DNA from: a candidate division CPR2 bacterium GW2011_GWC2_39_35
GTDB lineage: Bacteria; Patescibacteriota; CPR2
DNA: 64,000 nucleotides
Direction: 5' to 3'
Assembly: GCA_000995065.1 (NCBI GenBank)
Contig: LBWX01000004.1
Coordinates: forward strand, 14,431 to 78,430
Shown: positions 1 to 64,000 of the stretch, piece after piece
How positions within the stretch are numbered: position 1 is the stretch's first letter
How the letters are laid out: the number at the start of each line of letters is the position of its first letter
The notes under the pieces: generated by a model
Told to the model about the DNA's origin: nothing
The model's database searches: none
Seen by the model: only the letters and a program-made list of their open reading frames with translations
Made by a program: the position numbers and the translations under genes

Positions 1-46
1 ATTTTTAAAGAGAGAAAAAAAAGAGAAAGAAAAAAGCCCGCTTAAA

Positions 47-748
47 ATGGAATCCAAAGGTGGCATGCCTTTTATTAAAACAGCGATCTTATTTCTATTA
101 CTTTTCGCTGGCGGCATAACCTACCAAATCTCTAACGCTGATAAAACTAGAGAAACGTATATCGCGCAGGTTAAAGGCATTCATACACAAAACGAAGAGG
201 CAGAAAAAACGGGCGTAAATCCCTTTAAAAAAGAAGATCCGGAGAAACGGTATGTAGAGGCCTTTACCAAGCTTCCTTTCGATAAAACATTATGGCAAGT
301 TTACGAAGACAGAGGTCGTGGCTTTAAAGTCAACTACCCTAAGAACACTAGCTTTAAATTAAACTCCAATGAGAATAATATCGTCTGGTTTTTAAGATAT
401 AACGGCTATCTACTCAGTGTCGAAGTGGTTCCTACAGAACTAAGCATGGAAGATTATTGGAATTCTCTAAAATCCAATATCGATTACAAAAAAGAGCCCA
501 CAGTCCTTAAAAATAATCCTGCCCTACATTTAAAACTCAACGAACGAATGGACGTTAAGGGCAATTACTACCTGATTAAAAAAGGGAGCTCTATTTATAA
601 AATCTGGTATAAAACCTTTATCCCTGGCGAAGATCCAGATGACGAGAAAAGAGTTAAGGACATGCTCGAATCTTTAGAAATAACAGGCTCTCCTGAAGAC
701 AATCAAAAAACAGATGCTACTCAAGCTAAGAAAAAAACTTTGCGCTAA
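47..748 (+). CDS. hypothetical secreted/membrane-anchored protein
   Basis: 233-aa ORF; hydrophobic N-terminal segment (signal peptide or anchor); no recognisable motifs. Confidence 0.45.
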   Translation: MESKGGMPFIKTAILFLLLFAGGITYQISNADKTRETYIAQVKGIHTQNEEAEKTGVNPFKKEDPEKRYVEAFTKLPFDKTLWQVYEDRGRGFKVNYPKNTSFKLNSNENNIVWFLRYNGYLLSVEVVPTELSMEDYWNSLKSNIDYKKEPTVLKNNPALHLKLNERMDVKGNYYLIKKGSSIYKIWYKTFIPGEDPDDEKRVKDMLESLEITGSPEDNQKTDATQAKKKTLR

Positions 749-762
749 AATTTATTTAAATT

Positions 763-1980
763 ATGCTAAACATTTCAAAAGTCATAATTCGCTATCCAAT
801 CGAATCACTGCTCGGACTTTCCTTAATTCCCCTACTAGTCATTAGCAGCGATGCCGCTACCTCAAATCTACTTTTAATACCTGCTTTTTTTTCGGTTAGA
901 TTGATTTCCGTCTTATATAAAAATAAAAGCGATATACCCCCATTAATTAGTATAGTTGTCTTATGTGCCTTAGCCTATTACTTCACGCTAAAATTACACT
1001 GGGTTTGGCCCATTTCTCTCATGCTTTTTTTTGGTATTTTTATTTATCTTAAAAAAAAATTTAGTCCAATTCTAATGAAGGAAAAAAAGGCTTTAAAAAT
1101 AATTTATCTATCTATTATCTCGTTAACAATTTTTTTGCCGGCTGTTCTCCAGCTTTACCAGAAAACTAACCAAACAAAAGAATTTAACCTACTAGAAAAG
1201 AAATTAGATGAGGAAATGTCAACACTTCAAGAAAAGCAGAAAACATCGCTTAACATGGTAAGGCAATTATCTGAAGACGAATATATAAAGTCTAACTTAA
1301 ATAACAAAAGTGCAGCTGAACTTGCCGCCGTTTTAAGATCCAAGATGCTTGCAAGCAACCTATCATACCTTGTTCTCACCGATCACATTGGGAACGTTAA
1401 GATCAGAGCCCATAAACCAGGAGTTGCGGGAGATAACATTTTCGAAAGCTTCCCGGAAACAAAATCAGTATTTGAGGGCAGAACATATGAGGGTATCGAA
1501 GAAGGCCTAGAATCCCCCTTGATTATTATCGCTGGCGCCCCAATTTATAACGAAGATAAAATAAACGGAGCAATTTTTACCGGATACTTGCTTAATGACG
1601 ATTTTGCCAGAAAAGAATCCGTGGCTCTACAAGAAAGCATTGCATTTTATTCGAACCAGAAGCTATATGGATATTCTTCCTCAAACCCAGGCATCAGCTC
1701 CGTATTTATCTCCTCTAATATCCGAGGTTATTTAGATACTAATTCTAAAGACGTTATTAAAAAAGAAGCGATACTTGAAAATAAAAATTATTTATTTGCA
1801 GCAAAGACCATAAAAAACAACCGTCAAATAACGATTGGAAAAGTCGTTATCATAAGTGAAAATTCCGAAACTAAAATTTTTGCAAAAGATGTCTCCACCT
1901 TCGTGGGAATTCTGGTTGCGACAATTATTATTTGGTTTATCAGTAAAAACAAGATCATCTTAAAAAGGAAGAGCAGTTGA
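763..1980 (+). CDS. hypothetical polytopic membrane protein with coiled-coil/extracytoplasmic region and C-terminal TM
   Basis: 405-aa ORF; several N-terminal hydrophobic helices and a terminal TM segment; 4-nt overlap with next ORF suggests an operon. Confidence 0.45.
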   Translation: MLNISKVIIRYPIESLLGLSLIPLLVISSDAATSNLLLIPAFFSVRLISVLYKNKSDIPPLISIVVLCALAYYFTLKLHWVWPISLMLFFGIFIYLKKKFSPILMKEKKALKIIYLSIISLTIFLPAVLQLYQKTNQTKEFNLLEKKLDEEMSTLQEKQKTSLNMVRQLSEDEYIKSNLNNKSAAELAAVLRSKMLASNLSYLVLTDHIGNVKIRAHKPGVAGDNIFESFPETKSVFEGRTYEGIEEGLESPLIIIAGAPIYNEDKINGAIFTGYLLNDDFARKESVALQESIAFYSNQKLYGYSSSNPGISSVFISSNIRGYLDTNSKDVIKKEAILENKNYLFAAKTIKNNRQITIGKVVIISENSETKIFAKDVSTFVGILVATIIIWFISKNKIILKRKSS

Positions 1981-3113
1981 AAAAAATCACCTTTTTACTC
2001 AAAAATTATAGGTTTTCTTTAAAAATTTCAACCCTAGAATTAGCTTTTTATATCGCTATCATCATTAGCGCATTTTTTTTCTCAAATCAATTTTTAAACA
2101 GAGCAAAATATCCCACAAGCAATACAGCTATTAAGCTCCAAATGGAAAATAAAAAACAAGCCACCTCTAATTTATCGTTAATTATGGCAAGAGGCAGTTT
2201 TAATATTAACGAAGAAATACCAGTCAAAATCCATATAACCGCCACCGATGGATCAAATATGGCTCAAATAAATCTTAATTACCTCCCTGGAAACATTTCA
2301 TTTACCAGGATGGACAGAACCAACTCCGTTTGCAGTGATTTAAGAAATATAATTAGCAACAGCGAAAGCGGAACGGTAAGTTTTGAATGTCGCCTGGGAA
2401 GCCAAGAAAAAAAGAAAACTTCCGGCTTAGTAGCAACGGCACAATTTATTGCCAAAGGGTCTGGAAATAATATCTTTACCTTTAACGACAAAGACACCTA
2501 TGTAATATCAGCACAAAACCAAAGAACGAATCTTTCTTACGAAACACCTCTGGGCAATTACATTTATATTTTTTCGGATTCTGGCAAGGAGCCGCTGCTC
2601 CCCCCAAAGACCCCCGTGTCCTCTCTAACACATCCCAATCAAGCAACTTGGTATAAAGATCCAAATATAACGTTTGAATGGCTTAGAAGTGATGATATAA
2701 AAGAATTTGAGTACTGCTACAATCAGAACAGGCTTAATTGTGAAGCTTGGAAAAAAACAACCGATAGTTCCGTGGCAATCCAGAGCCAAGATGGCAATTG
2801 GTATTTCCATGTTCAAGCCGTGAGCGATAAAGGAAAAGGACCCTTAAACACCTTTAAGATTAATATCGACCAAACTCCCCCCGAAGAGATTAAGCCAATC
2901 ATTGAGTCAAAGAATATAAAATTCAACCGCGAAGATAATGAGTCCGGAATTAAAACCGCAAATATCGTCATCGACGGTCAAAAATTTGAAAACATTGATG
3001 ACTCCTTTATAATTCCGGAGCTTAAAGCCAAAAATCATCATGTAACCATAGAAATAATCGATAACGCCGGCAATATTCAAAAGAAAACATTTACTTTAAC
3101 GGCTAATAAATAG
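1977..3113 (+). CDS. membrane-anchored protein with FN3-like beta-sandwich domain
   Basis: 378-aa ORF; N-terminal TM helix; W/Y-rich beta-strand pattern (ATWYKDPNITFEW...NWYFHVQAVSDKGKGP) typical of fibronectin-III-like domains. Confidence 0.4.
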   Translation: MKKITFLLKNYRFSLKISTLELAFYIAIIISAFFFSNQFLNRAKYPTSNTAIKLQMENKKQATSNLSLIMARGSFNINEEIPVKIHITATDGSNMAQINLNYLPGNISFTRMDRTNSVCSDLRNIISNSESGTVSFECRLGSQEKKKTSGLVATAQFIAKGSGNNIFTFNDKDTYVISAQNQRTNLSYETPLGNYIYIFSDSGKEPLLPPKTPVSSLTHPNQATWYKDPNITFEWLRSDDIKEFEYCYNQNRLNCEAWKKTTDSSVAIQSQDGNWYFHVQAVSDKGKGPLNTFKINIDQTPPEEIKPIIESKNIKFNREDNESGIKTANIVIDGQKFENIDDSFIIPELKAKNHHVTIEIIDNAGNIQKKTFTLTANK

Positions 3114-4563
3114 ACTTCTCTTTAGATTCTTCCTTCTCTTCCAATTTCCGGCTTACAAACCTATCGACTGAGTCATCTATCCTCGTATTTAGGCTTCTAA
3201 TAAGAAAAATCCACCCTTGCGGCAAGAAATATTTTTTAAATTGCAGCGCTTTTTTCTTAAATCTCTCGAGATCTTTATAATAGAAAAAACCTAAAGCCGC
3301 TAAAACCATAGCTCCAAAAAGAAATATCGATAAATAACTGCCACCCTTTTTAGATACTGAATCTTGGCTCAATTCTTTAATTGATTCCACGCCTTTAACT
3401 TTCCCATTCTCACTATTTTTATCACCAGTATTTACTATGGATGGCGTTGGCGTGACTAACGACACGGGAAAAGCAGATTGATTAGAAATTATTTTCTCGA
3501 TCGCACTAGGAGGGTTTTGTCCGCCGCCCACATTTTCACCTATATAAAATCCCTCATTTCTATAAAAGCCTGGATTTGTTGCCAAAGTTTCAAAATTAAA
3601 ATCGCCGGAATAAGAAACTCCGAAACTTTCCAAGGCCTTTATTCTAAAATGGTATTTATTCTTTCCAAAAACAAGATTTTTAATTGTAATAAGATGATTA
3701 TTCCCCATTCCCGAGACTGTTGCCGAGTTTTCGTAATTCTCGGATACTCCATATTCTACAGTAGTATCAGTCGGTCTAGATGTTTTCCACCTAATTTCAG
3801 CTGAATTTGAAAGGAGATTGATGCTTACATCCAAAATGCTTAGAGTTTCGATTTTAAAATCGCTTGACGATTGGTTTCCGGAAGAATCCCAAGCAAAGAG
3901 CTTTACATCATAAACTTTGTTAATTATTAGATCAGACAAAGAGCCTTCATGCCTAGTCTTATAATTACTATCATGTTTTTTGCTTAACGTACTTCCCGGG
4001 TAGCCATATTGAAGCTCATACCTTACCTGTTCGTCAGCTTCCCATGAAACTAAGGCATTAACTGTTGGTGCCTCAGACTTAGACGTAAATTTTAAATTTG
4101 GCAAGACGGTATCAGCACCCGTTGTAAAAGACCAAGAATAACCTTCTTCGAGTAAATAGTGCGGTTCTAATGCGTGAAGACCCATAATTCCAGAATATCC
4201 GCCATTTATCCTAACCGTATAATTGGTAAAAGGCTTTAACTGGCAGTTATTAAAGCTTGTAGCTTCCCTTGCTATCTCAAAACTGAAGCCAGAGCTATAA
4301 GTCCTAAAATATTTTATAAATACTGAGTCGCTAGGAGACGTAATGCTTACATTAGCCTTTAAAGTATTTTCATCGATAACTACGCCTGAGTTCGAAAAAG
4401 AAACACTGATCCCATTTACCAAATTAACAGGAACGCTTGTGGAATTAACCGAAGGAGAAACGCTGGTGATTTGTAGCTCACCATCAGCCAAAACACTGCT
4501 TGGTAATAGAAACAAAGCAATGAGTGAGAATAATCCTATTCTAATAAGTTGGCGTAATAGCAT
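3103..4563 (-). CDS. type-I membrane protein with two FN3-like repeats and cytoplasmic charged tail
   Basis: 486 aa; N-terminal signal peptide; two repeats of the pattern W..T/S...T.V.YG......H...I..L.....Y.FR......G.....F.T; C-terminal TM helix followed by KK/EE-rich tail. Confidence 0.5.
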   Translation of the reverse strand: MLLRQLIRIGLFSLIALFLLPSSVLADGELQITSVSPSVNSTSVPVNLVNGISVSFSNSGVVIDENTLKANVSITSPSDSVFIKYFRTYSSGFSFEIAREATSFNNCQLKPFTNYTVRINGGYSGIMGLHALEPHYLLEEGYSWSFTTGADTVLPNLKFTSKSEAPTVNALVSWEADEQVRYELQYGYPGSTLSKKHDSNYKTRHEGSLSDLIINKVYDVKLFAWDSSGNQSSSDFKIETLSILDVSINLLSNSAEIRWKTSRPTDTTVEYGVSENYENSATVSGMGNNHLITIKNLVFGKNKYHFRIKALESFGVSYSGDFNFETLATNPGFYRNEGFYIGENVGGGQNPPSAIEKIISNQSAFPVSLVTPTPSIVNTGDKNSENGKVKGVESIKELSQDSVSKKGGSYLSIFLFGAMVLAALGFFYYKDLERFKKKALQFKKYFLPQGWIFLIRSLNTRIDDSVDRFVSRKLEEKEESKEKSIY

Positions 4564-6499
4564 AAATTAATGTCCCCACGTATTGGTCGCTTGGTTGATT
4601 TTGATTTACTTCTATAGCATACGTGACATATGCATCGGAGCCAAGATCTTTAGAATCCTTATACATAACCGGATGTGCTGTCGTGCTAACCGGCCCAAAT
4701 TTTGCCGAGGCACTGGACCAGCCTGCAACCCTGGTATCATTTGTATTAGCGCCTAACCAACCAGAATCTGAGTTTGTGGACCCGGTTGGACTACTCCAAG
4801 TAGTCGGCGTATCCCAGCTCCCCGTAAAAGGGTCTATCTTATTAGCCGGATATTGTCCCTGCATATAAGCCTGCATTTTTATATTAACCGTATAGCCATT
4901 GGCGGCCGTAGTTTCTACATGAAGCTTTTGGGCGGCATACTCGGGTGATCCGATTTCTAGCTTTCCAAAGGGAACTAAATTATAATCAGTACTTGCCGTA
5001 GTTGTAACGCCATTGGTACTGGTTCCCGATGTTACCCCTTCGACCTTAAAAGTGAGTGATGCCGTATCTTGAATATCATATGACACCGTACCCATATCCA
5101 CCAAGGTCGAGCCTGCATCGCTATAAGTTTTGATGGTAATATTGCAAGTATCATACATAAACCCGGCAATAGTGCAGTCCTCTATTTCAGGATTAATAAC
5201 CCCATTAAGAGGAATGGTAATACTATCACCCAAATTTTTACTTTCACCACCGCCCGAAATTTTTACTAAACCGCTACCAGCACTACTTGTGCTATAAGTC
5301 CAACTACCGTTTGTTAGGCCCGTCATAGTGCCTAACGTCGAGGAGCTAAGGTTTAGATTTGTCGGCTTAGTAGCATCCCCTGCCGCTTTCTCAAACTGAA
5401 AGTCTATTTGCTTAATCGTCGCCGTTGTTCCTAAGGTAAATTGAATAGTATGAGTCGAGGCAGTTCTCGGAGTTATAACAGAAAGCGTATCAGACATACT
5501 GGTTAAGGGATTATAAGGCGTTAAAGTAGCTTTATAGATGTCTTTGTGAGTGTTTCTGGCATCTTGCCAAACCGCGGTTCCGTTATAAATAGCCGGAATC
5601 TTTTGGTCTTGGGAACCGGTAACCACGATAGTCTCTAGTGACTTAGAAATCTGATAAGCATATACATCGGAATTTCCGGAACGAACATCCTCATAAACTA
5701 TGATATCACTGTAAATTCTTGGATACCTAGGATCAGCGCTTCCAGAGGTAATCTGACTGTTTGAACTTTGAGTTAGGTCATATTTGTGAACACTATAATT
5801 ACCGGTAGCAGGTGCTTTTTGGTAAACAAGCTGATCACTGTAAATATGAGGGTAATTTTCATTTGCAGAGTTATTTGTTATTTGAGTTTCACTGCTTCCG
5901 GCTAAGTTATTCGTGAAAACATCATCATTTCCGTTCCTATTATCATAATAAGCAATTTTTTGATCATAAATGACCGGATTTTTTTGGTTTGAAGAGTCAG
6001 TTGATATCTGAGTTTCTTGGCTGGCCTGTAAATCATACATATAGATATCATCGTTTCCATTTCGATTATCCACATACACAATTTTTTGTCCATAAATAGC
6101 CGGATATGTTTGGTCTGACAGATTAGTAGTCACCTGAGTTTCGCTGCTGCCGGACAAATCATAAACGTAAATATGAGAATATGTACCGCCCCGATCACAT
6201 GAATATACGATCTTGTCCCCATCTATGTCGGGATTATATTCATTGGCGCTAGTATTGGTAATTCTCGTCTCAGAACTAGTACCAGTATTATACATGTAAA
6301 TTTCAGTATTTCCATTCCTAGTATCCTCATACACTATTTTCCCAGCAGAAATTCTTGGTTTTGTTTGATCTGAGGAATCTGTAGTTATTCTAGACTCCAC
6401 CACTAATAGGTTTGCCAACGAATAACCGAAATTACCAAATAAAAATACAAAAATAGCTAAATAGACGGTTATTTTTTTGGCAAACACACTTTTAACCAT
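4541..6499 (-). CDS. secreted TolB-like (PD40/WD40-like) beta-propeller repeat protein with conserved C-terminal domain
   Basis: 652 aa; signal peptide; seven to eight ~38-aa repeats 'NGN(D)D(I/V)YMYDL..S.ETQ(I/V)T...S.Q..P.IY..KIVY.D.RNGN'; last ~150 aa are homologous to the C-terminus of ORF 9135..10286. Confidence 0.55.
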   Translation of the reverse strand: MVKSVFAKKITVYLAIFVFLFGNFGYSLANLLVVESRITTDSSDQTKPRISAGKIVYEDTRNGNTEIYMYNTGTSSETRITNTSANEYNPDIDGDKIVYSCDRGGTYSHIYVYDLSGSSETQVTTNLSDQTYPAIYGQKIVYVDNRNGNDDIYMYDLQASQETQISTDSSNQKNPVIYDQKIAYYDNRNGNDDVFTNNLAGSSETQITNNSANENYPHIYSDQLVYQKAPATGNYSVHKYDLTQSSNSQITSGSADPRYPRIYSDIIVYEDVRSGNSDVYAYQISKSLETIVVTGSQDQKIPAIYNGTAVWQDARNTHKDIYKATLTPYNPLTSMSDTLSVITPRTASTHTIQFTLGTTATIKQIDFQFEKAAGDATKPTNLNLSSSTLGTMTGLTNGSWTYSTSSAGSGLVKISGGGESKNLGDSITIPLNGVINPEIEDCTIAGFMYDTCNITIKTYSDAGSTLVDMGTVSYDIQDTASLTFKVEGVTSGTSTNGVTTTASTDYNLVPFGKLEIGSPEYAAQKLHVETTAANGYTVNIKMQAYMQGQYPANKIDPFTGSWDTPTTWSSPTGSTNSDSGWLGANTNDTRVAGWSSASAKFGPVSTTAHPVMYKDSKDLGSDAYVTYAIEVNQNQPSDQYVGTLIYAITPTY

Positions 6500-6592
6500 T
6501 ACTTCTATCTTAACCTAAATAAGTTAATTTACCAATCAGAAATACGAGGATTACTAAGTGTTGAGATGGATTTGAAGTATAATATGAATTAC

Positions 6593-6714
6593 GAATGTCA
6601 AATGTCAAAATCCAAATGCCAAATCAAATCCTAAATCCAAATGTTAAAAAATATCATTTAGTCATTAAGTCATTTGTCATTCATTTGACATTTGAAATTT
6701 GAGCTTTGACATTG
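6593..6714. repeat. long AT-rich inverted repeat of the 'CAAATGTCAAATGA' family, copy 1
   Basis: Left arm gaatgtcaaatgtcaaaatccaaatgccaaat... pairs with right arm ...agtcatttgtcattcatttgacatttgaaatttgagctttgacatt. Confidence 0.6.
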
Positions 6715-6727
6715 CATATACACGCTT

Positions 6728-7516
6728 CTAGTAGTTCCTATCAACCTCTCCATAAACCAGGGAGGAAATGTTTTTAATAGTACCCTCAACATTAGCCAGA
6801 TTTGGATTATTGCTTTTGGTCATCACGCACAGAAGATAAGGATTGTCCGGATGATACACTATCCCGCAATCGTGCAATTCACGCTTGGAAAGAATAGCCA
6901 TATCCCCGCCAACAGGCTGAACCTCAGTAAAAAGACCAAACTTATGTGCAACATCTACTCCTTGAGGAACCCCGGCTACCAACCCTTCCTTAAAATCTAC
7001 CTGGCTTAATAGATTAAGTGCTTTCTCGGAGAGTTCCCTTCTCAAATAAGTCGCGTTATAAAGCACTCTAAAGAAATACGAAAAATCACCGGCCGTCATA
7101 TAATCTTGGGTTGATCTATCGGTTGGAGGAGAGAGCTGTAAATCTTTAAATGCCGTATCTAAAACCTGGCGATCTATATTATGCATCAGAGTATTGGTAG
7201 AAATATTATCGGAATATTTTATCATTTTCTCTATCAATTCTTCTACCGTATATGTGTTACCGCTTTTTGCAAAATCTTTCGGCTTTATTTCTAGCTCTCC
7301 GTTGGTATCCGGTTCGGTTATTGTAATTTTCTTAGATAAAATTCCCGGATCAGACCTCGCCGCATTTAAGTAACCAATCATTATCGGAATTTTGTGCAAA
7401 CTGGCCGGAAAAAATTTCTCTTCCGGATTGATGTTTACTTGATTGCCCGACTTGATATCCCTAAAAAAAACAGAAGCCGTATTTACATTGCCAGACTCCA
7501 CCTCTTTATCTACCAA
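6728..7516 (-). CDS. class-A beta-lactamase / PBP-like serine hydrolase, paralog 1 (no signal peptide in this ORF)
   Basis: 262 aa; SxxK motif (PASLHK), SDN motif (YSDNIST), KxG motif (HKFG); about 55% identical to ORF 7917..8699; ORF as called starts at a TTG. Confidence 0.5.
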   Translation of the reverse strand: MVDKEVESGNVNTASVFFRDIKSGNQVNINPEEKFFPASLHKIPIMIGYLNAARSDPGILSKKITITEPDTNGELEIKPKDFAKSGNTYTVEELIEKMIKYSDNISTNTLMHNIDRQVLDTAFKDLQLSPPTDRSTQDYMTAGDFSYFFRVLYNATYLRRELSEKALNLLSQVDFKEGLVAGVPQGVDVAHKFGLFTEVQPVGGDMAILSKRELHDCGIVYHPDNPYLLCVMTKSNNPNLANVEGTIKNISSLVYGEVDRNY

Positions 7517-7533
7517 TTGTTTAATTTTATTTT

Positions 7534-7716
7534 CTAAAAGAGTGGGCTAATAAACTTATAACCATTTAAACGAAGGGCTTTTAGATTTGAAGAATTAGTA
7601 TCGTCTAACAAAATTCCCTTTATTACCCAACCACCAATAAACCCAACAATAAGAACTGCGAAAAATATTGGGAACGGAAATTTGATGGTTTGTCTTGTGC
7701 TTTTTGATGATTTCAT
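7534..7716 (-). CDS. small single-TM peptide immediately upstream of beta-lactamase-like paralog 1
   Basis: 60 aa: MKSSKSTRQTIKFPFPIFFAVLIVGFIGGWVIKG...; ends ...YKFISPLF* 17 nt before the downstream TTG; same arrangement recurs at paralog 2. Confidence 0.35.
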   Translation of the reverse strand: MKSSKSTRQTIKFPFPIFFAVLIVGFIGGWVIKGILLDDTNSSNLKALRLNGYKFISPLF

Positions 7717-7916
7717 AACGACTAATAAATTATATCATATTTAGTGGTGTAGTTCTCTCCAAAAATGTCAGGTTTTGATACCCGTCACTTTAAATTATTG
7801 CTCGACCTTGTGGAGAGCTACATTAATATACTTCTCCATTTCAGTCGAAGAATAAAAATCTGACATTTTGTTTTAACATTGCTATAGGTACAAACGACTG
7901 AAAGCAGTAAAAAGCC

Positions 7917-8699
7917 TTACGGTGAAACATTGGCCGCTCTTTCTACTTCCTTATAAACTTCCGAAGAAATGCTTTTAATAGTGCTCTCGATTATTGGGGT
8001 ATCAGATATACTTTTTGTCATTACACAAAGAAAATAAGGCTCTCTCGGATGATAAACAATGCCGCAATCATGCAACTCGTTGTACACGGAATTTGAGCGA
8101 TCAATATTGCCGCCAAGGCCGTATTTATGCGCCACCGGAACATCTTTAGGAACTCCGGCCACCAGACCTTCTTTATAATCAACTTCGCTTAAAATATTAA
8201 GAGCTCTTTCGGATAAGTCCCTTTTTAAATATGTAGCATTGTATAATACCCTAAAGAAATAGGAAAAATCGCTTGCTGAAATATAATCCGCAACTTCACT
8301 CGTAGGATAAGGAATCTTTAGGTCTTTAAATGTTTGATCTAATAGATTTTGATCTATGTTATAGGTAAGCGCATACGCAGCGTTATTATCGGAATGCTTA
8401 ATCATTTTTTCAATTAGCTCTTGGACAGAATATGTTCTGCCATTTTTGGCATAATCTTTTGGCTTAATGCCCTGAACCGAGTTAGTGTCTTCCTCAAAAG
8501 ACACCATTATCTTTTTGTCTAAAATTTTAGGGTCCGTTCTAGCTAGTTTAAAATAAGCAATCATTACCGGAATTTTATGCAAACTGGCCGGATAGAACTT
8601 CTCTTTAGGATTAATGTTTATTTGATTGCCCGACTTGATATCCCTAAAAAAAACAGAAGCCGTATTTACATTGCCAGACTCCACCTCTTTATCTACCAA
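7917..8699 (-). CDS. class-A beta-lactamase / PBP-like serine hydrolase, paralog 2
   Basis: 260 aa; SxxK (PASLHK), SDN (HSDNNAA), HKYG; the first 25 aa are identical to paralog 1. Confidence 0.5.
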   Translation of the reverse strand: MVDKEVESGNVNTASVFFRDIKSGNQININPKEKFYPASLHKIPVMIAYFKLARTDPKILDKKIMVSFEEDTNSVQGIKPKDYAKNGRTYSVQELIEKMIKHSDNNAAYALTYNIDQNLLDQTFKDLKIPYPTSEVADYISASDFSYFFRVLYNATYLKRDLSERALNILSEVDYKEGLVAGVPKDVPVAHKYGLGGNIDRSNSVYNELHDCGIVYHPREPYFLCVMTKSISDTPIIESTIKSISSEVYKEVERAANVSP

Positions 8700-8716
8700 T
8701 TGTTTAATTTTATTTT

Positions 8717-8890
8717 CTAAGGGCTAATAAACTTATACCCCCCAAGCCGAAGAGCTTTTAGGTTGGAAGAATTAGTATCAAAAATTGTCCCCTTAACCAA
8801 CAATCCGATTGCAAATCCGGCAATAAGGGTAAGAAAAAGTATTAAATATGGGAAATTAGATTTAAATGATTTACTCTTTGCTGATTTCAT
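8717..8890 (-). CDS. small single-TM peptide upstream of paralog 2 (57 aa, below the ORF-track cutoff)
   Basis: My manual translation of the minus strand: MKSAKSKSFKSNFPYLILFLTLIAGFAIGLLVKGTIFDTNSSNLKALRLGGYKFISP*; homologous to ORF 7534..7716, including the C-terminal ...NSSNLKALRL.GYKFISP. Confidence 0.35.
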   Translation of the reverse strand: MKSAKSKSFKSNFPYLILFLTLIAGFAIGLLVKGTIFDTNSSNLKALRLGGYKFISP

Positions 8891-8958
8891 AGCTGTTTTA
8901 TTTATTATAACATGACCTGCCAGATAAATTTAATATTATGATACGACTTTCACACTTT

Positions 8959-9046
8959 AGTCATTGCGAGCGACTGGAAGGAGCGCGGCAATCTCATCTT
9001 AAAACCGTATGAGATTGCTTCGTCACAAAGCCTCCTCGCAATGACA
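8959..9046. repeat. palindromic element of the 'GAGATTGCTTCGTC...CTCGCAATGAC' family
   Basis: gtcattgcgagcgactggaaggagcgcggcaatctcatc | gatgagattgcttcgtcacaaagcctcctcgcaatgac; related copies at 31799..31866 and 52003..52072. Confidence 0.45.
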
Positions 9047-9089
9047 GAGCGGATGAGTTTAAATGCGTAAGTCGTGTAAGGGTTAATTC

Positions 9090-9118
9090 AAAAAAGCCCC
9101 CTTTCGAGGGCTTTTTTG
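9090..9118. terminator. bidirectional rho-independent terminator
   Basis: aaaaaagccccctttcgagggcttttttga: GC stem flanked by A-run and T-run, directly after the stop of ORF 9135..10286. Confidence 0.6.
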
Positions 9119-9134
9119 AATATAGTACTTATTT

Positions 9135-10286
9135 TTAGTACTTTGGAGTTGCGTTGTATACCATGTAGCCAGTATATTGGTCAGCTGGCTGATATTGGTT
9201 TACTTCTAGAACAAAAGTAATTCTAACGTCAGTTCCACCATTATCTGGAACCGCTGAAGTCATAACAAGATCTGCAGTACCGTCAACCGGAGCCCACTTG
9301 TTATCAGCGCCTGCGCCCCAGTTTGGAAGAGTGGAGTCATTTGAGTGAGCGCCAATCCATCCGGAGTCTACGTTCTTGGCAGAACCAGTTGGAGTAGTCC
9401 AAACTTCTGGAGCAGTCCAGTCATCAGCCGCCGTATCAAACGGATCAATGAGGTTGCCTGCATACTGGCCGCTCATATCGTCACGCATGGTCATAGTAAC
9501 GTCGTAACCATTGTTGGCGTTAGTAATAACCTCTAAATCCTGTGCCATATAAACAGGGTCGGCAACGGCTAAGTAACCGAATGGCAAAGTGTTAAAGGTT
9601 GAAGTCTGCTCAATAGCATGAGTGTTACCGGTCTGAGCTACGTTAGAAACACCCGTTACGGTAAATCTCATGGATGGATCAACCTTTGCGGTTAAGGTAG
9701 TTTGCTCAGTAATAGTGAAGGTAATGGTTGTCTCGTCAATGTCATTAGCACTAGTCATATCAGCAACAGTGTCGGTGTTATAAGTGGTAATTCTTACATA
9801 ACAAGTACCGGCTGAGCTGTTGGTTGGATTAGGAGAACACCCAGTATTATCAGCATTTATTGGCGGATTGGTGATGTTTTGAATAGTATAAATTGGGTTG
9901 TTGGTTGCCACCAAGGCATCACCCGTAGCACTGGTAATAATCACGTTTCCCGTAGCAGCCTGCGTAAGATTGATGGCCCAGTCGCCGGCATCTAATGGGG
10001 CAGCCGGAGCAGCAAGGGTAGCAGCAGCTAGGTTAATACTGGTCGGTTTAATGGTAAGGGCAGCGTCTTTTCTAAATTCCATTTTAATACCCTTAACTGT
10101 ACCGTTGTTAGAAATTTTATAATTGAACTGATAGTTGGAAGCCGTTGCTCCCCTTGGGTCGGATAGCGTAACCTTTGCGTCGTACAAAAGGTTCCAACCG
10201 TCAGCAGCCATAGCCGGCATAGCCGTGCCAAGCGCCAAAAGCGTGGAAACTGCGTAGGTTGCGATCTTTTTGAAGCTTTTTAACAT
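9135..10286 (-). CDS. secreted protein sharing a C-terminal ~150-aa domain with ORF 4541..6499
   Basis: 383 aa; clear Sec signal (MLKSFKKIATYAVSTLLALGTAMPAMAADG); C-terminal block ...NGYDVTMTMRDDMSGQYAGNLIDPF...WTTPTGS..VDSGWIGAHSNDS...VLEVNQYQPADQYTGYMVYNATPKY aligns with the 4541..6499 C-terminus (...IEVNQNQPSDQYVGTLIYAITPTY). Confidence 0.5.
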   Translation of the reverse strand: MLKSFKKIATYAVSTLLALGTAMPAMAADGWNLLYDAKVTLSDPRGATASNYQFNYKISNNGTVKGIKMEFRKDAALTIKPTSINLAAATLAAPAAPLDAGDWAINLTQAATGNVIITSATGDALVATNNPIYTIQNITNPPINADNTGCSPNPTNSSAGTCYVRITTYNTDTVADMTSANDIDETTITFTITEQTTLTAKVDPSMRFTVTGVSNVAQTGNTHAIEQTSTFNTLPFGYLAVADPVYMAQDLEVITNANNGYDVTMTMRDDMSGQYAGNLIDPFDTAADDWTAPEVWTTPTGSAKNVDSGWIGAHSNDSTLPNWGAGADNKWAPVDGTADLVMTSAVPDNGGTDVRITFVLEVNQYQPADQYTGYMVYNATPKY

Positions 10287-10530
10287 TTTTGCTCCTTTGC
10301 ATTCTTAATGTTATTTGTTTAATAATTTTTATCTTCCACCTTTTAAATTCGGTTGAAGAATTGATTGGAAAAGAAAACACTTTTTTCTTCTCGACTCACC
10401 TCCTTTGCTAACTCTTTTAACATATTTTATTTATTTATTAATATTCTTTCAATTGATCCTTCTATTTCAATCAGGATTACCCTGAAGGACTGAAGGACAT
10501 TTAAAGGCGCTTGAGAATCAAGCTATACTT

Positions 10531-10559
10531 ATGATAATGAACCAAAAAAACCGTGTCAA
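10531..10559 (-). promoter_or_regulatory. sigma70-like promoter candidate for ORF 9135..10286
   Basis: Minus-strand reading TTGACA-cggtttttttggttcat-TATCAT (17-nt spacer), about 240 nt upstream of the start codon. Confidence 0.35.
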
Positions 10560-10644
10560 CACCTTTTTTCTATTTTTAAGGCTAAACTGAGCAAAATATT
10601 ATTTCAAAGGGCTTTTTTACCCTCCTTAAGCTATTCTTAATTTA

Positions 10645-10989
10645 TCACTTCTTTATTGGCTTCGGTTCATTAAAACCTATCAAGACCATCGCCTTAAACT
10701 GATTTATCTTTGCAACTCCCCCATCAATTGTAAACTCTCGAGGCTTTTCCTGGCCAACATCTATTATTAAAGTACCCTTTTCGAGCTTGGTAAATAATGG
10801 CGTATGTCCTGGAAGTACCGCAAAATTGCCGTTTGTTCCCGGAGCAATGATCGACTTTGCTTTCCCCTCATACAAAACATTATCCATGTTTACAACTACA
10901 ACATCGATCTCTTCGGGAATCTTAGTTTTATCTAGAGATGGTTTTTGAGGCTTAGTAGTATCTTTAGTTGTTTCTTCCTTCTTATCCAA
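10645..10989 (-). CDS. atpC: F1 ATP synthase epsilon subunit
   Basis: ...IAPGTNGNFAVLPGHTPLFTKLEKGTLIID... matches the epsilon beta-sandwich; about 20-aa Lys/Thr-rich N-terminal extension; last gene of the atp operon. Confidence 0.8.
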   Translation of the reverse strand: MDKKEETTKDTTKPQKPSLDKTKIPEEIDVVVVNMDNVLYEGKAKSIIAPGTNGNFAVLPGHTPLFTKLEKGTLIIDVGQEKPREFTIDGGVAKINQFKAMVLIGFNEPKPIKK

Positions 10990-11040
10990 TTCAATCCTTA
11001 ATTAATGTATCTATTAATATATTTAGGATTATTTAAATAC

Positions 11041-11151
11041 CAAATGACAAAATCCAAATGTCAAATGAATGTCAAATGACTTAATTTCAAATGCTTTAAA
11101 CATTTAGTCATTAGGATTTTATTTGTAATTTGACATTTGAGCTTTGACATT
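11041..11151. repeat. same inverted-repeat family, copy 2 (atpD-atpC intergenic)
   Basis: caaatgacaaaatccaaatgtcaaatgaatgtcaaatgac ... gtcattaggattttatttgtaatttgacatttgagctttgacatt. Confidence 0.6.
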
Positions 11152-11202
11152 AACGCGCCTTACATATTAGTTATCTTATAATTCATTATCTTTGAGCTTT
11201 TA

Positions 11203-12630
<1,428 letters not shown>

Positions 12631-12664
12631 TTATATTCCCCTTATATAGCTTTATTCTAAATTA

Positions 12665-12793
12665 AAATCCAAATGTCAAAGCTCAAATGCCAAATGAATG
12701 TCAAATGACTAATGACCAATTGCCCAATTATTAATTTTTTGACATTTAGTCATTAGGATTTCATTTGTAATTTGACATTTAGATTTTGACATT
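12665..12793. repeat. same inverted-repeat family, copy 3 (atpG-atpD intergenic)
   Basis: aaatccaaatgtcaaagctcaaatgccaaatgaatgtcaaatgac ... gtcattaggatttcatttgtaatttgacatttagattttgacatt. Confidence 0.6.
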
Positions 12794-12863
12794 ATCGATT
12801 TCCTTATCCTTACATTTTTGACTTGCAATTTTGCCTTTTGAATTTTGAATTATGAATTTGTCT

Positions 12864-13757
12864 TTACCAAAGAGCGCTTCCTGCAAAAACTTCGCTGATT
12901 TTTTTATCAATCATTTTTCGTCTTTGCTTATTATACTCATGATCGAGGTCCTCTAACATGGTTTTAGCATTCTCGGAAGCTGTCTGCATTCCCACCATCT
13001 GGGCTGAAAACTGAGACAATCTTGAGTCTAAAATTTGCTGCTGAAAAGCTGCGGCCCTCAGCTTTGAGGAGACATCCATAATGAGCTCTTCTATTGACGG
13101 CTCAAACAAAAACTTCACTTTTTCTTCTTCCGGAACATTTGCCTCTTCTCCCTCTTTGCTTTCGGTTGGCGGCGTTACAAGAAGAGTCTCTACCACATCT
13201 CTCGTTATGGTATTTATATATCTAGAGTAAACCATAAGGATCTTATCGTAATGCGAAAATACGCCGGCAAGCCGCAAAAGATCGGCCGCTGAAAAATTAT
13301 CGGGTATATTATATGGGTAAAATTTAAAATTATACTTCTTATTCATTAGATAATGCTCTTGGCCCTTTTTACCTACCATAAAAATATCAGCATTTTGATT
13401 TTCTCTTAAAATATGTGTCTCCAGAGCTTTAAAAATTTCACTGTTATAAGATCCGCACAAGCCCTGATTCGAAGTAATGATAATTAAAGCTTCTTTACTT
13501 TCCTTCTTCTCTTCCTTGTGTCTTTTCTTAAAAGCTCTTTTTTCCGCTCTTTCTAACTCTTCCTTGTAAAGAATCTCTCGGTAAAGTTTTAGCTCTCTTA
13601 AAATTTGAGTCGCCTCATCGACAAACCTTTTACTTTGAAGCACCTGATTTCTTAAAGACATCATTCGCATAGCGCCAATTTGCTGTAAAGCAGTTGTAAA
13701 ATCACCTACTGATCTTACAACTCCAATTTGTTCTTTAACTTCATTAATTGCTGACAT
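12864..13757 (-). CDS. atpG: F1 ATP synthase gamma subunit
   Basis: 297 aa; typical gamma N- and C-terminal helices (MSAINEVKEQIGVVRSVGDFTTALQ...; ...ISEVFAGSALW); position between atpA and atpD. Confidence 0.85.
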   Translation of the reverse strand: MSAINEVKEQIGVVRSVGDFTTALQQIGAMRMMSLRNQVLQSKRFVDEATQILRELKLYREILYKEELERAEKRAFKKRHKEEKKESKEALIIITSNQGLCGSYNSEIFKALETHILRENQNADIFMVGKKGQEHYLMNKKYNFKFYPYNIPDNFSAADLLRLAGVFSHYDKILMVYSRYINTITRDVVETLLVTPPTESKEGEEANVPEEEKVKFLFEPSIEELIMDVSSKLRAAAFQQQILDSRLSQFSAQMVGMQTASENAKTMLEDLDHEYNKQRRKMIDKKISEVFAGSALW

Positions 13758-13760
13758 AAT

Positions 13761-15512
13761 TTAACCTTGTTTCGGCGCCTCTACGGTACCAGCTTGAACT
13801 GGTTTTAGCTCTTCTTGAGGCTTGACTGCAACCTCTTTTGGCGCATTTTCCTTTTCATAAATATATTTAAAATACTTAGCGGTATCCGAATCTGTCTTGC
13901 TTAAATAACTACCGATCACAGCGTCGGCAAACGGCTTAATTTCTTCTACCGACTTTATCATGCTTAAGGAAGCACCTCTAAATTTATCGTGATTTTCGCT
14001 ATCCTTTCGATAAAACTCAATCATTTCTACCTTAAGTTTAGCCACAACCTCAACATCTATTTTGTCCACTATTCCCGTTACCACCAGATATAGCAGGAGA
14101 ACCTCTTCATCCGAACTTAAATTCACTCCCGAAAGCTGGGTAAATATTTCTAAGATTCTTTTGCCACGCCCAATCTCTCTTTCTGTTTCCTCCGATATTT
14201 CGGTATTCATAATTTCATAGGATTTAACTTCGTTATATCTGGCCAATTGACTAGCCGCAAGCTCTGCTAATTTCCTAAGCATTGGGGGCTGAATGCTGCC
14301 GCCGATACGAGACACAGACGCACCGGAATTTACCGCCGGTAAGGTGCCGCCGTGCATCATCTGAGTGTCCAAATAGATATGGCCGTCGGTAATTGACATA
14401 AGGTTGGTACAAATATATTCCGAGATATCGCCATTTTGCGTTTCTGACATCGGCAGAGCCGTTACCGAACCTCCGCTGTATTTAGAATGCAGTTTAGCAC
14501 TCCGCTCTAAAAGCCTGGAATGTAAAAAGAAAATATCGCCCGGATAAGCATCCCGACCCGGCGAACGTTTTAAAAGAAGCGACATTTGACGATATGCCTT
14601 AGCGTGTTTTGATAAATCATCGTAAATAACCAAAGCATTTTTACCGGAGTCCATGTAGTATTCAGAAAGCGCCGCTCCGGCATAAGGCGCCAGATAGTTT
14701 AAAGATGGCGGATCATCGGAACTCCCCATCACGATAGTGGTATACTCTAAGGCCCCATACTTATTTAAATATTGGACAAAAGATTTTACCTTAGCCTTCT
14801 GGGAGCCGATAGCTACATAAATACAGTGAATATCTTTGCCTTTAAGATTACAGATGATATCAGCCATAAGCCGCGTTTTTCCGGTTTTTCTGTCTCCCAC
14901 CACCAACTCTCTTTGCCCTTTTCCAACGGGGATGATGGAATCAATCACCAAAAATCCGGTTTCCAACTGATCAACAATAGGAGACCTCATATATACCCCG
15001 GGTGCCGGACGCTCTACAACCATCTGTTTTCCGCTCTTAATGGGTCCTAGGCCGTCCAAAGGCTTTCCAATGGGCGAGATTACTCTTCCTAAAACTCCAT
15101 CGCCTCCGGAAATCTTTAAGGTCTTTCTGGTAGAGATCACGAGATTGCCCTTTTTTACACCGTAATAATCACCTAAAACCACTGATTCAACCAAATTCTC
15201 CGTAATTCCTAACACCAAAACCAAAACATCGCCCGCTCCTGTTTCCACTTTTAAAACGTCGTCAATCCTAGCATTGGAAAGCCCCTCTATCTTACAAACA
15301 CCATCGCCAATATAGACGACTTCCCCAACTTCAACAATTTCCGGAGCCATTTCTTTATCCGGTAAAGAATCTTCTAGAAAATTAGTCAAGGTTGAATCCG
15401 CGCCCCTTTCTCCTCCTGTGTCCTTCCTTCTTCCTTCTTCCTTCTTCGGCTCTTTTTTCTCCGGCACCGACATATCTATATCATCTAAAAAATCTCCGAT
15501 TCCCTTATTCAT
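13761..15512 (-). CDS. atpA: F1 ATP synthase alpha subunit with ~60-aa N-terminal and ~40-aa C-terminal extensions
   Basis: 583 aa; Walker A GDRKTGKT; conserved alpha core; charged low-complexity extensions at both ends. Confidence 0.9.
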   Translation of the reverse strand: MNKGIGDFLDDIDMSVPEKKEPKKEEGRRKDTGGERGADSTLTNFLEDSLPDKEMAPEIVEVGEVVYIGDGVCKIEGLSNARIDDVLKVETGAGDVLVLVLGITENLVESVVLGDYYGVKKGNLVISTRKTLKISGGDGVLGRVISPIGKPLDGLGPIKSGKQMVVERPAPGVYMRSPIVDQLETGFLVIDSIIPVGKGQRELVVGDRKTGKTRLMADIICNLKGKDIHCIYVAIGSQKAKVKSFVQYLNKYGALEYTTIVMGSSDDPPSLNYLAPYAGAALSEYYMDSGKNALVIYDDLSKHAKAYRQMSLLLKRSPGRDAYPGDIFFLHSRLLERSAKLHSKYSGGSVTALPMSETQNGDISEYICTNLMSITDGHIYLDTQMMHGGTLPAVNSGASVSRIGGSIQPPMLRKLAELAASQLARYNEVKSYEIMNTEISEETEREIGRGKRILEIFTQLSGVNLSSDEEVLLLYLVVTGIVDKIDVEVVAKLKVEMIEFYRKDSENHDKFRGASLSMIKSVEEIKPFADAVIGSYLSKTDSDTAKYFKYIYEKENAPKEVAVKPQEELKPVQAGTVEAPKQG

Positions 15513-16059
15513 CGACGTTTCCCGATTTTACGACTGATTTTTTCCACTCTGATCCAAATTGACCGAGCTTATTCTTAAGAGAGAAATCGAGGACAAAATT
15601 ATCTTTTTTTATAATTGCGCCTCCTATTATAGTTTTATCAACCGTCACATCCAGCACAACTTTTTTCTCCATTTTTTTGGAAAGATCTTCGGTTAATTTT
15701 TTGAGATCTTTTTCTTTTATTTCTAGTGCTGCAACCAGGTTAATTAAAACAACGTCTTCGGATAAATCCTTAAAAGATTTTTCAAAATCCCCAAAATGAC
15801 CCGGTTCAAAGATCCACATATCATTTGCGCGAATCAAGCTCTGAAAATATTCTTTTAACGGCTTTGAGGAGATATTTTTTAGCTCAGAAGCGATTAAGAG
15901 CTTACGCTTCTCTAAATTATCGCCGCCATTTTTTATTACAGATTTATAATCAACCAGCTCTTTAAACGAGTGCAGCGAAAAGACAATTTCATTTAAGTCG
16001 TCTTTACTGTGGATAATTTCCATAACATCATTTACGTGTTTATCAACTGTCTTTTGCAA
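15505..16059 (-). CDS. atpH: ATP synthase delta (OSCP) subunit
   Basis: 184 aa; operon position between atpF and atpA; delta-like C-terminal pattern; 8-nt overlap with atpA. Confidence 0.65.
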   Translation of the reverse strand: MQKTVDKHVNDVMEIIHSKDDLNEIVFSLHSFKELVDYKSVIKNGGDNLEKRKLLIASELKNISSKPLKEYFQSLIRANDMWIFEPGHFGDFEKSFKDLSEDVVLINLVAALEIKEKDLKKLTEDLSKKMEKKVVLDVTVDKTIIGGAIIKKDNFVLDFSLKNKLGQFGSEWKKSVVKSGNVDE

Positions 16060-16570
16060 CCCTTACCTCCCCTTCCATATCTTTTAGCGCTTGTTCAATA
16101 AGTTTTAAATGATCTTCATAGGTAAGAGCGCTCCCCAACATTTTCTTAGTAACCCCCATTACCAAATCAACCATCTTAGTTTGAACTTCCTTTTTCTGTT
16201 CGCTCAAATACTCCTTGGCTTCTTCCTCAGCATTTTCCTCGATAATCCGAGCTCGATTCCTAGCTTCTGTAAGAATCGCTTCTTTTTCATCATCTGAAAC
16301 TGCCGAAACCTCTACTATTTGTGGTTCCTTAGATTTATTCTCTAGAATCTCTTTATGCCTTTTTTCTACCTCGACCACTATTGCTTTAAGCTTTTCTATC
16401 TCTAGTTTTTCTTTAGCTTTTCTTTCAGCAATCTGGCTCAGATATCTTTCTCGAGCTTCATCTAGTTTTTTTTGAGAAACGGACTGAAGCTCTTTTTCTC
16501 TATAAGTAAAATACAAACCTAAAGTAAATAGGCATACCGAGGTTATAAATATATTAATTAACCATTCCAC
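16043..16570 (-). CDS. atpF: ATP synthase Fo subunit b
   Basis: 175 aa; single N-terminal TM helix followed by a long Lys/Glu-rich coiled coil; position upstream of atpH. Confidence 0.7.
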   Translation of the reverse strand: MEWLINIFITSVCLFTLGLYFTYREKELQSVSQKKLDEARERYLSQIAERKAKEKLEIEKLKAIVVEVEKRHKEILENKSKEPQIVEVSAVSDDEKEAILTEARNRARIIEENAEEEAKEYLSEQKKEVQTKMVDLVMGVTKKMLGSALTYEDHLKLIEQALKDMEGEVRVAKDS

Positions 16571-16650
16571 TTACAAACCCTCCATTATCTCGCCTTAAAC
16601 TATTTTTCTATTATCTTTCTTAAATTTATCAAACAAACTACTGCTGAATA

Positions 16651-16747
16651 ACTCAAAGATCAAAGACCAAAACTCAAAAATACAAATTAAATATACAAAA
16701 ATTTTGAAATCTTTAATCTGTGTTTTTGATCTTTGATTTTTGATCTG
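16651..16747. repeat. AT-rich inverted repeat (actcaaagatcaaagaccaaaactcaaaaa / tttttgatctttgatttttgatctg) between the atpE-fusion ORF and atpF
   Basis: Arms are reverse complements over about 25 nt with a loop of about 40 nt. Confidence 0.45.
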
Positions 16748-16774
16748 TTCATACCAACATCCTTAAAAAAACTA

Positions 16775-18772
<1,998 letters not shown>

Positions 18773-18937
18773 CTGTCTTTGCACTCCTCTACATACTAAA
18801 TTCTAGCAAACTTGGAGTGCTAGCGCAAACTTAAGTTAGGAAATAGAAAGCAGTAAATAGGAAATAATTAAGATATAAAATCAATTAATCTAAGTGCTAC
18901 CGCCGCTACTTCCTATTTTCTATTTACTATTACCTGT

Positions 18938-20164
18938 TTAGCTTTGCCAATAGAACATCATGATACTAAAATCAACCAAATTAACGTTTTTGTCCTTGTT
19001 TATATCGGCATTAACGTCACCGCTACCCCAATAAAAAAGAAGAATAGAAAAGTCGATTAAATTAACCGCATTATCGCAGTTTAAATCGCCCCTGGTAATA
19101 TCACAGCCCGGGCCAGGTTCGGGCGGAGTTTCGGGCTTGATTACAAAGGTTATACTCACACTGAATAAACTTGTCGACCCAAACGGATCCTGGTTCAAGG
19201 CATTAACCGTATATATTCCAAACTCAAAATCGCTGGTATCAGCAATTGTATACGACCAATTACCATCCACATCCGGAATTGCCGTATAAGTTGTTCCGGG
19301 ATCGACATAGATATTTATTTGATAGTCAGGCACTCCCATACCAGAAATGATTAGTGGCGCACCCCTTATAACTTCCGAATTATCCAAAGAGATTGATGGC
19401 GGCAAAATAAGCCCTGAAACAGTGGTGATTTCATAAGCCCTCGTAAAGACTTCGATGGTGGTTGGAGGTATAGAACGCTCCAAGGGATCCGCACCCACAA
19501 TCTCTATTGTATGCTGAACCGGGTTTAATCCCGGAAAAACTTGAGAAAAAGCTCCTCCATTACCTGCCGTACAAGTACCGATAATTCCTCCATCCTCCAA
19601 AAAAGTTATAAACATCCCCGGAGAGGTAACGCCCATTATTCTCAAGGTTCCTACCTGTGCTTCGATCATAGCAGATACTACTACCGAACCGTCCGTCGTA
19701 GTAGCATAAATATGGGCTTCTTCTCTTAAATCAAAACCGTCCACATCCTTAGATATCCTAATGTACACATCAAATTGGTCGGGGCTGACCGGATTAAAAG
19801 CCGTCAAGCCATAAAACGTAAAATAAGCACCGGGATTAGCCGTAATCCCGGTTATTCTAACCTGTTTATCAATCACGCTATACTGCGGCACCCCACCAAA
19901 ACCAGAAGCATAAGTAGGTTCAGTTATTTGAGTAAAATAAGGCAATTCGATAAAAATCCAATCGGAAGCAATAAGAGGCTCGGATGCCATAGATATGCCA
20001 AACTTGATCTGATGGCTAGCCCAAGCCCCAACATCGCCGTTATTTATAACGTCCCTTGGATTATATAATGGATTAATCGCTGCACTCGCTTTTTCCGGAG
20101 AAAAGGAAATAAAAGTAACAGCAAACAATATCGGGATTAATACTTTTAAAGATTTTTTAATCAT
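18938..20164 (-). CDS. secreted protein with C-terminal type-I dockerin domain
   Basis: 408 aa; signal peptide; C-terminus has two Ca-binding dockerin repeats: DLNCDNAVNLIDFSILLFYW and DINKDKNVNLVDFSIMMFYW (D-x-N-x-D-x-x-V-N-x-x-D pattern). Confidence 0.55.
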   Translation of the reverse strand: MIKKSLKVLIPILFAVTFISFSPEKASAAINPLYNPRDVINNGDVGAWASHQIKFGISMASEPLIASDWIFIELPYFTQITEPTYASGFGGVPQYSVIDKQVRITGITANPGAYFTFYGLTAFNPVSPDQFDVYIRISKDVDGFDLREEAHIYATTTDGSVVVSAMIEAQVGTLRIMGVTSPGMFITFLEDGGIIGTCTAGNGGAFSQVFPGLNPVQHTIEIVGADPLERSIPPTTIEVFTRAYEITTVSGLILPPSISLDNSEVIRGAPLIISGMGVPDYQINIYVDPGTTYTAIPDVDGNWSYTIADTSDFEFGIYTVNALNQDPFGSTSLFSVSITFVIKPETPPEPGPGCDITRGDLNCDNAVNLIDFSILLFYWGSGDVNADINKDKNVNLVDFSIMMFYWQS

Positions 20165-20230
20165 AATTAATCTAGACTCTTTATAAAGAGCATATCGTAA
20201 ATATTAGGCTAAAACAACAAATAGAGGGTC

Positions 20231-21175
20231 TTACTTAGTTAAATTATGTAAGATTTTCTTTACCTTATCTCTTTTAACCACTACCAACCCAAGAACTACG
20301 ATTCCGACAGCAGTTGCGGCAGCCAATGGCTTTGGGAAAACAATGAACGACACAGAAGCTGATAACGGCTTATTCTGTTGTCCGTAAGTTGCAACTAGAG
20401 TTGCGGTATATCTGTTTGCAAGCAATCCATCATGCTTCCATTCAGTATCCATCTTTCTAATAGTATTATTTGGGAGTACGTTTAAACCGTTTAGAGGAAC
20501 TTCAGCAACTTTTCTTCCGAAAATGTCTGTTATAACAATTGTTCCTTTTGGTCTTACATGATTATTACCGGCGTTTTTAACTCTGAGGCCAAAATTAACT
20601 GGAGCTTTTTCTGAATATTTTGGAGCTGTAAATGATTCGACTGTTGTTTCTTCCTTAACGTTTCCCGAAACCCTTAACAGTACAAGTGAACCAATTCTCG
20701 ACGCAACGCTAGCACCACTTGTATTGAGGTTGCCATCGCCGCCCATACTGACCAAGATAGAAGCATAATGGCCACCTGGCTCAGCATCTTTCGGAACATT
20801 CACACGAAAATTTAAAGCTTTTTCCTCACCAGGACCGAGCGTAAGAGTTTTTACATCTGGCTCAATCCACTTAGCAAGAGAAAAAGTAGAATTTGATTGT
20901 TCCTTGTCAACCAATTCGACTCCCCCATCCTCACCTTGTGCCTTAAAATCCTCCACAACAATCTGAAATGTACTTTGAACAGAAGATTCATTTTTAACTC
21001 TTAGCTTCTCCGTTATTCCTTCGCCAGGATTAGCATACAATTCAAAATTCGGCGGAACCACGGTTATTCCCCGACTCTCAGGCCCTCCATCGGCAGCTTT
21101 AAGTAATTTTGGAGCACTAACCAAAGCAACTGATAAAATTACTCCAAGCATTACTGAAATAGTCTTTTTCATCAT
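20231..21175 (-). CDS. cell-surface protein with signal peptide and C-terminal TM anchor plus basic tail (DUF916-like architecture)
   Basis: 314 aa; MMKKTISVMLGVILSVALVSAP... signal; ends ...PLAAATAVGIVVLGLVVVKRDKVKKILHNLTK. Confidence 0.4.
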   Translation of the reverse strand: MMKKTISVMLGVILSVALVSAPKLLKAADGGPESRGITVVPPNFELYANPGEGITEKLRVKNESSVQSTFQIVVEDFKAQGEDGGVELVDKEQSNSTFSLAKWIEPDVKTLTLGPGEEKALNFRVNVPKDAEPGGHYASILVSMGGDGNLNTSGASVASRIGSLVLLRVSGNVKEETTVESFTAPKYSEKAPVNFGLRVKNAGNNHVRPKGTIVITDIFGRKVAEVPLNGLNVLPNNTIRKMDTEWKHDGLLANRYTATLVATYGQQNKPLSASVSFIVFPKPLAAATAVGIVVLGLVVVKRDKVKKILHNLTK

Positions 21176-21509
21176 TAAAACTCCTTTAAAAAGTTGTTTA
21201 TGTAATTTATTTTAAAGCCAGATGACACTAATCTATATGTATCATAGGCATAAGTTTAATAATTGTCAAATAGAAAATAATTGTTTTTCCACAATTTTCT
21301 GGCTGTTCGGCTTGTTTTTAACCATCGATACCATAAAAACCGTGGATTTTCTAATTAGCTTATCACTTTTTAAGAAAATATAAAGGACTTTTTTAAATCG
21401 AAGACTCCGGAATAAATTTACTCCAAAATCAAAAGAACCCCTATTTACGAGTGATTCTTTTTGCTTGATTATTTATTTTCGACATTAAACCATGCCTCTT
21501 GTTTCTAAC

Positions 21510-21568
21510 AGATCCACCCCTTCTGCACTAAAATTTCGAAGGGCATTTTACGCCTTGTCAGCGAAAAA
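21510..21568 (-). promoter_or_regulatory. conserved ~55-nt tRNA 3'-trailer module (hairpin + T-run), copy 1
   Basis: ccccttctgcactaaaatttcgaagggcattttacgccttgtcagcgaaaaa directly 3' of tRNA-Trp; paralogous modules follow tRNA-Thr(GGU) and tRNA-Tyr. Confidence 0.4.
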
Positions 21569-21643
21569 TGGCAGGGGCACCAGGATTCGAACCCGGACTA
21601 TTGGTTTTGGAGACCAACGTGCTACCGTTATCACTATGCCCCT
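21569..21643 (-). tRNA. tRNA-Trp (anticodon CCA), CCA end encoded
   Basis: Minus-strand cloverleaf: acceptor AGGGGCA/TGCCCCT, anticodon stem TTGGT/ACCAA with loop CTCCAAA, T-arm GGTTCGAATCC. Confidence 0.85.
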
Positions 21644-21757
21644 TTGCTAACAATTCAAAATGCAAAAATCAAAAGTCAAAATTAAATCGAAAACTATGGA
21701 TTAATAACCTTTTAATTTTTAACTGAACTTTTGACCTTTGCATTTCGACCTTTGCAT

Positions 21758-21922
21758 TTACTTAGTTTCTTTATGAGCTGTGGTTTTTCTGCAGGTAGAA
21801 CAAAACTTGCTGAGTTCTAGTCTATCGGTAGTATTCTTCTTATTCTTTGTTGTCGAATAATTTCGGTTTTTGCATTCCGCGCATGCTATTGCAATTACCG
21901 GTCTGTTTTCTTTCTTGGCCAT
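21758..21922 (-). CDS. rpmG: 50S ribosomal protein L33
   Basis: Manual translation: [54 protein letters not shown] (54 aa, four Cys zinc-ribbon); below the ORF-track size cutoff. Confidence 0.85.
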
Positions 21923-21994
21923 TATTATTCTCCTTTTACAATAATTTTAATTTGGCTTGCCATTTGAAGACTCTGAATAGAGGCTCAGATCTTA

Positions 21995-22053
21995 ACTAAT
22001 CAGCCCTCCTACGCTAAAGCTGGAAGGGCGTTTTACGCGTTGTCGGCGTAAAA
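21995..22053 (-). promoter_or_regulatory. conserved tRNA 3'-trailer module, copy 2
   Basis: cagccctcctacgctaaagctggaagggcgttttacgcgttgtcggcgtaaaa; about 80% identical to copy 3. Confidence 0.4.
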
Positions 22054-22130
22054 TGGAGCCCAGAACGGGATTCGAACCCGTGACCTCATCCTTACCATGG
22101 ATGCGCTCTGCCAACTGAGCTATCTGGGCA
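22054..22130 (-). tRNA. tRNA-Thr (anticodon GGU)
   Basis: TGCCCAGATAGCTCAGTTGGCAGAGCGCATCCATGGTAAGGATGAGGTCACGGGTTCGAATCCCGTTCTGGGCTCCA; anticodon loop ATGGTAA. Confidence 0.85.
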
Positions 22131-22261
22131 AAGGCAAGTAACAAGGAACAGCAAACAAAAAACATTTAAAGCACTTAAAAAGCCCTTGTTTTTTGTTTAT
22201 TGCTTATTGTTAATTGTTAATGGCTTGCCATTTGAAGCCTCAAGATGAAGCTTCGTCGATT

Positions 22262-22323
22262 CTACAAACCAGCCCTCCTTCGCTAAAGCTAGGAAGGGCA
22301 TTTTCCGCCTCGTCGGCGAAAAA
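22262..22323 (-). promoter_or_regulatory. conserved tRNA 3'-trailer module, copy 3
   Basis: cagccctccttcgctaaagctaggaagggcattttccgcctcgtcggcgaaaaa directly 3' of tRNA-Tyr. Confidence 0.4.
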
Positions 22324-22408
22324 TGGTGGGCAGGGAGGGATTCGAACCCCCGAAGGCGATGCCAGCAGATTTACAGTCTGCCCCCGTTGGCCGCTTGGGT
22401 ACCTGCCC
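22324..22408 (-). tRNA. tRNA-Tyr (anticodon GUA) with long variable arm
   Basis: GGGCAGG...CAGACTGTAAATCTGC...long variable arm TGGCATCGCCTTCG...GGGGGTTCGAATCCCTCCCTGCCCACCA. Confidence 0.85.
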
Positions 22409-22537
22409 GTAAGAAAGTTAAAAATTTAAAATGCAAAAATCAAAATCTCAGTAATTTGCTTTGCAAATGTTTTTTATAATAGAAGATTTCGCTAGAAACC
22501 CACCATAATTTTGATTTTTAAATTTTTAATTTACTTC

Positions 22538-22612
22538 TGGAGCCACCTGTCGGATTCGAACCGACAACCTACTGTTTACAAAACAGTTGCTCTGCCGTTG
22601 AGCTAAGGTGGC
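22538..22612 (-). tRNA. tRNA-Thr (anticodon UGU)
   Basis: GCCACCTTAGCTCAACGGCAGAGCAACTGTTTTGTAAACAGTAGGTTGTCGGTTCGAATCCGACAGGTGGCTCCA; anticodon loop TTTGTAA. Confidence 0.8.
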
Positions 22613-22651
22613 AAAAATATATAATTATTATAAACTATTTTTTATGTATGT

Positions 22652-22724
22652 GGGCCACCTGTCGGATTCGAACCGACAACCTACTGTTTACAAAACAGTT
22701 GCTCTGTCGCTCTTACTAGTTGGC
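22652..22724 (-). pseudogene. degenerate duplicate of tRNA-Thr(UGU); 3' two-thirds identical, D-arm destroyed, no CCA
   Basis: The 3' ~52 nt (ccacctgtcggattcgaaccgacaacctactgtttacaaaacagttgctctg) are identical to the 22538..22612 copy. The 5' part is GCCAACTAGTAAGAGCGACAGAGC, whose D-stem cannot pair. Confidence 0.5.
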
Positions 22725-23040
22725 AAAATAAAAAAACTTGCACAAGTTCTCAAATATTATACAAAAAATTAGCCTCAGAGTCAATCAGAAAGCAAAATAA
22801 TTAAACTGCTAAAAATTTCTGTTTGCCCTGATTAAATCCTAACGGATAAAAGATCCTAAATCCTAATACCTAACCCCTGGCCAAGCAGGCTAAACGGATT
22901 CAAAACTTCGTATATAAGAATTTCTTTTATTATTTTAATCATTTGATATTATTTAGTATTTAGATATTAGTGCTTAGTAGTTTATTTGGAAATCAGGTAT
23001 TATTTAGGTAAATTAGATCAATTAGGAATTAGAAATTTAT

Positions 23041-23709
23041 TTAACTTATCTGCTTCTCGATTTCTTTCTCAATCTTTTCTTTGTCATCAATCTCGAAAGC
23101 TAAACAGCACATTAGTCGGCCGCAAATACCGGAGATTTTTGAGCCCGATTTCTGTGTAATATTTTGCTCCCTAGCCATATCCATAGTAATACTTTCTAGA
23201 TCGATTAAGAAACGCTGGCAGCAAACTTCCCTGCCGCATCTGCCAAAACCGCCCATAATTCGAGCTGCATCCCGAGATCCTATTTGTAAAAGCCGAATTT
23301 GTTTCTTGTAAACTCTGGCTAACTCTCTTACCAAATCCCTAAAATCCACGCGATTTTCAGAAACGAAATAAAAAGTTAATCTCTTTTCGTCAATAGAGAT
23401 ATCAGCCACCACGGGCTTCATTTTTAATTCGAAAATCTTGACCTGTTTTTCAAATTCGGGCATATATTCTTTAGCTTCTTTTTTTAATTCTTCCGCTTTT
23501 AGAAGATCTTCCTCGGTTGCTTTCCTTAAAATTGGCTTGATCTCTTCCGTTGCTGTCCGCTTATTTTTATTCAAATAAACAACCCTACCAATTTCTTGGC
23601 CCTGGACTGTTTCAACCACAACTCTTTCGCCGAGCTTTAGCTCGATATCAATTTGGTTAAAATCATAGATCTTCAAACTATAAGGAAACTGTACGCCTGC
23701 TAATTTCAT
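23041..23709 (-). CDS. yaaT: PSP1 C-terminal domain protein (YaaT/RicT-like)
   Basis: 222 aa; PSP1-like N-terminal region and Cys-rich motifs CGREVCCQRF / CGRLMCCLAFE; conserved holB-yaaT adjacency as in Firmicutes. Confidence 0.65.
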   Translation of the reverse strand: MKLAGVQFPYSLKIYDFNQIDIELKLGERVVVETVQGQEIGRVVYLNKNKRTATEEIKPILRKATEEDLLKAEELKKEAKEYMPEFEKQVKIFELKMKPVVADISIDEKRLTFYFVSENRVDFRDLVRELARVYKKQIRLLQIGSRDAARIMGGFGRCGREVCCQRFLIDLESITMDMAREQNITQKSGSKISGICGRLMCCLAFEIDDKEKIEKEIEKQIS

Positions 23710-24620
23710 ATATTTAAAACAAAGCTCTCTAAAATAAGTTTATTATTTAATTTACCCCCAACATATTCCTTTGTTTTTTTAAGATTGTCAAGGATATTAA
23801 CAATCTCTTCTACTTTATATTTAGGAAAAAACGTCAAATCCCGACGAGACACAAGATCGTTATTCCCCGTTTTTAAAAGGAGCAAATCTCTAAAGCTCAC
23901 CTCCCACTGATTGAGCACGGTCATAATATCTTCCCTCTCCGCTAGCTCTTGAACTTTTTTAAAACGTCCGGCAAATGATGTTTCTATAATTTCCTTTAAA
24001 AACAACAAGCTTTCTTCGTGAGTCTTATTCTCCACCATCTCTCTTGCCATCCTTATCTTGCCTCCAGAGAGCCGAGCGATATTTTCGACTTCTTCGGGCA
24101 AAATATCATATTCGTTTTCTAAGATCTCCTGAAGACTTTTTACATCGATAGGCGACAATTTAATCTCTTGACATCTTGATTTTATGGTAGGTAAAACATT
24201 CATCGCGCTCTCAGCGGTTAGAATGATAATAGCGCTCCCAGAAGGCTCTTCTAGGGTTTTTAAGAGGCTATTCGCTGCCTCTGTAGTAATTCTTTCGATA
24301 TTTGGAATAATAACAATCTTTTTATCGTATCCGTAAGGCTTTAGCTCTAGTATTTTCTTTAAATCCCGGATTTGCTCGATTTTAATAGATCCGCCCTCTT
24401 TAATATAATGCAAATCCGGATTTGACATTTTCTGGATGCTTTGGCAAGCTTCGCAACTGCCACATGCGTGGCCAGACTCACAAATCGAAACTTTTGCAAT
24501 CATAAAAGCAAAATCCAACTTACCCATCCCCTCCGATCCGGAAATCAGATAAGCATGATTTAGACCCCCTTGTTTTTTAGCATTAATTATATTTTCGAGA
24601 TCCTTTTTATGCGTAATCAT
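23706..24620 (-). CDS. holB: DNA polymerase III delta' subunit
   Basis: 304 aa; N-terminal ...HAYLISGSEGMGKLDFAFMIAKVSICESGHACGSCEACQSI (AAA+ P-loop remnant plus Zn-binding Cys cluster typical of delta'); 4-nt overlap with yaaT. Confidence 0.7.
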   Translation of the reverse strand: MITHKKDLENIINAKKQGGLNHAYLISGSEGMGKLDFAFMIAKVSICESGHACGSCEACQSIQKMSNPDLHYIKEGGSIKIEQIRDLKKILELKPYGYDKKIVIIPNIERITTEAANSLLKTLEEPSGSAIIILTAESAMNVLPTIKSRCQEIKLSPIDVKSLQEILENEYDILPEEVENIARLSGGKIRMAREMVENKTHEESLLFLKEIIETSFAGRFKKVQELAEREDIMTVLNQWEVSFRDLLLLKTGNNDLVSRRDLTFFPKYKVEEIVNILDNLKKTKEYVGGKLNNKLILESFVLNI

Positions 24621-24781
24621 AGGTGGATTATAACAATTTTGGGCAAAGTATGAAAGACCAAAGATTAAGGTGAAGGTAAAGAAGCCGGTATGGTTTGGGG
24701 GTTAGGGCAAAGTCTTTTATTTCTATTTTACCCTCACCTTCTTTCCAAACTAGCATCCCAACCTTCACCTTTACCGAAATC

Positions 24782-25774
24782 TCATTTAAGTTTATCTAGT
24801 GTTTTCCGAAAATCCTCCGGCAACTGAGCCTCAAATTCCTGCCATTTTAGAGTTGAAGGATTTGTTATGCCAAGTCTAAAAGCATGAAGCATGTGCCTCA
24901 TGACACCCATATCTTCGGCTTCTTTTTGCTTATTTCTGGAAGAATATAATTTATCGCCCACGATAGGATGACCAATAAAGGCCAGATGAACTCTAATCTG
25001 ATGTGTCCTCCCGGTAATCGGAAAAGCATTTACTAATGAAGTATGTGCAAACTCCTGGCCCACCTCAAATTCAGTTACGGATTTTCTTCCGACTACCGAA
25101 ACTCCCATCTTTTTTCTCTCAGATATTAATCTCTTTATTGGAACTTCTACCTTCCCTTTTTTTGAATCTAGATGACCGAAAACAATAGCCTTATAATGCT
25201 TTTTGATTTTTCGTCCCTGGATCTGGTCAGAAAGTGATTTTAAAGATTTAGGCGTCTTAGCAACCACCATAATTCCGGAAGTTTCTTTATCTAATCGATG
25301 CACAATTCCAAAACGCGACGAATCTATCTTTTTAAGATTCGGTCTCAAAAAGGCCAAGACATTAACTAAAGTATCTTCCTCGTGTCCGACTGCCGGGTGA
25401 ACCACTAATCCGGCTGGCTTATTAATTACCAAGATTCCTTCGTCTTCGTAAATAATATCTAAGCTACTTTTTAGGGGCTTTATTTCTTTGCCATCCTTTT
25501 CTTCATCTAAGGATTTTACAGCAATGATATTACCTTCTTTAAGGATATGGCTTGGCTTTTTCGACTCTCCATCTACTAGAATACTGCCCCCCTCAATTAG
25601 TCTTACCACAAAAGATCTGGAATATTCCGGCAGTTTAAAAACTAAAAAGCGATCCAGCCTTTCACCGGATTCGCTTACTGACACTTTAAATTCTTTCGTT
25701 AATCCTGACATTTTATGCACGTATCGGCCTCGGGAATCACTTCGAGCCGCTCTCTTTCTATAAAACGATCGCAA
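24782..25774 (-). CDS. rluD: RluA-family 23S rRNA pseudouridine synthase (RluD-like) with N-terminal S4 domain
   Basis: Catalytic motif HRLDKETSGIMVVAKT; S4-like region ERLDRFLVFKLPEYSRSFVVRLIEGG; true start probably the internal Met (MSGLTKEF, about 25711), giving only a 13-nt overlap with the upstream gene. Confidence 0.75.
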   Translation of the reverse strand: MRSFYRKRAARSDSRGRYVHKMSGLTKEFKVSVSESGERLDRFLVFKLPEYSRSFVVRLIEGGSILVDGESKKPSHILKEGNIIAVKSLDEEKDGKEIKPLKSSLDIIYEDEGILVINKPAGLVVHPAVGHEEDTLVNVLAFLRPNLKKIDSSRFGIVHRLDKETSGIMVVAKTPKSLKSLSDQIQGRKIKKHYKAIVFGHLDSKKGKVEVPIKRLISERKKMGVSVVGRKSVTEFEVGQEFAHTSLVNAFPITGRTHQIRVHLAFIGHPIVGDKLYSSRNKQKEAEDMGVMRHMLHAFRLGITNPSTLKWQEFEAQLPEDFRKTLDKLK

Positions 25775-26079
25775 TTACTGCACCTTCCATATGTCCCGGA
25801 ATCGATTCTTTCTAAAGCATTTTCGATATTAGTCTTAATATTTAAAAGACTTTTTAATACCGCCAATCTTTCTTCGAACTGTGCTTGTTCCCCAGCAGTT
25901 TCTGTCCATTCGTCGCCAATATTGCCACTTGCAGCATCATCACCCCAGTCAACAAATCTTGGTCGCCAATGACCATCAGCTGTTCTCTCACCAACATATT
26001 CTATCTCTTCGCCCACTTCTTTGAGCCGTGATTCTAGCTTCTTTTTTTGCTCCCCAACAAATTCTTTACTTAGCAACAA
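25699..26079 (-). CDS. DksA/TraR-family C4 zinc-finger protein
   Basis: 126 aa; coiled-coil region with acidic tip (VDWGDDAASGNIGDEW) and C-terminal CSNCDRFIERERLEVIPEADTCIKCQD. Confidence 0.6.
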   Translation of the reverse strand: MLLSKEFVGEQKKKLESRLKEVGEEIEYVGERTADGHWRPRFVDWGDDAASGNIGDEWTETAGEQAQFEERLAVLKSLLNIKTNIENALERIDSGTYGRCSNCDRFIERERLEVIPEADTCIKCQD

Positions 26080-27088
26080 AGCTCTCCTCGGAAAAAATTG
26101 AGTTAGTTATTTCTTCTAACTGCTTTTTTGTTCCCATTATTATTAATTTATCCTTACTATAAACAACCTGGTCTCCGGATGGATTAACTACCGAGGTTCC
26201 GTCGAACCTATTTATTGCGAGCACCGTAACCCCCGTCTTCTTCCTGGAAAGATACTCTGTTAATTTATGCCCGACTAAAGGCGAATCCTCATCTACTTTC
26301 ACCTCTTCCACCTGCAATTCATCATGCTTACTATCAATTATAACGTCCAAAAAGTCAACTACAGCCGGACGCATGGCCATTGTTGCCATATGATAACCGC
26401 CAATTTGATAGGGCATCGCCACCCGATCCGCCCCGGCTTTTTCCATTTTAGAAGTATTTTCATCCAAGTTGCATCTAGCCACGATGTATAATTTAGGGTT
26501 TAAAGAACGAGCAGCCAGGGTGAGTAGAAGATTATCAGTATCCTCTCCTAAGGCTGCGATTAGGCATTTTGCGCTGTATATTCCCGCCTCCCTTAAATTA
26601 TCCTCAAAAGTAGGGTCCTTTGCAATGTACATTGCGCCTTTTGCAATCTTATTTTCAAAAACTTTTTCGTTTCTATCGACAACAATGAATTCCACACCCT
26701 CATTGTTTAGCTCATGCACAATTTGCTGCCCAACCCTACCGCAGCCGCAAACAATATAATGGTCTTTTAATTCTTCGATATCTTTTTTCATTCTTCTCCT
26801 CCTTATATTATCGCCCAAAGTACCCTCAAAGATATATTGAGCAAAAACTTTAAATAAGTAAGCAATCATAATAAGACTGCCAACCATTAGAATAAGTATT
26901 AAAATACGCACTGACCACGGCTCATTAACTTCATGAAAAAAATGAGTTAAAAGCACAATCAAAGTCTGATAAAAGGCCGAGGGGACATCCATGCCTCGAA
27001 AATAAACAAATCCAATTGTCCCCCCCAGAAGCAGGAAGATAAATAAAAGCAAAACTAGCTTTAAATTTCTTTTTTCTTCTTTTCTCAT
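26066..27088 (-). CDS. RCK/TrkA-N domain membrane protein (K+ channel-like)
   Basis: 340 aa; two to three N-terminal TM helices followed by Rossmann motif YIVCGCGRVGQQIVHELNNEGVEFIVVDRNE (TrkA-N) and an RCK_C-like C-terminal part. Confidence 0.55.
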   Translation of the reverse strand: MRKEEKRNLKLVLLLFIFLLLGGTIGFVYFRGMDVPSAFYQTLIVLLTHFFHEVNEPWSVRILILILMVGSLIMIAYLFKVFAQYIFEGTLGDNIRRRRMKKDIEELKDHYIVCGCGRVGQQIVHELNNEGVEFIVVDRNEKVFENKIAKGAMYIAKDPTFEDNLREAGIYSAKCLIAALGEDTDNLLLTLAARSLNPKLYIVARCNLDENTSKMEKAGADRVAMPYQIGGYHMATMAMRPAVVDFLDVIIDSKHDELQVEEVKVDEDSPLVGHKLTEYLSRKKTGVTVLAINRFDGTSVVNPSGDQVVYSKDKLIIMGTKKQLEEITNSIFSEESFVAK

Positions 27089-28311
27089 TGTGCTAAAGTT
27101 TCTTGTATCTCAGTTAGTTTAACGGTTATGATTTCCGGAAGAACTTTGGACACCTCAACATCGCCAGGCTTAATGACCATATCTTTACTCACTTGAATTT
27201 TGTGCTCGCCGGCAACTTGATAACTACTTAGGTCTATATTTAAGATGACATTTTCGCTTGTGATTGGTGTAAGTGAAGCTTGCGACCCGGTTAATGTAAC
27301 CGCTGTCATTGTTAAAATTTCCGCCTTTAGTTTTGGATTGGCTTTCTTAAAATTGATTGAAGGAGTAACGGTTTTAGCGCTGTCTAAATCGGCGACAAAA
27401 ATTTGAACACTAACTTTATCCAAGTTCTCTACCAAAGTCACTTTATCCGGCAAAGTAAGCTTTACTCTATCCATAATGTTTTTATTTGAATTTGCCAGAT
27501 CAATTTCCGCCGTTTCCACAAATTCTATATTCTTAATCTTCTCGAGCTCGCCTTTTATTGCAACTATCGGAGGGTCAATTCTTACTTTATTAACCCAATA
27601 TCCTTTTGCAGTCTCGCCTTTTAGCTTCACTTTTATGCCAACGGTTTTAGACTCTACTTTTGGTAGAATCGGCAGATAAACAGGAGTCTTTTCCGGATTA
27701 AATTTTAAAAATCTAATGGGATTATCCGTCTCGTCAAAAGCTATAACCGGAACTTCGCCATCTATATTTCCCTTCTCATTACCTTTAAGCTCCACGAAAG
27801 CCGCTACCTCATTTATCTGTTTTATTTTGGATGGTGCTCCCAGAACTTCTACATCCTTTGTTTTTACTTCTCCTTCACCAGATCGATAGTCGCCGCTTGG
27901 ATCGCCTTTAGTCTTTAAAACAATAGGTATCTTTTTTGTTTCCTCATCCTCAAGTTTTAATAGCACATTCTGAGGCTCCGTGCCAAGAATCTGGACTGAC
28001 GGATCCTTTGAAATCACCTTTATATCCACATGTTCAGCGCCACCACTTTTTATTGCCGAAGCGTCCACAAAAACATCAAAATTGTCTGAATTTAGCTTTG
28101 AATACACCGACATTGGCGCTTTTATTTTGATTTTGACGTTACCCGGATCCTCGGCAACTGCTAAGCCTGTTTGAATATTTTTAACATCAACACTGACGTC
28201 TTTAGGAAAGAAGCCAAGTCTCATGTCGACGGCCGTTACAAATATCCAAAAACAAAAGGCCAATACCAAGGACATAAACTTAGCAAAGAAATTGTTGGTT
28301 ATGTACTTCAT
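27085..28311 (-). CDS. cdaR: YbbR-repeat protein (CdaR-like)
   Basis: 408 aa; N-terminal TM helix and repeated beta-rich YbbR-like modules; sits directly downstream of the CdaA-N homolog with a 4-nt overlap, matching the conserved cdaA-cdaR synteny. Confidence 0.55.
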   Translation of the reverse strand: MKYITNNFFAKFMSLVLAFCFWIFVTAVDMRLGFFPKDVSVDVKNIQTGLAVAEDPGNVKIKIKAPMSVYSKLNSDNFDVFVDASAIKSGGAEHVDIKVISKDPSVQILGTEPQNVLLKLEDEETKKIPIVLKTKGDPSGDYRSGEGEVKTKDVEVLGAPSKIKQINEVAAFVELKGNEKGNIDGEVPVIAFDETDNPIRFLKFNPEKTPVYLPILPKVESKTVGIKVKLKGETAKGYWVNKVRIDPPIVAIKGELEKIKNIEFVETAEIDLANSNKNIMDRVKLTLPDKVTLVENLDKVSVQIFVADLDSAKTVTPSINFKKANPKLKAEILTMTAVTLTGSQASLTPITSENVILNIDLSSYQVAGEHKIQVSKDMVIKPGDVEVSKVLPEIITVKLTEIQETLAQ

Positions 28312-28763
28312 TCTTCCTCCGCCTCGGCATGCCTTCGACCATGATCGGACGCACTTCGAGTAGTGACCCCGGTGGAATCAACCTCAGAGGAAACCTTTGA
28401 CGAAGACTTCTTTTTACTCATTAAGCTTAATGCTTCTCTAATCTCGGGTTGAAAAATGATCGGAATTGAAACAATTAAAACTAAAAATAATTTAGAAAAT
28501 AGCCAACTGACCGCATTTAAGTCTAGTAGCTGTCCAAGCCCGGCAAAAACAGCAAAAACTAAGAATCCGGGAAGATATCTGGATGCAGTTGTCCTCTGTA
28601 AAAATAAATAAAGCCAGTAAAAAACATAGGCCACAATTATGACGTCCAAAATAAATAAAGGCTTTACTCGAAAAGTATCGGATGTAAATATCCAACCAAT
28701 CTGGCCCCATAAAGAATATAAGAAATTGGCAAGCCAGGAAGCAAATTTATCGATTTGACCCAT
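28308..28763 (-). CDS. CdaA N-terminal membrane domain homolog lacking the DAC (diadenylate cyclase) domain
   Basis: 151 aa; three TM helices and a linker ...IIFQPEIREALSLMSKKK matching the CdaA linker (..IVIFQPEIRRALEQLGRG); ends in a 35-aa charged tail, with no DGA/RHR cyclase motifs. Confidence 0.5.
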   Translation of the reverse strand: MGQIDKFASWLANFLYSLWGQIGWIFTSDTFRVKPLFILDVIIVAYVFYWLYLFLQRTTASRYLPGFLVFAVFAGLGQLLDLNAVSWLFSKLFLVLIVSIPIIFQPEIREALSLMSKKKSSSKVSSEVDSTGVTTRSASDHGRRHAEAEEE

Positions 28764-28871
28764 TTACCCTCCTTTTGCTTAAGTTATTGTAGCATGGTAA
28801 GGGCTATAGTGACAATATTGTTTGTAAACTTGGAATTAACTTAAAGAATATCCTAAGATCTGAATAAATTC

Positions 28872-29198
28872 CTAGTGAAAAACTAGGTACAATAACCCCA
28901 TAAGCCCCAACCAGCTTACAATATATAAAGTAAGCCGCCACTCTCTGGGCTTTCCGGTTCGCCATTCATTAAAAGTTGCAAATGGTATTAAAAATGACAC
29001 CAAAAGAGGTGCCAAAATTACCGATTGAAAAAATAAAAAATAGTTGCCAATTGAAAACAAAGTGCTTTTAAAGACACCGCAATTATCACAGTAATAAGAA
29101 GCTTTAAACAAATAAAACCAAACCGGATACAAAATAAAAGAAGCCAAGAGAACAATCGTGGTTTTACTAACAAACTTTGTAAACCGATTATTTATCAT
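28872..29198 (-). CDS. hypothetical small membrane protein (3 TM)
   Basis: 108-aa ORF; three hydrophobic helices; CDNCG motif. Confidence 0.35.
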   Translation of the reverse strand: MINNRFTKFVSKTTIVLLASFILYPVWFYLFKASYYCDNCGVFKSTLFSIGNYFLFFQSVILAPLLVSFLIPFATFNEWRTGKPREWRLTLYIVSWLGLMGLLYLVFH

Positions 29199-29527
29199 AC
29201 TTTAATTATAACGCAAGATAGGCTAACAGTTAAATCATGAGTTATATAACTTAAGAAGTTTTAATCCCCTCTTCCTGGAGGGAGTCCATATGGATAAAAA
29301 AAGGGTTTGGGCGAGGGGAGGGTAGAGAAAGAAAAAAGGACATATTCCAAAGCTGATTTTCGATTTTGCTTATCCATAGCTATATTATAGCACAACATTA
29401 CAATTTTAGTGCGACCGCATAATAAATGCAATATAAGCAACAAAAGGTTTGGGAGAATGTTTGGAGAGCTGAGAATTTGATTGCTTATAAATCGATTTTA
29501 CTGCTAAAATATATATAAGGAGAATAA

Positions 29528-30184
29528 ATGGAAAATCAGAAAAGTCATAAGGGAGCAATTATTACTTTATCCATCCTTCTACCCGTTCTAACCCTAAGCG
29601 GAGTTGGCGGAACTTATTTTGTGATGGATCAAAAGTCCACCAAAGCTAATGAAGACGCTTTAAAAAGAATTGAGGCGCTAGAAAAGAAAGTTAACGAAAA
29701 TACTACTACAAAAAAGGAGGAAACAACACCAACTCCAACAAAGACTATAATCGCTGACAATATAATAAATCTAAAAACTTTAAAAGTTGGCGATAAAGTC
29801 GGTGCATTTAATGTTAAATCCATTGCTCCATACAGGTCAGAATATTCAGCATTATCAAATAGCAACATAAAAATTGAATTTACCGGAACAACAACTGTCA
29901 CTGGCACATACGAATATACTGCACCGGATTCTAATACAATGTTTGGAGGAGATTTCTTTAAATTTGACAAACTAGATTCAGCCTCTAAGAAAAAAATACC
30001 TACTTTGAATGATGGGATTGATTGGTTTGGTTTTACTAATAATACTTCTGAGCTAAAGCAAGGATTCGAAATAAAGGGAAGTAAGGATACAACAGAAACT
30101 GTAACTATAATGATTAGCGATTTTACGTTTGTAAGATACCCATCAGAAGTCTTTAGTACAGCCACTTATTTGATACCGGAATAA
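29528..30184 (+). CDS. hypothetical N-terminally anchored extracytoplasmic protein
   Basis: 218 aa; one N-terminal TM helix; Thr-rich linker (TTTKKEETTPTPTKT); beta-rich C-terminal domain. Confidence 0.45.
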   Translation: MENQKSHKGAIITLSILLPVLTLSGVGGTYFVMDQKSTKANEDALKRIEALEKKVNENTTTKKEETTPTPTKTIIADNIINLKTLKVGDKVGAFNVKSIAPYRSEYSALSNSNIKIEFTGTTTVTGTYEYTAPDSNTMFGGDFFKFDKLDSASKKKIPTLNDGIDWFGFTNNTSELKQGFEIKGSKDTTETVTIMISDFTFVRYPSEVFSTATYLIPE

Positions 30185-30238
30185 AATAAATTCCTTAAAC
30201 AGGATCTCCAATCAGCCCTGTTTTTATCTTCCTCTTTT

Positions 30239-30529
30239 TTAACATTTAAAATTAATACCAATCCCTTTTTCTTCCCAAACATCAGTTTTAGCGGCTATTT
30301 TTTTATGATCTGGATGGTTGCGATAGGCATCTAGAGCTTCCTGGGTATCTGCCAAAACCACTACAGCGTGAGTAAATCCATCATTCCATTTGTTATAATT
30401 CTCACCACATAAAATATCGCTAAGACCTTCCACCTTATCCCTTAAAGATCTTATCTCATTAAAAGCTTCTTCAATTTCTTCTTTTGTTACTTCTGGCTTC
30501 CACTTAAAGATTGCTATGTGAGTTATCAT
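30239..30529 (-). CDS. Dabb-family stress-responsive dimeric alpha/beta-barrel protein
   Basis: 96 aa; MITHIAIFKWKPEVTKEEIEEAFNEIRSL... typical Dabb pattern. Confidence 0.55.
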   Translation of the reverse strand: MITHIAIFKWKPEVTKEEIEEAFNEIRSLRDKVEGLSDILCGENYNKWNDGFTHAVVVLADTQEALDAYRNHPDHKKIAAKTDVWEEKGIGINFKC

Positions 30530-30921
30530 CTTTTCTCCTTTGTTTGCTTTATTATAGCAAAATTTGTTATAATCCCCTTATGAATTTACATAGTGCTGTT
30601 TTTTGTAGTAATGATCTATCAAAAGTTGTACCCTTCTACGCTGAGCGACTTGGTTTTAAACTTGAGTACCAGCAAGATGATAAATTTGTCTCGTTTATTT
30701 TCCCAAATGGCGCCAGACTGGGTATTAAAAGAAAAGTTGAAGACCGAGAGATCCCCGGCGCCCAAACCGTTTTTATAGAAGTTAAAGACATCGAAAATCT
30801 TTACGAAAGAATTAAAAAAAGCGATATAAAAATATTAAAAGAATTGGTTGTTCAGGATTGGGGCAAAAACTTTAGTATCCTCGACCCGGATAATAATAAA
30901 GTGCAATTTGTGGAACAATAG
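30511..30921 (+). CDS. VOC/glyoxalase-bleomycin resistance family protein (true start probably about 30580)
   Basis: ...AERLGFKLEYQQDDKFVSFIFPNGARLGIK...QDWGKNFSILDPDNNKVQFVE is the glyoxalase fold pattern; the first ~23 aa of the called ORF overlap the Dabb gene. Confidence 0.55.
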   Translation: MLCELSSFLLCLLYYSKICYNPLMNLHSAVFCSNDLSKVVPFYAERLGFKLEYQQDDKFVSFIFPNGARLGIKRKVEDREIPGAQTVFIEVKDIENLYERIKKSDIKILKELVVQDWGKNFSILDPDNNKVQFVEQ

Positions 30922-30924
30922 TAT

Positions 30925-31230
30925 ATGCAAAAACATCAAAAAGAACTAGATAGTTGGTTCAAAGAACATGGCTGGGAATACTGGCGGCCTTTTGAGATTC
31001 TTGCTGCTATTATGGAAGAAACTGGCGAATTAGCAAGATTGGTTAATCATATTTATGGACCTAAAAAGAAAAAGCCGGAAGAAGCTGCCCAAGAATTAGA
31101 AGGAGAGCTCGGCGACATATTATATAACCTAATCTGCTTTGCAAATTCTCATAATATTAACCTCGATGACGCCTTTAAGAAAAGCTTTAACAAATCGATT
31201 ACAAGAGATAAGCACCGTTTTGATAAATAA
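30925..31230 (+). CDS. MazG-like nucleotide pyrophosphohydrolase
   Basis: 101 aa; EETGELARLVNHIYGPKKKK...ELGDILYNLICFANSHNINLDDAF (EExxE...D motifs). Confidence 0.65.
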   Translation: MQKHQKELDSWFKEHGWEYWRPFEILAAIMEETGELARLVNHIYGPKKKKPEEAAQELEGELGDILYNLICFANSHNINLDDAFKKSFNKSITRDKHRFDK

Positions 31231-31495
31231 AAGCCGGTCAATTAGTTTGTATTTGTGTTAAAATAGTAAAATAAAAACTAAGACAACGTATAATATTCCT
31301 AGCCATTTCTCTCCTAAAGAAAAAGTATCAATTGAAGAAAAGCTTGCAATTATTGAGCGTTATATAGCAGGGACTAATACACTTAAAGAACTTGCTACCG
31401 AAATTACTCAAAGACGTTTAAATTGGCTAAGAGAAAACAAACAGATCTTAAAACATCATAGTGATTTATCGATTCCGGAAATTGCTCACAGAGCC

Positions 31496-31792
31496 TTGTA
31501 TCTAGGTCATATGAAAATAATTCCTGAACATTCCGTCGTAGAAAAAATTTCTGATAATAAAATGGGAATCAAATCCTATAATTTCTGTCCTTATTTGGAG
31601 GCTTGTCAAATACTCGGATTGGATACTCGAATAATCTGTAAAGAACTGGGCGAGCCATCTTGCCAACTTTTTGTTAAAGCAATTCACCCATCGTTAAGAT
31701 TTTCCAGAACTTATTATGACAAATTAAGACCTAATTGCTCATATTGTGAAGAGTTCATTGAGCTTATAGATCCTGAAGCAGGTTCAGGATGA
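31496..31792 (+). CDS. hypothetical Cys-rich protein (ORF may extend upstream to a non-ATG start)
   Basis: 98 aa from a TTG start; the reading frame stays open upstream to about 31270; Cys pairs CPYLEAC...C...C...CSYC. Confidence 0.35.
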   Translation: MYLGHMKIIPEHSVVEKISDNKMGIKSYNFCPYLEACQILGLDTRIICKELGEPSCQLFVKAIHPSLRFSRTYYDKLRPNCSYCEEFIELIDPEAGSG

Positions 31793-31798
31793 CGAGTG

Positions 31799-31866
31799 AG
31801 AAAGGGATTGCTTCGTCGACTCACTCCTCAATGACATCCTCTCGTCAACGAAGTGGTATTTTTTTG
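31799..31866. repeat. related palindromic element (gacgagtgag aaagggattgcttcgtcgactcactcctcaatgac atcctctcgtcaacgaag)
   Basis: Shares GATTGCTTCGTC and CAATGAC with the other two copies; nested inverted repeats. Confidence 0.4.
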
Positions 31867-31880
31867 TTTACTGTTCACTT

Positions 31881-31907
31881 AAAAACCGCCCGAAGGCGGT
31901 TTTTATT
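31881..31907. terminator. bidirectional rho-independent terminator shared by ORF 31496..31792 (+) and rpsI (-)
   Basis: aaaaaccgcccgaaggcggtttttatt overlapping the rpsI stop codon. Confidence 0.6.
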
Positions 31908-32325
31908 ATCTTTTTGCGAACTGTGGCGCTTTTCTAGCTCTTTTAAGACCGTATTTCTTTCTTTCCTTTTCTCTCGGATCTCTGGTTAGAAAACCAGCTT
32001 TTTTAAGAGTTGGTCGAAATTCCGGATTAAATTCAAGAAGAGCTCTGGAAATTCCCAACCTTACCGCTTCGGCCTGACCGGTTTTGCCGCCGCCATCAGC
32101 CTTAATGGAAATATCGAACTTTCCTTCGGTTCCGGTAAGCTTTAGAGGTTGAATGAGTCTATCTAAAAGAATCTTTGAAAAGAAAGCATCTTCTACAGCA
32201 TTCTTATCATTTATAGTGATTGTGCCTTTACCAGAATATAATCTTACTCTGGCAACTGCCTCTTTTCTTCGTCCCAATCCGTAATAATATTCTTTTTTTG
32301 CTTGTTTAATTGGTTCTTTTACCAT
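31906..32325 (-). CDS. rpsI: 30S ribosomal protein S9
   Basis: C-terminal ...[62 protein letters not shown]. Confidence 0.9.
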
Positions 32326-32413
32326 GAAAGCTCCTTAATCTGTATGTATTCCTTTACCCTAGCCCTCTCCAAAAAGGAGAGAGAATAGAGAACATATTTT
32401 TGATTTTGAATTA

Positions 32414-32902
32414 TTATTTTTCCGCCCTAGGCGGATCAGCCTTGGGCTGAGACTTTTGAATTTTGACTTTTGAATTAATTTCGTATTCTTCTAACTGCTG
32501 GGAATGAGGATGCTCTGTGCCAGCATAAACTTTTAATCTCTTTATCATTTGGTCTGCTAGCTTATTCTTTGGAAGCATACCCTTAACCGCCATCTTGATT
32601 GGAGCGGTTGCGTCTTTTTCTCGAAGTTGCTTGAGGGTAGTTTCCTTAAGACCTCCTGGATACCATGAATGTCGGTAATATATTTTTGCCTCTTCTTTAT
32701 TGCCAGTAGTTTTAATTTTATCGGCATTAATTATAACTACGAAATCGCCGGTATCAACTGAGGGAGAAAAAGTCGGCTTATTTTTTCCTCTGAGTAAATT
32801 AGCAACTTCGGTAGCAACTCGGCCCAAGATCTTATCTTCGGCATCGATAATATACCATTTTCTAATAACTTCTGCCGGTTTTGTTACATATGTTTTACCC
32901 AT
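32414..32902 (-). CDS. rplM: 50S ribosomal protein L13
   Basis: [40 protein letters not shown]...; adjacent to rpsI. Confidence 0.9.
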
Positions 32903-33394
32903 CTACTTAGCCTCCTTAACGGGCTTTGCCTTAGCTTTTACAACTGGCTTTTTAGCCTCTGGTGTCTTCGTCCCCTCTATTGTCTCCCCTGTTTCTTCTG
33001 TCTTTACTGATTTTTGCTTCTTGTTCTTTTTTTCTTCAACATAGCCAACAAATTCAATAATGGCTGTTGGCGCAGCGTCACCTTCTCTAAAACCAGTCTT
33101 TAAGATTCTAGTATAACCGCCTTCTCTGTCTTTAAAATCGACGGCTATTTTTTCCATCACTTTAGCGGCAGCGTTTTCTGGAATGTATCTTAAAAGCCGT
33201 CTTCTGGCAGCTAAATCGCCTTTTTTGCCGGTGGTAATTAGTCTTTCGACGATTGGTCGGATTTCTTTAGCCTTAGCGACCGTAGTCTCTACTCTTTCGT
33301 GTAAGATAAGAGAAGTGGCTAAGTTTCTTAGCATTGCTCTTCTATGACCAGCTTCACGCCCTAATTTTCGACCAACATGTTTGTGTCTGTGCAT
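32903..33394 (-). CDS. rplQ: 50S ribosomal protein L17 with Lys-rich C-terminal extension
   Basis: MHRHKHVGRKLGREAGHRRAMLRNLATSLILHERVETT...; about 45-aa K/E/T-rich tail. Confidence 0.9.
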   Translation of the reverse strand: MHRHKHVGRKLGREAGHRRAMLRNLATSLILHERVETTVAKAKEIRPIVERLITTGKKGDLAARRRLLRYIPENAAAKVMEKIAVDFKDREGGYTRILKTGFREGDAAPTAIIEFVGYVEEKKNKKQKSVKTEETGETIEGTKTPEAKKPVVKAKAKPVKEAK

Positions 33395-33397
33395 TGT

Positions 33398-34348
33398 TTA
33401 CTCCTCACCACCCTCAAAAGAAAATCCTAATTCATCTAATTTTTCTCTTACCTCTTGATAGGCCTTGTTACCAAAACCTTTTAGGCTTCGAAGTTCGTCA
33501 TCAGTTAACTTTAGGATATCAGCGATGGTTTTGATGTCGTTATTTAAAAGCGCATTGGTAGTTCTTGGAGAAAGATTGACCTCTTCTACTAATATCTTGG
33601 AAGCAGCATCTTCGGCTGTTCTTTCCGGCTTTTGAGTTTCAGTTGGCATTCCGGCTCCAGCTACTTCCCTACCAGCAACTACTGAAAAGTGGTCTACCAA
33701 GATTTCAGCAGCCTGATTTACAGCGTCTTTTGGTGTAATCGTACCATCAGTTTCAATCTCAATAACTAGTTTATCTAAATCTGTCATTTGACCAACACGA
33801 GTGCTCTCGACATTGTATCTTACTTTCTTAATTGGAGTATAGATAGCGTCTACAGCAATCATACCAACTTGTAGCTTTTCGCCTTCTCTTTTTTCTACAG
33901 GAACGTAACCACGACCTTTTTCGATCTTGACCTCCATCTCTAGCTTAGCTTTAGCGCCATCTAGAGTGGCAAGATGAAGATCGGGATTAATGATTTCTAC
34001 CTGAGAAGGAGCTTTAATATTCTTAGCGCTAACTTTACCTTGACCGGAAGCGCTTAGGTATAAATACTGCTCTTCGTCAGAAAAAGACTTAACTCTTAAC
34101 TGTTTTAGGTTTAATAAAACCTCGACTACGTCCTCTTTTACATTAGGGATTGTTGTAAATTCGTGAGTTACACCATCAATCTTAACGGCAGTAACTGCAG
34201 CGCCTGGCAAAGAAGAAAGGATGACTCTTCTTAGAGAATTTCCAAGGGTCATACCATAACCTGGATATAGAGGTTCGATAGAAAAAATACCTAAGTTGCC
34301 TTCTTCTTTGATTGTTTTTACTTCTGGGAGATGAATATTTTGTATCAC
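33398..34348 (-). CDS. rpoA: DNA-directed RNA polymerase alpha subunit
   Basis: 316 aa; N-terminal dimerisation domain and C-terminal CTD pattern (..NLSPRTTNALLNNDIKTIADIL..). Confidence 0.9.
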   Translation of the reverse strand: MIQNIHLPEVKTIKEEGNLGIFSIEPLYPGYGMTLGNSLRRVILSSLPGAAVTAVKIDGVTHEFTTIPNVKEDVVEVLLNLKQLRVKSFSDEEQYLYLSASGQGKVSAKNIKAPSQVEIINPDLHLATLDGAKAKLEMEVKIEKGRGYVPVEKREGEKLQVGMIAVDAIYTPIKKVRYNVESTRVGQMTDLDKLVIEIETDGTITPKDAVNQAAEILVDHFSVVAGREVAGAGMPTETQKPERTAEDAASKILVEEVNLSPRTTNALLNNDIKTIADILKLTDDELRSLKGFGNKAYQEVREKLDELGFSFEGGEE

Positions 34349-34368
34349 TTATATCCTCCTTTAAAGGA

Positions 34369-35001
34369 TTATTTAGAGTATAACTCGACTATTAATGACT
34401 CTTGAATAGAAGAATCGACATCTTCTCTTTGTGGCTCCTCAGCAACTTCGCCGACCATTTTTTTCTTGTCGATCTTAAGCCAACCCGGAACCTCTGCTTT
34501 CTCTAACATATCTTTTGCAATATCGGTAAAGTAAGTATGTTTTGCGCTATGAGGAGAAACTTCTATAACATCACCTTTTTTAACCTGATAAGATGGAATG
34601 TCTACTTTTTTGCCATTTACAGTAAGATGGCCATGATTTACAAGCTGTCTTGCAAGTCTTCTAGACGAACCAAAACCTAATCTATAGACGACGTTATCTA
34701 ATCTTTTTTCTAAGAACTGCAGAAGAATAGTACCAGTAACACCTTCTTTTCTATCTGCTGACTGATAGTAATTTCTAAACTGTCTCTCTAGAACACCATA
34801 CATTCTTTTAACTTTTTGTTTTTCTTTAAGAGCTATTGCGTACGCAGAAGCTTTTCTGGATCCGGACACACCGTGTTGTCCTGGAGGGTAATTTCTTTTG
34901 ATTACGGTACATTTTGCACCTAAACATTTGTCTCCTTTTAGAAAAAGCTTTTGGCCAGCTCGGCGGCATTGCCTGCATTGTGCCTCATTCATTCTTGCCA
35001 T
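34369..35001 (-). CDS. rpsD: 30S ribosomal protein S4 (start trimmed to [14 protein letters not shown])
   Basis: S4 zinc-ribbon N-terminus and S4 RNA-binding domain; an ATG at 34999-35001 overlaps the S11 stop, as is typical. Confidence 0.85.
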   Translation of the reverse strand: MARMNEAQCRQCRRAGQKLFLKGDKCLGAKCTVIKRNYPPGQHGVSGSRKASAYAIALKEKQKVKRMYGVLERQFRNYYQSADRKEGVTGTILLQFLEKRLDNVVYRLGFGSSRRLARQLVNHGHLTVNGKKVDIPSYQVKKGDVIEVSPHSAKHTYFTDIAKDMLEKAEVPGWLKIDKKKMVGEVAEEPQREDVDSSIQESLIVELYSK

Positions 35002-35393
35002 TAGACTCTCCTTGGTTTTCTTGGTCTGCAACCGTTATGTGGAATCGGGGTAATATCTTTTATAGAAACAACATCAATTCCGCTATTTTGAAGGGCTCTG
35101 ATGGCTGTTTCTCGACCGCTTCCAATTCCTTTTACAAATACTGATACTTTTCTTAGACCATACGCCTTAGCCTTTTCGGCAGCTCCTGAAGCTGCTACCT
35201 GTGCCGCATAAGGAGTACTCTTTCTGGAACCTTTAAAACCAGCGGCTCCAGCTGTATCCCAAGCAAGCACGTTGCCAGACTTATCGGTAAGCGTAATCAC
35301 TGTGTTATTAAAAGTCGAGGAAATATGAGCGTTACCTTCGACGACGACCTTTTTTATTTTTTTCTTTCTAGTTTGTACTTTTGCTTTTGCCAT
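35001..35393 (-). CDS. rpsK: 30S ribosomal protein S11
   Basis: [37 protein letters not shown]... Confidence 0.9.
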
Positions 35394-35496
35394 GATTCTC
35401 CTTAATTATTGGCCAAATGGGCTAATTAGGCTAAATGGGTTTTTGAATTTTCCTACTTTACCTATTCGACCTACTTAAGCCTATTCATCCCAGATT

Positions 35497-35883
35497 TTAT
35501 GTCTTCTGGGCAGACTTTTTCTTACCTGAACCCATTGTCATTTTCCTGCCTCTTTTGGTTCGGGCATTGGTCTTAGTCTTTTGACCCCTAAGCGGTAAAC
35601 CCAATTTGTGTCTTATGCCGCGGTAACTTCCTATTTCTTTCAGTCTTTTAATATTAAGACTTACTTCTCTTCTAAGATCTCCTTCAACAGAATTACCTTT
35701 CTCGATAAGCTCTCTTATTTTACTAATTTCTGATTCGGCTAAATCTTTTACTCTGGTGTTCGGATTTACCTTAGCTGCTTCTAGTATTTTTTGGCTGGTT
35801 TTAAGACCGATACCATATATATATGTAAGAGCTATTTCTACTCTTTTTTCTTTGGGAATGTCTACACCGGCAATTCTGGCCAT
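35497..35883 (-). CDS. rpsM: 30S ribosomal protein S13
   Basis: [26 protein letters not shown]... Confidence 0.9.
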
Positions 35884-35971
35884 TTTTATAAACTCCTTTA
35901 TCTTTGCATTTTGATCTCTGATCCGTTTGACTTTATTTTTGATCTTTGATCTTTAATCTTTGATCTACTAT

Positions 35972-36085
35972 TTATCCTTGTCTTTGCTTATGCTTAGGAT
36001 TTTCGCAAATAACCCTTAAAACCCGCTTTCGGCGGATTACTTTACATTTTTGACAAATTGGTTTAACTGATGCTCTAACTTTCAT
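35972..36085 (-). CDS. rpmJ: 50S ribosomal protein L36
   Basis: Manual translation: [37 protein letters not shown] (37 aa; C-x2-C...C-x4-H zinc ribbon); below the ORF-track cutoff. Confidence 0.85.
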
Positions 36086-36136
36086 GATTTATCCTTAGAT
36101 TTGTTTTTTGCTTATTCTTTATTGTTTTTTGACTAT

Positions 36137-36358
36137 TTACTTAAGCCTGTAAGTGATTCGGCCCTTGGTTAAGTCATAAGGTGTCATTTCTACTGTAACT
36201 TTATCTCCAGGCAAAATTTTAATATAGTGCATCCTCATTTTTCCCGAGATATGCGCTAAAATAACATGTCCGTTCTCGAGCTCCACCCTAAACATGGCGT
36301 TTGGTAGAGTTTCAAGGACGGTTCCCGTTAACTCGATTACTTCCTTTGTATCACTCAT
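36137..36358 (-). CDS. infA: translation initiation factor IF-1 (start trimmed to [12 protein letters not shown])
   Basis: ...[62 protein letters not shown]. Confidence 0.85.
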
Positions 36359-36572
36359 GGGTACTACTTTCTCTCCTGATCTCCAGGACCTATTAAATAT
36401 ACTATAAATATTGCTTTTTTGCAAGGGTTTTTAGGATGAAAATCCTAAATTTCTAATTCTTAATTGCTCTAATTTCTAATCAAATCCCAATTTCTAATGA
36501 CTAATAATCAAACTTACCTCCTAAACGTTGGGCATTTATTGGGTCTCTTAGGAATTTAAGGTGCTATTATTT

Positions 36573-37883
36573 TTATACTTTCTCATACGTTCGCATAATT
36601 AGCTGGGCTTGGACTTTTTTCATGGTTTCTAGGACAACGGACACCACAATTAAAATTCCCGTACCACCGATAGTTAAAGCAGCATTGTTTGTAAGCGGTT
36701 GTAATATAAATGGTAAAACAGCGATCAAACCTAAGAAAATGGAGCCAGTTAACGTTAGCCTATTTAAAACATGTACTAAATAATCCGCTGTCTGACGCCC
36801 CGGCCTTATGCCAGGAATAAAACCACCTTGCTTTTGGATGTTTTCGGAAACGTCTTTCGGATTAAAATATAAGAAAGTAGAAAAATAAGTAAAAGCAACT
36901 ATGAGTAAAAAGTAAGTAACAGCGTAAGGCCAATTCTGCGGACTAAATGCTGTTGTAACCCACTTAGCAAAGTTAGCAACCCAGTATGTCCTAGCATTAG
37001 ATAACAGACCAATAATCTGAGGTAGATTCATAAATGCCCCCGCAAAAATGATTGGAATAACGCCGGCAGTGTTAATCTTAAGAGGAAGGTGAGTATCCAT
37101 GCCGCCGTAAATTCGGTTTCCCCTAACTTTCTTAGCATAAGAAACCGGGATTTTCCTTTGTCCTTCGGTTAAAAGAACAACACCAATAATCACTAGCACC
37201 GCAAACACCAAAAAACCTACCATCTTCCAAAATTCTGCCGGATTAAAACCTTCGACAGTAAATTTGTTTATCATGTTTCCAGCCGATGATGGTACTCTCG
37301 CCACGATACCGGCAAAGATTATCATGGAAACACCGTTTCCAATACCTTTTTCTGTAATAAGCTCACCAATCCACATTACAAAGATAGTCCCCACCGTAAT
37401 TGACAAAAGCATTAAGAGCCAGGTACTAACAGTTGGATCCCCAATAATGTCAGTGCCTAACTGAGCTGAAGACCTCTTAATTAAAATAAGCATGCTATAT
37501 CCCTGAATCATAGCAATTGGCACGGTCAGATATCTTGAATATTGATTTATTTTATTATGGCCCTGTTCACCTTCCTTGGAAATAGCGTGAAGAGTTGGAA
37601 CAACCATTGTTAAAAGCTGCATAATAATAGATGCCGTGATATATGGACCAACACCCATCAATGCAACAGAAAAATTGCTTAAACCGCCGCCGGAAAATAT
37701 ATCTAAGAAGCCGAGAAAAGCGTTTTGGCTAAAATAGCCGCTTAAAAACTCTCTTATCTTAATCGGATCCGGCCCCGGAATTGGAACATGAGAAATTAAC
37801 CTAAAAACCAAAAACATCGCCATCACGAATAAGATTTTATTTCGAAGCTCTCGATTCTTAAGTATTTGCTTGACGTAGTCCAT
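36573..37883 (-). CDS. secY: preprotein translocase subunit SecY
   Basis: 436 aa; 10 TM helices; conserved SecY blocks (..GNGVSMIIFAGIV.., ..MGGTGILIVVSVVLET..). Confidence 0.9.
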   Translation of the reverse strand: MDYVKQILKNRELRNKILFVMAMFLVFRLISHVPIPGPDPIKIREFLSGYFSQNAFLGFLDIFSGGGLSNFSVALMGVGPYITASIIMQLLTMVVPTLHAISKEGEQGHNKINQYSRYLTVPIAMIQGYSMLILIKRSSAQLGTDIIGDPTVSTWLLMLLSITVGTIFVMWIGELITEKGIGNGVSMIIFAGIVARVPSSAGNMINKFTVEGFNPAEFWKMVGFLVFAVLVIIGVVLLTEGQRKIPVSYAKKVRGNRIYGGMDTHLPLKINTAGVIPIIFAGAFMNLPQIIGLLSNARTYWVANFAKWVTTAFSPQNWPYAVTYFLLIVAFTYFSTFLYFNPKDVSENIQKQGGFIPGIRPGRQTADYLVHVLNRLTLTGSIFLGLIAVLPFILQPLTNNAALTIGGTGILIVVSVVLETMKKVQAQLIMRTYEKV

Positions 37884-38084
37884 GATTGCAATCCTCTATT
37901 TTTATCAAGTTAATAAGGTCTGTTTATTACGGTTTATTTAGTTTACAATCTCTTGCTAAATAATTCAAAAGTTAAAATTTAAAAGGCAAAAGTCCAGGGC
38001 AAAATTAAAAAGTTAAATACATTTTGAATTTTAAATTGCAATTTTGACTTTTGACCTTTGAATTTTTACTTATCAAGATACAAA

Positions 38085-38516
38085 TTACTTGCTTGCTTTA
38101 ACTTCCTCAGATTTTTCAATCGCTTCTTTGGCGCCTTTGGAAACGGATTCAGTATCAAGTACTAATTTTTTATTTAGAGTGCCGGTTAAAACTATCTTAT
38201 AAGCTTCGCCTTTCTCAATGATTCCTGCTGCAATAAGGGTTTCTGAATTGACTTTAGATCCAGGCGCTAATTTATTCAAATCATTTAGAGTAATAACCGT
38301 TGGCTTAACATTACGTGATTTAAATCCCTTTAATTTTGGGATTCTTCGAATAAGAGGGGTCTGACCGCCCTCAAAACCAGGGCGAACACCGCCGCCAGTT
38401 CGAGAATTTTGACCTTTAGTTCCCCTACCAGCAGTTTTGCCTTTTCCGGAACCAATGCCGCGCCCTACTCTTTTTGACTTTTTTCCGAGCGTTGTGGTAA
38501 TTTCGTGCAATTTCAT
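38085..38516 (-). CDS. rplO: 50S ribosomal protein L15
   Basis: MKLHEITTTLGKKSKRVGRGIGSGKGKTAGRGTKGQNSRTGGGVRPGFEGGQTPL... Confidence 0.9.
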   Translation of the reverse strand: MKLHEITTTLGKKSKRVGRGIGSGKGKTAGRGTKGQNSRTGGGVRPGFEGGQTPLIRRIPKLKGFKSRNVKPTVITLNDLNKLAPGSKVNSETLIAAGIIEKGEAYKIVLTGTLNKKLVLDTESVSKGAKEAIEKSEEVKASK

Positions 38517-39160
38517 TATTCTTTTACCTCTACCTTTTTCTTACTATCTTTTTGAGGATTCTTTTCTTCTTGTTTTTCCTCAGCCTTAGCTTCGATTTCT
38601 ATTTTCTCTGCTTGATCTTCTGTAATATCTGGTTTTTCAGTTTTCACTGATTTTTTTTCCTTTGTTTCTTGTCCTTTGCTTTTTATTTTTTGCTCCTTTG
38701 GCTTTTCAATTAATTCTAAAGACTTTAAGGCCTCAAAAGTAGCATATACATTATTGATTTTATTGGAAGAACCAATCATTTTACTTAAAATATCATGAAT
38801 ACCGGCAGCCTCCACAACGGCCCTCACAGCGCCACCAGCAATAACTCCGGTACCTTTTGAAGCAGGTTTTATAAAAACTTTAGCCCCGCCATATTTCATC
38901 ATAACTTCATGAGGAATGGTCGTTCCCTTTAAATTTACCTTAATCATATTCTTCTTGGCTTTTTGAATTGCCTTTTGAATTGAAGTAACGACTTCTAATC
39001 CTTTAGCAACACCAACACCAACCTGACCGGCCTTGTCTCCCACTACAACGGTTGCTCTAAATCTAAGCCTTCTACCACCGGCAACTACTCTGGTAATTCT
39101 ATCAATCTGAACAACTTTTTCTTCAAACTGTTTCTCTTCTTGTGCATACGGTTCTCTCAT
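38516..39160 (-). CDS. rpsE: 30S ribosomal protein S5 with ~60-aa K/E-rich C-terminal extension
   Basis: S5 dsRBD and C-terminal domain (..VVAGGRRLRFRATVVVGDKAGQVGVGVAKG..); directly abuts rplO with no rpmD (L30) between. Confidence 0.9.
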   Translation of the reverse strand: MREPYAQEEKQFEEKVVQIDRITRVVAGGRRLRFRATVVVGDKAGQVGVGVAKGLEVVTSIQKAIQKAKKNMIKVNLKGTTIPHEVMMKYGGAKVFIKPASKGTGVIAGGAVRAVVEAAGIHDILSKMIGSSNKINNVYATFEALKSLELIEKPKEQKIKSKGQETKEKKSVKTEKPDITEDQAEKIEIEAKAEEKQEEKNPQKDSKKKVEVKE

Positions 39161-39185
39161 AATTTCCTTCCTATAAATTCAACTT

Positions 39186-39232
39186 CCTCTTTCTCCCTCT
39201 TCCTTAAGGGAGAGGGTTGGGGTGAGGGGGGG
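39186..39232. repeat. GC-rich palindromic element 'CCCTCTCCC-TTAA-GGGAGAGGG(TTGGGGTGAGGGG)', copy A
   Basis: cctctttctccctcttccttaagggagagggttggggtgaggggggg in the rpsE-rplR intergenic region. Confidence 0.55.
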
Positions 39233-39235
39233 TTA

Positions 39236-39580
39236 CTAAAATTTAAGTCCTGCTTCTCTAGCAGCGTCTGCTAAAGCTTCAACTCGACCATGATATAGCT
39301 TTCCGGCTCTATCAAAAACCACTTCTTCTATCTTTGCTGACTTTGCTTGTTTCGCAACTTCCGCACCAACTAATTTTGCCTTCTCAGTTTTAGTGCCTTT
39401 TGCACTTTTTATATTAAGATCAGTTGCAAAAGCAAGGGTTTTTCCTATAGTATCATCAATGACCTGAGCAACAATATGCTTGTTTGAAGCAAAAACTGAT
39501 AGTCTTGGTCTCTGAGGAGTTCCGCAAACCTTGGCTCTTACCCTTCTTCTTCTTTTCTCAAAAGCTTGTTTTTTATCCAT
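39236..39580 (-). CDS. rplR: 50S ribosomal protein L18
   Basis: 114 aa; typical L18 sequence (..[18 protein letters not shown]..). Confidence 0.9.
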
Positions 39581-39582
39581 AA

Positions 39583-40122
39583 TTACCTCGCCTTAGCTGC
39601 TTTACCAGCTTTTCTTCTTATATATTCGTTCGAATACTTAATGCCTTTGCCTTTATAAGGTTCAGGTTTTCTCACGCTTCTAATTTTGGCAGCAACTTCG
39701 CCCACTAGCTGTTTGTCAAATCCGGAAACTGTAATGGTGTTCTTTTCTACCTTAAGATTGATACCTTCCGGTGGAACTACATCAACAGGATGAGAATAGC
39801 CGACATTTAAAACTAATTTACTACCCTGCATCTGAGCCCTATAACCAATACCCACAATCTCCAACTGTTTTTCAAAACCTTTAGACACGCCTTCGATCAT
39901 GTTACTTAAAAGCGTTCTAACCAAGCCCCAAAGCTCTCTTGCTTTCTGATTATCCTCAGCTAATTCAATTCGAATATCAGCATCATTTGTAGTAACTTTA
40001 ATTAGAGGGGAATGTTCGTATTCTAAAGTTCCCTTGGGACCAACGACTTTTACTACCCTATCGTTTAAGTTAACGGTTACGCCTTGTGGTATGATAATTG
40101 GTAATTTTCCGATTCTGGACAT
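39583..40122 (-). CDS. rplF: 50S ribosomal protein L6
   Basis: [37 protein letters not shown]... Confidence 0.9.
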
Positions 40123-40131
40123 ATATTTCTC

Positions 40132-40533
40132 CTACCAAGCCTTTAGCAGGATTTCTCCGCCAAGACCTTGTTTTTTAGCGTCATCTCCGGACATTATTCC
40201 TTTAGAAGTAGAGATCACTGTAATCCCCTTGCCTTGAAGCACTCGTGGAATTTCGTCCTTTTTAGAGTAGACTCTTCGGCCCGGCTTAGAAACTCTCATA
40301 ACTTCGTTAATTGCCGGTTTTCGACCATCTAAACCATATTTTAACCGAACTTCAATCTCCTTAAATTCATTGACTTTAAGTTCTTTAAAATCTTCGATGT
40401 AGCCTCTCTTTTTTAAGATAGAAAGGATTTCAAGCTTAATCCGTGAAGATGGAATAATTACGATTTCTTTTCTCACGGCTAAGGCATTTTTAATTCGTGT
40501 TAGCATATCTGCGATTGGATCTGATACTGCCAT
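40132..40533 (-). CDS. rpsH: 30S ribosomal protein S8
   Basis: MAVSDPIADMLTRIKNALAVRKEIVIIPSS... Confidence 0.9.
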   Translation of the reverse strand: MAVSDPIADMLTRIKNALAVRKEIVIIPSSRIKLEILSILKKRGYIEDFKELKVNEFKEIEVRLKYGLDGRKPAINEVMRVSKPGRRVYSKKDEIPRVLQGKGITVISTSKGIMSGDDAKKQGLGGEILLKAW

Positions 40534-40542
40534 TGTGCCTCC

Positions 40543-40728
40543 TTACCAGGAACTTTTTGTTACGCCCGGAATTTCGCCTCGAGAAGCGTACTCTCTGAAG
40601 CAAATTCGACACATACCATATTTTCGAATGTAAGCCTTAGGTCTGCCGCAAATTTGGCATCTCGTGACTTTTCTTGTCGAAAACTTAGGTTTTCTTTGGG
40701 CTTTTACTATTAATGCTTTTCTTGCCAT
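40543..40728 (-). CDS. rpsZ: 30S ribosomal protein S14 type Z (zinc-binding)
   Basis: 61 aa; [23 protein letters not shown]. Confidence 0.9.
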
Positions 40729-40750
40729 AACTCTCCCTATAAATTAACCT

Positions 40751-40801
40751 TCCTCTTTCTCCCTCTCTCTCAAGGGAGAGGGCAGGGGATGAGGGGGGGG
40801 G
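40751..40801. repeat. same GC-rich palindromic element, copy B
   Basis: tcctctttctccctctctctcaagggagagggcaggggatgagggggggg in the rpsZ-rplE intergenic region. Confidence 0.55.
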
Positions 40802-40806
40802 TGTAC

Positions 40807-41355
40807 TTAGACACTTTCCTTTTTAAATGGAAATCCAAAATATTCTAAAAGTCTCTTGGCTTCTTCATCGTTTTGGGCTGTTGTTACGATATTTAACTGC
40901 AAACTATGAACTCCAGAAACATCCTCATACGAAACTTCCGGAAAAACGGTATGTTCTTTAATTCCTAAACTATAATTTCCTTGCCCGTCAAATGCACCAG
41001 CCTTAATGCCTCTAAAATCTCTAACTCGAGGTAAAGTAACGTTTACCAATCGGTCTAAAAATTCATACATTCTCTCACCTCTTAAGATTACAGAGACGCC
41101 TATCGGAAAACCTTCTCTCAACTTAAAACCCGCAATGGATTTTTTAGCTACTGTTCGAACTGGCTTCTGGCCTGTGATCTTAGCAACGATTCCTTCTAAG
41201 TCATCAAGAATTTTTGGATCTTGAACTGCTTGACCAGCACCAATATTTAAGATTACTTTTTCGATTTTTGGTACTTGCATAATATTCTTGTAGCTAAAAT
41301 CTTTTCTGAGCTTTGAAATTATTTCTTTGTTATACAAATCTTTTAATTTACTCAT
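40807..41355 (-). CDS. rplE: 50S ribosomal protein L5 (start probably MSKLKDLYNKEI; ORF track extends to 41382)
   Basis: ...YNKEIISKLRKDFSYKNIMQVPKIEKVILNIGAGQ... classic L5 N-terminus. Confidence 0.85.
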   Translation of the reverse strand: MSKLKDLYNKEIISKLRKDFSYKNIMQVPKIEKVILNIGAGQAVQDPKILDDLEGIVAKITGQKPVRTVAKKSIAGFKLREGFPIGVSVILRGERMYEFLDRLVNVTLPRVRDFRGIKAGAFDGQGNYSLGIKEHTVFPEVSYEDVSGVHSLQLNIVTTAQNDEEAKRLLEYFGFPFKKESV

Positions 41356-41363
41356 GTCTTCGA

Positions 41364-41669
41364 CTAAATCCTTTCCTTGCATCTTTTACAAACCCTGACC
41401 TTATCGTCTTTTACTAATTCGTACCCCATTCTGGCCGGTTTATTGCATCTTGGGCAAACAACCGCAACATTCGATACGCAAACCGGAGCAGTTACCTCAA
41501 TAATGCCGCCAGCTGGAGTCTTAGTAGATGGCTTTACCGCTTTTTTATGAATATTGATGCCTTCAACCATGACTTTCTCAGTTTTTGATATAACTTGAAC
41601 AACTTTTCCAGTTTTTCCCTGGTCTTTTCCAACTGTTATTAAAACCGTATCATTTTTTTTAACTTTCAT
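41364..41669 (-). CDS. rplX: 50S ribosomal protein L24
   Basis: [26 protein letters not shown]... KOW motif. Confidence 0.9.
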   Translation of the reverse strand: MKVKKNDTVLITVGKDQGKTGKVVQVISKTEKVMVEGINIHKKAVKPSTKTPAGGIIEVTAPVCVSNVAVVCPRCNKPARMGYELVKDDKVRVCKRCKERI

Positions 41670-42037
41670 TACAGGACCTCCGGCGCAAGAGAAATAATTT
41701 TATTATAGCCCTTTTCTCTAAGCTCTCTTGCTACTGGGCCAAAAATACGGGTTCCTTTTGGATTACCGTCTTTATTTATAACAACACACGCATTCTCATC
41801 AAATCTGATTGTGGAACCATCCGCACGCTTATGTTCTTTTACGGTTCTTACAATTACGCATCTTACAACTTCTTTTTTCTTTACTGCTCCACCAGGCATG
41901 GCGCTCTTTACAGCACCTACAATAAGTTCGCCGATATCAGCTGTTCTCTTACGGGTACCGCCAAGAACACGAATGCATTGTATCTGTTTCGCTCCGGTAT
42001 TGTCGGCAACTTTTAACATTGTTCTTTCTTGTATCAT
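41669..42037 (-). CDS. rplN: 50S ribosomal protein L14 (start trimmed to [17 protein letters not shown])
   Basis: L14 N-terminus (MIQ..LKVADN.GAK); the ORF-track N-terminal extension overlaps rpsQ and is unlikely to be real. Confidence 0.85.
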
Positions 42038-42038
42038 C

Positions 42039-42317
42039 TTATTCTCCTTGGGTTGGCTCCACTGCCACCTGGTCGAAGTGAGCCCCTTTGACAACATTCG
42101 TTAAGACCCATTTCTTATCCTTAGAAATTGGCTTGGTTTCCTCAAACTCTACTAAATCTCCTGGCTTTAAAATATTTTCAGCATCGTGAATCTTAAAGTT
42201 TTTAGAAACCTTAAATCTTTTTTTATAAATCGGGTGAGTTTTAAGTCTATCAACTCTCACTACCGCAGTTTTATCCATTTTATTTGAAACGACTACACCT
42301 TTAAACTTGCGTGCCAT
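42039..42317 (-). CDS. rpsQ: 30S ribosomal protein S17
   Basis: [45 protein letters not shown]... Confidence 0.9.
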
Positions 42318-42318
42318 T

Positions 42319-42537
42319 TTACTTCTCCTCTTCTAAAGATTTGGCGATATCTCGCTCTTTTTTTAAAGTTAGAATTCTGGCGATATCTTTTTTTACGTTT
42401 TTTATGGCTTTTACATTCTTTATTTCTCTTGCTACCATGCCAAACCTAAAATCCCTTAAATTCTTGTAAAGATCATTTAGCTCTTTATCTAACTGCTTAT
42501 CATTTTTTTGAATTAACTCTTTATACTTCATATTCAA
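42319..42537 (-). CDS. rpmC: 50S ribosomal protein L29
   Basis: 72-aa helical protein in the expected position between L16 and S17. Confidence 0.8.
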
Positions 42538-42947
42538 GCCTCGTCTTTTGAAATAAATTTGGTCTTAATAGGAAGCTTGTGAGCTGCAAGCCTTAGTGCC
42601 TCTTTGGCTACTTCTTTTGGAACACCATCCATCTCAAAAAGAATTCTTCCTGGTCTCACTATGGTTACAAAATGATCCTGTGCTCCTTTTCCGCCTCCCA
42701 TTCTTACTTCTTGAGGTTTTTTAGTGATTGGCTTCTGAGGAAAAACTCTAATCCAAATCTTTCCGCCTCTTTTTATATATCTGGTCATAGCTCGTCTGGC
42801 AGCTTCGATTTGTCTGGAATTTAACCAAATTGGCTCTAGAGCTTTAAGACCGTATTGGCCAAAGTTAAGCTCTAAGCCCCTGGTTTCTTCACCAGAAACG
42901 GCTATTTTATGGCTCTTTCTGAATTTTGTTTTCCGTGGCATTAACAT
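42534..42947 (-). CDS. rplP: 50S ribosomal protein L16
   Basis: [24 protein letters not shown]... Confidence 0.9.
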
Positions 42948-42949
42948 CT

Positions 42950-43573
42950 CTAAAGATCTCCTTTATATATCCAAACCTTTACTCCAATAATTCCGTATGT
43001 TGTTTTAGCTTTAGATAAAGCATAGTCAACATCAGCTTTAATCGTTTGTAGAGGAATTTTACCCTGAGATTTAGTATCGGATCTAGCGATATCAACCCCG
43101 CCAAGTCTTCCAGCAACTGTAACCTTAATTCCTTTTGCTCCGGCCTTCATGGTTCTGTCTATTGCCTGCTTGGTTGCTCTCTTAAAAGCAATTCTTCTTT
43201 CAAGCTGTCCGGCAATATTATCGGCTACTAGCTTTGCAAAAAGCTCTGGGCTTCTGATTTCTTCGATATTCACTTTAATAGGAGTCTTAACGATTTTGGA
43301 AACGGCTTTTTTAAGCTCTTCTATTCCAACTCCGCCTCGTCCGATAATAACGCCTGGCTTTGAGGAATGGATTGCAACAGTAATTAGGCTCGGACTTCTT
43401 TCGATATCAACTCTTGCTATACCGCCCCTAACGCCGTATTTATCCATAATAAATCCTCTGATCTTGATGTCTTCGTGCAAGAACTTAGTATAATCTTTGG
43501 TCACAAACCATCTTGATTGCCAATTCCTAGTTAGCTGTAACCTGAAACTTGTTGGATTAACTTTCTGTCCCAT
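42950..43573 (-). CDS. rpsC: 30S ribosomal protein S3
   Basis: [23 protein letters not shown]... KH domain. Confidence 0.9.
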
Positions 43574-44012
43574 TTTTCTCCTTTTCCTCGGCTTCGCTGA
43601 GGTCGCTACTGGAAGCGAGCGAAGTCGATGGGTTTGCTCTGGCTATCTTTGCCTTGGCAAGATTACCTTCTGACTTTGGTTTTTCTGATTCTAGAGCGAC
43701 TGTAATATGGCTGGTTCTTTTCTTAATCTCATAAGCCATACCTCTGGCCCTTGGCTGAAATCTCTTTAAAGTCGGGCCTTCGTCTGCTCTGATTTCTGAT
43801 ATAACTAAATCTTTTTTCCTTAAATTAAAATTGTGCTCCGCATTGGCAACAGCTGATTTTATTGCTTTTGCTATCGGCTTTGCGGCGCCTTTTGACGTAA
43901 ATTTTAAGATTGCCAAAGCATCTTCAGCTTTCTTGCCTCTTACCAAATCGACGACTAAACGCATTTTTCTGGGTGATATTCTAATGTATTTTGCTGTTGC
44001 TACGACTTTCAT
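43557..44012 (-). CDS. rplV: 50S ribosomal protein L22 with Ser/Glu-rich C-terminal extension
   Basis: [39 protein letters not shown]... Confidence 0.9.
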
Positions 44013-44015
44013 GTT

Positions 44016-44300
44016 TTATCTCCCTTTGGCCTGAGTTTTAGCCATCTTTCCGCCGTGACTTCTAAATTTTCTAGTTGGCGCAAATTCACCTAACTTATGA
44101 CCAACCATATTTTCTGTAACATATACCGGTAGATGTTCTTTGCCATTGTGAACAGCAATAGTGTAACCTACCATTTCCGGAGAAATAGTAGAGCTTCTTG
44201 CCCAAGTCTTAATAACTTTTTTGTCTGTTGGACCTTGGGCCGTAATCTTTTTTAATAATTTTTCGTCTACGTATGGACCTTTTTTAAGCGATCTTGCCAT
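44016..44300 (-). CDS. rpsS: 30S ribosomal protein S19
   Basis: [19 protein letters not shown]...[17 protein letters not shown]. Confidence 0.9.
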
Positions 44301-44304
44301 TTAC

Positions 44305-45123
44305 TTACCTCTTTTTCTTCCTAGATCTAATAACCATAGGAGCAGGTTTTCTCCTGGTCTTATGTCCTAATGCAGGAGCTCCCCATGGAGTTTTTGGGTG
44401 AATGAGACCGATATCGGTTCCGCCTTCACCGCCACCATGCGGATGATCTACTGGGTTCATCGCTTTACCTCTAACGGTAGGTCGAATTCCCATCCATCGT
44501 TTTCTTCCTGCTTTACCAATTTTTATAATGTTATGTTCTGGATTAGATACGTTGCCAATCGATGCCCAAGAATTTTCGTTTATTTTTCGAATTTCGCCAG
44601 ATGGAAGCCTTAGATGAACAAAGCCTTCTTCTCTACCCACAATCTGGGCTGAAGCACCGGCGGATCTTACTAACTGAGCTCCTCTGCCTGGATACATTTC
44701 GACATTAAATACTTGGGTGCCAATTGGAATTTTCTTAATGGACATTCGATTTCCGGTTCTTGGTTCTGCCTCGTCGCCGAATTCTAGTTTCTGGCCAACC
44801 TTTAAACCCTGAGGTGCAACCATATAGCCTTTACCGCCATCAAAACTGATTAGGGCAATTCTTGCTGATCGGTTTGGATCATACTCGATAGCTGTAACTT
44901 CTGCTTCTTTATATCCAAATTGCTTAAAATCAATAAGCCTATACATTCTTTTAGCGCCGCCGCCTCTGTGTCTAATTGTAATCTTTCCGAGAGATCGGCC
45001 AGCATTCTTTTTTAAAGGCATCAAAAGAGACTTTTCCGGACTCTTCTTGGTGATATCCGTAAAAGTATCAACTGTCATTCCTCTTCTTGCATTTGATGTT
45101 GGCTTTACTTTCTTTACTGGCAT
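44305..45123 (-). CDS. rplB: 50S ribosomal protein L2
   Basis: 272 aa; conserved ...HPHGGGEGGTDIG... near the C-terminus. Confidence 0.95.
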   Translation of the reverse strand: MPVKKVKPTSNARRGMTVDTFTDITKKSPEKSLLMPLKKNAGRSLGKITIRHRGGGAKRMYRLIDFKQFGYKEAEVTAIEYDPNRSARIALISFDGGKGYMVAPQGLKVGQKLEFGDEAEPRTGNRMSIKKIPIGTQVFNVEMYPGRGAQLVRSAGASAQIVGREEGFVHLRLPSGEIRKINENSWASIGNVSNPEHNIIKIGKAGRKRWMGIRPTVRGKAMNPVDHPHGGGEGGTDIGLIHPKTPWGAPALGHKTRRKPAPMVIRSRKKKR

Positions 45124-45126
45124 GAC

Positions 45127-45414
45127 TTATCCTTTCATAATCTCGATTTTATCGCCTTCTTTTAAGGTAACAATGGCCTTTTTCCAGTCCGCCATTTTAC
45201 CCATCTTGCCTTTTCGACCAAATCTTCTCGTTTTTCCTTTTACAACAATCATATTCACATCTGTAACTTTAACTTTAAATAGCTTTTCAATAGCGTCTTT
45301 TACCTCGATTTTATTGGTGCTTGTTGCGACCTTAAAAGTGTAGACTCCATTTTCGGCCTGGATAATTGATTTTTCAGAAATTACCGGTTGTTTTACAATC
45401 GTATTCTTATCCAT
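45127..45414 (-). CDS. rplW: 50S ribosomal protein L23
   Basis: 95 aa; typical L23 (..PVISEKS.. ..KVNMIVVKGKTRRFGRK..). Confidence 0.85.
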   Translation of the reverse strand: MDKNTIVKQPVISEKSIIQAENGVYTFKVATSTNKIEVKDAIEKLFKVKVTDVNMIVVKGKTRRFGRKGKMGKMADWKKAIVTLKEGDKIEIMKG

Positions 45415-45415
45415 C

Positions 45416-46039
45416 TTATTTAGCTAACCTTTCCATCTTATCTTCGGCGCCGTTAGCCAAGATGATCGTATCGGCTAACATGACCTCTAAAGTATTAAGA
45501 TTATTCGCAACTTCGATTTTTAAATTAGGAATATTTTTTCCAGCTTTAAAAATGATCTCATTGGCTTCTGGTAAAACTAGTAAAATTTTGCCAGCTACCT
45601 TTAACTTATTTAAAACTTCGGCTAAATCTTTAGTCTTTGGCTTCTCTTGGTTTAAATCTTTTAAAACTACAATTTGACCGTCTTTTGCCTTAGCAGATAA
45701 AGCATTTAAGAGGGCTGCAGCGCCTTTTTTGGCCGGAATGTTTTTGTACCAATTTTGCTCTCCTGTTGGACCAAAGACAGTACCACCGCCACGCCAAATC
45801 GGATTTCTTATAGAGCCTGTTCTTGCCCTACCGGTGCCTTTTTGTTTCCATGGCTTTCGGCCACCGCCAGAAATCTCGCCTCTTTCTTTGGTTTTGGCAG
45901 TTCCCTGACGAAGGTTGGATTGTAACAAAATTACGACTTCCGAAAGAAGTGCCTTATTTACATCTAATCCAAAAACTTTATCGTTTAATTTCTGATCTTC
46001 TTTTTTGGTGCCTTTTGTATCGTAAACTGCTACTTTCAT
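45416..46039 (-). CDS. rplD: 50S ribosomal protein L4
   Basis: 207 aa; ..GGGRKPWKQKGTGRARTGSIRNPIWRGGG.. Confidence 0.9.
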   Translation of the reverse strand: MKVAVYDTKGTKKEDQKLNDKVFGLDVNKALLSEVVILLQSNLRQGTAKTKERGEISGGGRKPWKQKGTGRARTGSIRNPIWRGGGTVFGPTGEQNWYKNIPAKKGAAALLNALSAKAKDGQIVVLKDLNQEKPKTKDLAEVLNKLKVAGKILLVLPEANEIIFKAGKNIPNLKIEVANNLNTLEVMLADTIILANGAEDKMERLAK

Positions 46040-46040
46040 C

Positions 46041-46667
46041 TTAACCCCTTATTACAATCACACCTTTAGCCGGGCCAGGAACAGCGCCTCTTACTGCTAA
46101 AAGATTATTTTCTTTATCAACTGATACTATTTTTAAATTTTTAACGGTTACCTGATTGCTTCCCATTCTTCCCGGAAGCTTTGTTCCTTTAAACACGTGT
46201 TGTGGGAACATCGAGCCGATTGAACCCGGTTCCCTATAATGATGTGAACCGTGAGACATCGGGCCTCTCTTAAATCCGTGTCTTTTAATTACACCGGCAA
46301 AGCCTTTACCTTTGGAAATTCCTTGAACTACGATCTTATCACCGGGCTTAAAGATATCAACTGAAATTTTGTCCCCTACTTTTACTTCCTTAGGTTCAGC
46401 GCCTTCTTCAACTTCGATGCTTATCTCGGTTACTTCCCTTAAATATCTCGAGTTAGACTTAGAAGGTTTTAGATGTCCGGCTTGCGGTTTTTTCTGCTTT
46501 TTAGCTTCGCCTAGACCTAGCTGGATAGCATTGTAACCGTCTTTTTCGGCGGTTTTAATTTGCGTAACCACATTTGGAGTTGCCTGAACAACAGTAACAG
46601 GAACTACGTTCCCGTTCTCATCAAATACTCTCGTCATTCCGATTTTTCTCGCTAATATTGCTTTCAT
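46041..46667 (-). CDS. rplC: 50S ribosomal protein L3
   Basis: MKAILARKIGMTRVFDENGNVVPVTVVQATPNVV... Confidence 0.9.
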   Translation of the reverse strand: MKAILARKIGMTRVFDENGNVVPVTVVQATPNVVTQIKTAEKDGYNAIQLGLGEAKKQKKPQAGHLKPSKSNSRYLREVTEISIEVEEGAEPKEVKVGDKISVDIFKPGDKIVVQGISKGKGFAGVIKRHGFKRGPMSHGSHHYREPGSIGSMFPQHVFKGTKLPGRMGSNQVTVKNLKIVSVDKENNLLAVRGAVPGPAKGVIVIRG

Positions 46668-47055
46668 ATTTTCCTTTTATCTTCCCTCGCCCGAAGTTCG
46701 AGGAATGATTTCGAACAAAGCGACATCCGTTACTTTACAAAAAAAACTATTTGGACAGTTAGGCAGTTTCCCATTCGGGACTATCCCAACTCTCCACTCG
46801 ATTTTTGTATAATTCCTTTTTCCCTAAATAATCTCAGGGACAATTTTTAAATGAATGTTGACTTAAAAAGTATATATATAAACTCTAAATTTGTCAAGAA
46901 GAAAATGCCATTGGCTAATAGGCTAATTGGCTTATGGACTAACGGGTATCAAAACCTGAAATTTATACATTAAATGACATAATTCTCACGATCGTAGTCA
47001 TTCCGTCATCTTGGGATACCAGTTATGTTATTGTGATTATAAAGAAATAGCATGC

Positions 47056-47108
47056 TTCTTAAAAACATGAGGATGGAAGCAACCGGGGCAAGAAGCCGCC
47101 ATCCTCAT
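47056..47108 (-). terminator. rho-independent terminator after ORF 47122..47517
   Basis: 10-bp stem atgaggatgg/ccatcctcat followed (on the minus strand) by GTTTTTAAG. Confidence 0.5.
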
Positions 47109-47121
47109 AAAGACACTGATT

Positions 47122-47517
47122 CTAGATTGCTACGTACTCGATTTCCGATCGAGTTAAATCCCTTAGAAGCTTTTCGCGGTCTATCGTCTTAAACAAGACG
47201 ATCATACGACTCCAACCTGGTTGTTTTCGCATCGCCTTTTCTAAAGCCTCATCTCTACGAGGGTTATTACTCTCACCATAAGCACCTTGTAGCAACCTCT
47301 TCATAACATCGGCAGTCTTATTGTCCTTGATGTAGAAATTTATAAAAGACTCTTTTCTACCGATATCAAGGTAATCCACTACAACATCATAGTTTTCAGT
47401 TGATTTGACCTTTACTTCACTCGACACTTCTTCGCCTGGTCTTACAATGATAATCTTAATCCTTTCCATAACAATTACTACCTCCGCTTCCTGATCTGGA
47501 CCCCAATTTATTGTCAA
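47122..47517 (-). CDS. hypothetical small soluble protein, possibly PII-like fold (inserted between rpsJ and rplC)
   Basis: 131 aa; alternating beta/alpha pattern; weak resemblance to PII/DarA-type proteins (..FYIKDNKTADVMKRLLQGAYG.., ..RMIVLFKTIDREKLL..); not a confident family call. Confidence 0.3.
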   Translation of the reverse strand: MTINWGPDQEAEVVIVMERIKIIIVRPGEEVSSEVKVKSTENYDVVVDYLDIGRKESFINFYIKDNKTADVMKRLLQGAYGESNNPRRDEALEKAMRKQPGWSRMIVLFKTIDREKLLRDLTRSEIEYVAI

Positions 47518-47704
47518 TCTTGCAACTGCATATTCTATGTGAACTTAGGGTAAAAGTCAATTGAAAGTTTTTAATGCGCAAAAAAGCAACCATTTGACCT
47601 AAAACAGCTCCTTATGATTTAATATAAGTATAGTTAATAATGATTGGCCAGAAGCTTGCTAGTTGATAACCAAGCATATGGCCAACTAATAAAAAGGAGA
47701 GAAA

Positions 47705-48115
47705 ATGTCAGTAGAAATGAATAATGACGGAGCAGCTCCAGTAGCTACCGAATCAAAGCCAGAAGCGAAAGCAATGCCGGAAGAATTAAAAAAGTTTAAC
47801 TGGGGCGCATTCCTCTTAACCTGGATCTGGGGTATTGGCCATAGCGTTTGGCTTGCTCTTGCCGGATTAGTTCTTATCTTTATTCCTGTAATTGGATTTT
47901 TGGGAAGTATTGCTTTTGCAGTCTATCTAGGAGTAAAAGGCAATGAACTTGCTTGGAAGACCGGAAAATATACCGACGTAGAGGCTTACCTAGCTCTAGA
48001 GAAAAAATGGATGATTGCCGGACTTGTCGTAGTTGCTCTTGGCTTTGTTCTAGCTTTCATGATGGGCGCTGCAATTGTTTCTATGATCACCGGTGGCATG
48101 CTAAACGGCAGCTAA
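47705..48115 (+). CDS. hypothetical small membrane protein (3-4 TM), plus strand inside the ribosomal super-operon
   Basis: 136 aa; good RBS (aaaggagagaaaATG); hydrophobic helices; followed by a terminator. Confidence 0.5.
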   Translation: MSVEMNNDGAAPVATESKPEAKAMPEELKKFNWGAFLLTWIWGIGHSVWLALAGLVLIFIPVIGFLGSIAFAVYLGVKGNELAWKTGKYTDVEAYLALEKKWMIAGLVVVALGFVLAFMMGAAIVSMITGGMLNGS

Positions 48116-48132
48116 GTAATAAATAGTTTACT

Positions 48133-48162
48133 AAAAAGCGGGCCCAAAGACCCGCTTTTTTA
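48133..48162. terminator. rho-independent terminator after ORF 47705..48115
   Basis: aaaaagcgggcccaaagacccgcttttttat. Confidence 0.6.
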
Positions 48163-48555
48163 TTTGTCTAAAATAATAGAGGCAAAAGGTTGAGCTTGTT
48201 TTAAATTTACTTACTCAAGATTTGCCTCCATCATCTTCTCTAGAATATCTTTTAGCTTTTTGCTATTCGCTAAATGTTCAACTGCTCTTCTGAATCTAAA
48301 CCTGACATCCTTAATACCATTGGCAACAATATCTATGTTGCTAATAGATAGCGATTCTGTCTCTATTGTTTCTTTTCTTTCTGCCCTTTATCTTTCCCTT
48401 TGCAATTACTCCGATTGGATATCTTTTTCTGCTTAAATTCAGGTATACTTAATAGCCCAATAGTTGTCGTCTTCGCTCTAATAATAAGCGTTTAGACGTT
48501 TGAAATTTGATGATTGATTATCTATTTAAAATTTGAAATTCATAATTGAAAATTC

Positions 48556-48591
48556 AAAAACCGCCCTTTAATTAGCTCTGGGCGGTTTTTG
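48556..48591 (-). terminator. rho-independent terminator immediately after rpsJ
   Basis: aaaaaccgccctttaattagctctgggcggtttttg: stem ccgccc/gggcgg plus T-run on the minus strand. Confidence 0.55.
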
Positions 48592-48599
48592 TTATAAGT

Positions 48600-48935
48600 T
48601 TACATTTTAATTTCGATGTCTACACCTGCTGGCAGGTTTAGATTCATCAAGGAATCGATAGTTTTTGGAGCAGGATCTAGAATGTCGATTAGTCTTTTAT
48701 GAGTTTTCATCTCAAACTGCTCGCGAGAGTTTTTGTCGATATGTGGAGAGCGGATAACTGTTACCACGCTTCTTTGAGTTGGCAATGGTACCGGACCTGC
48801 AATAATAGCGCCGGTTCGCTCTGCAGTTTCGATGATCTGCTTTGCAGATTCATCAATAATCTTATGATCATAAGCCTTAAGACGAATTCGAATTCTCTGT
48901 TTTGTCTTTTCAGTTGGTTTTGCTTGGGCTGTCAA
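48600..48935 (-). CDS. rpsJ: 30S ribosomal protein S10
   Basis: ...[41 protein letters not shown]... Confidence 0.9.
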
Positions 48936-48958
48936 AGTACTGCTCCTTCTTCCTATTC

Positions 48959-50140
48959 TTACTTAATGACCTTAATTACTACTCCAGAGCCAACGGTTCG
49001 GCCACCTTCCCTGATAGCGAATCTCATTCCGTCTTCCATAGCAATTGGGGCTATAAGTTTAACTTTCATTTTGATATTATCGCCAGGCATAACCATTTCT
49101 ACGCCGTCTGGTAGTGTAACTTCACCAGTTACGTCGGTAGTTCGGATATAGAACTGTGGTTTATACCCTTTAAAGAATGGGGTGTGTCGTCCACCTTCCT
49201 CTTTGGTTAAGATATATACTTCGCCTTCAAATTCAGTATGAGGAGTAATTGAACCCGGCTTAATGGCCACCTGACCTCTTTCGATATCGTCTTTTTCGAT
49301 ACCTCTAAGAAGTAAACCAACATTGTCTCCAGCTACGCCTTCGTCAAGCAGTTTTCTAAACATCTCCACGCCGGTTACAACAGTCTTCCTTGTTGGGTGA
49401 ATACCAACGATTTCAACTTCTTCGTTAACCTTAACTTTTCCTCTTTCAATTCTACCGGTAGCAACTGTGCCTCTTCCCTTAATAGAGAAAACGTCTTCAA
49501 CTGCCATTAAGAATGGTTTGTCGATATCTCTTTTTGGTTCTGGGATGTATGAGTCAAGGGCATCCATCAGTTCATCAATAGTCTTGGTGTAATTTGCATC
49601 ACCTTCTAAGGCTTTAAGGGCAGAACCTCTAATGATTGGAACGTCGTCGCCAGGAAATTCATATTTAGAAAGAAGTTCTCTGATTTCCATTTCAACAAGA
49701 TCCAAGAGCTCTGGATCGTCAACCATATCAACTTTGTTCATATAAACAACGATGTATGGAACGCCAACGTTCTTTGCAAGTAGAATGTGTTCTCTAGTTT
49801 GTGGCATTGGTCCGTCAGCAGCGGATACTACTAGAATAGCGCCGTCCATCTGAGCCGCACCAGTAATCATGTTTTTAACGTAGTCGGCGTGACCAGGACA
49901 GTCGATGTGAGCATAGTGTCTTTTTTCGGTTTCATACTCCTGGTGGGAAGTAGCGATGGTAATTCCTCGCTCTCTTTCTTCCGGAGCATTGTCGATGTCT
50001 GCAAATGCTCGAGCCTGCGCCATGCCTTTTTTAGACAACACGTTAGTAATAGCAGCAGTCAAAGTGGTTTTACCGTGGTCAACGTGGCCAATGGTACCCA
50101 CATTGACGTGCGGTTTTGTTCTTTCAAATTTTTCAGCCAT
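48959..50140 (-). CDS. tuf: elongation factor Tu
   Basis: 393 aa; [22 protein letters not shown] motifs. Confidence 0.97.
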
Positions 50141-50500
50141 ATTTTCCTTTCCTATTTGGATTAGCCTGCCTACAGGCAGATTTTTTATTTCGCCCGATCA
50201 TACGACCCGCATGGGAGGGCGATCCGCCCTGGGCGGAAAATTAAATTTAAATTAGTCTACAAAATAATCTGTGGACGAATTGCTTCTCCCACTACTTGAA
50301 AAAGTATACATAACTTGAGGGTTTTTTGCAAGTATTTTTTCTTAGCAATCAAACGAATCTATTCCCTCGCTATCCTCTAAACGTAAAGAAAGTGCATTTA
50401 TCCCTTTACACAAGGGATAAGAAATGTTATAATTATTGGCTGTCAAAAGACAGGAACCTTCACATGCTGGCACCGGTTGTCAGCCCAGAGATGAAAGGAA

Positions 50501-51196
50501 GTGGTAGAAATGGGGATCAAGAATACATTGGAATGGGGCAGGTATAATAGACTTGCCAAAGATCTCTCGGATCACGACCAAGAACCGAGAATCAAGCGAT
50601 CTTTGTACCGAGAGCTTGGCACAACTGATTCAGACATCGAAGTAACACCTGAGCTCTGCGAGCTCATTATCGAGAGTCTGAATCCTAACGACCACGAAAC
50701 CGTCATTGTCGAGGCACAAAAAGCAATTGGACGGTGTTCGAAAAAGCTGTGCAAAGAGTACAAGCCATGGGAGTTATTCCCGATCATCGATTACATCCAC
50801 AGCTACAGAATAGCGCGGCCGGCGCGAGAGTACTTTCCGGCAAACATGTTTTTCTACATAACAAAAGTGAATTGGCCAAAGGAATTTCTAGCGGAGCAAA
50901 TCATGGGACAAAACCATGTCGTCGAAGGAGCAGCTACCATTGCCTGTAGTCTGGGCCAAGCCAAAGATATCGACACTAAAAGTCTATCTGCTAAAAATTG
51001 CAAAAGCGTCAAAAAGGGTATAGAGGATGCGTTTTGCTCTTCTTATATCTTTGGACTACCTTACGGATTAGGCAACCCTAAGTCCATCGACGAGCTCATG
51101 TACGACCATGAAGATAATGCCGTGAGAAATGCCGCATACGCCTACCGAGAGGCAGACTACAGACACAATCAGAAAATCAAGCGCAAGGTTTCATAA
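50501..51196 (+). CDS. hypothetical protein in a GC-rich insertion between tuf and fusA (possible alpha-helical repeat protein)
   Basis: 231-aa ORF; local GC is clearly above that of the flanking ribosomal genes (e.g. gcgcggccggcgcgagag); followed by a strong terminator; no recognisable family. Confidence 0.4.
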   Translation: MVEMGIKNTLEWGRYNRLAKDLSDHDQEPRIKRSLYRELGTTDSDIEVTPELCELIIESLNPNDHETVIVEAQKAIGRCSKKLCKEYKPWELFPIIDYIHSYRIARPAREYFPANMFFYITKVNWPKEFLAEQIMGQNHVVEGAATIACSLGQAKDIDTKSLSAKNCKSVKKGIEDAFCSSYIFGLPYGLGNPKSIDELMYDHEDNAVRNAAYAYREADYRHNQKIKRKVS

Positions 51197-51227
51197 CCTC
51201 CTTTCTGCACGTAAGTTTCGAAGGCTT

Positions 51228-51269
51228 CGGCCTCAGATGTCTTTTGTCTGAGGCCGATTCTATTTTTTT
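51228..51269 (+). terminator. rho-independent terminator after ORF 50501..51196
   Basis: ggcctcagatgtcttttgtctgaggcc + gattctattttttt. Confidence 0.65.
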
Positions 51270-51589
51270 AAACATTTACTCGCCCAAATAAAAGGATCAC
51301 ATTCTTTTTAATAAACATTTAAAAAGGACAAGTTGCTTGTCCTTTTTAAAAATACCCCCCTTAATACATTTGGTAGATTGGCTATATTATCTACCTATTT
51401 AGAGCGAGAATCAGCACCTATTAATACAAATCACCAAGCGGTTGAAGAGTTAGTTTTGGAATAATGCACAAAAGGTTCAGTATCTAGTATTTTGTATCTG
51501 GTATTTAGTATAAAAAAAGACCTCTTGGTCTCTGTTTTGGTCTAAAACGAGTGAAGCCGGTGTAGTGTAGAAGATTGTTTTTTATGCGC

Positions 51590-51840
51590 TTTGCGCCAAC
51601 CTCAGCACCGATCACCGGCCTCGAAAATATTTGGAAAGAGTCTTCCTCTTGAAGCACATCCCTGCTCATCGACCCTCAATACTGGCACTAGCGCCAAAAA
51701 GTGGGGTCGCACGAGGCGGAAAGGGCCAAAGGCATTAGTTTCCCTGGTCTTGTGCGACCATGCCAAGCGATCCGCCATCAAAGCACCTCATCATGCCACC
51801 TTCAGCACTTTGATTAAAATCAGCGCACTCTTTCCAAAAA
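51590..51840. other. GC-rich non-coding block; candidate structured RNA or decayed foreign DNA
   Basis: About 250 nt with much higher GC than surrounding intergenic DNA; internal complementarity (ggtcgcac...gtgcgacc); the only ORF here (86 aa) has non-protein-like composition. Confidence 0.25.
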
Positions 51841-52002
51841 CTGTTTATTAAACAACAATTTATGTTTGAAAGTATATCATATTTTTCATTTTTGTCAATA
51901 GTTTTCTAGATAATTGATTGTTTATTTAAAAATTTTGGCTTTTTGTAGGCATTTTTCCCCAAAAAGGGTCGCACCCTCGGAAGAGAGCGACCCTTTAATA
52001 CT

Positions 52003-52072
52003 AGATTCCCGCCTTCGCGGGAATGACGAAGAAAGAGGATGAGATTGCTTTGTCGCAAAGCCTCCTTAGAGT
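52003..52072. repeat. related palindromic element (cccgccttcgcgggaatgacgaag...gatgagattgctttgtcgcaaagcctcc)
   Basis: Shares gatgagattgctt.gtc.caaagcctcc with the 8959..9046 copy. Confidence 0.4.
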
Positions 52073-52074
52073 GA

Positions 52075-52110
52075 CCCCTCACCCCAACCCTCTAGCCTCA
52101 AGGGAGAGAG
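52075..52110. repeat. same GC-rich palindromic element, copy C (opposite orientation)
   Basis: cccctcaccccaaccctctagcctcaagggagagagaat just 3' of fusA. Confidence 0.5.
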
Positions 52111-52175
52111 AATAAAAAAAGCCCCATCACTGAGGCTTTTTTGTTTATTGTTCGATTGTTTATTGCTTATTAATT

Positions 52176-54254
52176 CTATTTAGCTGCTGTTCTCTTGCCG
52201 ATAATCTCTTCGGTTACGTTTCGCGGTACTTCTTCGTAATGATCGAATTCCATGGTGTAAGCGGCACGTCCTTGGGACATTGATCTTAAGGTTGTCGCGT
52301 AGCCGAACATCTCGGCTAGAGGCACATGAGCATCAACTACCTTTACCCCCGCCCGTTCATCCATCTTCTGGATTCTGCCGCGCTTAGAATTTAAGTCGCC
52401 CATCACGTCACCCATGAATTCTTCCGGTGTGGTAACTTCTACCTTCATAATAGGCTCTAATATAATAGGATCGGCCTGTTTTACACCGGCCTGGAGGGCC
52501 ATGGAACCGGCAATCTTAAAGGCCATTTCGGAAGAGTCAACTTCGTGGAAGGAACCATCGTATAGCGTCGCTTTAACGTCTACTACCGGATAGCCGGCAA
52601 TAACACCGTTCCCCATAGCTTCCCTTATGCCCTGCTCTACCGGATTAATGTATTCCTTGGGAATAGTGCCGCCGACAATTTTATTAATAAATTCATAGCC
52701 TTTGCCGGACTCGTTCGGTTCGATCTCGAGCCAAACATGGCCGTACTGGCCTCTACCGCCGGACTGCCTGATGAATTTACCTTCGATCTTGGTACTTTTC
52801 TTGACGGTTTCTTTGTAAGCCACCTGGGGTTTGCCAACATTGGCCTCTACTTTAAATTCCCGCTTCATTCGGTCAACGATGATTTCTAAGTGAAGCTCGC
52901 CCATACCTTCGATAATAGTCTGTGCTGTTTCTTCGTTAGTTTTAACTCTAAAAGTTGGGTCTTCTTCTGCAAGACGAGATAATGCGATTCCCATTTTTTC
53001 CTGGTCTGCCTTGGTCTTAGGCTCGATAGCCACCGAAATAACCGGCTCCGGAAATACGATTTTTTCTAAGACAATCGGCTTGTCCACATCGCAAAGAGTG
53101 TCGCCCGTAGTTGTGCCCTTAAGCCCCACTGCCGCAGCAATCTCGCCGGCAAAAACTTGGGGCACTTCTTCCCTCTGGTTAGCGTGAAGTCTAATGATCC
53201 GGCCGATTCTTTCCTTGTCTCCGGTTGTTGCGTTTAGAATATAGGAGCCGGATTTTATATTACCCGAATAAACTCTAAAGAAAGCAAGCTTCCCGACAAA
53301 CGGATCGGCCGCAATCTTAAAAGCCAATGCTGAAAACGGCTCGGAGTCAGAAGCTGTTCGCTCCATTTCTTCCCCAGTTTTCGGATGAGTTCCCTTAACT
53401 GCCGGGACATCTAACGGATTTGGCAAGTAGCTAATGATAGCGTCAAGAAGCATCTCGACAACCACACCTCGCCCATCGCCGCCGAGCACCGGAAAAAAGT
53501 CGCCCTTAAGAACTGATTTTCGAATCGCTTCGGCAAATTCTGCGCTGGTGATCTCTTCGCCGCCCAGATATTTTTCCATTAAAGCGTCATCGGCCTCAAT
53601 AGCCTTTTCTAATAGTTCGTTACGATATTTTTCGGCTTTCTCCTTCATGTCCGCGGGAATATCACTCTCTTTTAATGTTTTATCCTTGTAGTCGTCGTAA
53701 ACGTAGGCCTTCATGGAAACCAAGTCGATGGCGCCGTTAATTCCCTGCTCGAAACCGATTGGCAACTGAAGAGCAAAAGCGTTAGGACTTAATCTGTCTC
53801 TTATGGAATCCAGGGACTTATAAAAATCGCCGCCGGTCTGGTTGATTTTATTGATAAAACAAATTCGCGGAACGTGATATTTGTCAGCCTGTCTCCATAC
53901 TGTTTCGGATTGAGGCTCAACACCCATCTTGCCGTCGAAAATAACCGCCGCACCGTCAAGAACTCTTAAAGACCGTTCTACTTCTACGGTAAAGTCTACG
54001 TGACCCGGGGTGTCGATGATATTAATTCTTTTGCCTTTCCAAAAACAGGTGGTAGCAGCCGAGGTAATAGTAATACCTCTTTCTCGTTCCTGCTCCATCC
54101 AGTCCATGGTAGCTTCGCCCTGATGAACTTCACCAATTTTGTGAGTTCTTCCGGTAATATACAAAATACCCTCAGTAACCGTCGTTTTACCGGCGTCAAT
54201 GTGGGCAATAATGCCAATGTTTCTAGTATTCTCTAAACTGTATTCTCTAGCCAT
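52176..54254 (-). CDS. fusA: elongation factor G (start trimmed to [25 protein letters not shown])
   Basis: GTPase motifs [21 protein letters not shown]-like; ~690 aa from the trimmed start. Confidence 0.95.
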
Positions 54255-54287
54255 AAATCTCCCTAAATTCGTAAATTTAAATAATAA

Positions 54288-54428
54288 ATTCCTAATTGAT
54301 CTAATTTCTAATTTATAATAAAACCCCAATTTCTAAATGTATAATGTCTAAAATTTTTCCTTTGACATTGGTCATTTTGTCATTGGGATTTTATTAGGTC
54401 AATTAGGTTAATTAGAAATTAGACATTC
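54288..54428. repeat. AT-rich inverted repeat of the 'CTAATTTCTAAT / ATTAGAAATTAG' family (fusA-rpsG intergenic)
   Basis: Left arm cctaattgatctaatttctaatt ... right arm ttaggtcaattaggttaattagaaattagaca. Confidence 0.5.
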
Positions 54429-54430
54429 TA

Positions 54431-54907
54431 TTAATATCTAGCCAAATGCGCAAACGCCCTGTTTGCTTCAGCCATCTTGTGAGTATCTTCCTTCTTCTTG
54501 ATGGTTGTGCCGACGCCGTTATAAGTATCTAGAAGTTCTCCAGCTAAAGCCTTGTCAAAAGACATGCCTTTTCTAGCCCTGGCAGCAGCTAAAATCCATC
54601 TAATTGCAAGAGATAATCTTCTTGGATTTCTAACTTCTATTGGAACTTGATATGTGGCCCCGCCGATTCTTCTGGATTTTACCTCTAAAACCGGGGAAGC
54701 ATTTTTTATTGCAGCCTCAAAAACTTCTAAAGGACTTTTCTTCGTCTTTTCACCAACAATATCTAAAGCCTTGTATAAAAGATTATAAGCTAAATTCTTT
54801 TTGCCATCCCACATCATTTTTTGGGCAAATTTAGTAACTAAAATACTATTGTATTTTAGGTCTGGCAAAATTTCTCTTTTTTCTACTTTTCTTGGATCTC
54901 TTGGCAT
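54431..54907 (-). CDS. rpsG: 30S ribosomal protein S7
   Basis: [37 protein letters not shown]... Confidence 0.9.
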
Positions 54908-54982
54908 ATATAACTCCTTCGTCGTTAGTGATCAATGAACAAGGAAACTTTTTGTTCTATGATCCTTGATCCCTGTTCTCTT

Positions 54983-55390
54983 TTAAGCTTTCTTAGCACC
55001 GTATTTAGACCGACCTTGTCCTCGCTTTGAAACACCAGCAGTGTCCAAGGCGCCTCTGACAATGTGATATCTCACACCCGGAAGATCTTTTACTCTTCCA
55101 CCTCGAATTAAGACCACAGAGTGTTCCTGTAAATTGTGGCCGATTCCTGGAATATAAGCAGTCACTTCCATACCATTAGTTAGTCTCACTCTTGCGATTT
55201 TTCTTAAGGCTGAGTTTGGTTTTTTAGGAGTGGTTGTTGAAACTTTAAGCGCAACACCTCTCTTAAAGGGAGAATGCACTTCTTTTGACCTATTTTTTAG
55301 CGCATTTGTAGACTTCGCCAAAGCAGGAGTCTTTGACTTCTTTATAACCCTTTTTCTTGGTTTTCTGATTAACTGTGAAATTGTTGGCAT
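54983..55390 (-). CDS. rpsL: 30S ribosomal protein S12
   Basis: [15 protein letters not shown]...[56 protein letters not shown]. Confidence 0.95.
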
Positions 55391-55471
55391 TAAATATCTC
55401 CTCTAGAATGAAATTTTACTGAATAAGTATACCATGATTTTTGTTGACAGTCAAAGATTTTGACTATTGGA

Positions 55472-55645
55472 TAAATTTCTAATTGCTCTAATTACTAATT
55501 TCTAATCAAATCTCAATTTCTAAATCTCTAATTTACCACCCTCGCCCCAACCCTCTCCCATTAAGGGAGAGGGAAAAATTTAGTCATTTTGTCATTGGTG
55601 CTTGGGAATTTATTAGATCAATTAGGTAGATTAGAAATTAGACAT
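55472..55645. repeat. 'CTAATTTCTAAT' inverted repeat with a nested GC-rich palindrome (rpsL-rpoC intergenic)
   Basis: aatttctaattgctctaattactaatttctaatcaaatctcaatttctaaatctctaattt ... [ccctctcccattaagggagaggg] ... tagtcattttgtcattggtgcttgggaatttattagatcaattaggtagattagaaattagacatt. The right half is about 75% identical to 54365..54425. Confidence 0.5.
55536..55577. repeat. same GC-rich palindromic element, copy D (opposite orientation, nested in the AT-rich inverted repeat)
   Basis: caccctcgccccaaccctctcccattaagggagagggaaaaa. Confidence 0.5.
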
Positions 55646-55649
55646 TTAT

Positions 55650-58600
55650 TTAATATTTCCTATGTCTAAACCCTGTTCCAACCGGAATTAGTTTTCCAAT
55701 GATCACGTTTTCTTTTAAGCCTCGTAGCTCGTCTATTTTACCTCTGGTAGCGGCTTCGATAAGTACCCTGGAGGTTTCCTGAAATGATGCCGCCGATAGG
55801 AATGAGTCTGTGGAAAGAGAAACCTTGGTAATAGAAAGGAGCAGTTTTTCGGCTGTTGCCGGCTTGTTGCCTTTCTTTTGAGTAGCCCCTGCGTTTTCTT
55901 TTTCGAAAGCAAACTTTGATACAATCTGACCGGAAGTAAAATCGGTATCCCCAGCATCTTCAATCTGATATCTAGAAAACATCTGTCTTACGATGATCTC
56001 AATGTGACGGTCGTTAATAGACTGGCCTTGAGAAGCATAAATCTGTTTTACTTCGGCAATAATGTATTCTTCAACAGCTCTTTCTCCAAGAAGCTTTAAG
56101 GCATTCTGAAGATTCCAGGAACCCTCAGTAAGCTGCTGGCCTTTTTCGACTTTCTCGCCGTCTTCTACTCGCATACCAGTCTGAAGAGGAATTTCGTATT
56201 CTTTAGCTTCCGGCTCCCTTTCGACAATAATTTTCTCTTGAATAACCTTAGCTTTTCCGGCATTTTTAGCCTTAACCGGCTTCTTGCCACCTTTTGTAAT
56301 AAGGACTTGCCCGGCCTGAACCTGTTCGCCATTTTTGATCTCAACATCAAGACCTTTAATCTCGTATTCATCTTCTTCGGTAATATCAGAAATGATTCTG
56401 ATGGTTCGTTTATGTTCGGTGTCTTTAATTTGTACTTTACCTTCGATTTCGGATAACACAGCTTCACCTTTTGGATTTCTGGCTTCGAACAATTCTTCTA
56501 CTCGAGGGAGACCCTGAGTGATGTCAAGACCAGCTACGCCACCAGTGTGGAAGGTTCTCATAGTAAGCTGTGTACCGGGCTCACCAATAGACTGAGCGGC
56601 CATAATACCAACTGCCTCACCTAGCTTTACCGGTTCGCCGGTAGCCAAGTTTGTGCCGTAACACTGCTGACAAATTCCCCATCTGGTTCGGCAAGTAAGA
56701 ACTGCTCTGATACCCACTGATTGAACATTAGAAGCTTCGATTTCTGCGGCTTTTTCTTCGCTCACTACTTCGCCTTCTTTTGCAATAACCTCGCCGGTTT
56801 CCGGATCAATAACTTTCTTTAAGATAACTCTTCCTCTGACTCTATCTGCAAATGATTCGCCAATTGCCTTGGCACTCTTTTTGTAAATCGTAATGCCGTC
56901 TTTGTCTTTACAATCAAGTTCGGTAATAATTACGTCCTGAGAAACATCAACTAATCTTCTGGTTAGATAACCTGAGTCCGAAGTTCTAAGAGCCACGTCG
57001 GAAAGACCTTTTCTAGCACCATGGGTAGAGATAAAGTACTCGAGCACGGTAAGACCTTCTTTGTAGTTTGATCTAACCGGAAGTTCGATAATCTCGCCAG
57101 TCGGAGAAACCACCGCACCTTTCATACCAGCCATCTGGGTTAACTGGTCGACTTTACCGCGAGCACCGGAGTTCACCATAATCGCAATGCTTGTATAAGG
57201 ATCAAGATTATCTCTCATCGCACCCTGAACTTCATTTTTTACCTTTTCCCAAAGCTCAACAGTTTTTTCGTATCTTTCTTGTTCGGTAATAAGACCTCTT
57301 TGAAACTGCTTTTGAATTTCGGTTACTTTAAGTTCTGCCTCGTCTATGATTTTTTTCTTGGCTGGAGGTGTTACGACATCGGATACAGCCATCGAAAGTC
57401 CGGAAGCCATAGAATACTCAAATCCAAGGTCCTTAATTTTGTCTACAAATTTGGCTGTAACTTCTTTTCCGATTTCTTTGTAAGATTTGGCTACCAATTT
57501 ACCTAGAGTTTTACTATCTAGAACATCATTTATATAGCCAAGTTCTTTTGGCACGATCTGGTTAAATATGACACGGCCAACAGTGGTGTCTATTAGCTTA
57601 CCATCATTTCTTACCTTAATTTTGGCGTTTAGATCGACTACGGAAAGCTGATATGCCATCATAACTTCGTCTGCATCCATAAACACCTTGCCATCACCCT
57701 TGCCGCTTTCTCTATCCATCGTTAAGTAGTAGCAACCCATAACCATGTCTTGGGTTGGTTTTACTACCGGTTCACCAGCAGCCGGCTTTAAAAGGTTGTT
57801 AGCAGATAACATGATGTTTCTGGCTTCTTCTTGAGCAGCTCTGGATAAAGGAACGTGAACCGCCATTTGGTCACCGTCGAAGTCTGCGTTAAAAGCGGTT
57901 GTTACCAATGGATGAATTCTAATGGCCTTACCTTCGATAAGAACCGGTTGAAAAGCCTGAATACCAAGACGGTGAAGGGTTGGAGCTCGATTTAGAAGAA
58001 CATATTTTTCTTTAATTACTTCTTCTAAAGCGTCCCAAACTTCATTTCGTTTTTTTTCTATCATCCTTGACGCGCTTTTTACGTTATGGGCATATCCCTC
58101 AGCAATAAGTCTGGAGATCACAAATGGTTTAAAGAGTTCCAAGGCCATCATTTTTGGAAGACCGCACTGGTGAAGCCTTAGATCCGGACCTACAACGATA
58201 ACGGAACGTCCGGAATAATCAACACGCTTACCAAGTAAATTTTGTCTGAATCGGCCCTGTTTACCTTTAAGCATGTCGGCTAAAGACCTTAATTTTCTTC
58301 TAGCGCCAGTTGAAGCTACCGCTTTTTCTCTTCTAGCCGAGTTATCAATTAAGGCGTCCACTGCTTCCTGAAGCATTCTTTTTTCGTTTCGACATATGAT
58401 TTCCGGCGCATCTATGTCGATTAATTTTCGAAGTCGATTATTTCTGTTAATAACTCTTCTGTATAGATCGTTAAGGTCTGATGTTGCATATCGGCCGCCA
58501 TCAAGCTGAACCATTGGCCTTAGATCTGGCGGAATAACTGGTAAAACAGATAACACCATCCATTCCGGCTTAATTTCAGCACCAACCATTCCCTCTAAAA

Positions 58601-59387
58601 GTTTTAATCTTCTTAAAGCCTTTTTCTTTCTTTGGCCCTGGGTGGCATCAACTTCTTCTATAAGTTCATCGATAATCTTTTTAAAATTAATACCTTTAAG
58701 AAGTTCTAAAATGGCTTCGGCGCCCATTCCGGCCCTAAAAACTTCACCATACTTCATGGATAATTCTCGATACTTAATTTCGTTTAGAAGTTGGCCTGGT
58801 TCCAAAGATTCTATTTCCTCTTTGGCGGTATCTCGGATTGATTCGAGATTAGTGGCCTGAGCTCCTAATTCTTCTTCAGACTTTTCACCGGCATTTTTAG
58901 TAATTTCTTCTTTTTTCGTTTTAAATTCTTCTTCTAAAGATGCAAGAACTCTGTGTTTTGCTTCTTCATCTACTCGGATTACAACATAACTTGCAAAATA
59001 GACGATTTTTTCGATGTCTTTAACGCCCATGTCTAGCGCAGTTCCAATAGATGATGGCACTCCTCTTAAAAACCAAATATGAGTTACCGGAACCGCCAGT
59101 TTAATGTGGCCCATTCTTTCTCTTCTTACAATCGATCTGGTTACTTCCACACCACACTTATCGCAAATCACACCTTTATATCGAATTCTCTTGTACTTTC
59201 CACAATAACATTCCCAGTCCTTAGTGGGACCAAAAATTCTTTCACAGAACAAACCGTCTTTTTCCGGTTTCTGAGTTCTATAGTTTATAGTTTCCGGCTT
59301 CGTTACTTCTCCATGAGACCAATCCAAAATGTTTTCTGGAGAAGCAATCGATAGCCTAACTGCGTCGAAAATAGTTCTATCAGTCAT
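55650..59387 (-). CDS. rpoC: DNA-directed RNA polymerase beta' subunit
   Basis: 1245 aa; [12 protein letters not shown] catalytic motif; zinc-binding Cys clusters. Confidence 0.97.
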
Positions 59388-62300
59388 TATTCAACCTCCT
59401 CTTCTCGTCCAGAGGACGATCCGCCTATGGCGGATACTTCATTATCATAGGAAGCTTCGGATTCCGCAGCCTCATCTAAAGCTTCGAAGTCATCAATTTC
59501 GCTTAAATTCGATGTATCAACAATCGGCAGGCCTTCGGCGGCAGCTGATTCTGATTCTGCCTCCAAAAGTTTTGGACTCTCTATCGATTTTGCCTCGTCC
59601 TCATAACCTTTTTCGATTACATCATCAGCATCCATTACCTTCGCTTTTGGTTTTTCGGTATCAAGTAATTCTACCGAAAGCCCAAGAGCTTGCAATTCTT
59701 TAACCAAAACGTTAAAAGATTCTGGAACTCTAGGCTCTTTGATTTCTTCACCTTTAATAATTGCTTCGTAAGCCTTAGACCTACCTATAACATCATCTGA
59801 TTTTATAGTTAGAATTTCCTGAAGAGTATGAGCAGCACCGTAAGCCTCAAGCGCCCAAACTTCCATCTCTCCAAATCTCTGTCCGCCCATCTGAGCTTTA
59901 CCACCAAGAGGCTGCTGTGTAACCATTGCGTATGGCCCGGTTGATCTAGCGTGCATTTTATCTTCAACTAAGTGGCTAAGCTTTAGCATGTATTTTTTAC
60001 CAACAGTGATTTTCTCTTTGAATGGTTCACCGGTTCGGCCGTTATATAGAGTAACTTTTCCTTCTACCGGAAGACCAGCCTTTTTTAGATATTCTTGAAC
60101 GATTTCTATAGTGGCACCTTCAAATACCGGCGTGGCAATTTTCTCGCCAAGCCTGGAAGCGGCCCAACCAAGATGGGTCTCTAAAATCTGACCCAAGTTC
60201 ATTCTGGAAACGATGCCTAATGGCGAGAGAATGATGTCGATTGGCGTACCATCTTCTAGGTATGGCATATCGGCAACCGGAAGAACTTTAGAAATAACAC
60301 CTTTGTTACCGTGTCGTCCAGCCATCTTATCGCCTACTGAAATTTTTCGCATTTGAGCAACAGAAACTTCTATTCTCTTAATAACGCCAGCGGGAAGCTC
60401 GTCTCCTTTATCTCTAGCGAATATTGTGATGCCAATAATCTTACCGTGCTCACCAGTCGGAAGCCTTAAGGACGTATCTTTTACGTCTCTAGCCTTCTCT
60501 CCAAAGATAGCTCTTAGGAGTCTCTCTTCTGCGGTTAGCTCAGTCTCGCCTTTCGGTGTAATTTTACCAACCAAGATGTCTCCGGAAGTTACTTGAGCCC
60601 CGATTCTAACAATTCCGTCTTCGTCCAAGTCTCTTAAGGCTTCCTCGCCGACATTTGGGATATCTCTTGTAATTACTTCTGGACCGAGTTTAGTGTCTCG
60701 GATATCCATCGTAAATTTTTCGATATGAACCGAAGTATAAACATCATCTTTTACAAGTCTTTCGGAAATAATGATCGCGTCTTCATAGTTGGCTCCGCCC
60801 CATGACATATAAGCCACTAGAACGTTCTGACCAAGAGCAAGCTCGCCTGCTTGAATCGAAGGACCATCTACCAAAAGATCGCCTTTTTTAACCTCATCAC
60901 CATTTTCGGCGACAGCTCTCTGGTTTATAGAAGTATCTTGGTTCGAACCGACAAACTTATTTAATAGATAAGTCTTTTCTTCACCGTCATTATAAGTAAC
61001 ACCGATCTGAGAGGCAGAAACTGATGTAACCACACCGTCTCTTTCGGCATAGATACAGTGGCCAGAATCCTCAGCTACTTTTTGCTCTACACCAGTTCCA
61101 ACAATTGGAGAATCGGGCTTAATTAAAGCGACAGCCTGACGTTGCATGTTAGCACCCATCAAAGCTCTGGCAGCATCATCATGCTCCAAAAATGGAATCA
61201 AAGATGCAGCAACAGAAACGATCTGTTTTGAGGAAACGTCCATATAGTCGATATTGTAAGCAAATTCTTCACCGGCCTGACCGTGAACCCGAGCCGAAAC
61301 TCTGTCTTCAATAATATAACCTTTTTCATCAAGCTTTGTTGTTGCTTGCGCATTGATGTATCTTTCATCATCATAAGCATCAAGATAAACAACTTCTTTT
61401 TTAACTAAAGGCTTAATCTTAACAGTCTTTTTATCGAGCTTTCCAATTTTTTCGGCTGTTTCTTTAGAAACTTCTTCGCCGGCTTTGGCCATTACCTTGC
61501 CCTTAGCGTCTTCGATGTCTTCTGCGATGATTTTACCGGCAAGTTCAGCTGGATTATTTTGAACGGTGGTTAAAACCTTTCTGTAAGGAGCTACCATAAA
61601 ACCGTATTCGTTAATCTTAGTATAAGAAGCGAGGGAGTTTACCAAACCAATGTTTGGACCTTCCGGAGTTTCAATCGGGCAAATTCTAGAATAGTGAGTT
61701 CGGTGAACGTCCCTGACCTCGAATCCGGCTCTTTCTCTAGAAAGTCCGCCAGGACCCATAGCCGATAATCTTCTTTTGTGTACCAATTCGGCAAGCGGGT
61801 TTGTTTGATCAGCAAACTGAGAAAGCTGAGACGAAGCAAAGAATTCTCTAAGGGATGCCATTACCGGACGATTATTAATTAGCTGAGCTGGAGTTACAGC
61901 GTTTGGATCGATAATCGACATTCTGTCTTTTATAATTCTTTCCATTCGAAGCAGACCAACTCTGAATCGTTGTTGAATAAGCTCGCCAACTGCTCGAAGT
62001 CTTCTATTCCCTAAGTGATCGATATCATCAGCTTTACCAATACCATTATTTAGTCTTATGACTTCTCTTATGATTTCTACTAAATCTTCCGGTCTTAGAA
62101 CCCAATTTTCTTTATCGTTAGAAACGTCGAGTCCAAGTCTTTTATTTAGCTTGTATCTACCAACTCGGGATAGATCATATCGCTTAAAGTCTTTAAACAT
62201 GGCGTCAATAAGGCTTCTGGCGTTTTCCACTGTCGCTAAATCACCCGGCCTAATTCTTTTATATACTTCTACGTAAGCTTCGGACTGATTGGCAGCCGGA

Positions 62301-62995
62301 TCTTTATCTAAAGTAGATGTAATGTAGTCTCTGTCTTTGTTCGTATTTACATCAGCAAAAGCTTTTTTGATTTCTTCATTCGAAGAAAAACCAAAAGCTC
62401 TGAGTAATGTAGTAATAGGAATTTTTCTTTTTCGGTCGATTTTTACCGAAATGATGTTTTGCGGGCTGGTTTCTATTTCTAGCCAAGCACCGCGATTTGG
62501 AATTATTTTAGCGCCGAAGTATTCTTCGCCGCCGATGGATTCAGAATTAAAGAAAGCTCCAGCTGACCTTACCAACTGGGTTACCACGACTCTTTCGACA
62601 CCATTAATAACAAAGGAACCTCGGGTAGTCATGATTGGAAAATCACCAAGATAGATTTCTTGTTCTCTAACACGTCCGGTGATTTTGTTTTTAAGTTCTG
62701 CTTTTACTTTTAAAGAAGCTTCGTAAGTTGCATTCTTTTCTTTGGCTTGTCTTTCGGTGTACTTAGGCTCTTCTAAGTAATAATCACCAAAACTAAGCTC
62801 CAACGCTTTTCCAGTAAAATCCTCGATTGGATTAATTTCGTCTAAGAGTTCTCTTAAACCCTTCTTTAGAAACCAATCATAAGAGTTTCTCTGAATCTCG
62901 ATTAAATTCGGCAATGCTAAAACTTCTTGAGACTTTCCTAGATACTTCCGTTGTGAGCTCGCCCCAAGAAGAGAAAGAGAGGTCTTTTTTGACAT
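59387..62995 (-). CDS. rpoB: DNA-directed RNA polymerase beta subunit
   Basis: 1202 aa; conserved beta blocks (e.g. ..[23 protein letters not shown]..). Confidence 0.97.
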
Positions 62996-64000
62996 AAAAA
63001 ATGGACTCCTTCTTAAAAGGCTTAATTTATATTAAAACTAATTGTTTATTCGCTTGTTTTTCAAAGTTGATTTGGATAGAACTTTACAAAACTTAAAAAA
63101 AGAGTATCAAAAATTGATACCTTTGTCAATATTTTTTAACACTAAAAATAATTTATTTGTAACATGCACCAAAGTTAATCTTTTCTTCTAGGGCTTTAAA
63201 TATAAAGCCTTTTAATTGTATGTGAGTCCTAGCACTATTTTAACAAACGAATAAGAAAAAACAACAGGAAATTTAGGAAAAAAGTAAACTAATTGGCTGA
63301 TGGGTTAATAGGAAATATTGAATTTCAAAAAAGTCATTCCCGACTATACCATTAAAAAATATAATCCGTTGATCGGGAATCCAGAACTCACCCAGAATTC
63401 TTTTTTGAATTATTCCTACTTTTATGATATTCTTGCCGAGAAGAGGCAGGGGCTGGACATTATCAAAAGATCACTCGGCAGTTAGCAATACCCGCGTATG
63501 ACTTTTGTCATCGGAGCTAGGTTATTATACCTAGACGCACCTTCGCCGTCCAGATCAGAAGATAGGTTAACCGGTTATTTGCAGAGTTCCTTTGTGTCGA
63601 ATCAAGTTTTTGCTTGAACATCCGACCTTATTCACCACCACTCGGTTGTGAATTATATGCTGCACAAACAACTCTGTTAAAATTAAACATCCGTTTAAGG
63701 GTCCCCGCCACCGGTCAGCCATCCAGTCCCTCGCCTTCTCTTTTTGCCATGCAGGCTCATCATACACATTTCCCGCCCACCTGCATGGTTTTTCTTTTTA
63801 AACCTTTGTATTCCAATCTTAAATTACACACAAATAATACACGCAACTTGCCCCCTTCGGCTCTTGAACAACATTACGCTTTTTGTGCGACCGCACAAAA
63901 AGCGTAATGTCTAGGTTAGGGGCCAAAATTTAAAGATTAGAGCATGATGTGTGAAGGCTATCAATTACAAAATCAATGAAATTCCAGCAATAAGTATCAT

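Follow-up and report, generated by a model that had tools for sequence, protein, structure and literature searches.

The closest described counterparts of the locus analysed here are the Csc/WxL clusters of the Lactobacillales, Listeria and Enterococcus, which encode a small WxL protein (CscB), a large WxL protein (CscC), a WxLIP protein (CscA) built from DUF916, DUF3324 and a transmembrane (TM) helix, and optionally an LPxTG protein (CscD). Two Trp-x-Leu motifs mark the WxL domain: the distal motif lies inside YXXX(L/I/V)TWXLXXXP, and a DxRG precedes the proximal motif (PMC5817068, PMC1534035). Large WxL proteins bear ConA-like lectin heads (PMC1534035). According to work cited in PMC5817068, WxL proteins of E. 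faecium bind their cognate DUF916 protein in vitro; the mechanism of the system is still largely predicted (PMC9772566, PMC10599100), and the PDB holds no WxL structure, as judged from a table in PMC5817068 and from the fold searches made here.

All of these clusters belong to Firmicutes, and our literature search found no paper linking DUF916 or WxL with the CPR. The CPR, or Patescibacteria, comprise a large part of bacterial diversity; those in cultivation live attached to host cells, and apart from type IV pili little is known of how they recognize a host and stay attached to it (PMC12206443, PMC10633639, PMC11665869). Here we characterize two genes, ORF A and ORF B, within a 64-kb stretch of CPR DNA, referred to as the window, and compare them and their relatives with the Csc/WxL clusters.

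Two secreted proteins with a common C-terminal module

Both open reading frames lie on the minus strand where the first-pass annotation had placed them, and the reading of both products as secreted agrees with their signal-peptide-like N-termini (Table 1), that of ORF B ending in ...AMPAMA/AD. Both proteins are acidic (pI 4.6 for ORF A and 4.25 for ORF B), and the one hydrophobic segment of ORF A is N-terminal. The same annotation had described a common C-terminal block closing in TPTY or TPKY, which is borne out by 46% identity over the last ~153 aa (tblastn E~1e-37), far beyond chance. The block had, however, been drawn too short at ~150 aa, as the domain spans ~180 aa (profile positions ~198-375), and ORF B had been considered unrelated beyond it, which does not hold: ORF A 329-652 aligns with ORF B 31-383 at 34% identity (BLASTP E=3e-43), the whole mature ORF B thereby corresponding to the C-terminal half of ORF A, that is, to its middle beta-rich region plus the terminal block. 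We term this shared unit the module, consisting of an N-terminal domain (NTD) of ~165 aa and a C-terminal domain (CTD) of ~180 aa, each a predicted beta-sandwich. The window contains two copies, in ORFs A and B, and orthologues of each of the two proteins are present in other genomes. An origin of the module by internal duplication was considered and is not supported, given an hhalign probability of 0.4% between NTD and CTD.

What sets ORF A apart is its head, in which TIGR04275 is matched in seven stretches (NCBIfam, E=8.5e-81) and PD40 with E=2e-8 (Pfam). The TolB-like PD40 propeller proposed in the first-pass annotation is thus right as to fold. An identification with TolB itself was rejected, as the TIGR02800 equivalog model yields only 80.4 bits against a cutoff of 343 bits; the propeller is TolB-like in fold only.

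Table 1. Features of the window discussed in the text
Position	Strand	Feature	Basis or remark
763..1980		dCache_3 membrane protein	
1977..3113		ORF with weak Ig-like matches only	
3103..4563	-	Big_5 + fn3 putative surface protein, C-terminal TM segment aa 407-425	Pfam; directly downstream of ORF A
4541..6499	-	ORF A, 652 aa, large module protein	signal peptide + 7-blade propeller + NTD + CTD
4544..5059	-	CTD in ORF A, aa 481-652, end ...IYAITPTY-COOH	CTD HMM E=3e-75
5060..5515	-	NTD in ORF A, aa 329-480	aligns with ORF B aa 31-197; NTD HMM E=6.5e-51
5525..6388	-	ORF A propeller head, ~aa 38-325	7 beta_prop_Msarc/PD40-type repeats
6579..6608	-	Promoter-like site, ~80 nt upstream of ORF A	TTGACA-18-TATTAT, 11/12, consensus match only
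9135..10286	-	ORF B, 383 aa, small module protein	signal peptide + NTD + CTD only
9138..9695	-	CTD in ORF B, aa 198-383, end ...VYNATPKY-COOH	CTD HMM E=1.7e-84
9696..10196	-	NTD in ORF B, aa 31-197, conserved Cys pair C150/C162	both Cys invariant in alignment
10531..10559	-	Promoter-like site, ~245 nt upstream of ORF B	TTGACA-17-TATCAT, 11/12, consensus match only
18938..20164	-	Dockerin-ended secreted protein, adjoins WxLIP-like gene	Dockerin_1 E=9.2e-6; conserved neighbour
20231..21175	-	WxLIP-like protein, 314 aa, proposed membrane anchor/partner	signal peptide + DUF916/WxLIP_PGBD + second beta domain + C-terminal TM helix + basic tail

A large module family in Patescibacteria

For the module, neither the single-protein searches nor the CTD profile found a match in Pfam, NCBIfam or the PDB sequences, in keeping with the initial impression of an unrecognized family. 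An exhaustive profile search, in turn, returned 1,965 clusters at E<=1e-3, 1,234 of them at E<=1e-10. Most of the 150 best hits are 350-400 aa long, which makes the small form the most frequent architecture; in about 25 of these 150 the CTD alone is matched, at the end of proteins of 500-1,100 aa. Judged from these comparisons, the CTD is an independent evolutionary unit, and ORFs A and B are members of a large family of secreted proteins that is unannotated and specific to Patescibacteria: every member is annotated at its source as a 'hypothetical protein', ordinary N-terminal Sec-type signal peptides occur across the members, and all members with a taxonomic placement are Patescibacteria. 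The label 'Gammaproteobacteria' carried by 14 loci was rejected, because their adjoining genes show 50-84% identity to counterparts in labelled CPR loci and are arranged in synteny with them. The family also occurs in Saccharimonadales, in loci L039, L040 and L046. A tblastn search of 72,556 plasmids with a divergent CTD gave no match.

The position of the CTD is strikingly constant. Of the 150 best database hits, 140 match through to the last residue; among 66 strong hits in the retrieved loci, 61 have a CTD that stops no more than 2 aa short of the C-terminus; and the last residue is Y or F in 151 of 156 proteins (profile-search hits plus the first nine homologues). Across 150 family members Y371 of the CTD (ORF B numbering) is invariant, and conservation reaches at least 90% at each of P204, F236, N256, G260, Y261, P299, G312, Q366 and the terminal Y383. 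The N-terminal partners of the CTD are varied domains of binding type: among 53 diverse members, 10 have Laminin_G_3/ConA-like heads and 7 have DUF2341, and toxin receptor-binding and sialidase lectin domains also occur. Small and large proteins are commonly paired, as in the window and in loci L004-L006, L009-L011, L014 and L015, and some loci hold several paralogues, for example four in L039.

Predicted fold of the module

The structure prediction recommended by the first-pass annotation was obtained with AlphaFold2 for ORF B from a 150-sequence alignment (pLDDT 89.8), a run with only 9 sequences having given a poor CTD (pLDDT ~55). The model comprises two beta-sandwiches of nine strands each, the NTD with a pLDDT of ~90 and the CTD with a pLDDT above 95, the monomer being complete and lacking no obvious strand. 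Fold searches with it returned generic Ig-like beta-sandwiches only, among them cohesins, YcnI/DUF1775 and BslA/YweA, which match one or other domain of the module at only 7-13% sequence identity; the Pfam Cohesin family has no match in ORFs A and B. A generic fold without a bias towards C-termini had been named at the outset as the finding that would speak against a terminal module; the fold is indeed generic and Ig-like, but the positional bias is extreme.

Module genes are linked to a WxLIP-like gene

The product of 20231..21175 is a DUF916 homologue: PF06030 is matched with E=4.6e-7 and 30.3 bits, passing the Pfam threshold of 27.3 bits, a TM-like segment covers aa 275-293, and the pI is 9.45. 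PF06030 is likewise matched in 24 of 32 CPR relatives, and a profile of the CPR family aligns with a real L. plantarum WxLIP at an hhalign probability of 95.5% (E=1.6e-8). The architecture of signal peptide, DUF916, second Ig-like domain and C-terminal TM helix resembles that of the Csc anchor, with a C-terminal TM segment in 38 of 43 WxLIP-like proteins; it differs in the second domain, where WxLIP_HBD (PF11797, DUF3324) is matched in none of the 32 CPR relatives, a beta-rich domain of matching size being present.

Module genes are strongly linked to genes of this family. Of 42 module loci, 20 have a WxLIP-like gene no more than 1 kb away from a module gene, the gap frequently being 0-30 bp, and 15 have none in the retrieved DNA. 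In the reciprocal direction, a metagenome search seeded with a narrow WxLIP alignment found a CTD gene within 7 kb in 23 of 41 loci of at least 6 kb, in 16 of them within 300 bp. Tight clusters of module, WxLIP and module genes occur in L021, L022, L024, L026 and L039, the order in L021 and L022 being that of small WxL, WxLIP and large WxL in the L. plantarum locus L047, and in P0009 a WxLIP-like protein with its TM segment is fused in frame to a signal peptide and a module. Also shared with Csc is the charge pattern of acidic module proteins (pI ~4.4) and a basic anchor protein (pI ~8.7), described for Csc in PMC1534035.

The WxLIP-like gene of the window is found ~10 kb and nine genes from ORF B, past an ATP synthase operon, so the strict distance rule of Csc clusters does not hold there. 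The closest relatives of this particular WxLIP (loci L050-L066) likewise have no CTD gene within 7 kb. For this subfamily, coupling thus rests on conserved synteny (L002, L004-L008) and not on adjacency.

Is the CTD a WxL domain?

The terminal motif of the CTD raised the suspicion that it might be a WxL domain, a domain that is also characterized by non-covalent binding to peptidoglycan. With ~180 residues it falls within the 120-190 residues of WxL domains and is, like them, all-beta and C-terminal on Sec-secreted proteins; its terminal strand follows the similar pattern AG.Y..T.x[aromatic]...P, with a Y-6/aromatic/P spacing that resembles WxL. However, the consensus of the CPR proteins, ...LTVxTNAxNGYxV... 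and ...QPADxYtGtlxYnxxPtY-COOH, has the W and L replaced and lacks DxRG, and these proteins end 2 residues past the conserved Pro, in a Tyr/Phe of invariant type. They also usually carry the additional NTD, which makes the small form ~370 aa long as compared to ~240 for small WxL proteins.

Profile comparisons speak against the identification. The Pfam family WxL, PF13731, has no match in ORFs A and B and in P0002-P0009 at E<=1-10, and in a scan of 53 diverse members at E<=1 it is absent from the 25 families listed out of 34, whereas all true WxL control proteins, retrieved starting from a published supplementary alignment, match it. In hhalign, the CTD reaches a probability of 0.14% (E=0.41) against 25 small WxL proteins (WxL1) and of 0.15% against WxL2, the latter a weak test with a profile of only 5 sequences; a divergent CTD subfamily gives E=0.096 with the small WxL profile, over the last 21 columns only. 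The WxL profiles are shallow and leave room for a very remote homology, but with probabilities below 1% and negative Pfam searches we rejected the assignment. Lacking significant similarity to WxL1 and WxL2, the CTD is comparable to WxL only at the level of the system.

A proposed surface-display system and its alternatives

What could be the role of a module with such a constant position? The differences given above aside, as well as their phylum and the distance of the partner gene in the window, the CPR loci parallel the Csc/WxL clusters in organization: the small secreted protein contains little beyond the shared module, and the large proteins combine a variable N-terminal binding head, ConA-like lectins in both systems, with the module at the end. 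That the module is often encoded beside a membrane-anchored relative of WxLIP suggests that it probably holds binding proteins on the cell surface. From this analogy we consider it probable that these proteins form a CPR-specific surface-display system, in which the CTD acts as a retention or anchoring module much as in WxL clusters. In such a system, CTD proteins would be exported by Sec, whereupon the CTD would dock non-covalently onto a membrane-anchored protein of DUF916/WxLIP type, in the window the product of 20231..21175, and possibly also onto the cell wall. Small proteins of the ORF B type and large ones of the ORF A type would thus be presented jointly at the cell surface, and the heads of the large ones, the propeller in ORF A and ConA-like lectins elsewhere, may bind ligands there. 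The terminal-module reading of the first-pass annotation fares well here, as the C-terminal bias, the varied heads and the WxLIP coupling fit it; the anchoring that it also proposed is a function we infer. A counterpart of the optional CscD was sought by a regular expression for LPxTG over all ORFs of 47 loci, which gave a single doubtful LPEAG (L043) and nothing near the genes of the window.

A surface lattice is an unlikely but related explanation, overlapping with surface display because CTD anchoring is common to both. An abundant protein of the ORF B type would self-assemble into the paracrystalline layer seen on CPR cells, with the CTD attaching the lattice to the wall or membrane and large proteins co-inserted by means of the module. 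The prevalence of the small form, its acidic, Ala/Thr/Asn-rich and nearly Cys-free composition and the strong promoter-like site of each module gene would suit such a role, and S-layer attachment had also been suggested in the first-pass annotation. However, neither known S-layer proteins nor SLH/CWB2 anchors resemble the module proteins, a 35-kDa protein of two Ig domains is small for a lattice subunit, and several paralogues per locus are more in line with a display system.

The invariant C-terminal aromatic strand could alternatively serve as a recognition element as in chaperone-usher pilins, the module proteins being subunits of a pilus or fibre assembled by donor-strand exchange and the WxLIP-like protein a PapD-like chaperone or platform. 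We regard this as distinctly improbable, as the confident and complete monomer model of ORF B shows no obvious free N-terminal donor extension, the structural scores do not exceed those of cohesins or YcnI, and neither sequence similarity to TLP-1 or any pilin nor LPxTG signals or a conserved usher or sortase gene nearby were found.

Less probable again is a C-terminal secretion or sorting domain, recognized and perhaps removed by a dedicated machine, as are the T9SS CTD and sortase/exosortase signals. The T9SS CTD of Bacteroidota is a folded beta-sandwich, invariably placed at the very end of secreted proteins that are otherwise unrelated, and the strictly C-terminal position, the conserved last residue and the beta-sandwich fold of our CTD recall it. 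However, the T9SS domain is about half as large, without a sequence match, and operates in diderm hosts with an outer-membrane translocon and the PorU sortase, machinery unseen near the module genes. The conserved neighbour is the WxLIP-like protein and not a transporter or protease, the N-terminal signal peptides are of the ordinary Sec type, and 180 aa with many conserved surface aromatics are large for a signal. Moreover, the general view is that CPR are monoderm (PMC11665869), which leaves no second membrane to cross.

That the module is a generic Ig-like or PKD-like spacer with no special role, shared by ORFs A and B through recent duplication, would accord with the generic sandwiches in the fold searches but is hardly credible, given the extreme positional bias, the conserved terminal residue, the ~2,000 clusters and the strong coupling to one partner family, and since two proteins only 34% identical, each with orthologues elsewhere, do not stem from a recent duplication.

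Returning to surface display, we put forward more tentatively, as a conjecture on which we would not yet rely, that the system is new and phylum-wide, a novel CTD anchor (unrelated to WxL, or related beyond recognition) plugging into a DUF916-type receptor, and that the heads are host-recognition adhesins of obligate episymbionts. The DUF916 'WxLIP' anchor would in that case be an ancient docking platform of monoderms, for which Firmicutes and CPR recruited client domains of different kinds. The homology of the partner already extends the WxLIP/DUF916 anchor far beyond Firmicutes and uncouples it from the WxL domain, which bears on the poorly understood WxL system. With ~2,000 clusters, swappable binding heads and a DUF916/WxLIP partner, the family constitutes a list of candidate surface adhesins, and the candidate anchoring mechanism is testable in cultivable Saccharibacteria. 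As all members bear the same uninformative annotation, CTD and NTD deserve entries in Pfam/InterPro.

Neighbouring genes

Downstream of ORF A, the first-pass annotation had counted three FN3-like membrane proteins in 1977..4563; the interval holds two ORFs, with an fn3/Big_5 match in 3103..4563 alone. In locus L002 a gene for a 474-aa protein occupies the position equivalent to 3103..4563, and the pair of dockerin and WxLIP-like genes recurs in the same locus.

A two-domain module shared by A and B

Both open reading frames described in the first-pass annotation, encoding a large protein A and a small protein B, were found where it had placed them, on the minus strand. Their similar C-terminal blocks are far beyond chance (46% identity over the last ~153 residues; tblastn E ~1e-37). 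B had been called otherwise unrelated to A, but BLASTP pairs residues 329-652 of A with 31-383 of B (34% identity, E=3e-43), and thus B is a homolog of A, the entire mature protein corresponding to the beta-rich middle region of A plus the terminal block; the extent of homology had been set too low. This common module comprises an N-terminal (NTD, ~165 aa) and a C-terminal domain (CTD, ~180 aa). In A it is preceded by a propeller of seven TIGR04275 repeats (E=8.5e-81), which is PD40-like, as proposed, but scores far below the TolB equivalog cutoff. A third copy of the module was not found by tblastn within the 64-kb window.

A confident AlphaFold2 model of B, based on an alignment of 150 sequences (mean pLDDT 89.8, CTD blocks mostly >95), has, after a signal peptide, two predicted nine-stranded beta-sandwiches, the NTD and the CTD, between which hhalign detected no relationship. 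The folds that match the module best in structural searches include cohesins. Y371 never varies among 150 family members, and P204, F236, N256, G260, Y261, P299, G312, Q366 and the terminal Y383 are each retained by 90% of them or more. The signature is ...LTVxTNAxNGYxV...NIDPF...W..P..W..PTG...GWxGA.T.D...EVNxxQPADxYtGtlxYnxxPtY-COOH.

Coordinates of the features discussed
Feature	Position	Strand	Remarks
ORF A	4541..6499	minus	652 aa
ORF B	9135..10286	minus	383 aa
NTD of B	aa ~31-195		Conserved Cys pair C150/C162
CTD of B	aa ~200-383
WxLIP-like protein	20231..21175		314 aa; WxLIP_PGBD 30.3 bits (Pfam threshold 27.3)
P0009	L001:10001-11929		Single 642-aa ORF, in-frame: Ig-like WxLIP-like protein, TM helix, second signal peptide, full module
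Intervening ~258-aa protein	L017:11225-11998; L018:11058-11837		N-terminal TM, no recognised domain
Big_1/c-subunit ORF	16775..18769	minus	664 aa
atpF-H-A-G-D-C	10645..16570
Beta-lactamase2 (PF13354) paralogs	6728..7716; 7917..8890	minus
Dockerin protein	18938..20164	minus	Secreted; terminal type I dockerin
Neighbor of P0009	L001:13801-14274		Weak cohesin match
ORF	1977..3113	plus	Grouped with the dockerin/cohesin observation
dCache_3 protein	763..1980	plus	L002 counterpart: 14578-15741
Loci under doubtful labels	L009-L015, L020-L026, L028-L030, L041-L043		MAG records 'uncultured Gammaproteobacteria/Pseudomonadales bacterium', TPA assemblies

A large family with a strictly terminal domain

The module has no match in Pfam, NCBIfam or PDB sequences, and its members are named 'hypothetical protein' in public sources. 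A word-indexed search returned only nine relatives; when 1.84 billion representative proteins were searched exhaustively with a profile, 1,965 clusters matched at E<=1e-3, 1,234 of them at E<=1e-10. Most matches are small, B-like proteins of ~350-400 aa, and about 25 of the best 150 cover the CTD only (profile positions ~198-375), in proteins of 500-1,100 aa. The match extends to the last residue in 140 of the best 150, and the CTD lies within two residues of the protein end in 61 of 66 strong matches from loci fetched from genomes. These figures mark the CTD as a unit of its own that is strictly confined to the C-terminus, bearing out the earlier suggestion of a terminal module on otherwise different exported proteins. 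The final residue is Tyr or Phe in 151 of 156 proteins (profile-search matches plus the first nine homologs). The N-terminal partners of the CTD are binding-type domains: in 53 members scanned, ConA-like Laminin_G_3 (10 members), DUF2341 (7), a clostridial toxin receptor-binding domain and a sialidase lectin domain, and in A the propeller.

Members with a taxonomic placement belong to Saccharibacteria, Berkelbacteria, Levyibacteriota, Paceibacterota, Falkowbacteria and WWE3. Fourteen loci carry Gammaproteobacteria/Pseudomonadales labels, an origin we do not accept: the housekeeping genes next to them show synteny and 50-84% identity with labelled CPR loci (MAGs of Patescibacteria, Levyibacteriota and Saccharibacteria), and the labels thus look wrong and were treated as errors.

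Coupling to a WxLIP-like gene

The first lead to a partner was P0009, a module homolog whose Ig-like part weakly matches DUF916/WxLIP_PGBD; it is either a natural fusion, in whose topology both parts could face outward, or two neighboring genes that have run together through loss of the stop codon between them. The window encodes a separate relative of the Firmicutes WxL-interacting protein (WxLIP), with a signal peptide, a C-terminal TM helix and a basic tail. PF06030 is matched by 24 of its 32 CPR relatives, whose profile aligns with genuine L. plantarum WxLIP (95.5% probability, E=1.6e-8); WxLIP_HBD was not recognised in their second domain.

A local HMM survey of 42 module loci located a WxLIP-like gene in the DNA covered for 27 of them; in 20 its distance from a module gene is at most 1 kb, and often just 0-30 bp. 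In the reciprocal survey, WxLIP-like genes were the starting point: of 41 metagenome loci that span 6 kb or more, 23 have a CTD gene no farther than 7 kb away, and in 16 of these it is within 300 bp. Pairs of small and large module genes are common among the loci surveyed. The window's own subfamily has the ATP synthase operon between module and WxLIP-like genes, a layout repeated in L002 and L004-L008. In L017 and L018 a ~258-aa protein lies in between, and L019 has a similar gap of ~800 bp.

A probable WxL-like display system with another client domain

In logic, the CPR system is close to published descriptions of Firmicutes Csc/WxL clusters, which combine a small WxL protein that is nearly a bare domain, large ones that have binding domains at the N-terminus (ConA-like lectins among them) and WxL always at the C-terminus, and a DUF916-DUF3324-TM protein, WxL proteins being acidic and CscA proteins basic (PMC1534035, PMC9772566, PMC10599100, PMC5817068). 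The charge pattern recurs (median pI 4.3-4.5 for CPR module proteins, 8.7 for WxLIP-like proteins), and the gene order of loci L021 and L022 (module, WxLIP-like, module) is that of the L. plantarum locus L047 (small WxL, WxLIP, large WxL). However, the CTD is not a demonstrable WxL domain, as hhalign against 29 true small WxL proteins and a few WxL2 domains was negative (probability 0.14-0.6%) and the Trp-x-Leu motifs are absent. The comparison set, all annotated PF13731, was retrieved via an OCR'd supplementary alignment used solely as a hook; overlap was confined to the last one or two strands ('YQVGV...AGNYTTTV' with 'LQVGKQ..SAGTYTATLYW').

The CTD thus behaves like an anchoring module in a real, large, unannotated, CPR-specific family, and the system is best classed with WxL/Csc-type surface-display clusters, probably working like them with a different, or unrecognisably diverged, client domain. 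In the proposed mechanism, module proteins would first be exported by Sec and would then be docked by the CTD to the wall, to the WxLIP-like protein anchored in the membrane, or to both; small and large forms would in this way be displayed, with heads that could bind ligands. That B-type proteins are instead S-layer subunits seems unlikely, a donor-strand-exchange fibre with WxLIP as its chaperone is distinctly improbable, and a role of the CTD in secretion or sorting is more doubtful still. Given the positional bias and the coupling of the genes, a generic spacer can effectively be ruled out. The proteins of this family are concrete, testable candidates for surface decoration by episymbiotic CPR bacteria.

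Other genes around the module loci

Directly upstream of atpF-H-A-G-D-C, in the place expected for atpE, a 664-aa ORF joins a signal/TM segment and a Big_1 Ig-like region to an ATP synthase c-subunit at the C-terminus (aa 599-648; PF00137, E=3.2e-6). L002, L009 and L011 have the same fusion, with 36% identity across ~650 aa. With neither Asp nor Glu among its last 30 residues, the protein shows no evident counterpart of the ion-binding carboxylate that is usual in TM2, and no a-subunit gene was seen beside the ORF.

Two Beta-lactamase2 paralogs lie between the genes for A and B and are absent at the same place in the syntenic L002. Each is preceded by a TM-anchor ORF of 57-60 aa, whose TAG stop (AGC CCT TAG and CTC TTT TAG) immediately precedes the main ORF, the latter being in the -1 frame; more than 95 nt past the junction are identical in both copies. 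The arrangement could be a programmed -1 frameshift or a duplicated broken gene.

The dockerin protein adjoins the WxLIP-like gene, also in L002, and a P0009 neighbor weakly matches a cohesin; conceivably, CPR cells could carry an assembly of the cohesin-dockerin type on their surface. Where three FN3-like membrane proteins had been proposed (1977..4563), there are two ORFs, only one matching fn3. A conserved neighbor of the module genes encodes a membrane protein with a dCache_3 sensor domain but no obvious output domain.

Follow-up and report, generated by a model that had tools for sequence, protein, structure and literature searches.

The diadenylate cyclase CdaA (also known as DacA) consists of a membrane part with three transmembrane (TM) helices, which are dispensable for catalysis in vitro (PMC11686323, PMC10117814), and a DAC domain. 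The only documented role of this transmembrane domain (TMD) is to confine and oligomerize the DAC domains (PMC11686323). AlphaFold2 (AF2) multimer modelling predicts that the TMD forms a tetramer interface through its third helix, TMH3, and the amphipathic helix of the full-length enzyme has been proposed to be regulatory (PMC11686323). The partner protein CdaR lies exposed at the cell surface and interacts directly with CdaA (PMC11686323, PMC10117814). The reason for the membrane embedding of CdaA and the signal sensed by CdaR are stated open questions (PMC11686323, PMC10117814).

Here we describe a locus at which candidate division CPR2, a group of tiny uncultured bacteria, appears to have kept only the membrane anchor of the c-di-AMP enzyme, together with CdaR. 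The window (the whole 64-kb stretch of DNA that was analysed) contains the three open reading frames (ORFs) of the original prediction, encoding a short CdaA, CdaR and an RCK-domain membrane protein, all on the minus strand (Table 1). The locus unites the domain content of a CdaA membrane half with the absence of a DAC domain, conservation across the clade, purifying selection and tight coupling to cdaR. With a probability of roughly 55%, we favour the reading that the cyclase-less CdaA TMD and CdaR form a membrane module with a cyclase-independent function and no c-di-AMP synthesis of its own, rather than a leftover.

Table 1 Features of the short cdaA–cdaR locus in the window.
Feature	Position	Strand	Basis
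DksA/TraR-type C4 zinc-finger protein, 126 aa	25699..26079	-	PF01258; TIGR02890/NF033459 (partial); synteny
MthK/GsuK-architecture protein, 340 aa	26066..27088	-	PF02254; PF02080; MthK/GsuK alignment
Pore-loop motif T48-H-F-F-H-E53	26930..26947	-	HMMER alignment to GsuK TTLGFGD
CdaR, 408 aa, one N-terminal TM helix and four YbbR repeats	27085..28311	-	PF07949; hydropathy
Cyclase-less ('headless') CdaA, 151 aa	28308..28763	-	PF19293; TIGR00159 (partial); custom CdaA HMM; 9G69_C profile
Charged/Ser-rich C-terminal tail, residues 124–151	28311..28394	-	pLDDT and tail comparison
Juxtamembrane amphipathic linker helix FQPEIREALSLMSKK..., residues 104–123	28395..28454	-	Alignments; AF2
Three TM helices, residues ~36–54, 64–82 and 85–103	28455..28658	-	Hydropathy scan; AF2 secondary structure; hmmalign
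N-terminal region, residues 1–35 (MGQIDKFASWLANFLYSLWGQIGWIF...)	28659..28763	-	A2 invariant columns; AF2; Kyte–Doolittle scan
Putative Shine–Dalgarno sequence AAGGAGGG before the ATG at 28763	28774-28767	-	Sequence
Putative promoter-like TTGTCA-18-TACAAT (with TG)	28815-28786	-	Consensus scan (weak evidence)
Small 3-TM protein, 108 aa, CxxC motif, immediately upstream of short cdaA	28872..29198	-	Hydropathy; synteny

The assignment of the short protein to the N-terminal part of CdaA, with three TM helices and the linker, is borne out by profile searches. CdaA_N (PF19293) matches residues 38–108 with 25.1 bits, above its gathering cut-off of 23.8, and the CdaA model TIGR00159 aligns at model positions 14–103 of 254 only (43.8 bits; cut-off 188.8). 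A custom HMM of 39 full-length CdaA proteins aligns at positions 8–112 of 273 (E = 6.5e-33), and a short-family profile (A2, comprising the window ORF and four orthologues) gives a sequence-only match to residues 21–109 of the Lactococcus lactis CdaA chain 9G69_C (E = 1.1e-9). The N-terminal region, amphipathic or extracytoplasmic in character and conserved across the short family in the A2 alignment, is predicted by AF2 to be helical at residues 2–26, and its hydropathy falls below the TM threshold. The full-length-CdaA residues kept in the short form are an invariant Asp40 in TM1, the T58-x-A60 loop (both common to full-length CdaA by hmmalign) and AIPxxFQPE[IL]R. The linker bears the canonical FQPE[LI]R motif, here IIFQPEIREAL, in which F104, Q105, P106, E107 and R109 do not vary across the short family; where canonical CdaA continues with LGRG, the short form has [LM][ST]KK. 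In a comparison with full-length CdaA, conservation is highest in TMH3 and the linker. The C-terminal tail is kept in neither length nor sequence among orthologues and is predicted to be disordered, with a pLDDT below 50 over residues 129–151, whereas the linker helix (residues 105–123) has values of ~75–84. The AF2 monomer model is of modest quality (pLDDT 59 with 6 sequences and 68 with 104), and a Foldseek search of the PDB with it gave no match.

As predicted, the short gene leaves no room for a DAC domain: its TGA stop (28310–28308) overlaps the ATG of the YbbR-repeat gene cdaR (28311–28309) by 4 nt, and Pfam gave no PF02457 match on the protein. Searches by tblastn with full-length CdaA found no DAC-part sequence in any frame. 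On six-frame translations of the window, loci L001–L003, L082–L086 and L093, hmmsearch --max with the CdaA HMM recovered the TM domain only, and full-length matches were obtained for L087 and L062, the positive controls. These searches covered the 64-kb window, 10 kb beyond one end (L093) and ~83 kb of eight related loci, and thus ~74 kb of a genome with a largest contig of more than 0.5 Mb. At the gene ends, no frameshifted DAC remnant with DGA or RHR in another frame was found, and the idea of an assembly frameshift is not supported. The absence of the domain predicts that the short CdaA cannot make c-di-AMP by itself. A search of the window for the ydaO c-di-AMP riboswitch found none at Rfam gathering thresholds.

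Further readings were rejected. Stop-codon read-through or an alternative genetic code would meet a TAA only 2 codons past the TGA, and three lineages use TAA as their stop. A hidden DAC domain was discarded, as tblastn and the six-frame HMM search show nothing beyond the TM domain. An RHR-like segment in the window tail, HGRRHAEAEEE, which MAFFT placed on the DAC columns GTRHRAA...SEE, was treated as a chance similarity because no HMM supports it and none of the orthologue tails contains it.

The short form is widespread in the clade. An identical 151-residue protein occurs on 12 contigs from several CPR2 metagenome-assembled genomes and studies (KKR17872.1, KKR27182.1, HBG81353.1 and HCL99672.1; longest contig 521,778 bp), and this recurrence in independent assemblies argues that it is not an assembly artefact. 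Near-complete CPR2 genomes with the short gene are GW2011_GWC1_41_48, GWC2_39_35, GWC2_39_10 (LBVV01), CG2_30_37_16 (MNYC01) and GCA_964346865.1, besides scaffolds of 513–522 kb. Orthologues at L001, L002, L003, L082–L085 and L086, with identities as low as 34–47%, have 127–148 residues, real stops and the same cdaA_N–cdaR order, and the six short-form lineages share 34–73% pairwise identity, all at 127–151 residues. Their ORFs are intact, with no frameshifts, internal stops or DAC leftovers. In all six lineages, cdaR adjoins the short gene, overlapping it or following within about 10 nt in every orthologue. Between the window and L003, pN is 0.20 and pS 0.73; dN/dS is 0.19 for the closest pair, L002 and L003, and purifying selection is comparable to that on cdaR and the RCK gene. 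Selection of this kind makes it probable that the membrane anchor serves a function in its own right. The closest full-length relatives (L087 and L062) carry a normal CdaA(DAC)–CdaR pair, and the short form is therefore derived. The term remnant in the original prediction does not fit what is the conserved state of a CPR2-level clade, with clean stops and under purifying selection; judged from sequence, the short CdaA is a functional protein, neither decaying nor frameshifted. We found no mention of a stand-alone CdaA_N in the literature.

The cdaA–cdaR synteny is otherwise intact, with cdaR encoding a TM helix at residues 12–30 and four stretches matching PF07949 (83.7 bits); the 4-nt overlap with the short cdaA suggests translational coupling. 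In the cyclase-independent reading, the DAC domain would have been deleted just past the juxtamembrane amphipathic helix in an ancestor of the CPR2 clade, and the N-terminal region, the three TM helices and the FQPE[IL]R helix would have persisted as an independent membrane protein alongside CdaR. From established CdaA biology (the full-length TMD and its AF2 multimer), the short CdaA may oligomerize through TMH3 and contact CdaR at its one TM helix, with the four YbbR domains of CdaR facing the cell envelope, and the complex may act as an envelope sensor or scaffold. The module would be co-transcribed, and probably translationally coupled, with the RCK-gated MthK-like protein and its non-K+ pore loop, and may be linked to this protein directly in function. 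A further step, which we entertain only tentatively, is that c-di-AMP synthesis has been lost in CPR2 altogether and that the TMD and CdaR act autonomously, relaying envelope or osmotic sensing directly to membrane partners such as the RCK protein. In a protein that has no DAC domain, the documented role of the TMD makes no sense, which argues for a partner cyclase and against a cyclase-independent function.

Such a partner, a soluble or differently anchored DAC protein encoded elsewhere in CPR2 genomes and recruited or regulated at the membrane by the short CdaA and CdaR, is an unlikely but serious alternative. It would give the TMD its known task of concentrating DAC domains at the membrane (PMC11686323) and would account for the invariance of the cytoplasmic FQPE[IL]R helix in the short family; however, the tail past the linker is variable in length and sequence and predicted to be disordered, and therefore offers no conserved segment for docking. 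c-di-AMP signalling would then persist, and the neighbouring RCK_C domain might still serve as a receptor for c-di-AMP, in keeping with the RCK-bearing cation transporters that flank the short cdaA–cdaR pair in every lineage. By contrast, no DAC was found in the 64 kb plus 10 kb of this genome or in the related loci, and none of the best 120 of 7,929 DAC-domain homologues is named CPR2, which is a weak test.

RCK_C domains are established c-di-AMP receptors (in KtrA, KtrC, CpaA, KhtT and BusR), with binding at the RCK_C dimer interface. The gene next to cdaR does encode an RCK membrane protein, as proposed, and shares 4 nt at its start with the end of cdaR. The protein is laid out as TM1, a pore-helix-like segment, TM2, RCK_N (GCGRVG) and RCK_C; Pfam matches TrkA_N (PF02254) with 112.9 bits and TrkA_C (PF02080) with 53.1 bits, and a hydropathy scan finds two N-terminal TM helices. 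It aligns end to end with MthK (query 11–331 to chain 22–334; E about 5e-22), and also with GsuK, and shows weak similarity to KhtT (E = 2.8e-6). The description 'K+-channel-like' holds for this MthK architecture but not for the selectivity filter: THFFHE stands at the position of T-V-G-Y-G-D, both glycines are missing, the pattern T-[VIL]-G-[YF]-G-D does not occur in the protein, and Ion_trans_2 gave no match at E<=1. H49 and F50 are invariant, and a [ST]H[FWVY]xH[GEK]-type motif, with a few variants, is present in all of the best 120 homologues. The hint at c-di-AMP taken from this neighbour is weakened by gene order. S9–RCK–RluD–HolB–PSP1 recurs in other Patescibacteria and in WS5 with no cdaA or cdaR nearby, and by this comparison is the ancestral Patescibacteria synteny, into which cdaA_N–cdaR appears to have been inserted; the adjacency is therefore weak evidence for a c-di-AMP link.

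The same observations bear on a further alternative, which we regard as distinctly improbable: that the CdaA TMD and CdaR sense the envelope or osmotic state and act on the co-translated MthK-like protein through membrane contacts, a protein–protein relay replacing the c-di-AMP relay. In the window, L002 and L003, 4-nt ATGA overlaps join all three genes, but a 38-nt gap separates cdaR from the RCK gene in L082, and L086 has kept cdaA_N–cdaR with the MthK-like gene gone from the operon. Within a distance of 4 kb, 6/6 short-form lineages but 0/79 loci with full-length cdaA have an RCK ORF; the six lineages, however, share one inherited gene order and count as one event, and the RCK gene holds the same S9...RluD slot in Patescibacteria lacking cdaA and cdaR there. 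The DksA/TraR-type gene, which overlaps the end of the RCK gene by 14 nt, follows cdaR or the RCK gene in 4/5 relative lineages (absent from L002; L001 not assessable) and is not at that position in other Patescibacteria. On the other side, the 108-residue 3-TM protein is kept upstream of short cdaA in L002 and L003 only (43% identity) and belongs to no Pfam or NCBIfam family; its membership of the module is uncertain.

It is very improbable that the short protein tunes the activity of a full-length CdaA paralogue from another site in the genome, forming hetero-oligomers with it through TMH3 and serving as its regulatory or dominant-negative subunit. The predicted tetramerization of CdaA through TMH3 (AF2 multimer; PMC11686323) and the conservation of TMH3 and the linker would suit this arrangement, but each CPR2 genome among the best 80 of 301 GTDB relatives gave one match, the short gene, in a scan with two peptide patterns that could miss a divergent paralogue, and cdaR sits with the short gene rather than with the hypothetical full-length copy. 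A non-functional remnant, frameshift or assembly artefact, suggested by the truncation relative to every characterized CdaA, can hardly be reconciled with a length class that recurs across independent assemblies and across lineages as little as 34% identical, the clean stops and strong ribosome-binding site, the lack of DAC fragments in other frames and a pN far below pS.

The CPR2 clade is a natural domain-deletion experiment, in which the cyclase is gone and the TM domain, amphipathic helix and CdaR remain under purifying selection, which argues that selection can act on the membrane module by itself. Its proteins offer tests of TMD–CdaR function free of the confounding essentiality of c-di-AMP. 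If CPR2 has lost c-di-AMP synthesis altogether and the module acts autonomously, the membrane half of CdaA would have a second, so far unrecognized role in ordinary bacteria too, and the co-transcribed RCK protein with its His-rich non-K+ pore loop would be a possible target. If CPR2 truly lacks any DAC, the locus would show a reduced genome dismantling a second-messenger pathway while keeping the sensor hardware.

Compared with CdaA/DacA (TIGR00159; L. lactis CdaA, PDB 9G69; PMC11686323), the short CdaA shares the N-terminal region, the three TM helices, the TM1 Asp and T-x-A loop, the FQPE[LI]R helix and an immediately downstream, overlapping cdaR, whereas it ends 8–45 residues past FQPE[IL]R, lacks the DAC domain (PF02457, DGA/RHR) and the cationic C terminus, and has no glmM in its operon. 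The Firmicutes cdaA–cdaR–glmM module likewise has cdaR, whose product carries four YbbR repeats behind one TM helix at the N terminus, right after cdaA with an overlap; in CPR2, however, the partner of CdaR has no enzymatic domain to regulate, and the place of glmM is taken by genes for an RCK membrane protein and for a zinc-finger protein of the DksA/TraR type. The 340-residue neighbour has the 2TM pore-domain layout, RCK_N with GxGxxG and RCK_C of the RCK-gated K+ channels MthK and GsuK, but THFFHE (family motif [ST]H[FW]xH[GE]) in place of TVGYGD, and no Ion_trans_2 match. Other stand-alone CdaA_N ORFs occur in metagenomes, at L088 (122 residues, followed by rsmE) and L089 (104 residues): like the short CdaA, these are complete short ORFs that match PF19293 and end soon after the linker, but they come from unrelated lineages on very short contigs and keep the canonical LEQLGRG linker, and L088 has no cdaR downstream. 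Catalytically dead GGDEF/EAL proteins, degenerate enzymes of second-messenger signalling that persist as scaffolds or sensors, offer an analogy, as relatives of signalling enzymes kept under selection without catalysis; in the short CdaA, by contrast, the catalytic domain has been deleted outright rather than inactivated, and it is the membrane module that survives.

On the minus strand of the window, the short CdaA heads four tightly packed genes, with starts overlapping stops. Its gene is preceded by a strong Shine–Dalgarno sequence and a promoter-like TTGTCA-18-TACAAT element, and its TGA stop overlaps the ATG of the four-YbbR CdaR (ATGA), leaving intact the cdaA–cdaR synteny described in the original prediction. 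A three-TM protein with a CxxC motif and no family match is encoded upstream; it is kept at this position in L002 and L003, two loci of CPR2-related lineages (43% identity), and is absent from the related loci L001, L082 and L086. A variable island between S9 and the operon contains genes for a Dabb stress-responsive barrel, a glyoxalase-fold protein and a MazG-like pyrophosphohydrolase, plus two ORFs with no family assignment, and is missing from L082, where S9 directly precedes cdaA_N. Elsewhere in the window, two tandem Beta-lactamase2-family paralogues have the same first 25 residues (VDKEVESGNVNTASVFFRDIKSGNQ) and lie between two large secreted proteins with a similar C-terminal segment, an arrangement that suggests local duplication; a tRNA cluster lies between this surface-protein region and the PSP1/HolB genes.

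Features of the short-cdaA operon and of other parts of the window
Feature	Position	Strand	Description
Short CdaA	28308–28763	−	151 aa
TM helices of short CdaA	about residues 36–54, 64–82, 85–103		hydropathy and AF2
Juxtamembrane helix of short CdaA	residues 105–123		FQPEIREALSLMSKK; hydropathy and AF2
C-terminal tail of short CdaA	28311–28394	−	ends DHGRRHAEAEEE
CdaR	27085–28311	−	408 aa; one TM helix, four YbbR stretches, 83.7 bits
RCK neighbour	26066–27088	−	340 aa; two TM helices, TrkA_N, TrkA_C
Filter-position motif of RCK neighbour	26930–26947		THFFHE
DksA/TraR-type protein	25699–26079	−	126 aa; fourth gene of operon
Shine–Dalgarno sequence	28774–28767		AAGGAGGG
CxxC protein	28872–29198	−	108 aa
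Variable island	29528–31792
Beta-lactamase2 paralogues	6728–7516, 7917–8699	−
Secreted proteins	4541–6499, 9135–10286	−
tRNA cluster	21572–22724	−	five genes

HMM tests upheld the CdaA_N assignment. Pfam CdaA_N (PF19293) matched the 151-aa protein at 25.1 bits (gathering cut-off 23.8), and a custom CdaA HMM, built from 39 full-length CdaA proteins, matched it over positions 8–112 of 273 (E = 6.5e-33). The NCBIfam TIGR00159 (CdaA) match covered only model positions 14–103 of 254 (43.8 bits; cut-off 188.8), and a profile of the window ORF and four orthologues matched the L. lactis CdaA structure (chain 9G69_C) over residues 21–109 (E = 1.1e-9). Hydropathy and AF2 agreed on an N-terminal helix, three TM helices, a juxtamembrane helix and a disordered charged tail, which in the window protein exceeds that of its relatives by ~20 residues.

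The cyclase is truly missing at this locus. As predicted, the ORF has no diadenylate cyclase (DAC) domain: tblastn with full-length CdaA found only the N-terminal part, and a six-frame hmmsearch --max of the window gave no match to CdaA HMM positions 113–273, the same search having recovered complete CdaA genes from two positive controls (L087 and L062). A frameshifted DAC remnant, raised as a possibility in the original prediction, was present in no frame at the gene end, where read-through of the TGA adds two codons and then TAA. The tail segment HGRRHAEAEEE was considered as a DAC remnant after MAFFT stretched it onto the DAC columns GTRHRAA...SEE; we judged its RHR-likeness to be chance, because it has no HMM support and the orthologues have unrelated tails. 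No ydaO riboswitch was detected within the window. A stand-alone 215-aa HD-domain protein, encoded ~9 kb past the window end (L093, 284–931), is too generic to be called a c-di-AMP phosphodiesterase.

The short CdaA is a family and not the remnant originally proposed. Database entries for the identical protein come from several MAGs of candidate division CPR2 (KKR17872.1, KKR27182.1, HBG81353.1 and HCL99672.1), where it is named 'TIGR00159 family protein' and is encoded on contigs of up to 521,778 bp. The family was traced with a GTDB scan; its homologues at 63–73% identity (P0002–P0005) and more distant ones at 34–47% (P0007 and P0010) are all of 109–148 aa. At the loci of CPR2-related lineages (L001, L002, L003, L082–85 and L086), complete short-cdaA ORFs of 127–148 aa end in stop codons and are directly followed by a gene for a ~400-aa YbbR protein. 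Between the window and L003, synonymous sites are saturated (pS 0.73) and non-synonymous divergence is low (pN 0.20); in the closest pair, L002 and L003, dN/dS is 0.19, a value similar to those of cdaR and the RCK gene. The clade-wide complete ORFs, the identical MAG proteins and the low pN oppose decay. The family keeps the TM1 Asp, the T-x-A loop and AIPxxFQPE[IL]R, near-invariant in full-length CdaA, and the post-linker LGRG has become [LM][ST]KK in most short lineages, LEKIGG still being present in L082. DAC domains are normal in the closest full-length relatives, P0011 at L087 (in a CPR-like IF2–cdaA–cdaR–obg context) and Saccharibacteria L062, so the short form is the derived one, all that follows the linker helix having been deleted in the ancestor of the clade.

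The neighbouring RCK protein, originally described as K+-channel-like, gives an end-to-end alignment with MthK (query 11–331, chain 22–334, E about 5e-22) and also with GsuK, but its K+ selectivity filter is replaced by THFFHE, GsuK TTLGFGD being aligned to LLTHFFHE. H49 and F50 are invariant among CPR2 orthologues. This position holds a motif of the type [ST]-H-[FWVY]-x-H-[GEK], with a small number of variants such as SHFYDxx, in each of the 120 best homologues (P0286–P0404; 47–71% identity, about 330 aa), none of which is annotated with Ion_trans_2. Judged by sequence, the protein has the shape of a channel but is no canonical K+ channel. Where a source is named, it is Patescibacteria, WS5 or CPR2; some sources label members of this large filter-variant 2TM-RCK family 'voltage-gated potassium channel'.

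In 6/6 lineages the short cdaA has an RCK ORF no more than 4 kb away; for full-length cdaA the count is 0/79 loci. When window 23041–32325 was compared with other Patescibacteria and WS5 genomes (L090, L091 and L092), the RCK gene stood there in the order rpoA–L17–L13–S9–RCK–RluD–HolB–PSP1, with no cdaA or cdaR nearby; in L086, it has been lost from the operon and cdaA_N–cdaR kept. The shared slot and this loss indicate that the gene order around RCK is ancestral and that cdaA_N–cdaR, usually with a DksA/TraR-type gene downstream, was inserted into it. Thus, the adjacency originally taken to hint at c-di-AMP is real, but as a single inherited event in an ancestral slot it speaks only weakly for a link to c-di-AMP or in function. 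In L001 (6480–8207) and L086 (1204–5653), the short cdaA is directly preceded by a Na_H_Exchanger–TrkA_N (Kef/CpaA-like) gene; the L086 region also holds a P-type cation ATPase. S. mutans DacA reportedly binds a P-type Ca-ATPase (PMC13289029); the parallel may be coincidence.

The CdaA TM domain has been predicted (AF2 multimer) to form a tetramer interface via TMH3, the cyclase becomes >100-fold more active when membrane embedding confines its DAC domains, and the conserved amphipathic region has a possible regulatory role (PMC11686323). In vitro catalysis does not need the TM helices. CdaR, surface-exposed and possibly sensing wall integrity or tension, binds CdaA directly (PMC10117814). Since the sole membrane part of CdaR is its TM helix, this contact must involve the CdaA TM domain. 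As this domain and CdaR are exactly the modules that CPR2 keeps, we favour, at a probability of about 0.55, a reading in which the short CdaA would oligomerise in the membrane and bind CdaR, the two serving a cyclase-independent membrane or envelope function.

It is possible, at longer odds, that the short CdaA scaffolds or regulates a DAC whose gene lies elsewhere. No DAC was found in the window, in L093 (10 kb beyond one window end) or at any related locus, and the search in this genome covered ~74 kb, the main scaffold exceeding 0.5 Mb. Among the best 120 of 7,929 matches to the DAC domain, none was a CPR2-named protein, a result that says little. Direct gating of the RCK protein is doubtful; the constant proximity of the two genes speaks for it, and the operon of L086, which has dispensed with RCK, against it. 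Modulation of a full-length paralogue is distinctly improbable. That the short cdaA is a pseudogene or artefact, its missing domain notwithstanding, is scarcely credible given its clade-wide ORFs.

The DAC domain is the defining feature of CdaA; the short protein, which has none, should therefore not be called a diadenylate cyclase and is a CdaA_N-only homologue. We found no description of CdaA_N-only proteins in the literature, the Galperin 2023 survey of DAC architectures lying outside that scope. Unrelated lineages have other complete CdaA_N-only ORFs, on short contigs from metagenomes (L088, 87–455, 122 aa; L089, 859–1173, 104 aa); that of L088 is directly followed by an RsmE-type methyltransferase gene, with neither cdaR nor a DAC gene there. 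The short CdaA is a real feature, and among the CdaA_N-only cases considered here, that of CPR2 alone has clade-wide conservation, linkage to cdaR and evidence of selection.

What the first reader, a model, noticed from the sequence alone, without database searches (positions are those of the whole stretch)
50160..52175. GC-rich 2-kb insertion between tuf and fusA carrying an orphan 231-aa gene
fusA and tuf are normally adjacent. Here they are separated by a segment with visibly higher GC than the rest of the window. It encodes a plus-strand 231-aa protein of unknown family with a strong terminator, followed by ~900 nt of non-coding DNA. The composition suggests horizontal acquisition into a highly conserved locus.
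Basis: seen in the sequence. Interest (0 to 1): 0.5.

Follow-up and report, generated by a model that had tools for sequence, protein, structure and literature searches.

The report
Orphan-gene islet between fusA and tuf
In one candidate-phylum (CPR2) bacterium, about 1.8 kb of lineage-specific DNA lies between the genes for elongation factors G and Tu; it carries a protein gene with no known relative and probably a small structured RNA gene, and this kind of variable insert is common at this spot in its wider group.

Summary
The 2,035-bp fusA–tuf gap, the plus-strand ORF, its terminator and the ~980-nt non-coding tail are all real. The ORF most likely starts at ATG 50510, giving 228 aa.

"GC-rich" holds only in part. 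The gap is 42.1% GC, above the window mean of 39.1% (89th percentile). That is below tuf (43.2%) and fusA (45.9%) but above other intergenic DNA (34%).

The closest relative (EF-G 90% identical) has an empty 183-bp gap. Other relatives hold unrelated content, so this is a lineage-specific insert. It sits between the fusA terminator and a conserved tuf promoter.

ORF228 has no homolog in 1.84 billion cluster representatives or in Pfam, NCBIfam, PHROGs, PADLOC or PDB. It still looks like a gene:
- its open frame is longer than in any of 5,000 shuffles;
- it has a near-consensus promoter, an RBS and a terminator;
- its GC3 is foreign-looking, 52% against 37% in native genes.

The tail holds a second unit on the minus strand, ~51864→51510. 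It has a near-consensus promoter, a ~355-nt GC-rich core with no coding signal and strong predicted folding, and a terminator. No Rfam family or homolog matches it, so it is a candidate orphan sRNA. REP-like palindromes lie beside it.

Expanded fusA–tuf spacers are common in Patescibacteria. The case is ordinary, and the function is unknown.

The parts
52115..52142 (-). Intrinsic terminator of fusA (12-bp stem plus T-run). The hairpin is symmetric, with an A-run and a T-run on either side, so it may work in both directions.
   Evidence: terminator scan; sequence
52075..52115 (.). REP-like dispersed repeat, CCCTCACCCCAACCCTCT...AGGGAGAGAG. Other copies lie in intergenic DNA at 39194-39229, 55539-55578 and 32356-32387.
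   Evidence: alignment A1
52003..52030 (.). Palindromic element GATTCCCGCCTTCGCGGGAATGACG. A 28-nt stretch is 100% identical just after fusA in relative L011. The element also occurs in a proteobacterial MAG (L050) and in L112.
51963..51996 (-). Hairpin AAAGGGTCGC...GCGACCCTTT followed by TTTTT on the minus strand. It looks like a second barrier to read-through from fusA.
   Evidence: I7; sequence
51871..51898 (-). Near-consensus sigma-70-type promoter TTGACA-16-TATACT with a TG extended -10 (11 of 12). It is one of only 10 sites at or above 11/12 in 128 kb of both strands.
51510..51864 (-). Candidate ~355-nt structured small RNA with no coding signal. The ends are inferred from the promoter and terminator, not mapped. 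A 12-bp perfect closing helix pairs 51827-51838 with 51630-51641.
   Evidence: MFE -123.9 kcal/mol, z = -4.36 on the minus strand against -2.23 on the plus strand. Excess folding energy is in the top ~1-2% of 142 control windows. It is 50% GC, the highest among non-coding stretches. All six frames have negative coding log-odds. No Rfam match. Helix (I11).
51516..51533 (-). Intrinsic terminator that closes the candidate RNA (7-bp stem, then TTTTTTTAT).
51318..51350 (.). Perfect 15-bp palindrome flanked by an A-run and a T-run. It looks like a bidirectional terminator or insulator between the two convergent units.
   Evidence: I4
51227..51257 (+). Intrinsic terminator of ORF228 (13-bp stem, 7 G-C pairs).
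50510..51196 (+). ORF228, an orphan protein gene (228 aa from ATG 50510, or 231 aa from GTG 50501). It is predicted all-alpha and soluble.
50405..50433 (+). Near-consensus promoter of ORF228, TTTACA-17-TATAAT with TG (11 of 12). It diverges from the tuf promoter.
50303..50331 (-). tuf's own promoter, TTGCAA-17-TATACT. It is conserved in position and sequence in relatives L171, L172, L173, L175 and L012, and marks the tuf-side edge of the insert.
   Evidence: alignment A2
50160..50245 (.). About 85 nt of extra GC-rich hairpin-forming sequence inside the tuf 5' UTR. The closest relatives lack it.
   Evidence: A2, columns ~175-257; sequence

Best explanation
This is a lineage-specific accessory islet of about 1.8 kb (~50341-52115). 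An extra ~85 nt also sits inside the tuf 5' UTR. The islet lies at a transcription-unit boundary of the str operon, between the fusA terminator and tuf's own conserved promoter. This junction tolerates insertions in Patescibacteria.

The islet carries two convergent, separately insulated transcription units.
1. ORF228 on the plus strand, with its own near-consensus promoter, RBS and terminator. It encodes a soluble all-alpha protein with no detectable relative. Its third-position GC suggests fairly recent acquisition from a more GC-rich donor.
2. A ~355-nt GC-rich, strongly folding non-coding transcript on the minus strand, again with its own near-consensus promoter and terminator.

REP-like palindromes and several terminators flank the units. 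These would keep fusA read-through and antisense transcription out.

Shown: the anatomy, the absence from relatives, the orphan status, and the coding and folding statistics. Inferred: that both units are expressed, and that the DNA arrived by recombination. One plausible route is homologous recombination through the highly conserved fusA and tuf flanks after DNA uptake. The function is unknown. My best guess is a dispensable strain-level accessory function, not a role in translation.
For: - Insert boundaries and lineage specificity: L171 (EF-G 90% identical) has a 183-bp spacer that aligns only to the window's tuf promoter/5' UTR and RBS. L012 has ~165 bp. L172, L173, L175 and L011 have 865-1,004-bp spacers whose contents match neither each other nor the window.
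- ORF228 is likely real. The open frame exceeds all 5,000 shuffles. Its own frame has the best codon log-odds of the six. GC1/GC2 of 0.49/0.36 match native genes (0.49/0.38), while GC3 is 0.52 against 0.37. It has an 11/12 promoter with TG, an RBS and a terminator.
- ORF228 is an orphan. The word-indexed search of 5.8 billion proteins found only itself. The exhaustive phmmer search of 1.84 billion representatives found only itself plus one low-complexity artefact. Pfam, PHROGs, NCBIfam, PADLOC, PDB, phage records, plasmid records and viral contigs gave nothing.
- Candidate RNA: supported by the promoter and terminator, strand-asymmetric folding (z = -4.36 against -2.23), top ~1-2% of control windows, the highest GC of any non-coding stretch and no coding signal.
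- The junction is permissive in this phylum. In Saccharibacteria, tuf-promoter/terminator and rpsJ-promoter cassettes gave working marker and reporter expression, and these bacteria are naturally competent (PMC10633639).
Against: - No expression data exist for either unit.
- All 24 contigs that carry the islet are essentially clonal. There is no sequence variation to test purifying selection on ORF228 or covariation in the RNA.
- ORF228's codon log-odds (0.05) is below every native gene (minimum 0.17). The single-sequence AlphaFold model is unusable, with pLDDT 36.
- There are no mobility genes, target duplications or terminal repeats, so the route of acquisition is unproven.
- Two of the 142 control windows show similar excess folding energy, so the folding signal alone is not decisive.
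Confidence: 0.6

Rival explanations
1. The gap is decaying junk. On this view ORF228 is a spurious or dying reading frame, the GC-rich stretch is the relic of a former gene or a cluster of REP elements, and nothing here is functional.
For: No homolog anywhere. Weak codon adaptation. Low-confidence structure model. Relative L173 has an 867-bp, 23% GC spacer with no ORF, which looks like decayed DNA at the same site. REP-like repeats are present.
Against: A 233-codon open frame is far beyond chance. The only two 11/12 promoters with an extended -10 in 128 kb both sit here, correctly placed upstream of the ORF and of the folding core, and each is paired with a terminator. GC1 and GC2 are protein-like. 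No frame of the GC-rich core shows a residual coding signal.
Confidence: 0.2
2. The content is ancestral and was lost differentially. On this view the CPR2 ancestor already had a large fusA-tuf spacer with these genes, and relatives lost or replaced them.
For: Several relatives have ~0.9-1.0-kb spacers. The 28-nt palindrome after fusA is shared 100% with L011.
Against: The spacer contents share no detectable similarity at DNA or protein level. The nearest relative has the minimal spacer. ORF228's GC3 and tetranucleotide usage are atypical for this genome. The shared palindrome also occurs in a proteobacterial MAG, so it is a promiscuous element and not a marker of ancestry.
Confidence: 0.1
3. 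ORF228 and the convergent RNA form one functional module, for example an RNA-protein pair of the toxin-antitoxin or phage-defence kind, which moves as a unit.
For: The two are adjacent, are both absent from relatives, and are each independently promoted and terminated.
Against: PADLOC and Pfam gave no hit. There is no ToxI-like tandem repeat array. The RNA does not overlap the ORF. Predicted RNA-mRNA duplexes were no better than controls in any convincing way. No second occurrence of the pair exists anywhere to show linkage.
Confidence: 0.1

Closest known systems
Strain-specific genomic islets with ORFan genes at operon or transcription-unit boundaries
   Same: Absent from the nearest relatives at the same site. 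Atypical codon usage in the cargo gene. Own promoter and terminator. Inserted between a terminator and the next promoter, so neighbouring essential genes are not disturbed.
   Different: Only 1.8 kb. No integrase, tRNA attachment site, direct repeats or insertion-sequence remnants. The cargo has no homolog at all.
Expanded fusA-tuf spacers of other Patescibacteria, which often hold a small gene with a weak Phd/YefM-like N-terminus
   Same: Same junction and same phylum-level tendency. Spacers of 400-3,100 bp with extra genes were seen in about 20 loci.
   Different: In those lineages the recurrent small gene is on the same strand as fusA and tuf, and forms a recognisable family. The window has no trace of it. 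Its gene is on the opposite strand and is unrelated.
Independently transcribed bacterial small RNAs bounded by a sigma-70 promoter and an intrinsic terminator, detected as GC-rich islands in AT-rich genomes
   Same: Near-consensus promoter, Rho-independent terminator, no coding signal, GC well above the intergenic background, strong strand-specific predicted folding.
   Different: No homolog, no covariation support, no expression evidence and no Rfam family. At ~355 nt it is long for a trans-acting sRNA.
REP / MITE-like palindromic intergenic repeats
   Same: Short GC-rich palindromes that recur in several intergenic regions of the same genome, usually next to gene ends.
   Different: They make up only about 150 nt of the gap and do not explain the ORF or the 355-nt core. 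One palindrome (ATTCCCGC-N4-GCGGGAAT) also occurs in unrelated phyla.

Membership tests
Horizontally acquired genomic island/islet | Absent at the orthologous site in close relatives | tested here: met
   L171 (EF-G 90% identical) has a 183-bp spacer and L012 ~165 bp. The others hold unrelated content.
Horizontally acquired genomic island/islet | Composition atypical for the host genome | tested here: inconclusive
   The whole segment is not an outlier: GC at the 89th percentile and below both flanking genes, tetranucleotide distance at the 69th percentile. ORF228 alone is atypical: GC3 0.52 against 0.37, codon log-odds 0.05 against a mean of 0.35, tetranucleotide correlation in the lowest 2.4%.
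Horizontally acquired genomic island/islet | Mobility signatures (integrase or transposase, tRNA target, flanking direct or inverted repeats) | tested here: not met
   No tRNA in the region. No convincing terminal repeats. ORF228 is the only gene and matches no family.
Any described protein family (Pfam, NCBIfam, PHROGs, PADLOC, PDB) | Significant profile or sequence match for ORF228 | tested here: not met
   Zero hits at E<=1 in the four profile libraries and at E<=10 in PDB. The exhaustive phmmer search found only itself plus a low-complexity artefact.
Any described RNA family (Rfam 15) | Covariance-model match at or near the gathering score in 50100-52300 | tested here: not met
   No gathering-level hit in the gap. 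The best E-value-mode hits score 20-26 bits against thresholds of 45-100. ARAGORN finds no tRNA or tmRNA.
Independently transcribed small RNA gene | Promoter and intrinsic terminator on the same strand bracketing a non-coding segment | tested here: met
   TTGACA-16-TATACT with TG at 51898->51871, and a terminator at 51533->51516. All six frames have negative coding scores.
Independently transcribed small RNA gene | Conserved secondary structure (covariation) in homologs | not testable with these tools
   No homolog in 165 related loci (nhmmer) or in viral contigs. All carrier contigs are clonal.
Independently transcribed small RNA gene | Detected transcript | not testable with these tools
   No transcriptome data are available here.
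Type III toxin-antitoxin (ToxIN-like) | Tandem array of short RNA repeats immediately upstream of, and co-directional with, the protein gene | tested here: not met
   Only trivial 7- and 14-nt AT-rich repeats were found. The RNA candidate is convergent with the ORF, not upstream of it.
Patescibacterial small gene between fusA and tuf with a weak Phd/YefM-like N-terminus | Same-strand small ORF with an N-terminal motif of the type 'KTGDR-IV...YVVMSLEEYEKL' | tested here: not met
   tblastn of those ORFs against the window gap gave nothing better than E = 0.02.
REP-like dispersed palindromic repeats | Several similar copies in intergenic regions of the same genome | tested here: met
   The element at 52075-52115 has copies at 39194-39229, 55539-55578 and 32356-32387. 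This applies to that ~40-nt piece only.

The most novel reading that the evidence does not exclude
The ~355-nt GC-rich transcript, bounded by a promoter and a terminator, could be a previously undescribed structured RNA. It might work together with the orphan protein ORF228 as a new two-part RNA-protein module, for example for defence or addiction. If so, the module was captured in the str operon of a CPR bacterium, and it has no relative in current databases.
Probability: 0.08. Interest if true: 0.5.

Novelty: new member of a known kind. Interest (0 to 1): 0.2.

Why it matters
The importance is limited.
- The fusA|tuf junction is fixed in most bacteria. In Patescibacteria it is a transcription-unit boundary that repeatedly collects lineage-specific genes. 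That is useful for annotation and for choosing neutral insertion sites in CPR genetics.
- The case adds one well-delimited orphan gene and one candidate orphan sRNA, both testable with existing aquifer metatranscriptomes and metaproteomes.
- It does not change what is known about translation-factor operons. No function can yet be assigned.

Tried and rejected
**Structure of ORF228.** AlphaFold without an alignment gave pLDDT 36. The model is unusable, so I ran no fold search.

**Searches for relatives that led nowhere.**
It returned only distant relatives (76% identity or less) and did not even recover the source population. It gave no information on close relatives.
- The only non-self protein hit, P0002, is a low-complexity repeat artefact.

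**Apparent strain variation.** Differences at 48344-48400 and 52283-52337 between carrier contigs are N-filled scaffold gaps. One carries Illumina adapter sequence. They are not biology.

**RNA-RNA pairing.** I tested pairing between the candidate RNA and the ORF228 or tuf translation-initiation regions with RNAduplex. Over such long inputs the result is not meaningful, with control fractions of 0.03 and 0.28.

**Folding calibration.** A first genome-wide run timed out. The reduced run used only 15 shuffles per window, so its z-scores are noisy. I used the energy differences instead.

**Identities considered and rejected for the GC-rich core.** RNase P RNA, tmRNA, SRP RNA, 6S RNA, group I and II introns, and HEARO or omega RNA. 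None reached a convincing Rfam score and ARAGORN found no tmRNA.

**Another GC-rich intergenic stretch.** The stretch at 40534-40806 turned out to be the short rpsN gene plus a REP-like element.

**Literature.** Searches for this junction in CPR and for the palindromic element found nothing specific.

Full report
**Organism and anatomy**

The window carries the rpoC–rpsL–rpsG–fusA–tuf–rpsJ–rplC... cluster on the minus strand. Database names for the identical proteins place it in "candidate division CPR2 bacterium", within Patescibacteria/CPR. tuf is at 48959-50140. fusA ends at 52176; its likely start gives 692 aa, as in public annotation. The two genes are 2,035 bp apart.

**Observation check**

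The plus-strand ORF, its terminator and the ~980-nt tail without ORFs are all present.
- The ORF most likely starts at ATG 50510, with AGGAAG 8 nt upstream. This gives 228 aa and matches the public protein P0001.
- An open frame this long is not chance. No shuffle out of 5,000 of the gap reached it, and 0.05 are expected per shuffled 64-kb window.

The "GC-rich" claim is only partly right.
- The segment is 42.2% GC against a 39.1% window mean, the 89th percentile. It is lower than tuf (43.2%) and fusA (45.9%).
- Its tetranucleotide profile is unremarkable, at the 69th percentile.
- Against other non-coding DNA (pooled 34.1%) the gap is richer. The stretch 51522-51846 is 50% GC, the highest of any non-coding 300-nt stretch and above the tRNA cluster.
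- ORF228 itself has GC3 of 0.52 against 0.37 in native genes, while GC1 and GC2 are native-like (0.49/0.36 against 0.49/0.38). Its codon log-odds is 0.05 against a native mean of 0.35 and minimum of 0.17.

**Is it an insertion?**

I ranked relatives by EF-G identity and fetched their contigs.

| Locus | EF-G identity | fusA–tuf spacer | Content |
|---|---|---|---|
| L171 | 90% | 183 bp | empty |
| L172 | 86% | ~865 bp | two small same-strand ORFs |
| L173 | 84% | 867 bp, 23% GC | no ORF |
| L175 | 82% | 1,004 bp | a 158-aa ORF |
| L011 | 73% (84% over the C-terminal query) | 992 bp | a 122-aa membrane ORF |
| L012 | 78% (81% over the C-terminal query) | ~165 bp | empty |

- None of these contents resembles the window's or each other's, at DNA or protein level.
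- All of them share the tuf-proximal ~150-200 nt. This is an A-run, then CTTGCAA-N17-TATAcT, a 5' UTR motif and the RBS AAGGAAAGGAAAAT (alignment A2).
- In the window this promoter is at 50331->50303. tuf therefore has its own promoter throughout the clade. The islet sits between the fusA terminator (52142->52115) and that promoter.
- A further ~85 nt of GC-rich hairpin sequence lies inside the window's tuf 5' UTR (50160-50245). The closest relatives lack it.

Beyond this clade, spacers differ by phylum.
- In non-CPR bacteria the fusA–tuf spacer is 10-60 bp.
- In about 20 Patescibacteria loci it is 400-3,100 bp.
- Many of the Patescibacteria loci carry a recurrent small same-strand gene with a sub-threshold Phd/YefM-like N-terminus. 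The window lacks it.
- "Normally adjacent" is therefore true of bacteria in general but not of this phylum.
- In Saccharibacteria, tuf-promoter/terminator and rpsJ-promoter cassettes gave working marker and reporter expression, and the cells are naturally transformable (PMC10633639). This fits the junction being a unit boundary. It also fits DNA gain by recombination, but that route is my inference.

**ORF228**

ORF228 has no detectable relative.
- The word-indexed search of 5.8 billion proteins found only itself, in 24 or more essentially clonal contigs.
- The exhaustive phmmer search of 1.84 billion cluster representatives found only itself plus a low-complexity artefact.
- Pfam, PHROGs, NCBIfam, PADLOC, PDB sequences, phage and plasmid records and viral contigs gave nothing.
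- AlphaFold without an alignment is unusable (pLDDT 36), though it predicts an all-helical protein.

It still looks like a gene.
- Its own frame has the best codon score of the six.
- It has an 11/12 promoter with an extended -10 (50405-50433), an RBS and a strong terminator.
- Only ten sites at or above 11/12 exist on both strands of the 64-kb window. Others sit in front of the tRNA cluster and of rplC. The only two with a TG extension are both in this gap.

**The "non-coding tail"**

Reading on the minus strand from fusA:
1. The fusA terminator.
2. A REP-like element with at least three other copies in intergenic DNA of the window.
3. A palindrome, ATTCCCGC-N4-GCGGGAAT. It is 100% identical over 28 nt just after fusA in L011, and is also present in a proteobacterial MAG.
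4. A second terminator-like hairpin (51996->51963).
5. The promoter TTGACA-16-TGaTATACT (51898->51871).
6. A ~355-nt segment ending in an intrinsic terminator (51533->51516).

That segment has these properties:
- It folds to -123.9 kcal/mol with z = -4.36 on the minus strand, against -2.23 on the plus strand.
- Its excess folding energy of about -24 kcal/mol is matched by only two of 142 control windows.
- It has negative coding scores in all six frames.
- It matches no Rfam family, tRNA or tmRNA.
- It has no homolog in 165 related loci or in viral contigs.

I therefore call it a candidate orphan small RNA. Covariation and expression could not be tested. A perfect 15-bp palindrome (51318-51350) and the ORF228 terminator separate the two convergent units.

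**Interpretation**

The best-supported reading is a lineage-specific accessory islet at a permissive boundary of the str operon. It carries an orphan protein gene, probably of foreign origin given its GC3 and codon bias, and a candidate sRNA. Both are insulated by terminators, so fusA and tuf expression is not disturbed.

There are no mobility signatures. The way it arrived is unknown. Recombination through the conserved fusA and tuf flanks is a plausible inference. The function is unknown. A dispensable strain-level role is more likely than a role in translation.

Rivals are non-functional decaying DNA, ancestral content lost elsewhere, and a linked RNA-protein module. All are less well supported, but none is excluded without expression data.

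**Verdict**

This is an ordinary kind of feature (an ORFan islet) in a phylum where this junction is often expanded. Interest is low. The candidate RNA is the only element that might repay follow-up.

Noticed in passing
window 46668-48599: A second expansion in the same operon region. The rpsJ-rplC spacer is 1.9 kb and holds two ORFs without family matches: 47122-47517 (minus strand, 115-131 aa) and 47705-48115 (plus strand, 136 aa, membrane-like). Relatives have 270-450 bp here (L171, L173, L012) or other genes (L175 has a PHP-domain gene). Unlike ORF228, these two ORFs have native-like codon usage (log-odds 0.32 and 0.39). An 11/12 promoter at 46897->46869 precedes rplC.
   Followed up: partly
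L016, L020, L024, L025, L028, L034, L041, L048, L060, L083 (between fusA and tuf): Many Patescibacteria carry a recurrent small (~85-150 aa) same-strand gene between fusA and tuf, with an N-terminus like 'M..L..I.KTGDR.IV...YVVMSLEEYEKL'. These ORFs form a blastp-connected family. They give only sub-threshold Pfam hits to Phd/YefM (E = 6e-4 to 6e-3) or RelB-like antitoxin domains. No toxin partner was looked for.
   Followed up: partly
window 52003-52030; L011 9061-9096; L050 10708-10753; L112 3522-3541: A short palindromic element (core ATTCCCGC-N4-GCGGGAAT; the window's copy reads GATTCCCGCCTTCGCGGGAATGACG) is 100% identical over 28 nt between this CPR2 genome and relative L011, in both cases shortly after fusA. 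It also occurs in a proteobacterial MAG and in another metagenome contig. Its nature (promiscuous REP or MITE-like element, or an assembly or contamination artefact) is unexplained. A literature search on its typical spurious peptide translations found nothing.
   Followed up: partly
window 54101-54462 (minus strand) and 6401-6762 (minus strand): In the calibration scan, two other windows showed excess folding energy similar to the candidate RNA (about -24 and -21 kcal/mol against shuffles). One spans the AT-rich rpsG-fusA spacer and the 5' end of fusA. The other spans an intergenic region that also holds an 11/12 promoter (6608->6579). They may be leaders or further small RNAs.
   Followed up: no
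L003, L004, L006, L008 against window 48344-48400, 49577-49584 and 52283-52337: Older public assemblies of the same population contain N-filled scaffold gaps at these positions. In L004 a piece of Illumina adapter (GATACGGCGACCACCGAGATCTAC) sits inside fusA, which produces shortened or altered EF-G predictions of 684-685 aa. This is an assembly artefact, not strain variation.
   Followed up: yes
window 40534-40806: This stretch was flagged as a GC-rich 'intergenic' region (45% GC). It is the short rpsN gene (61 aa, zinc-type S14) plus a REP-like CCCTCTCCC...GGGAGAGGG element. Folding is not significant (z about -1.6 on both strands).
   Followed up: yes
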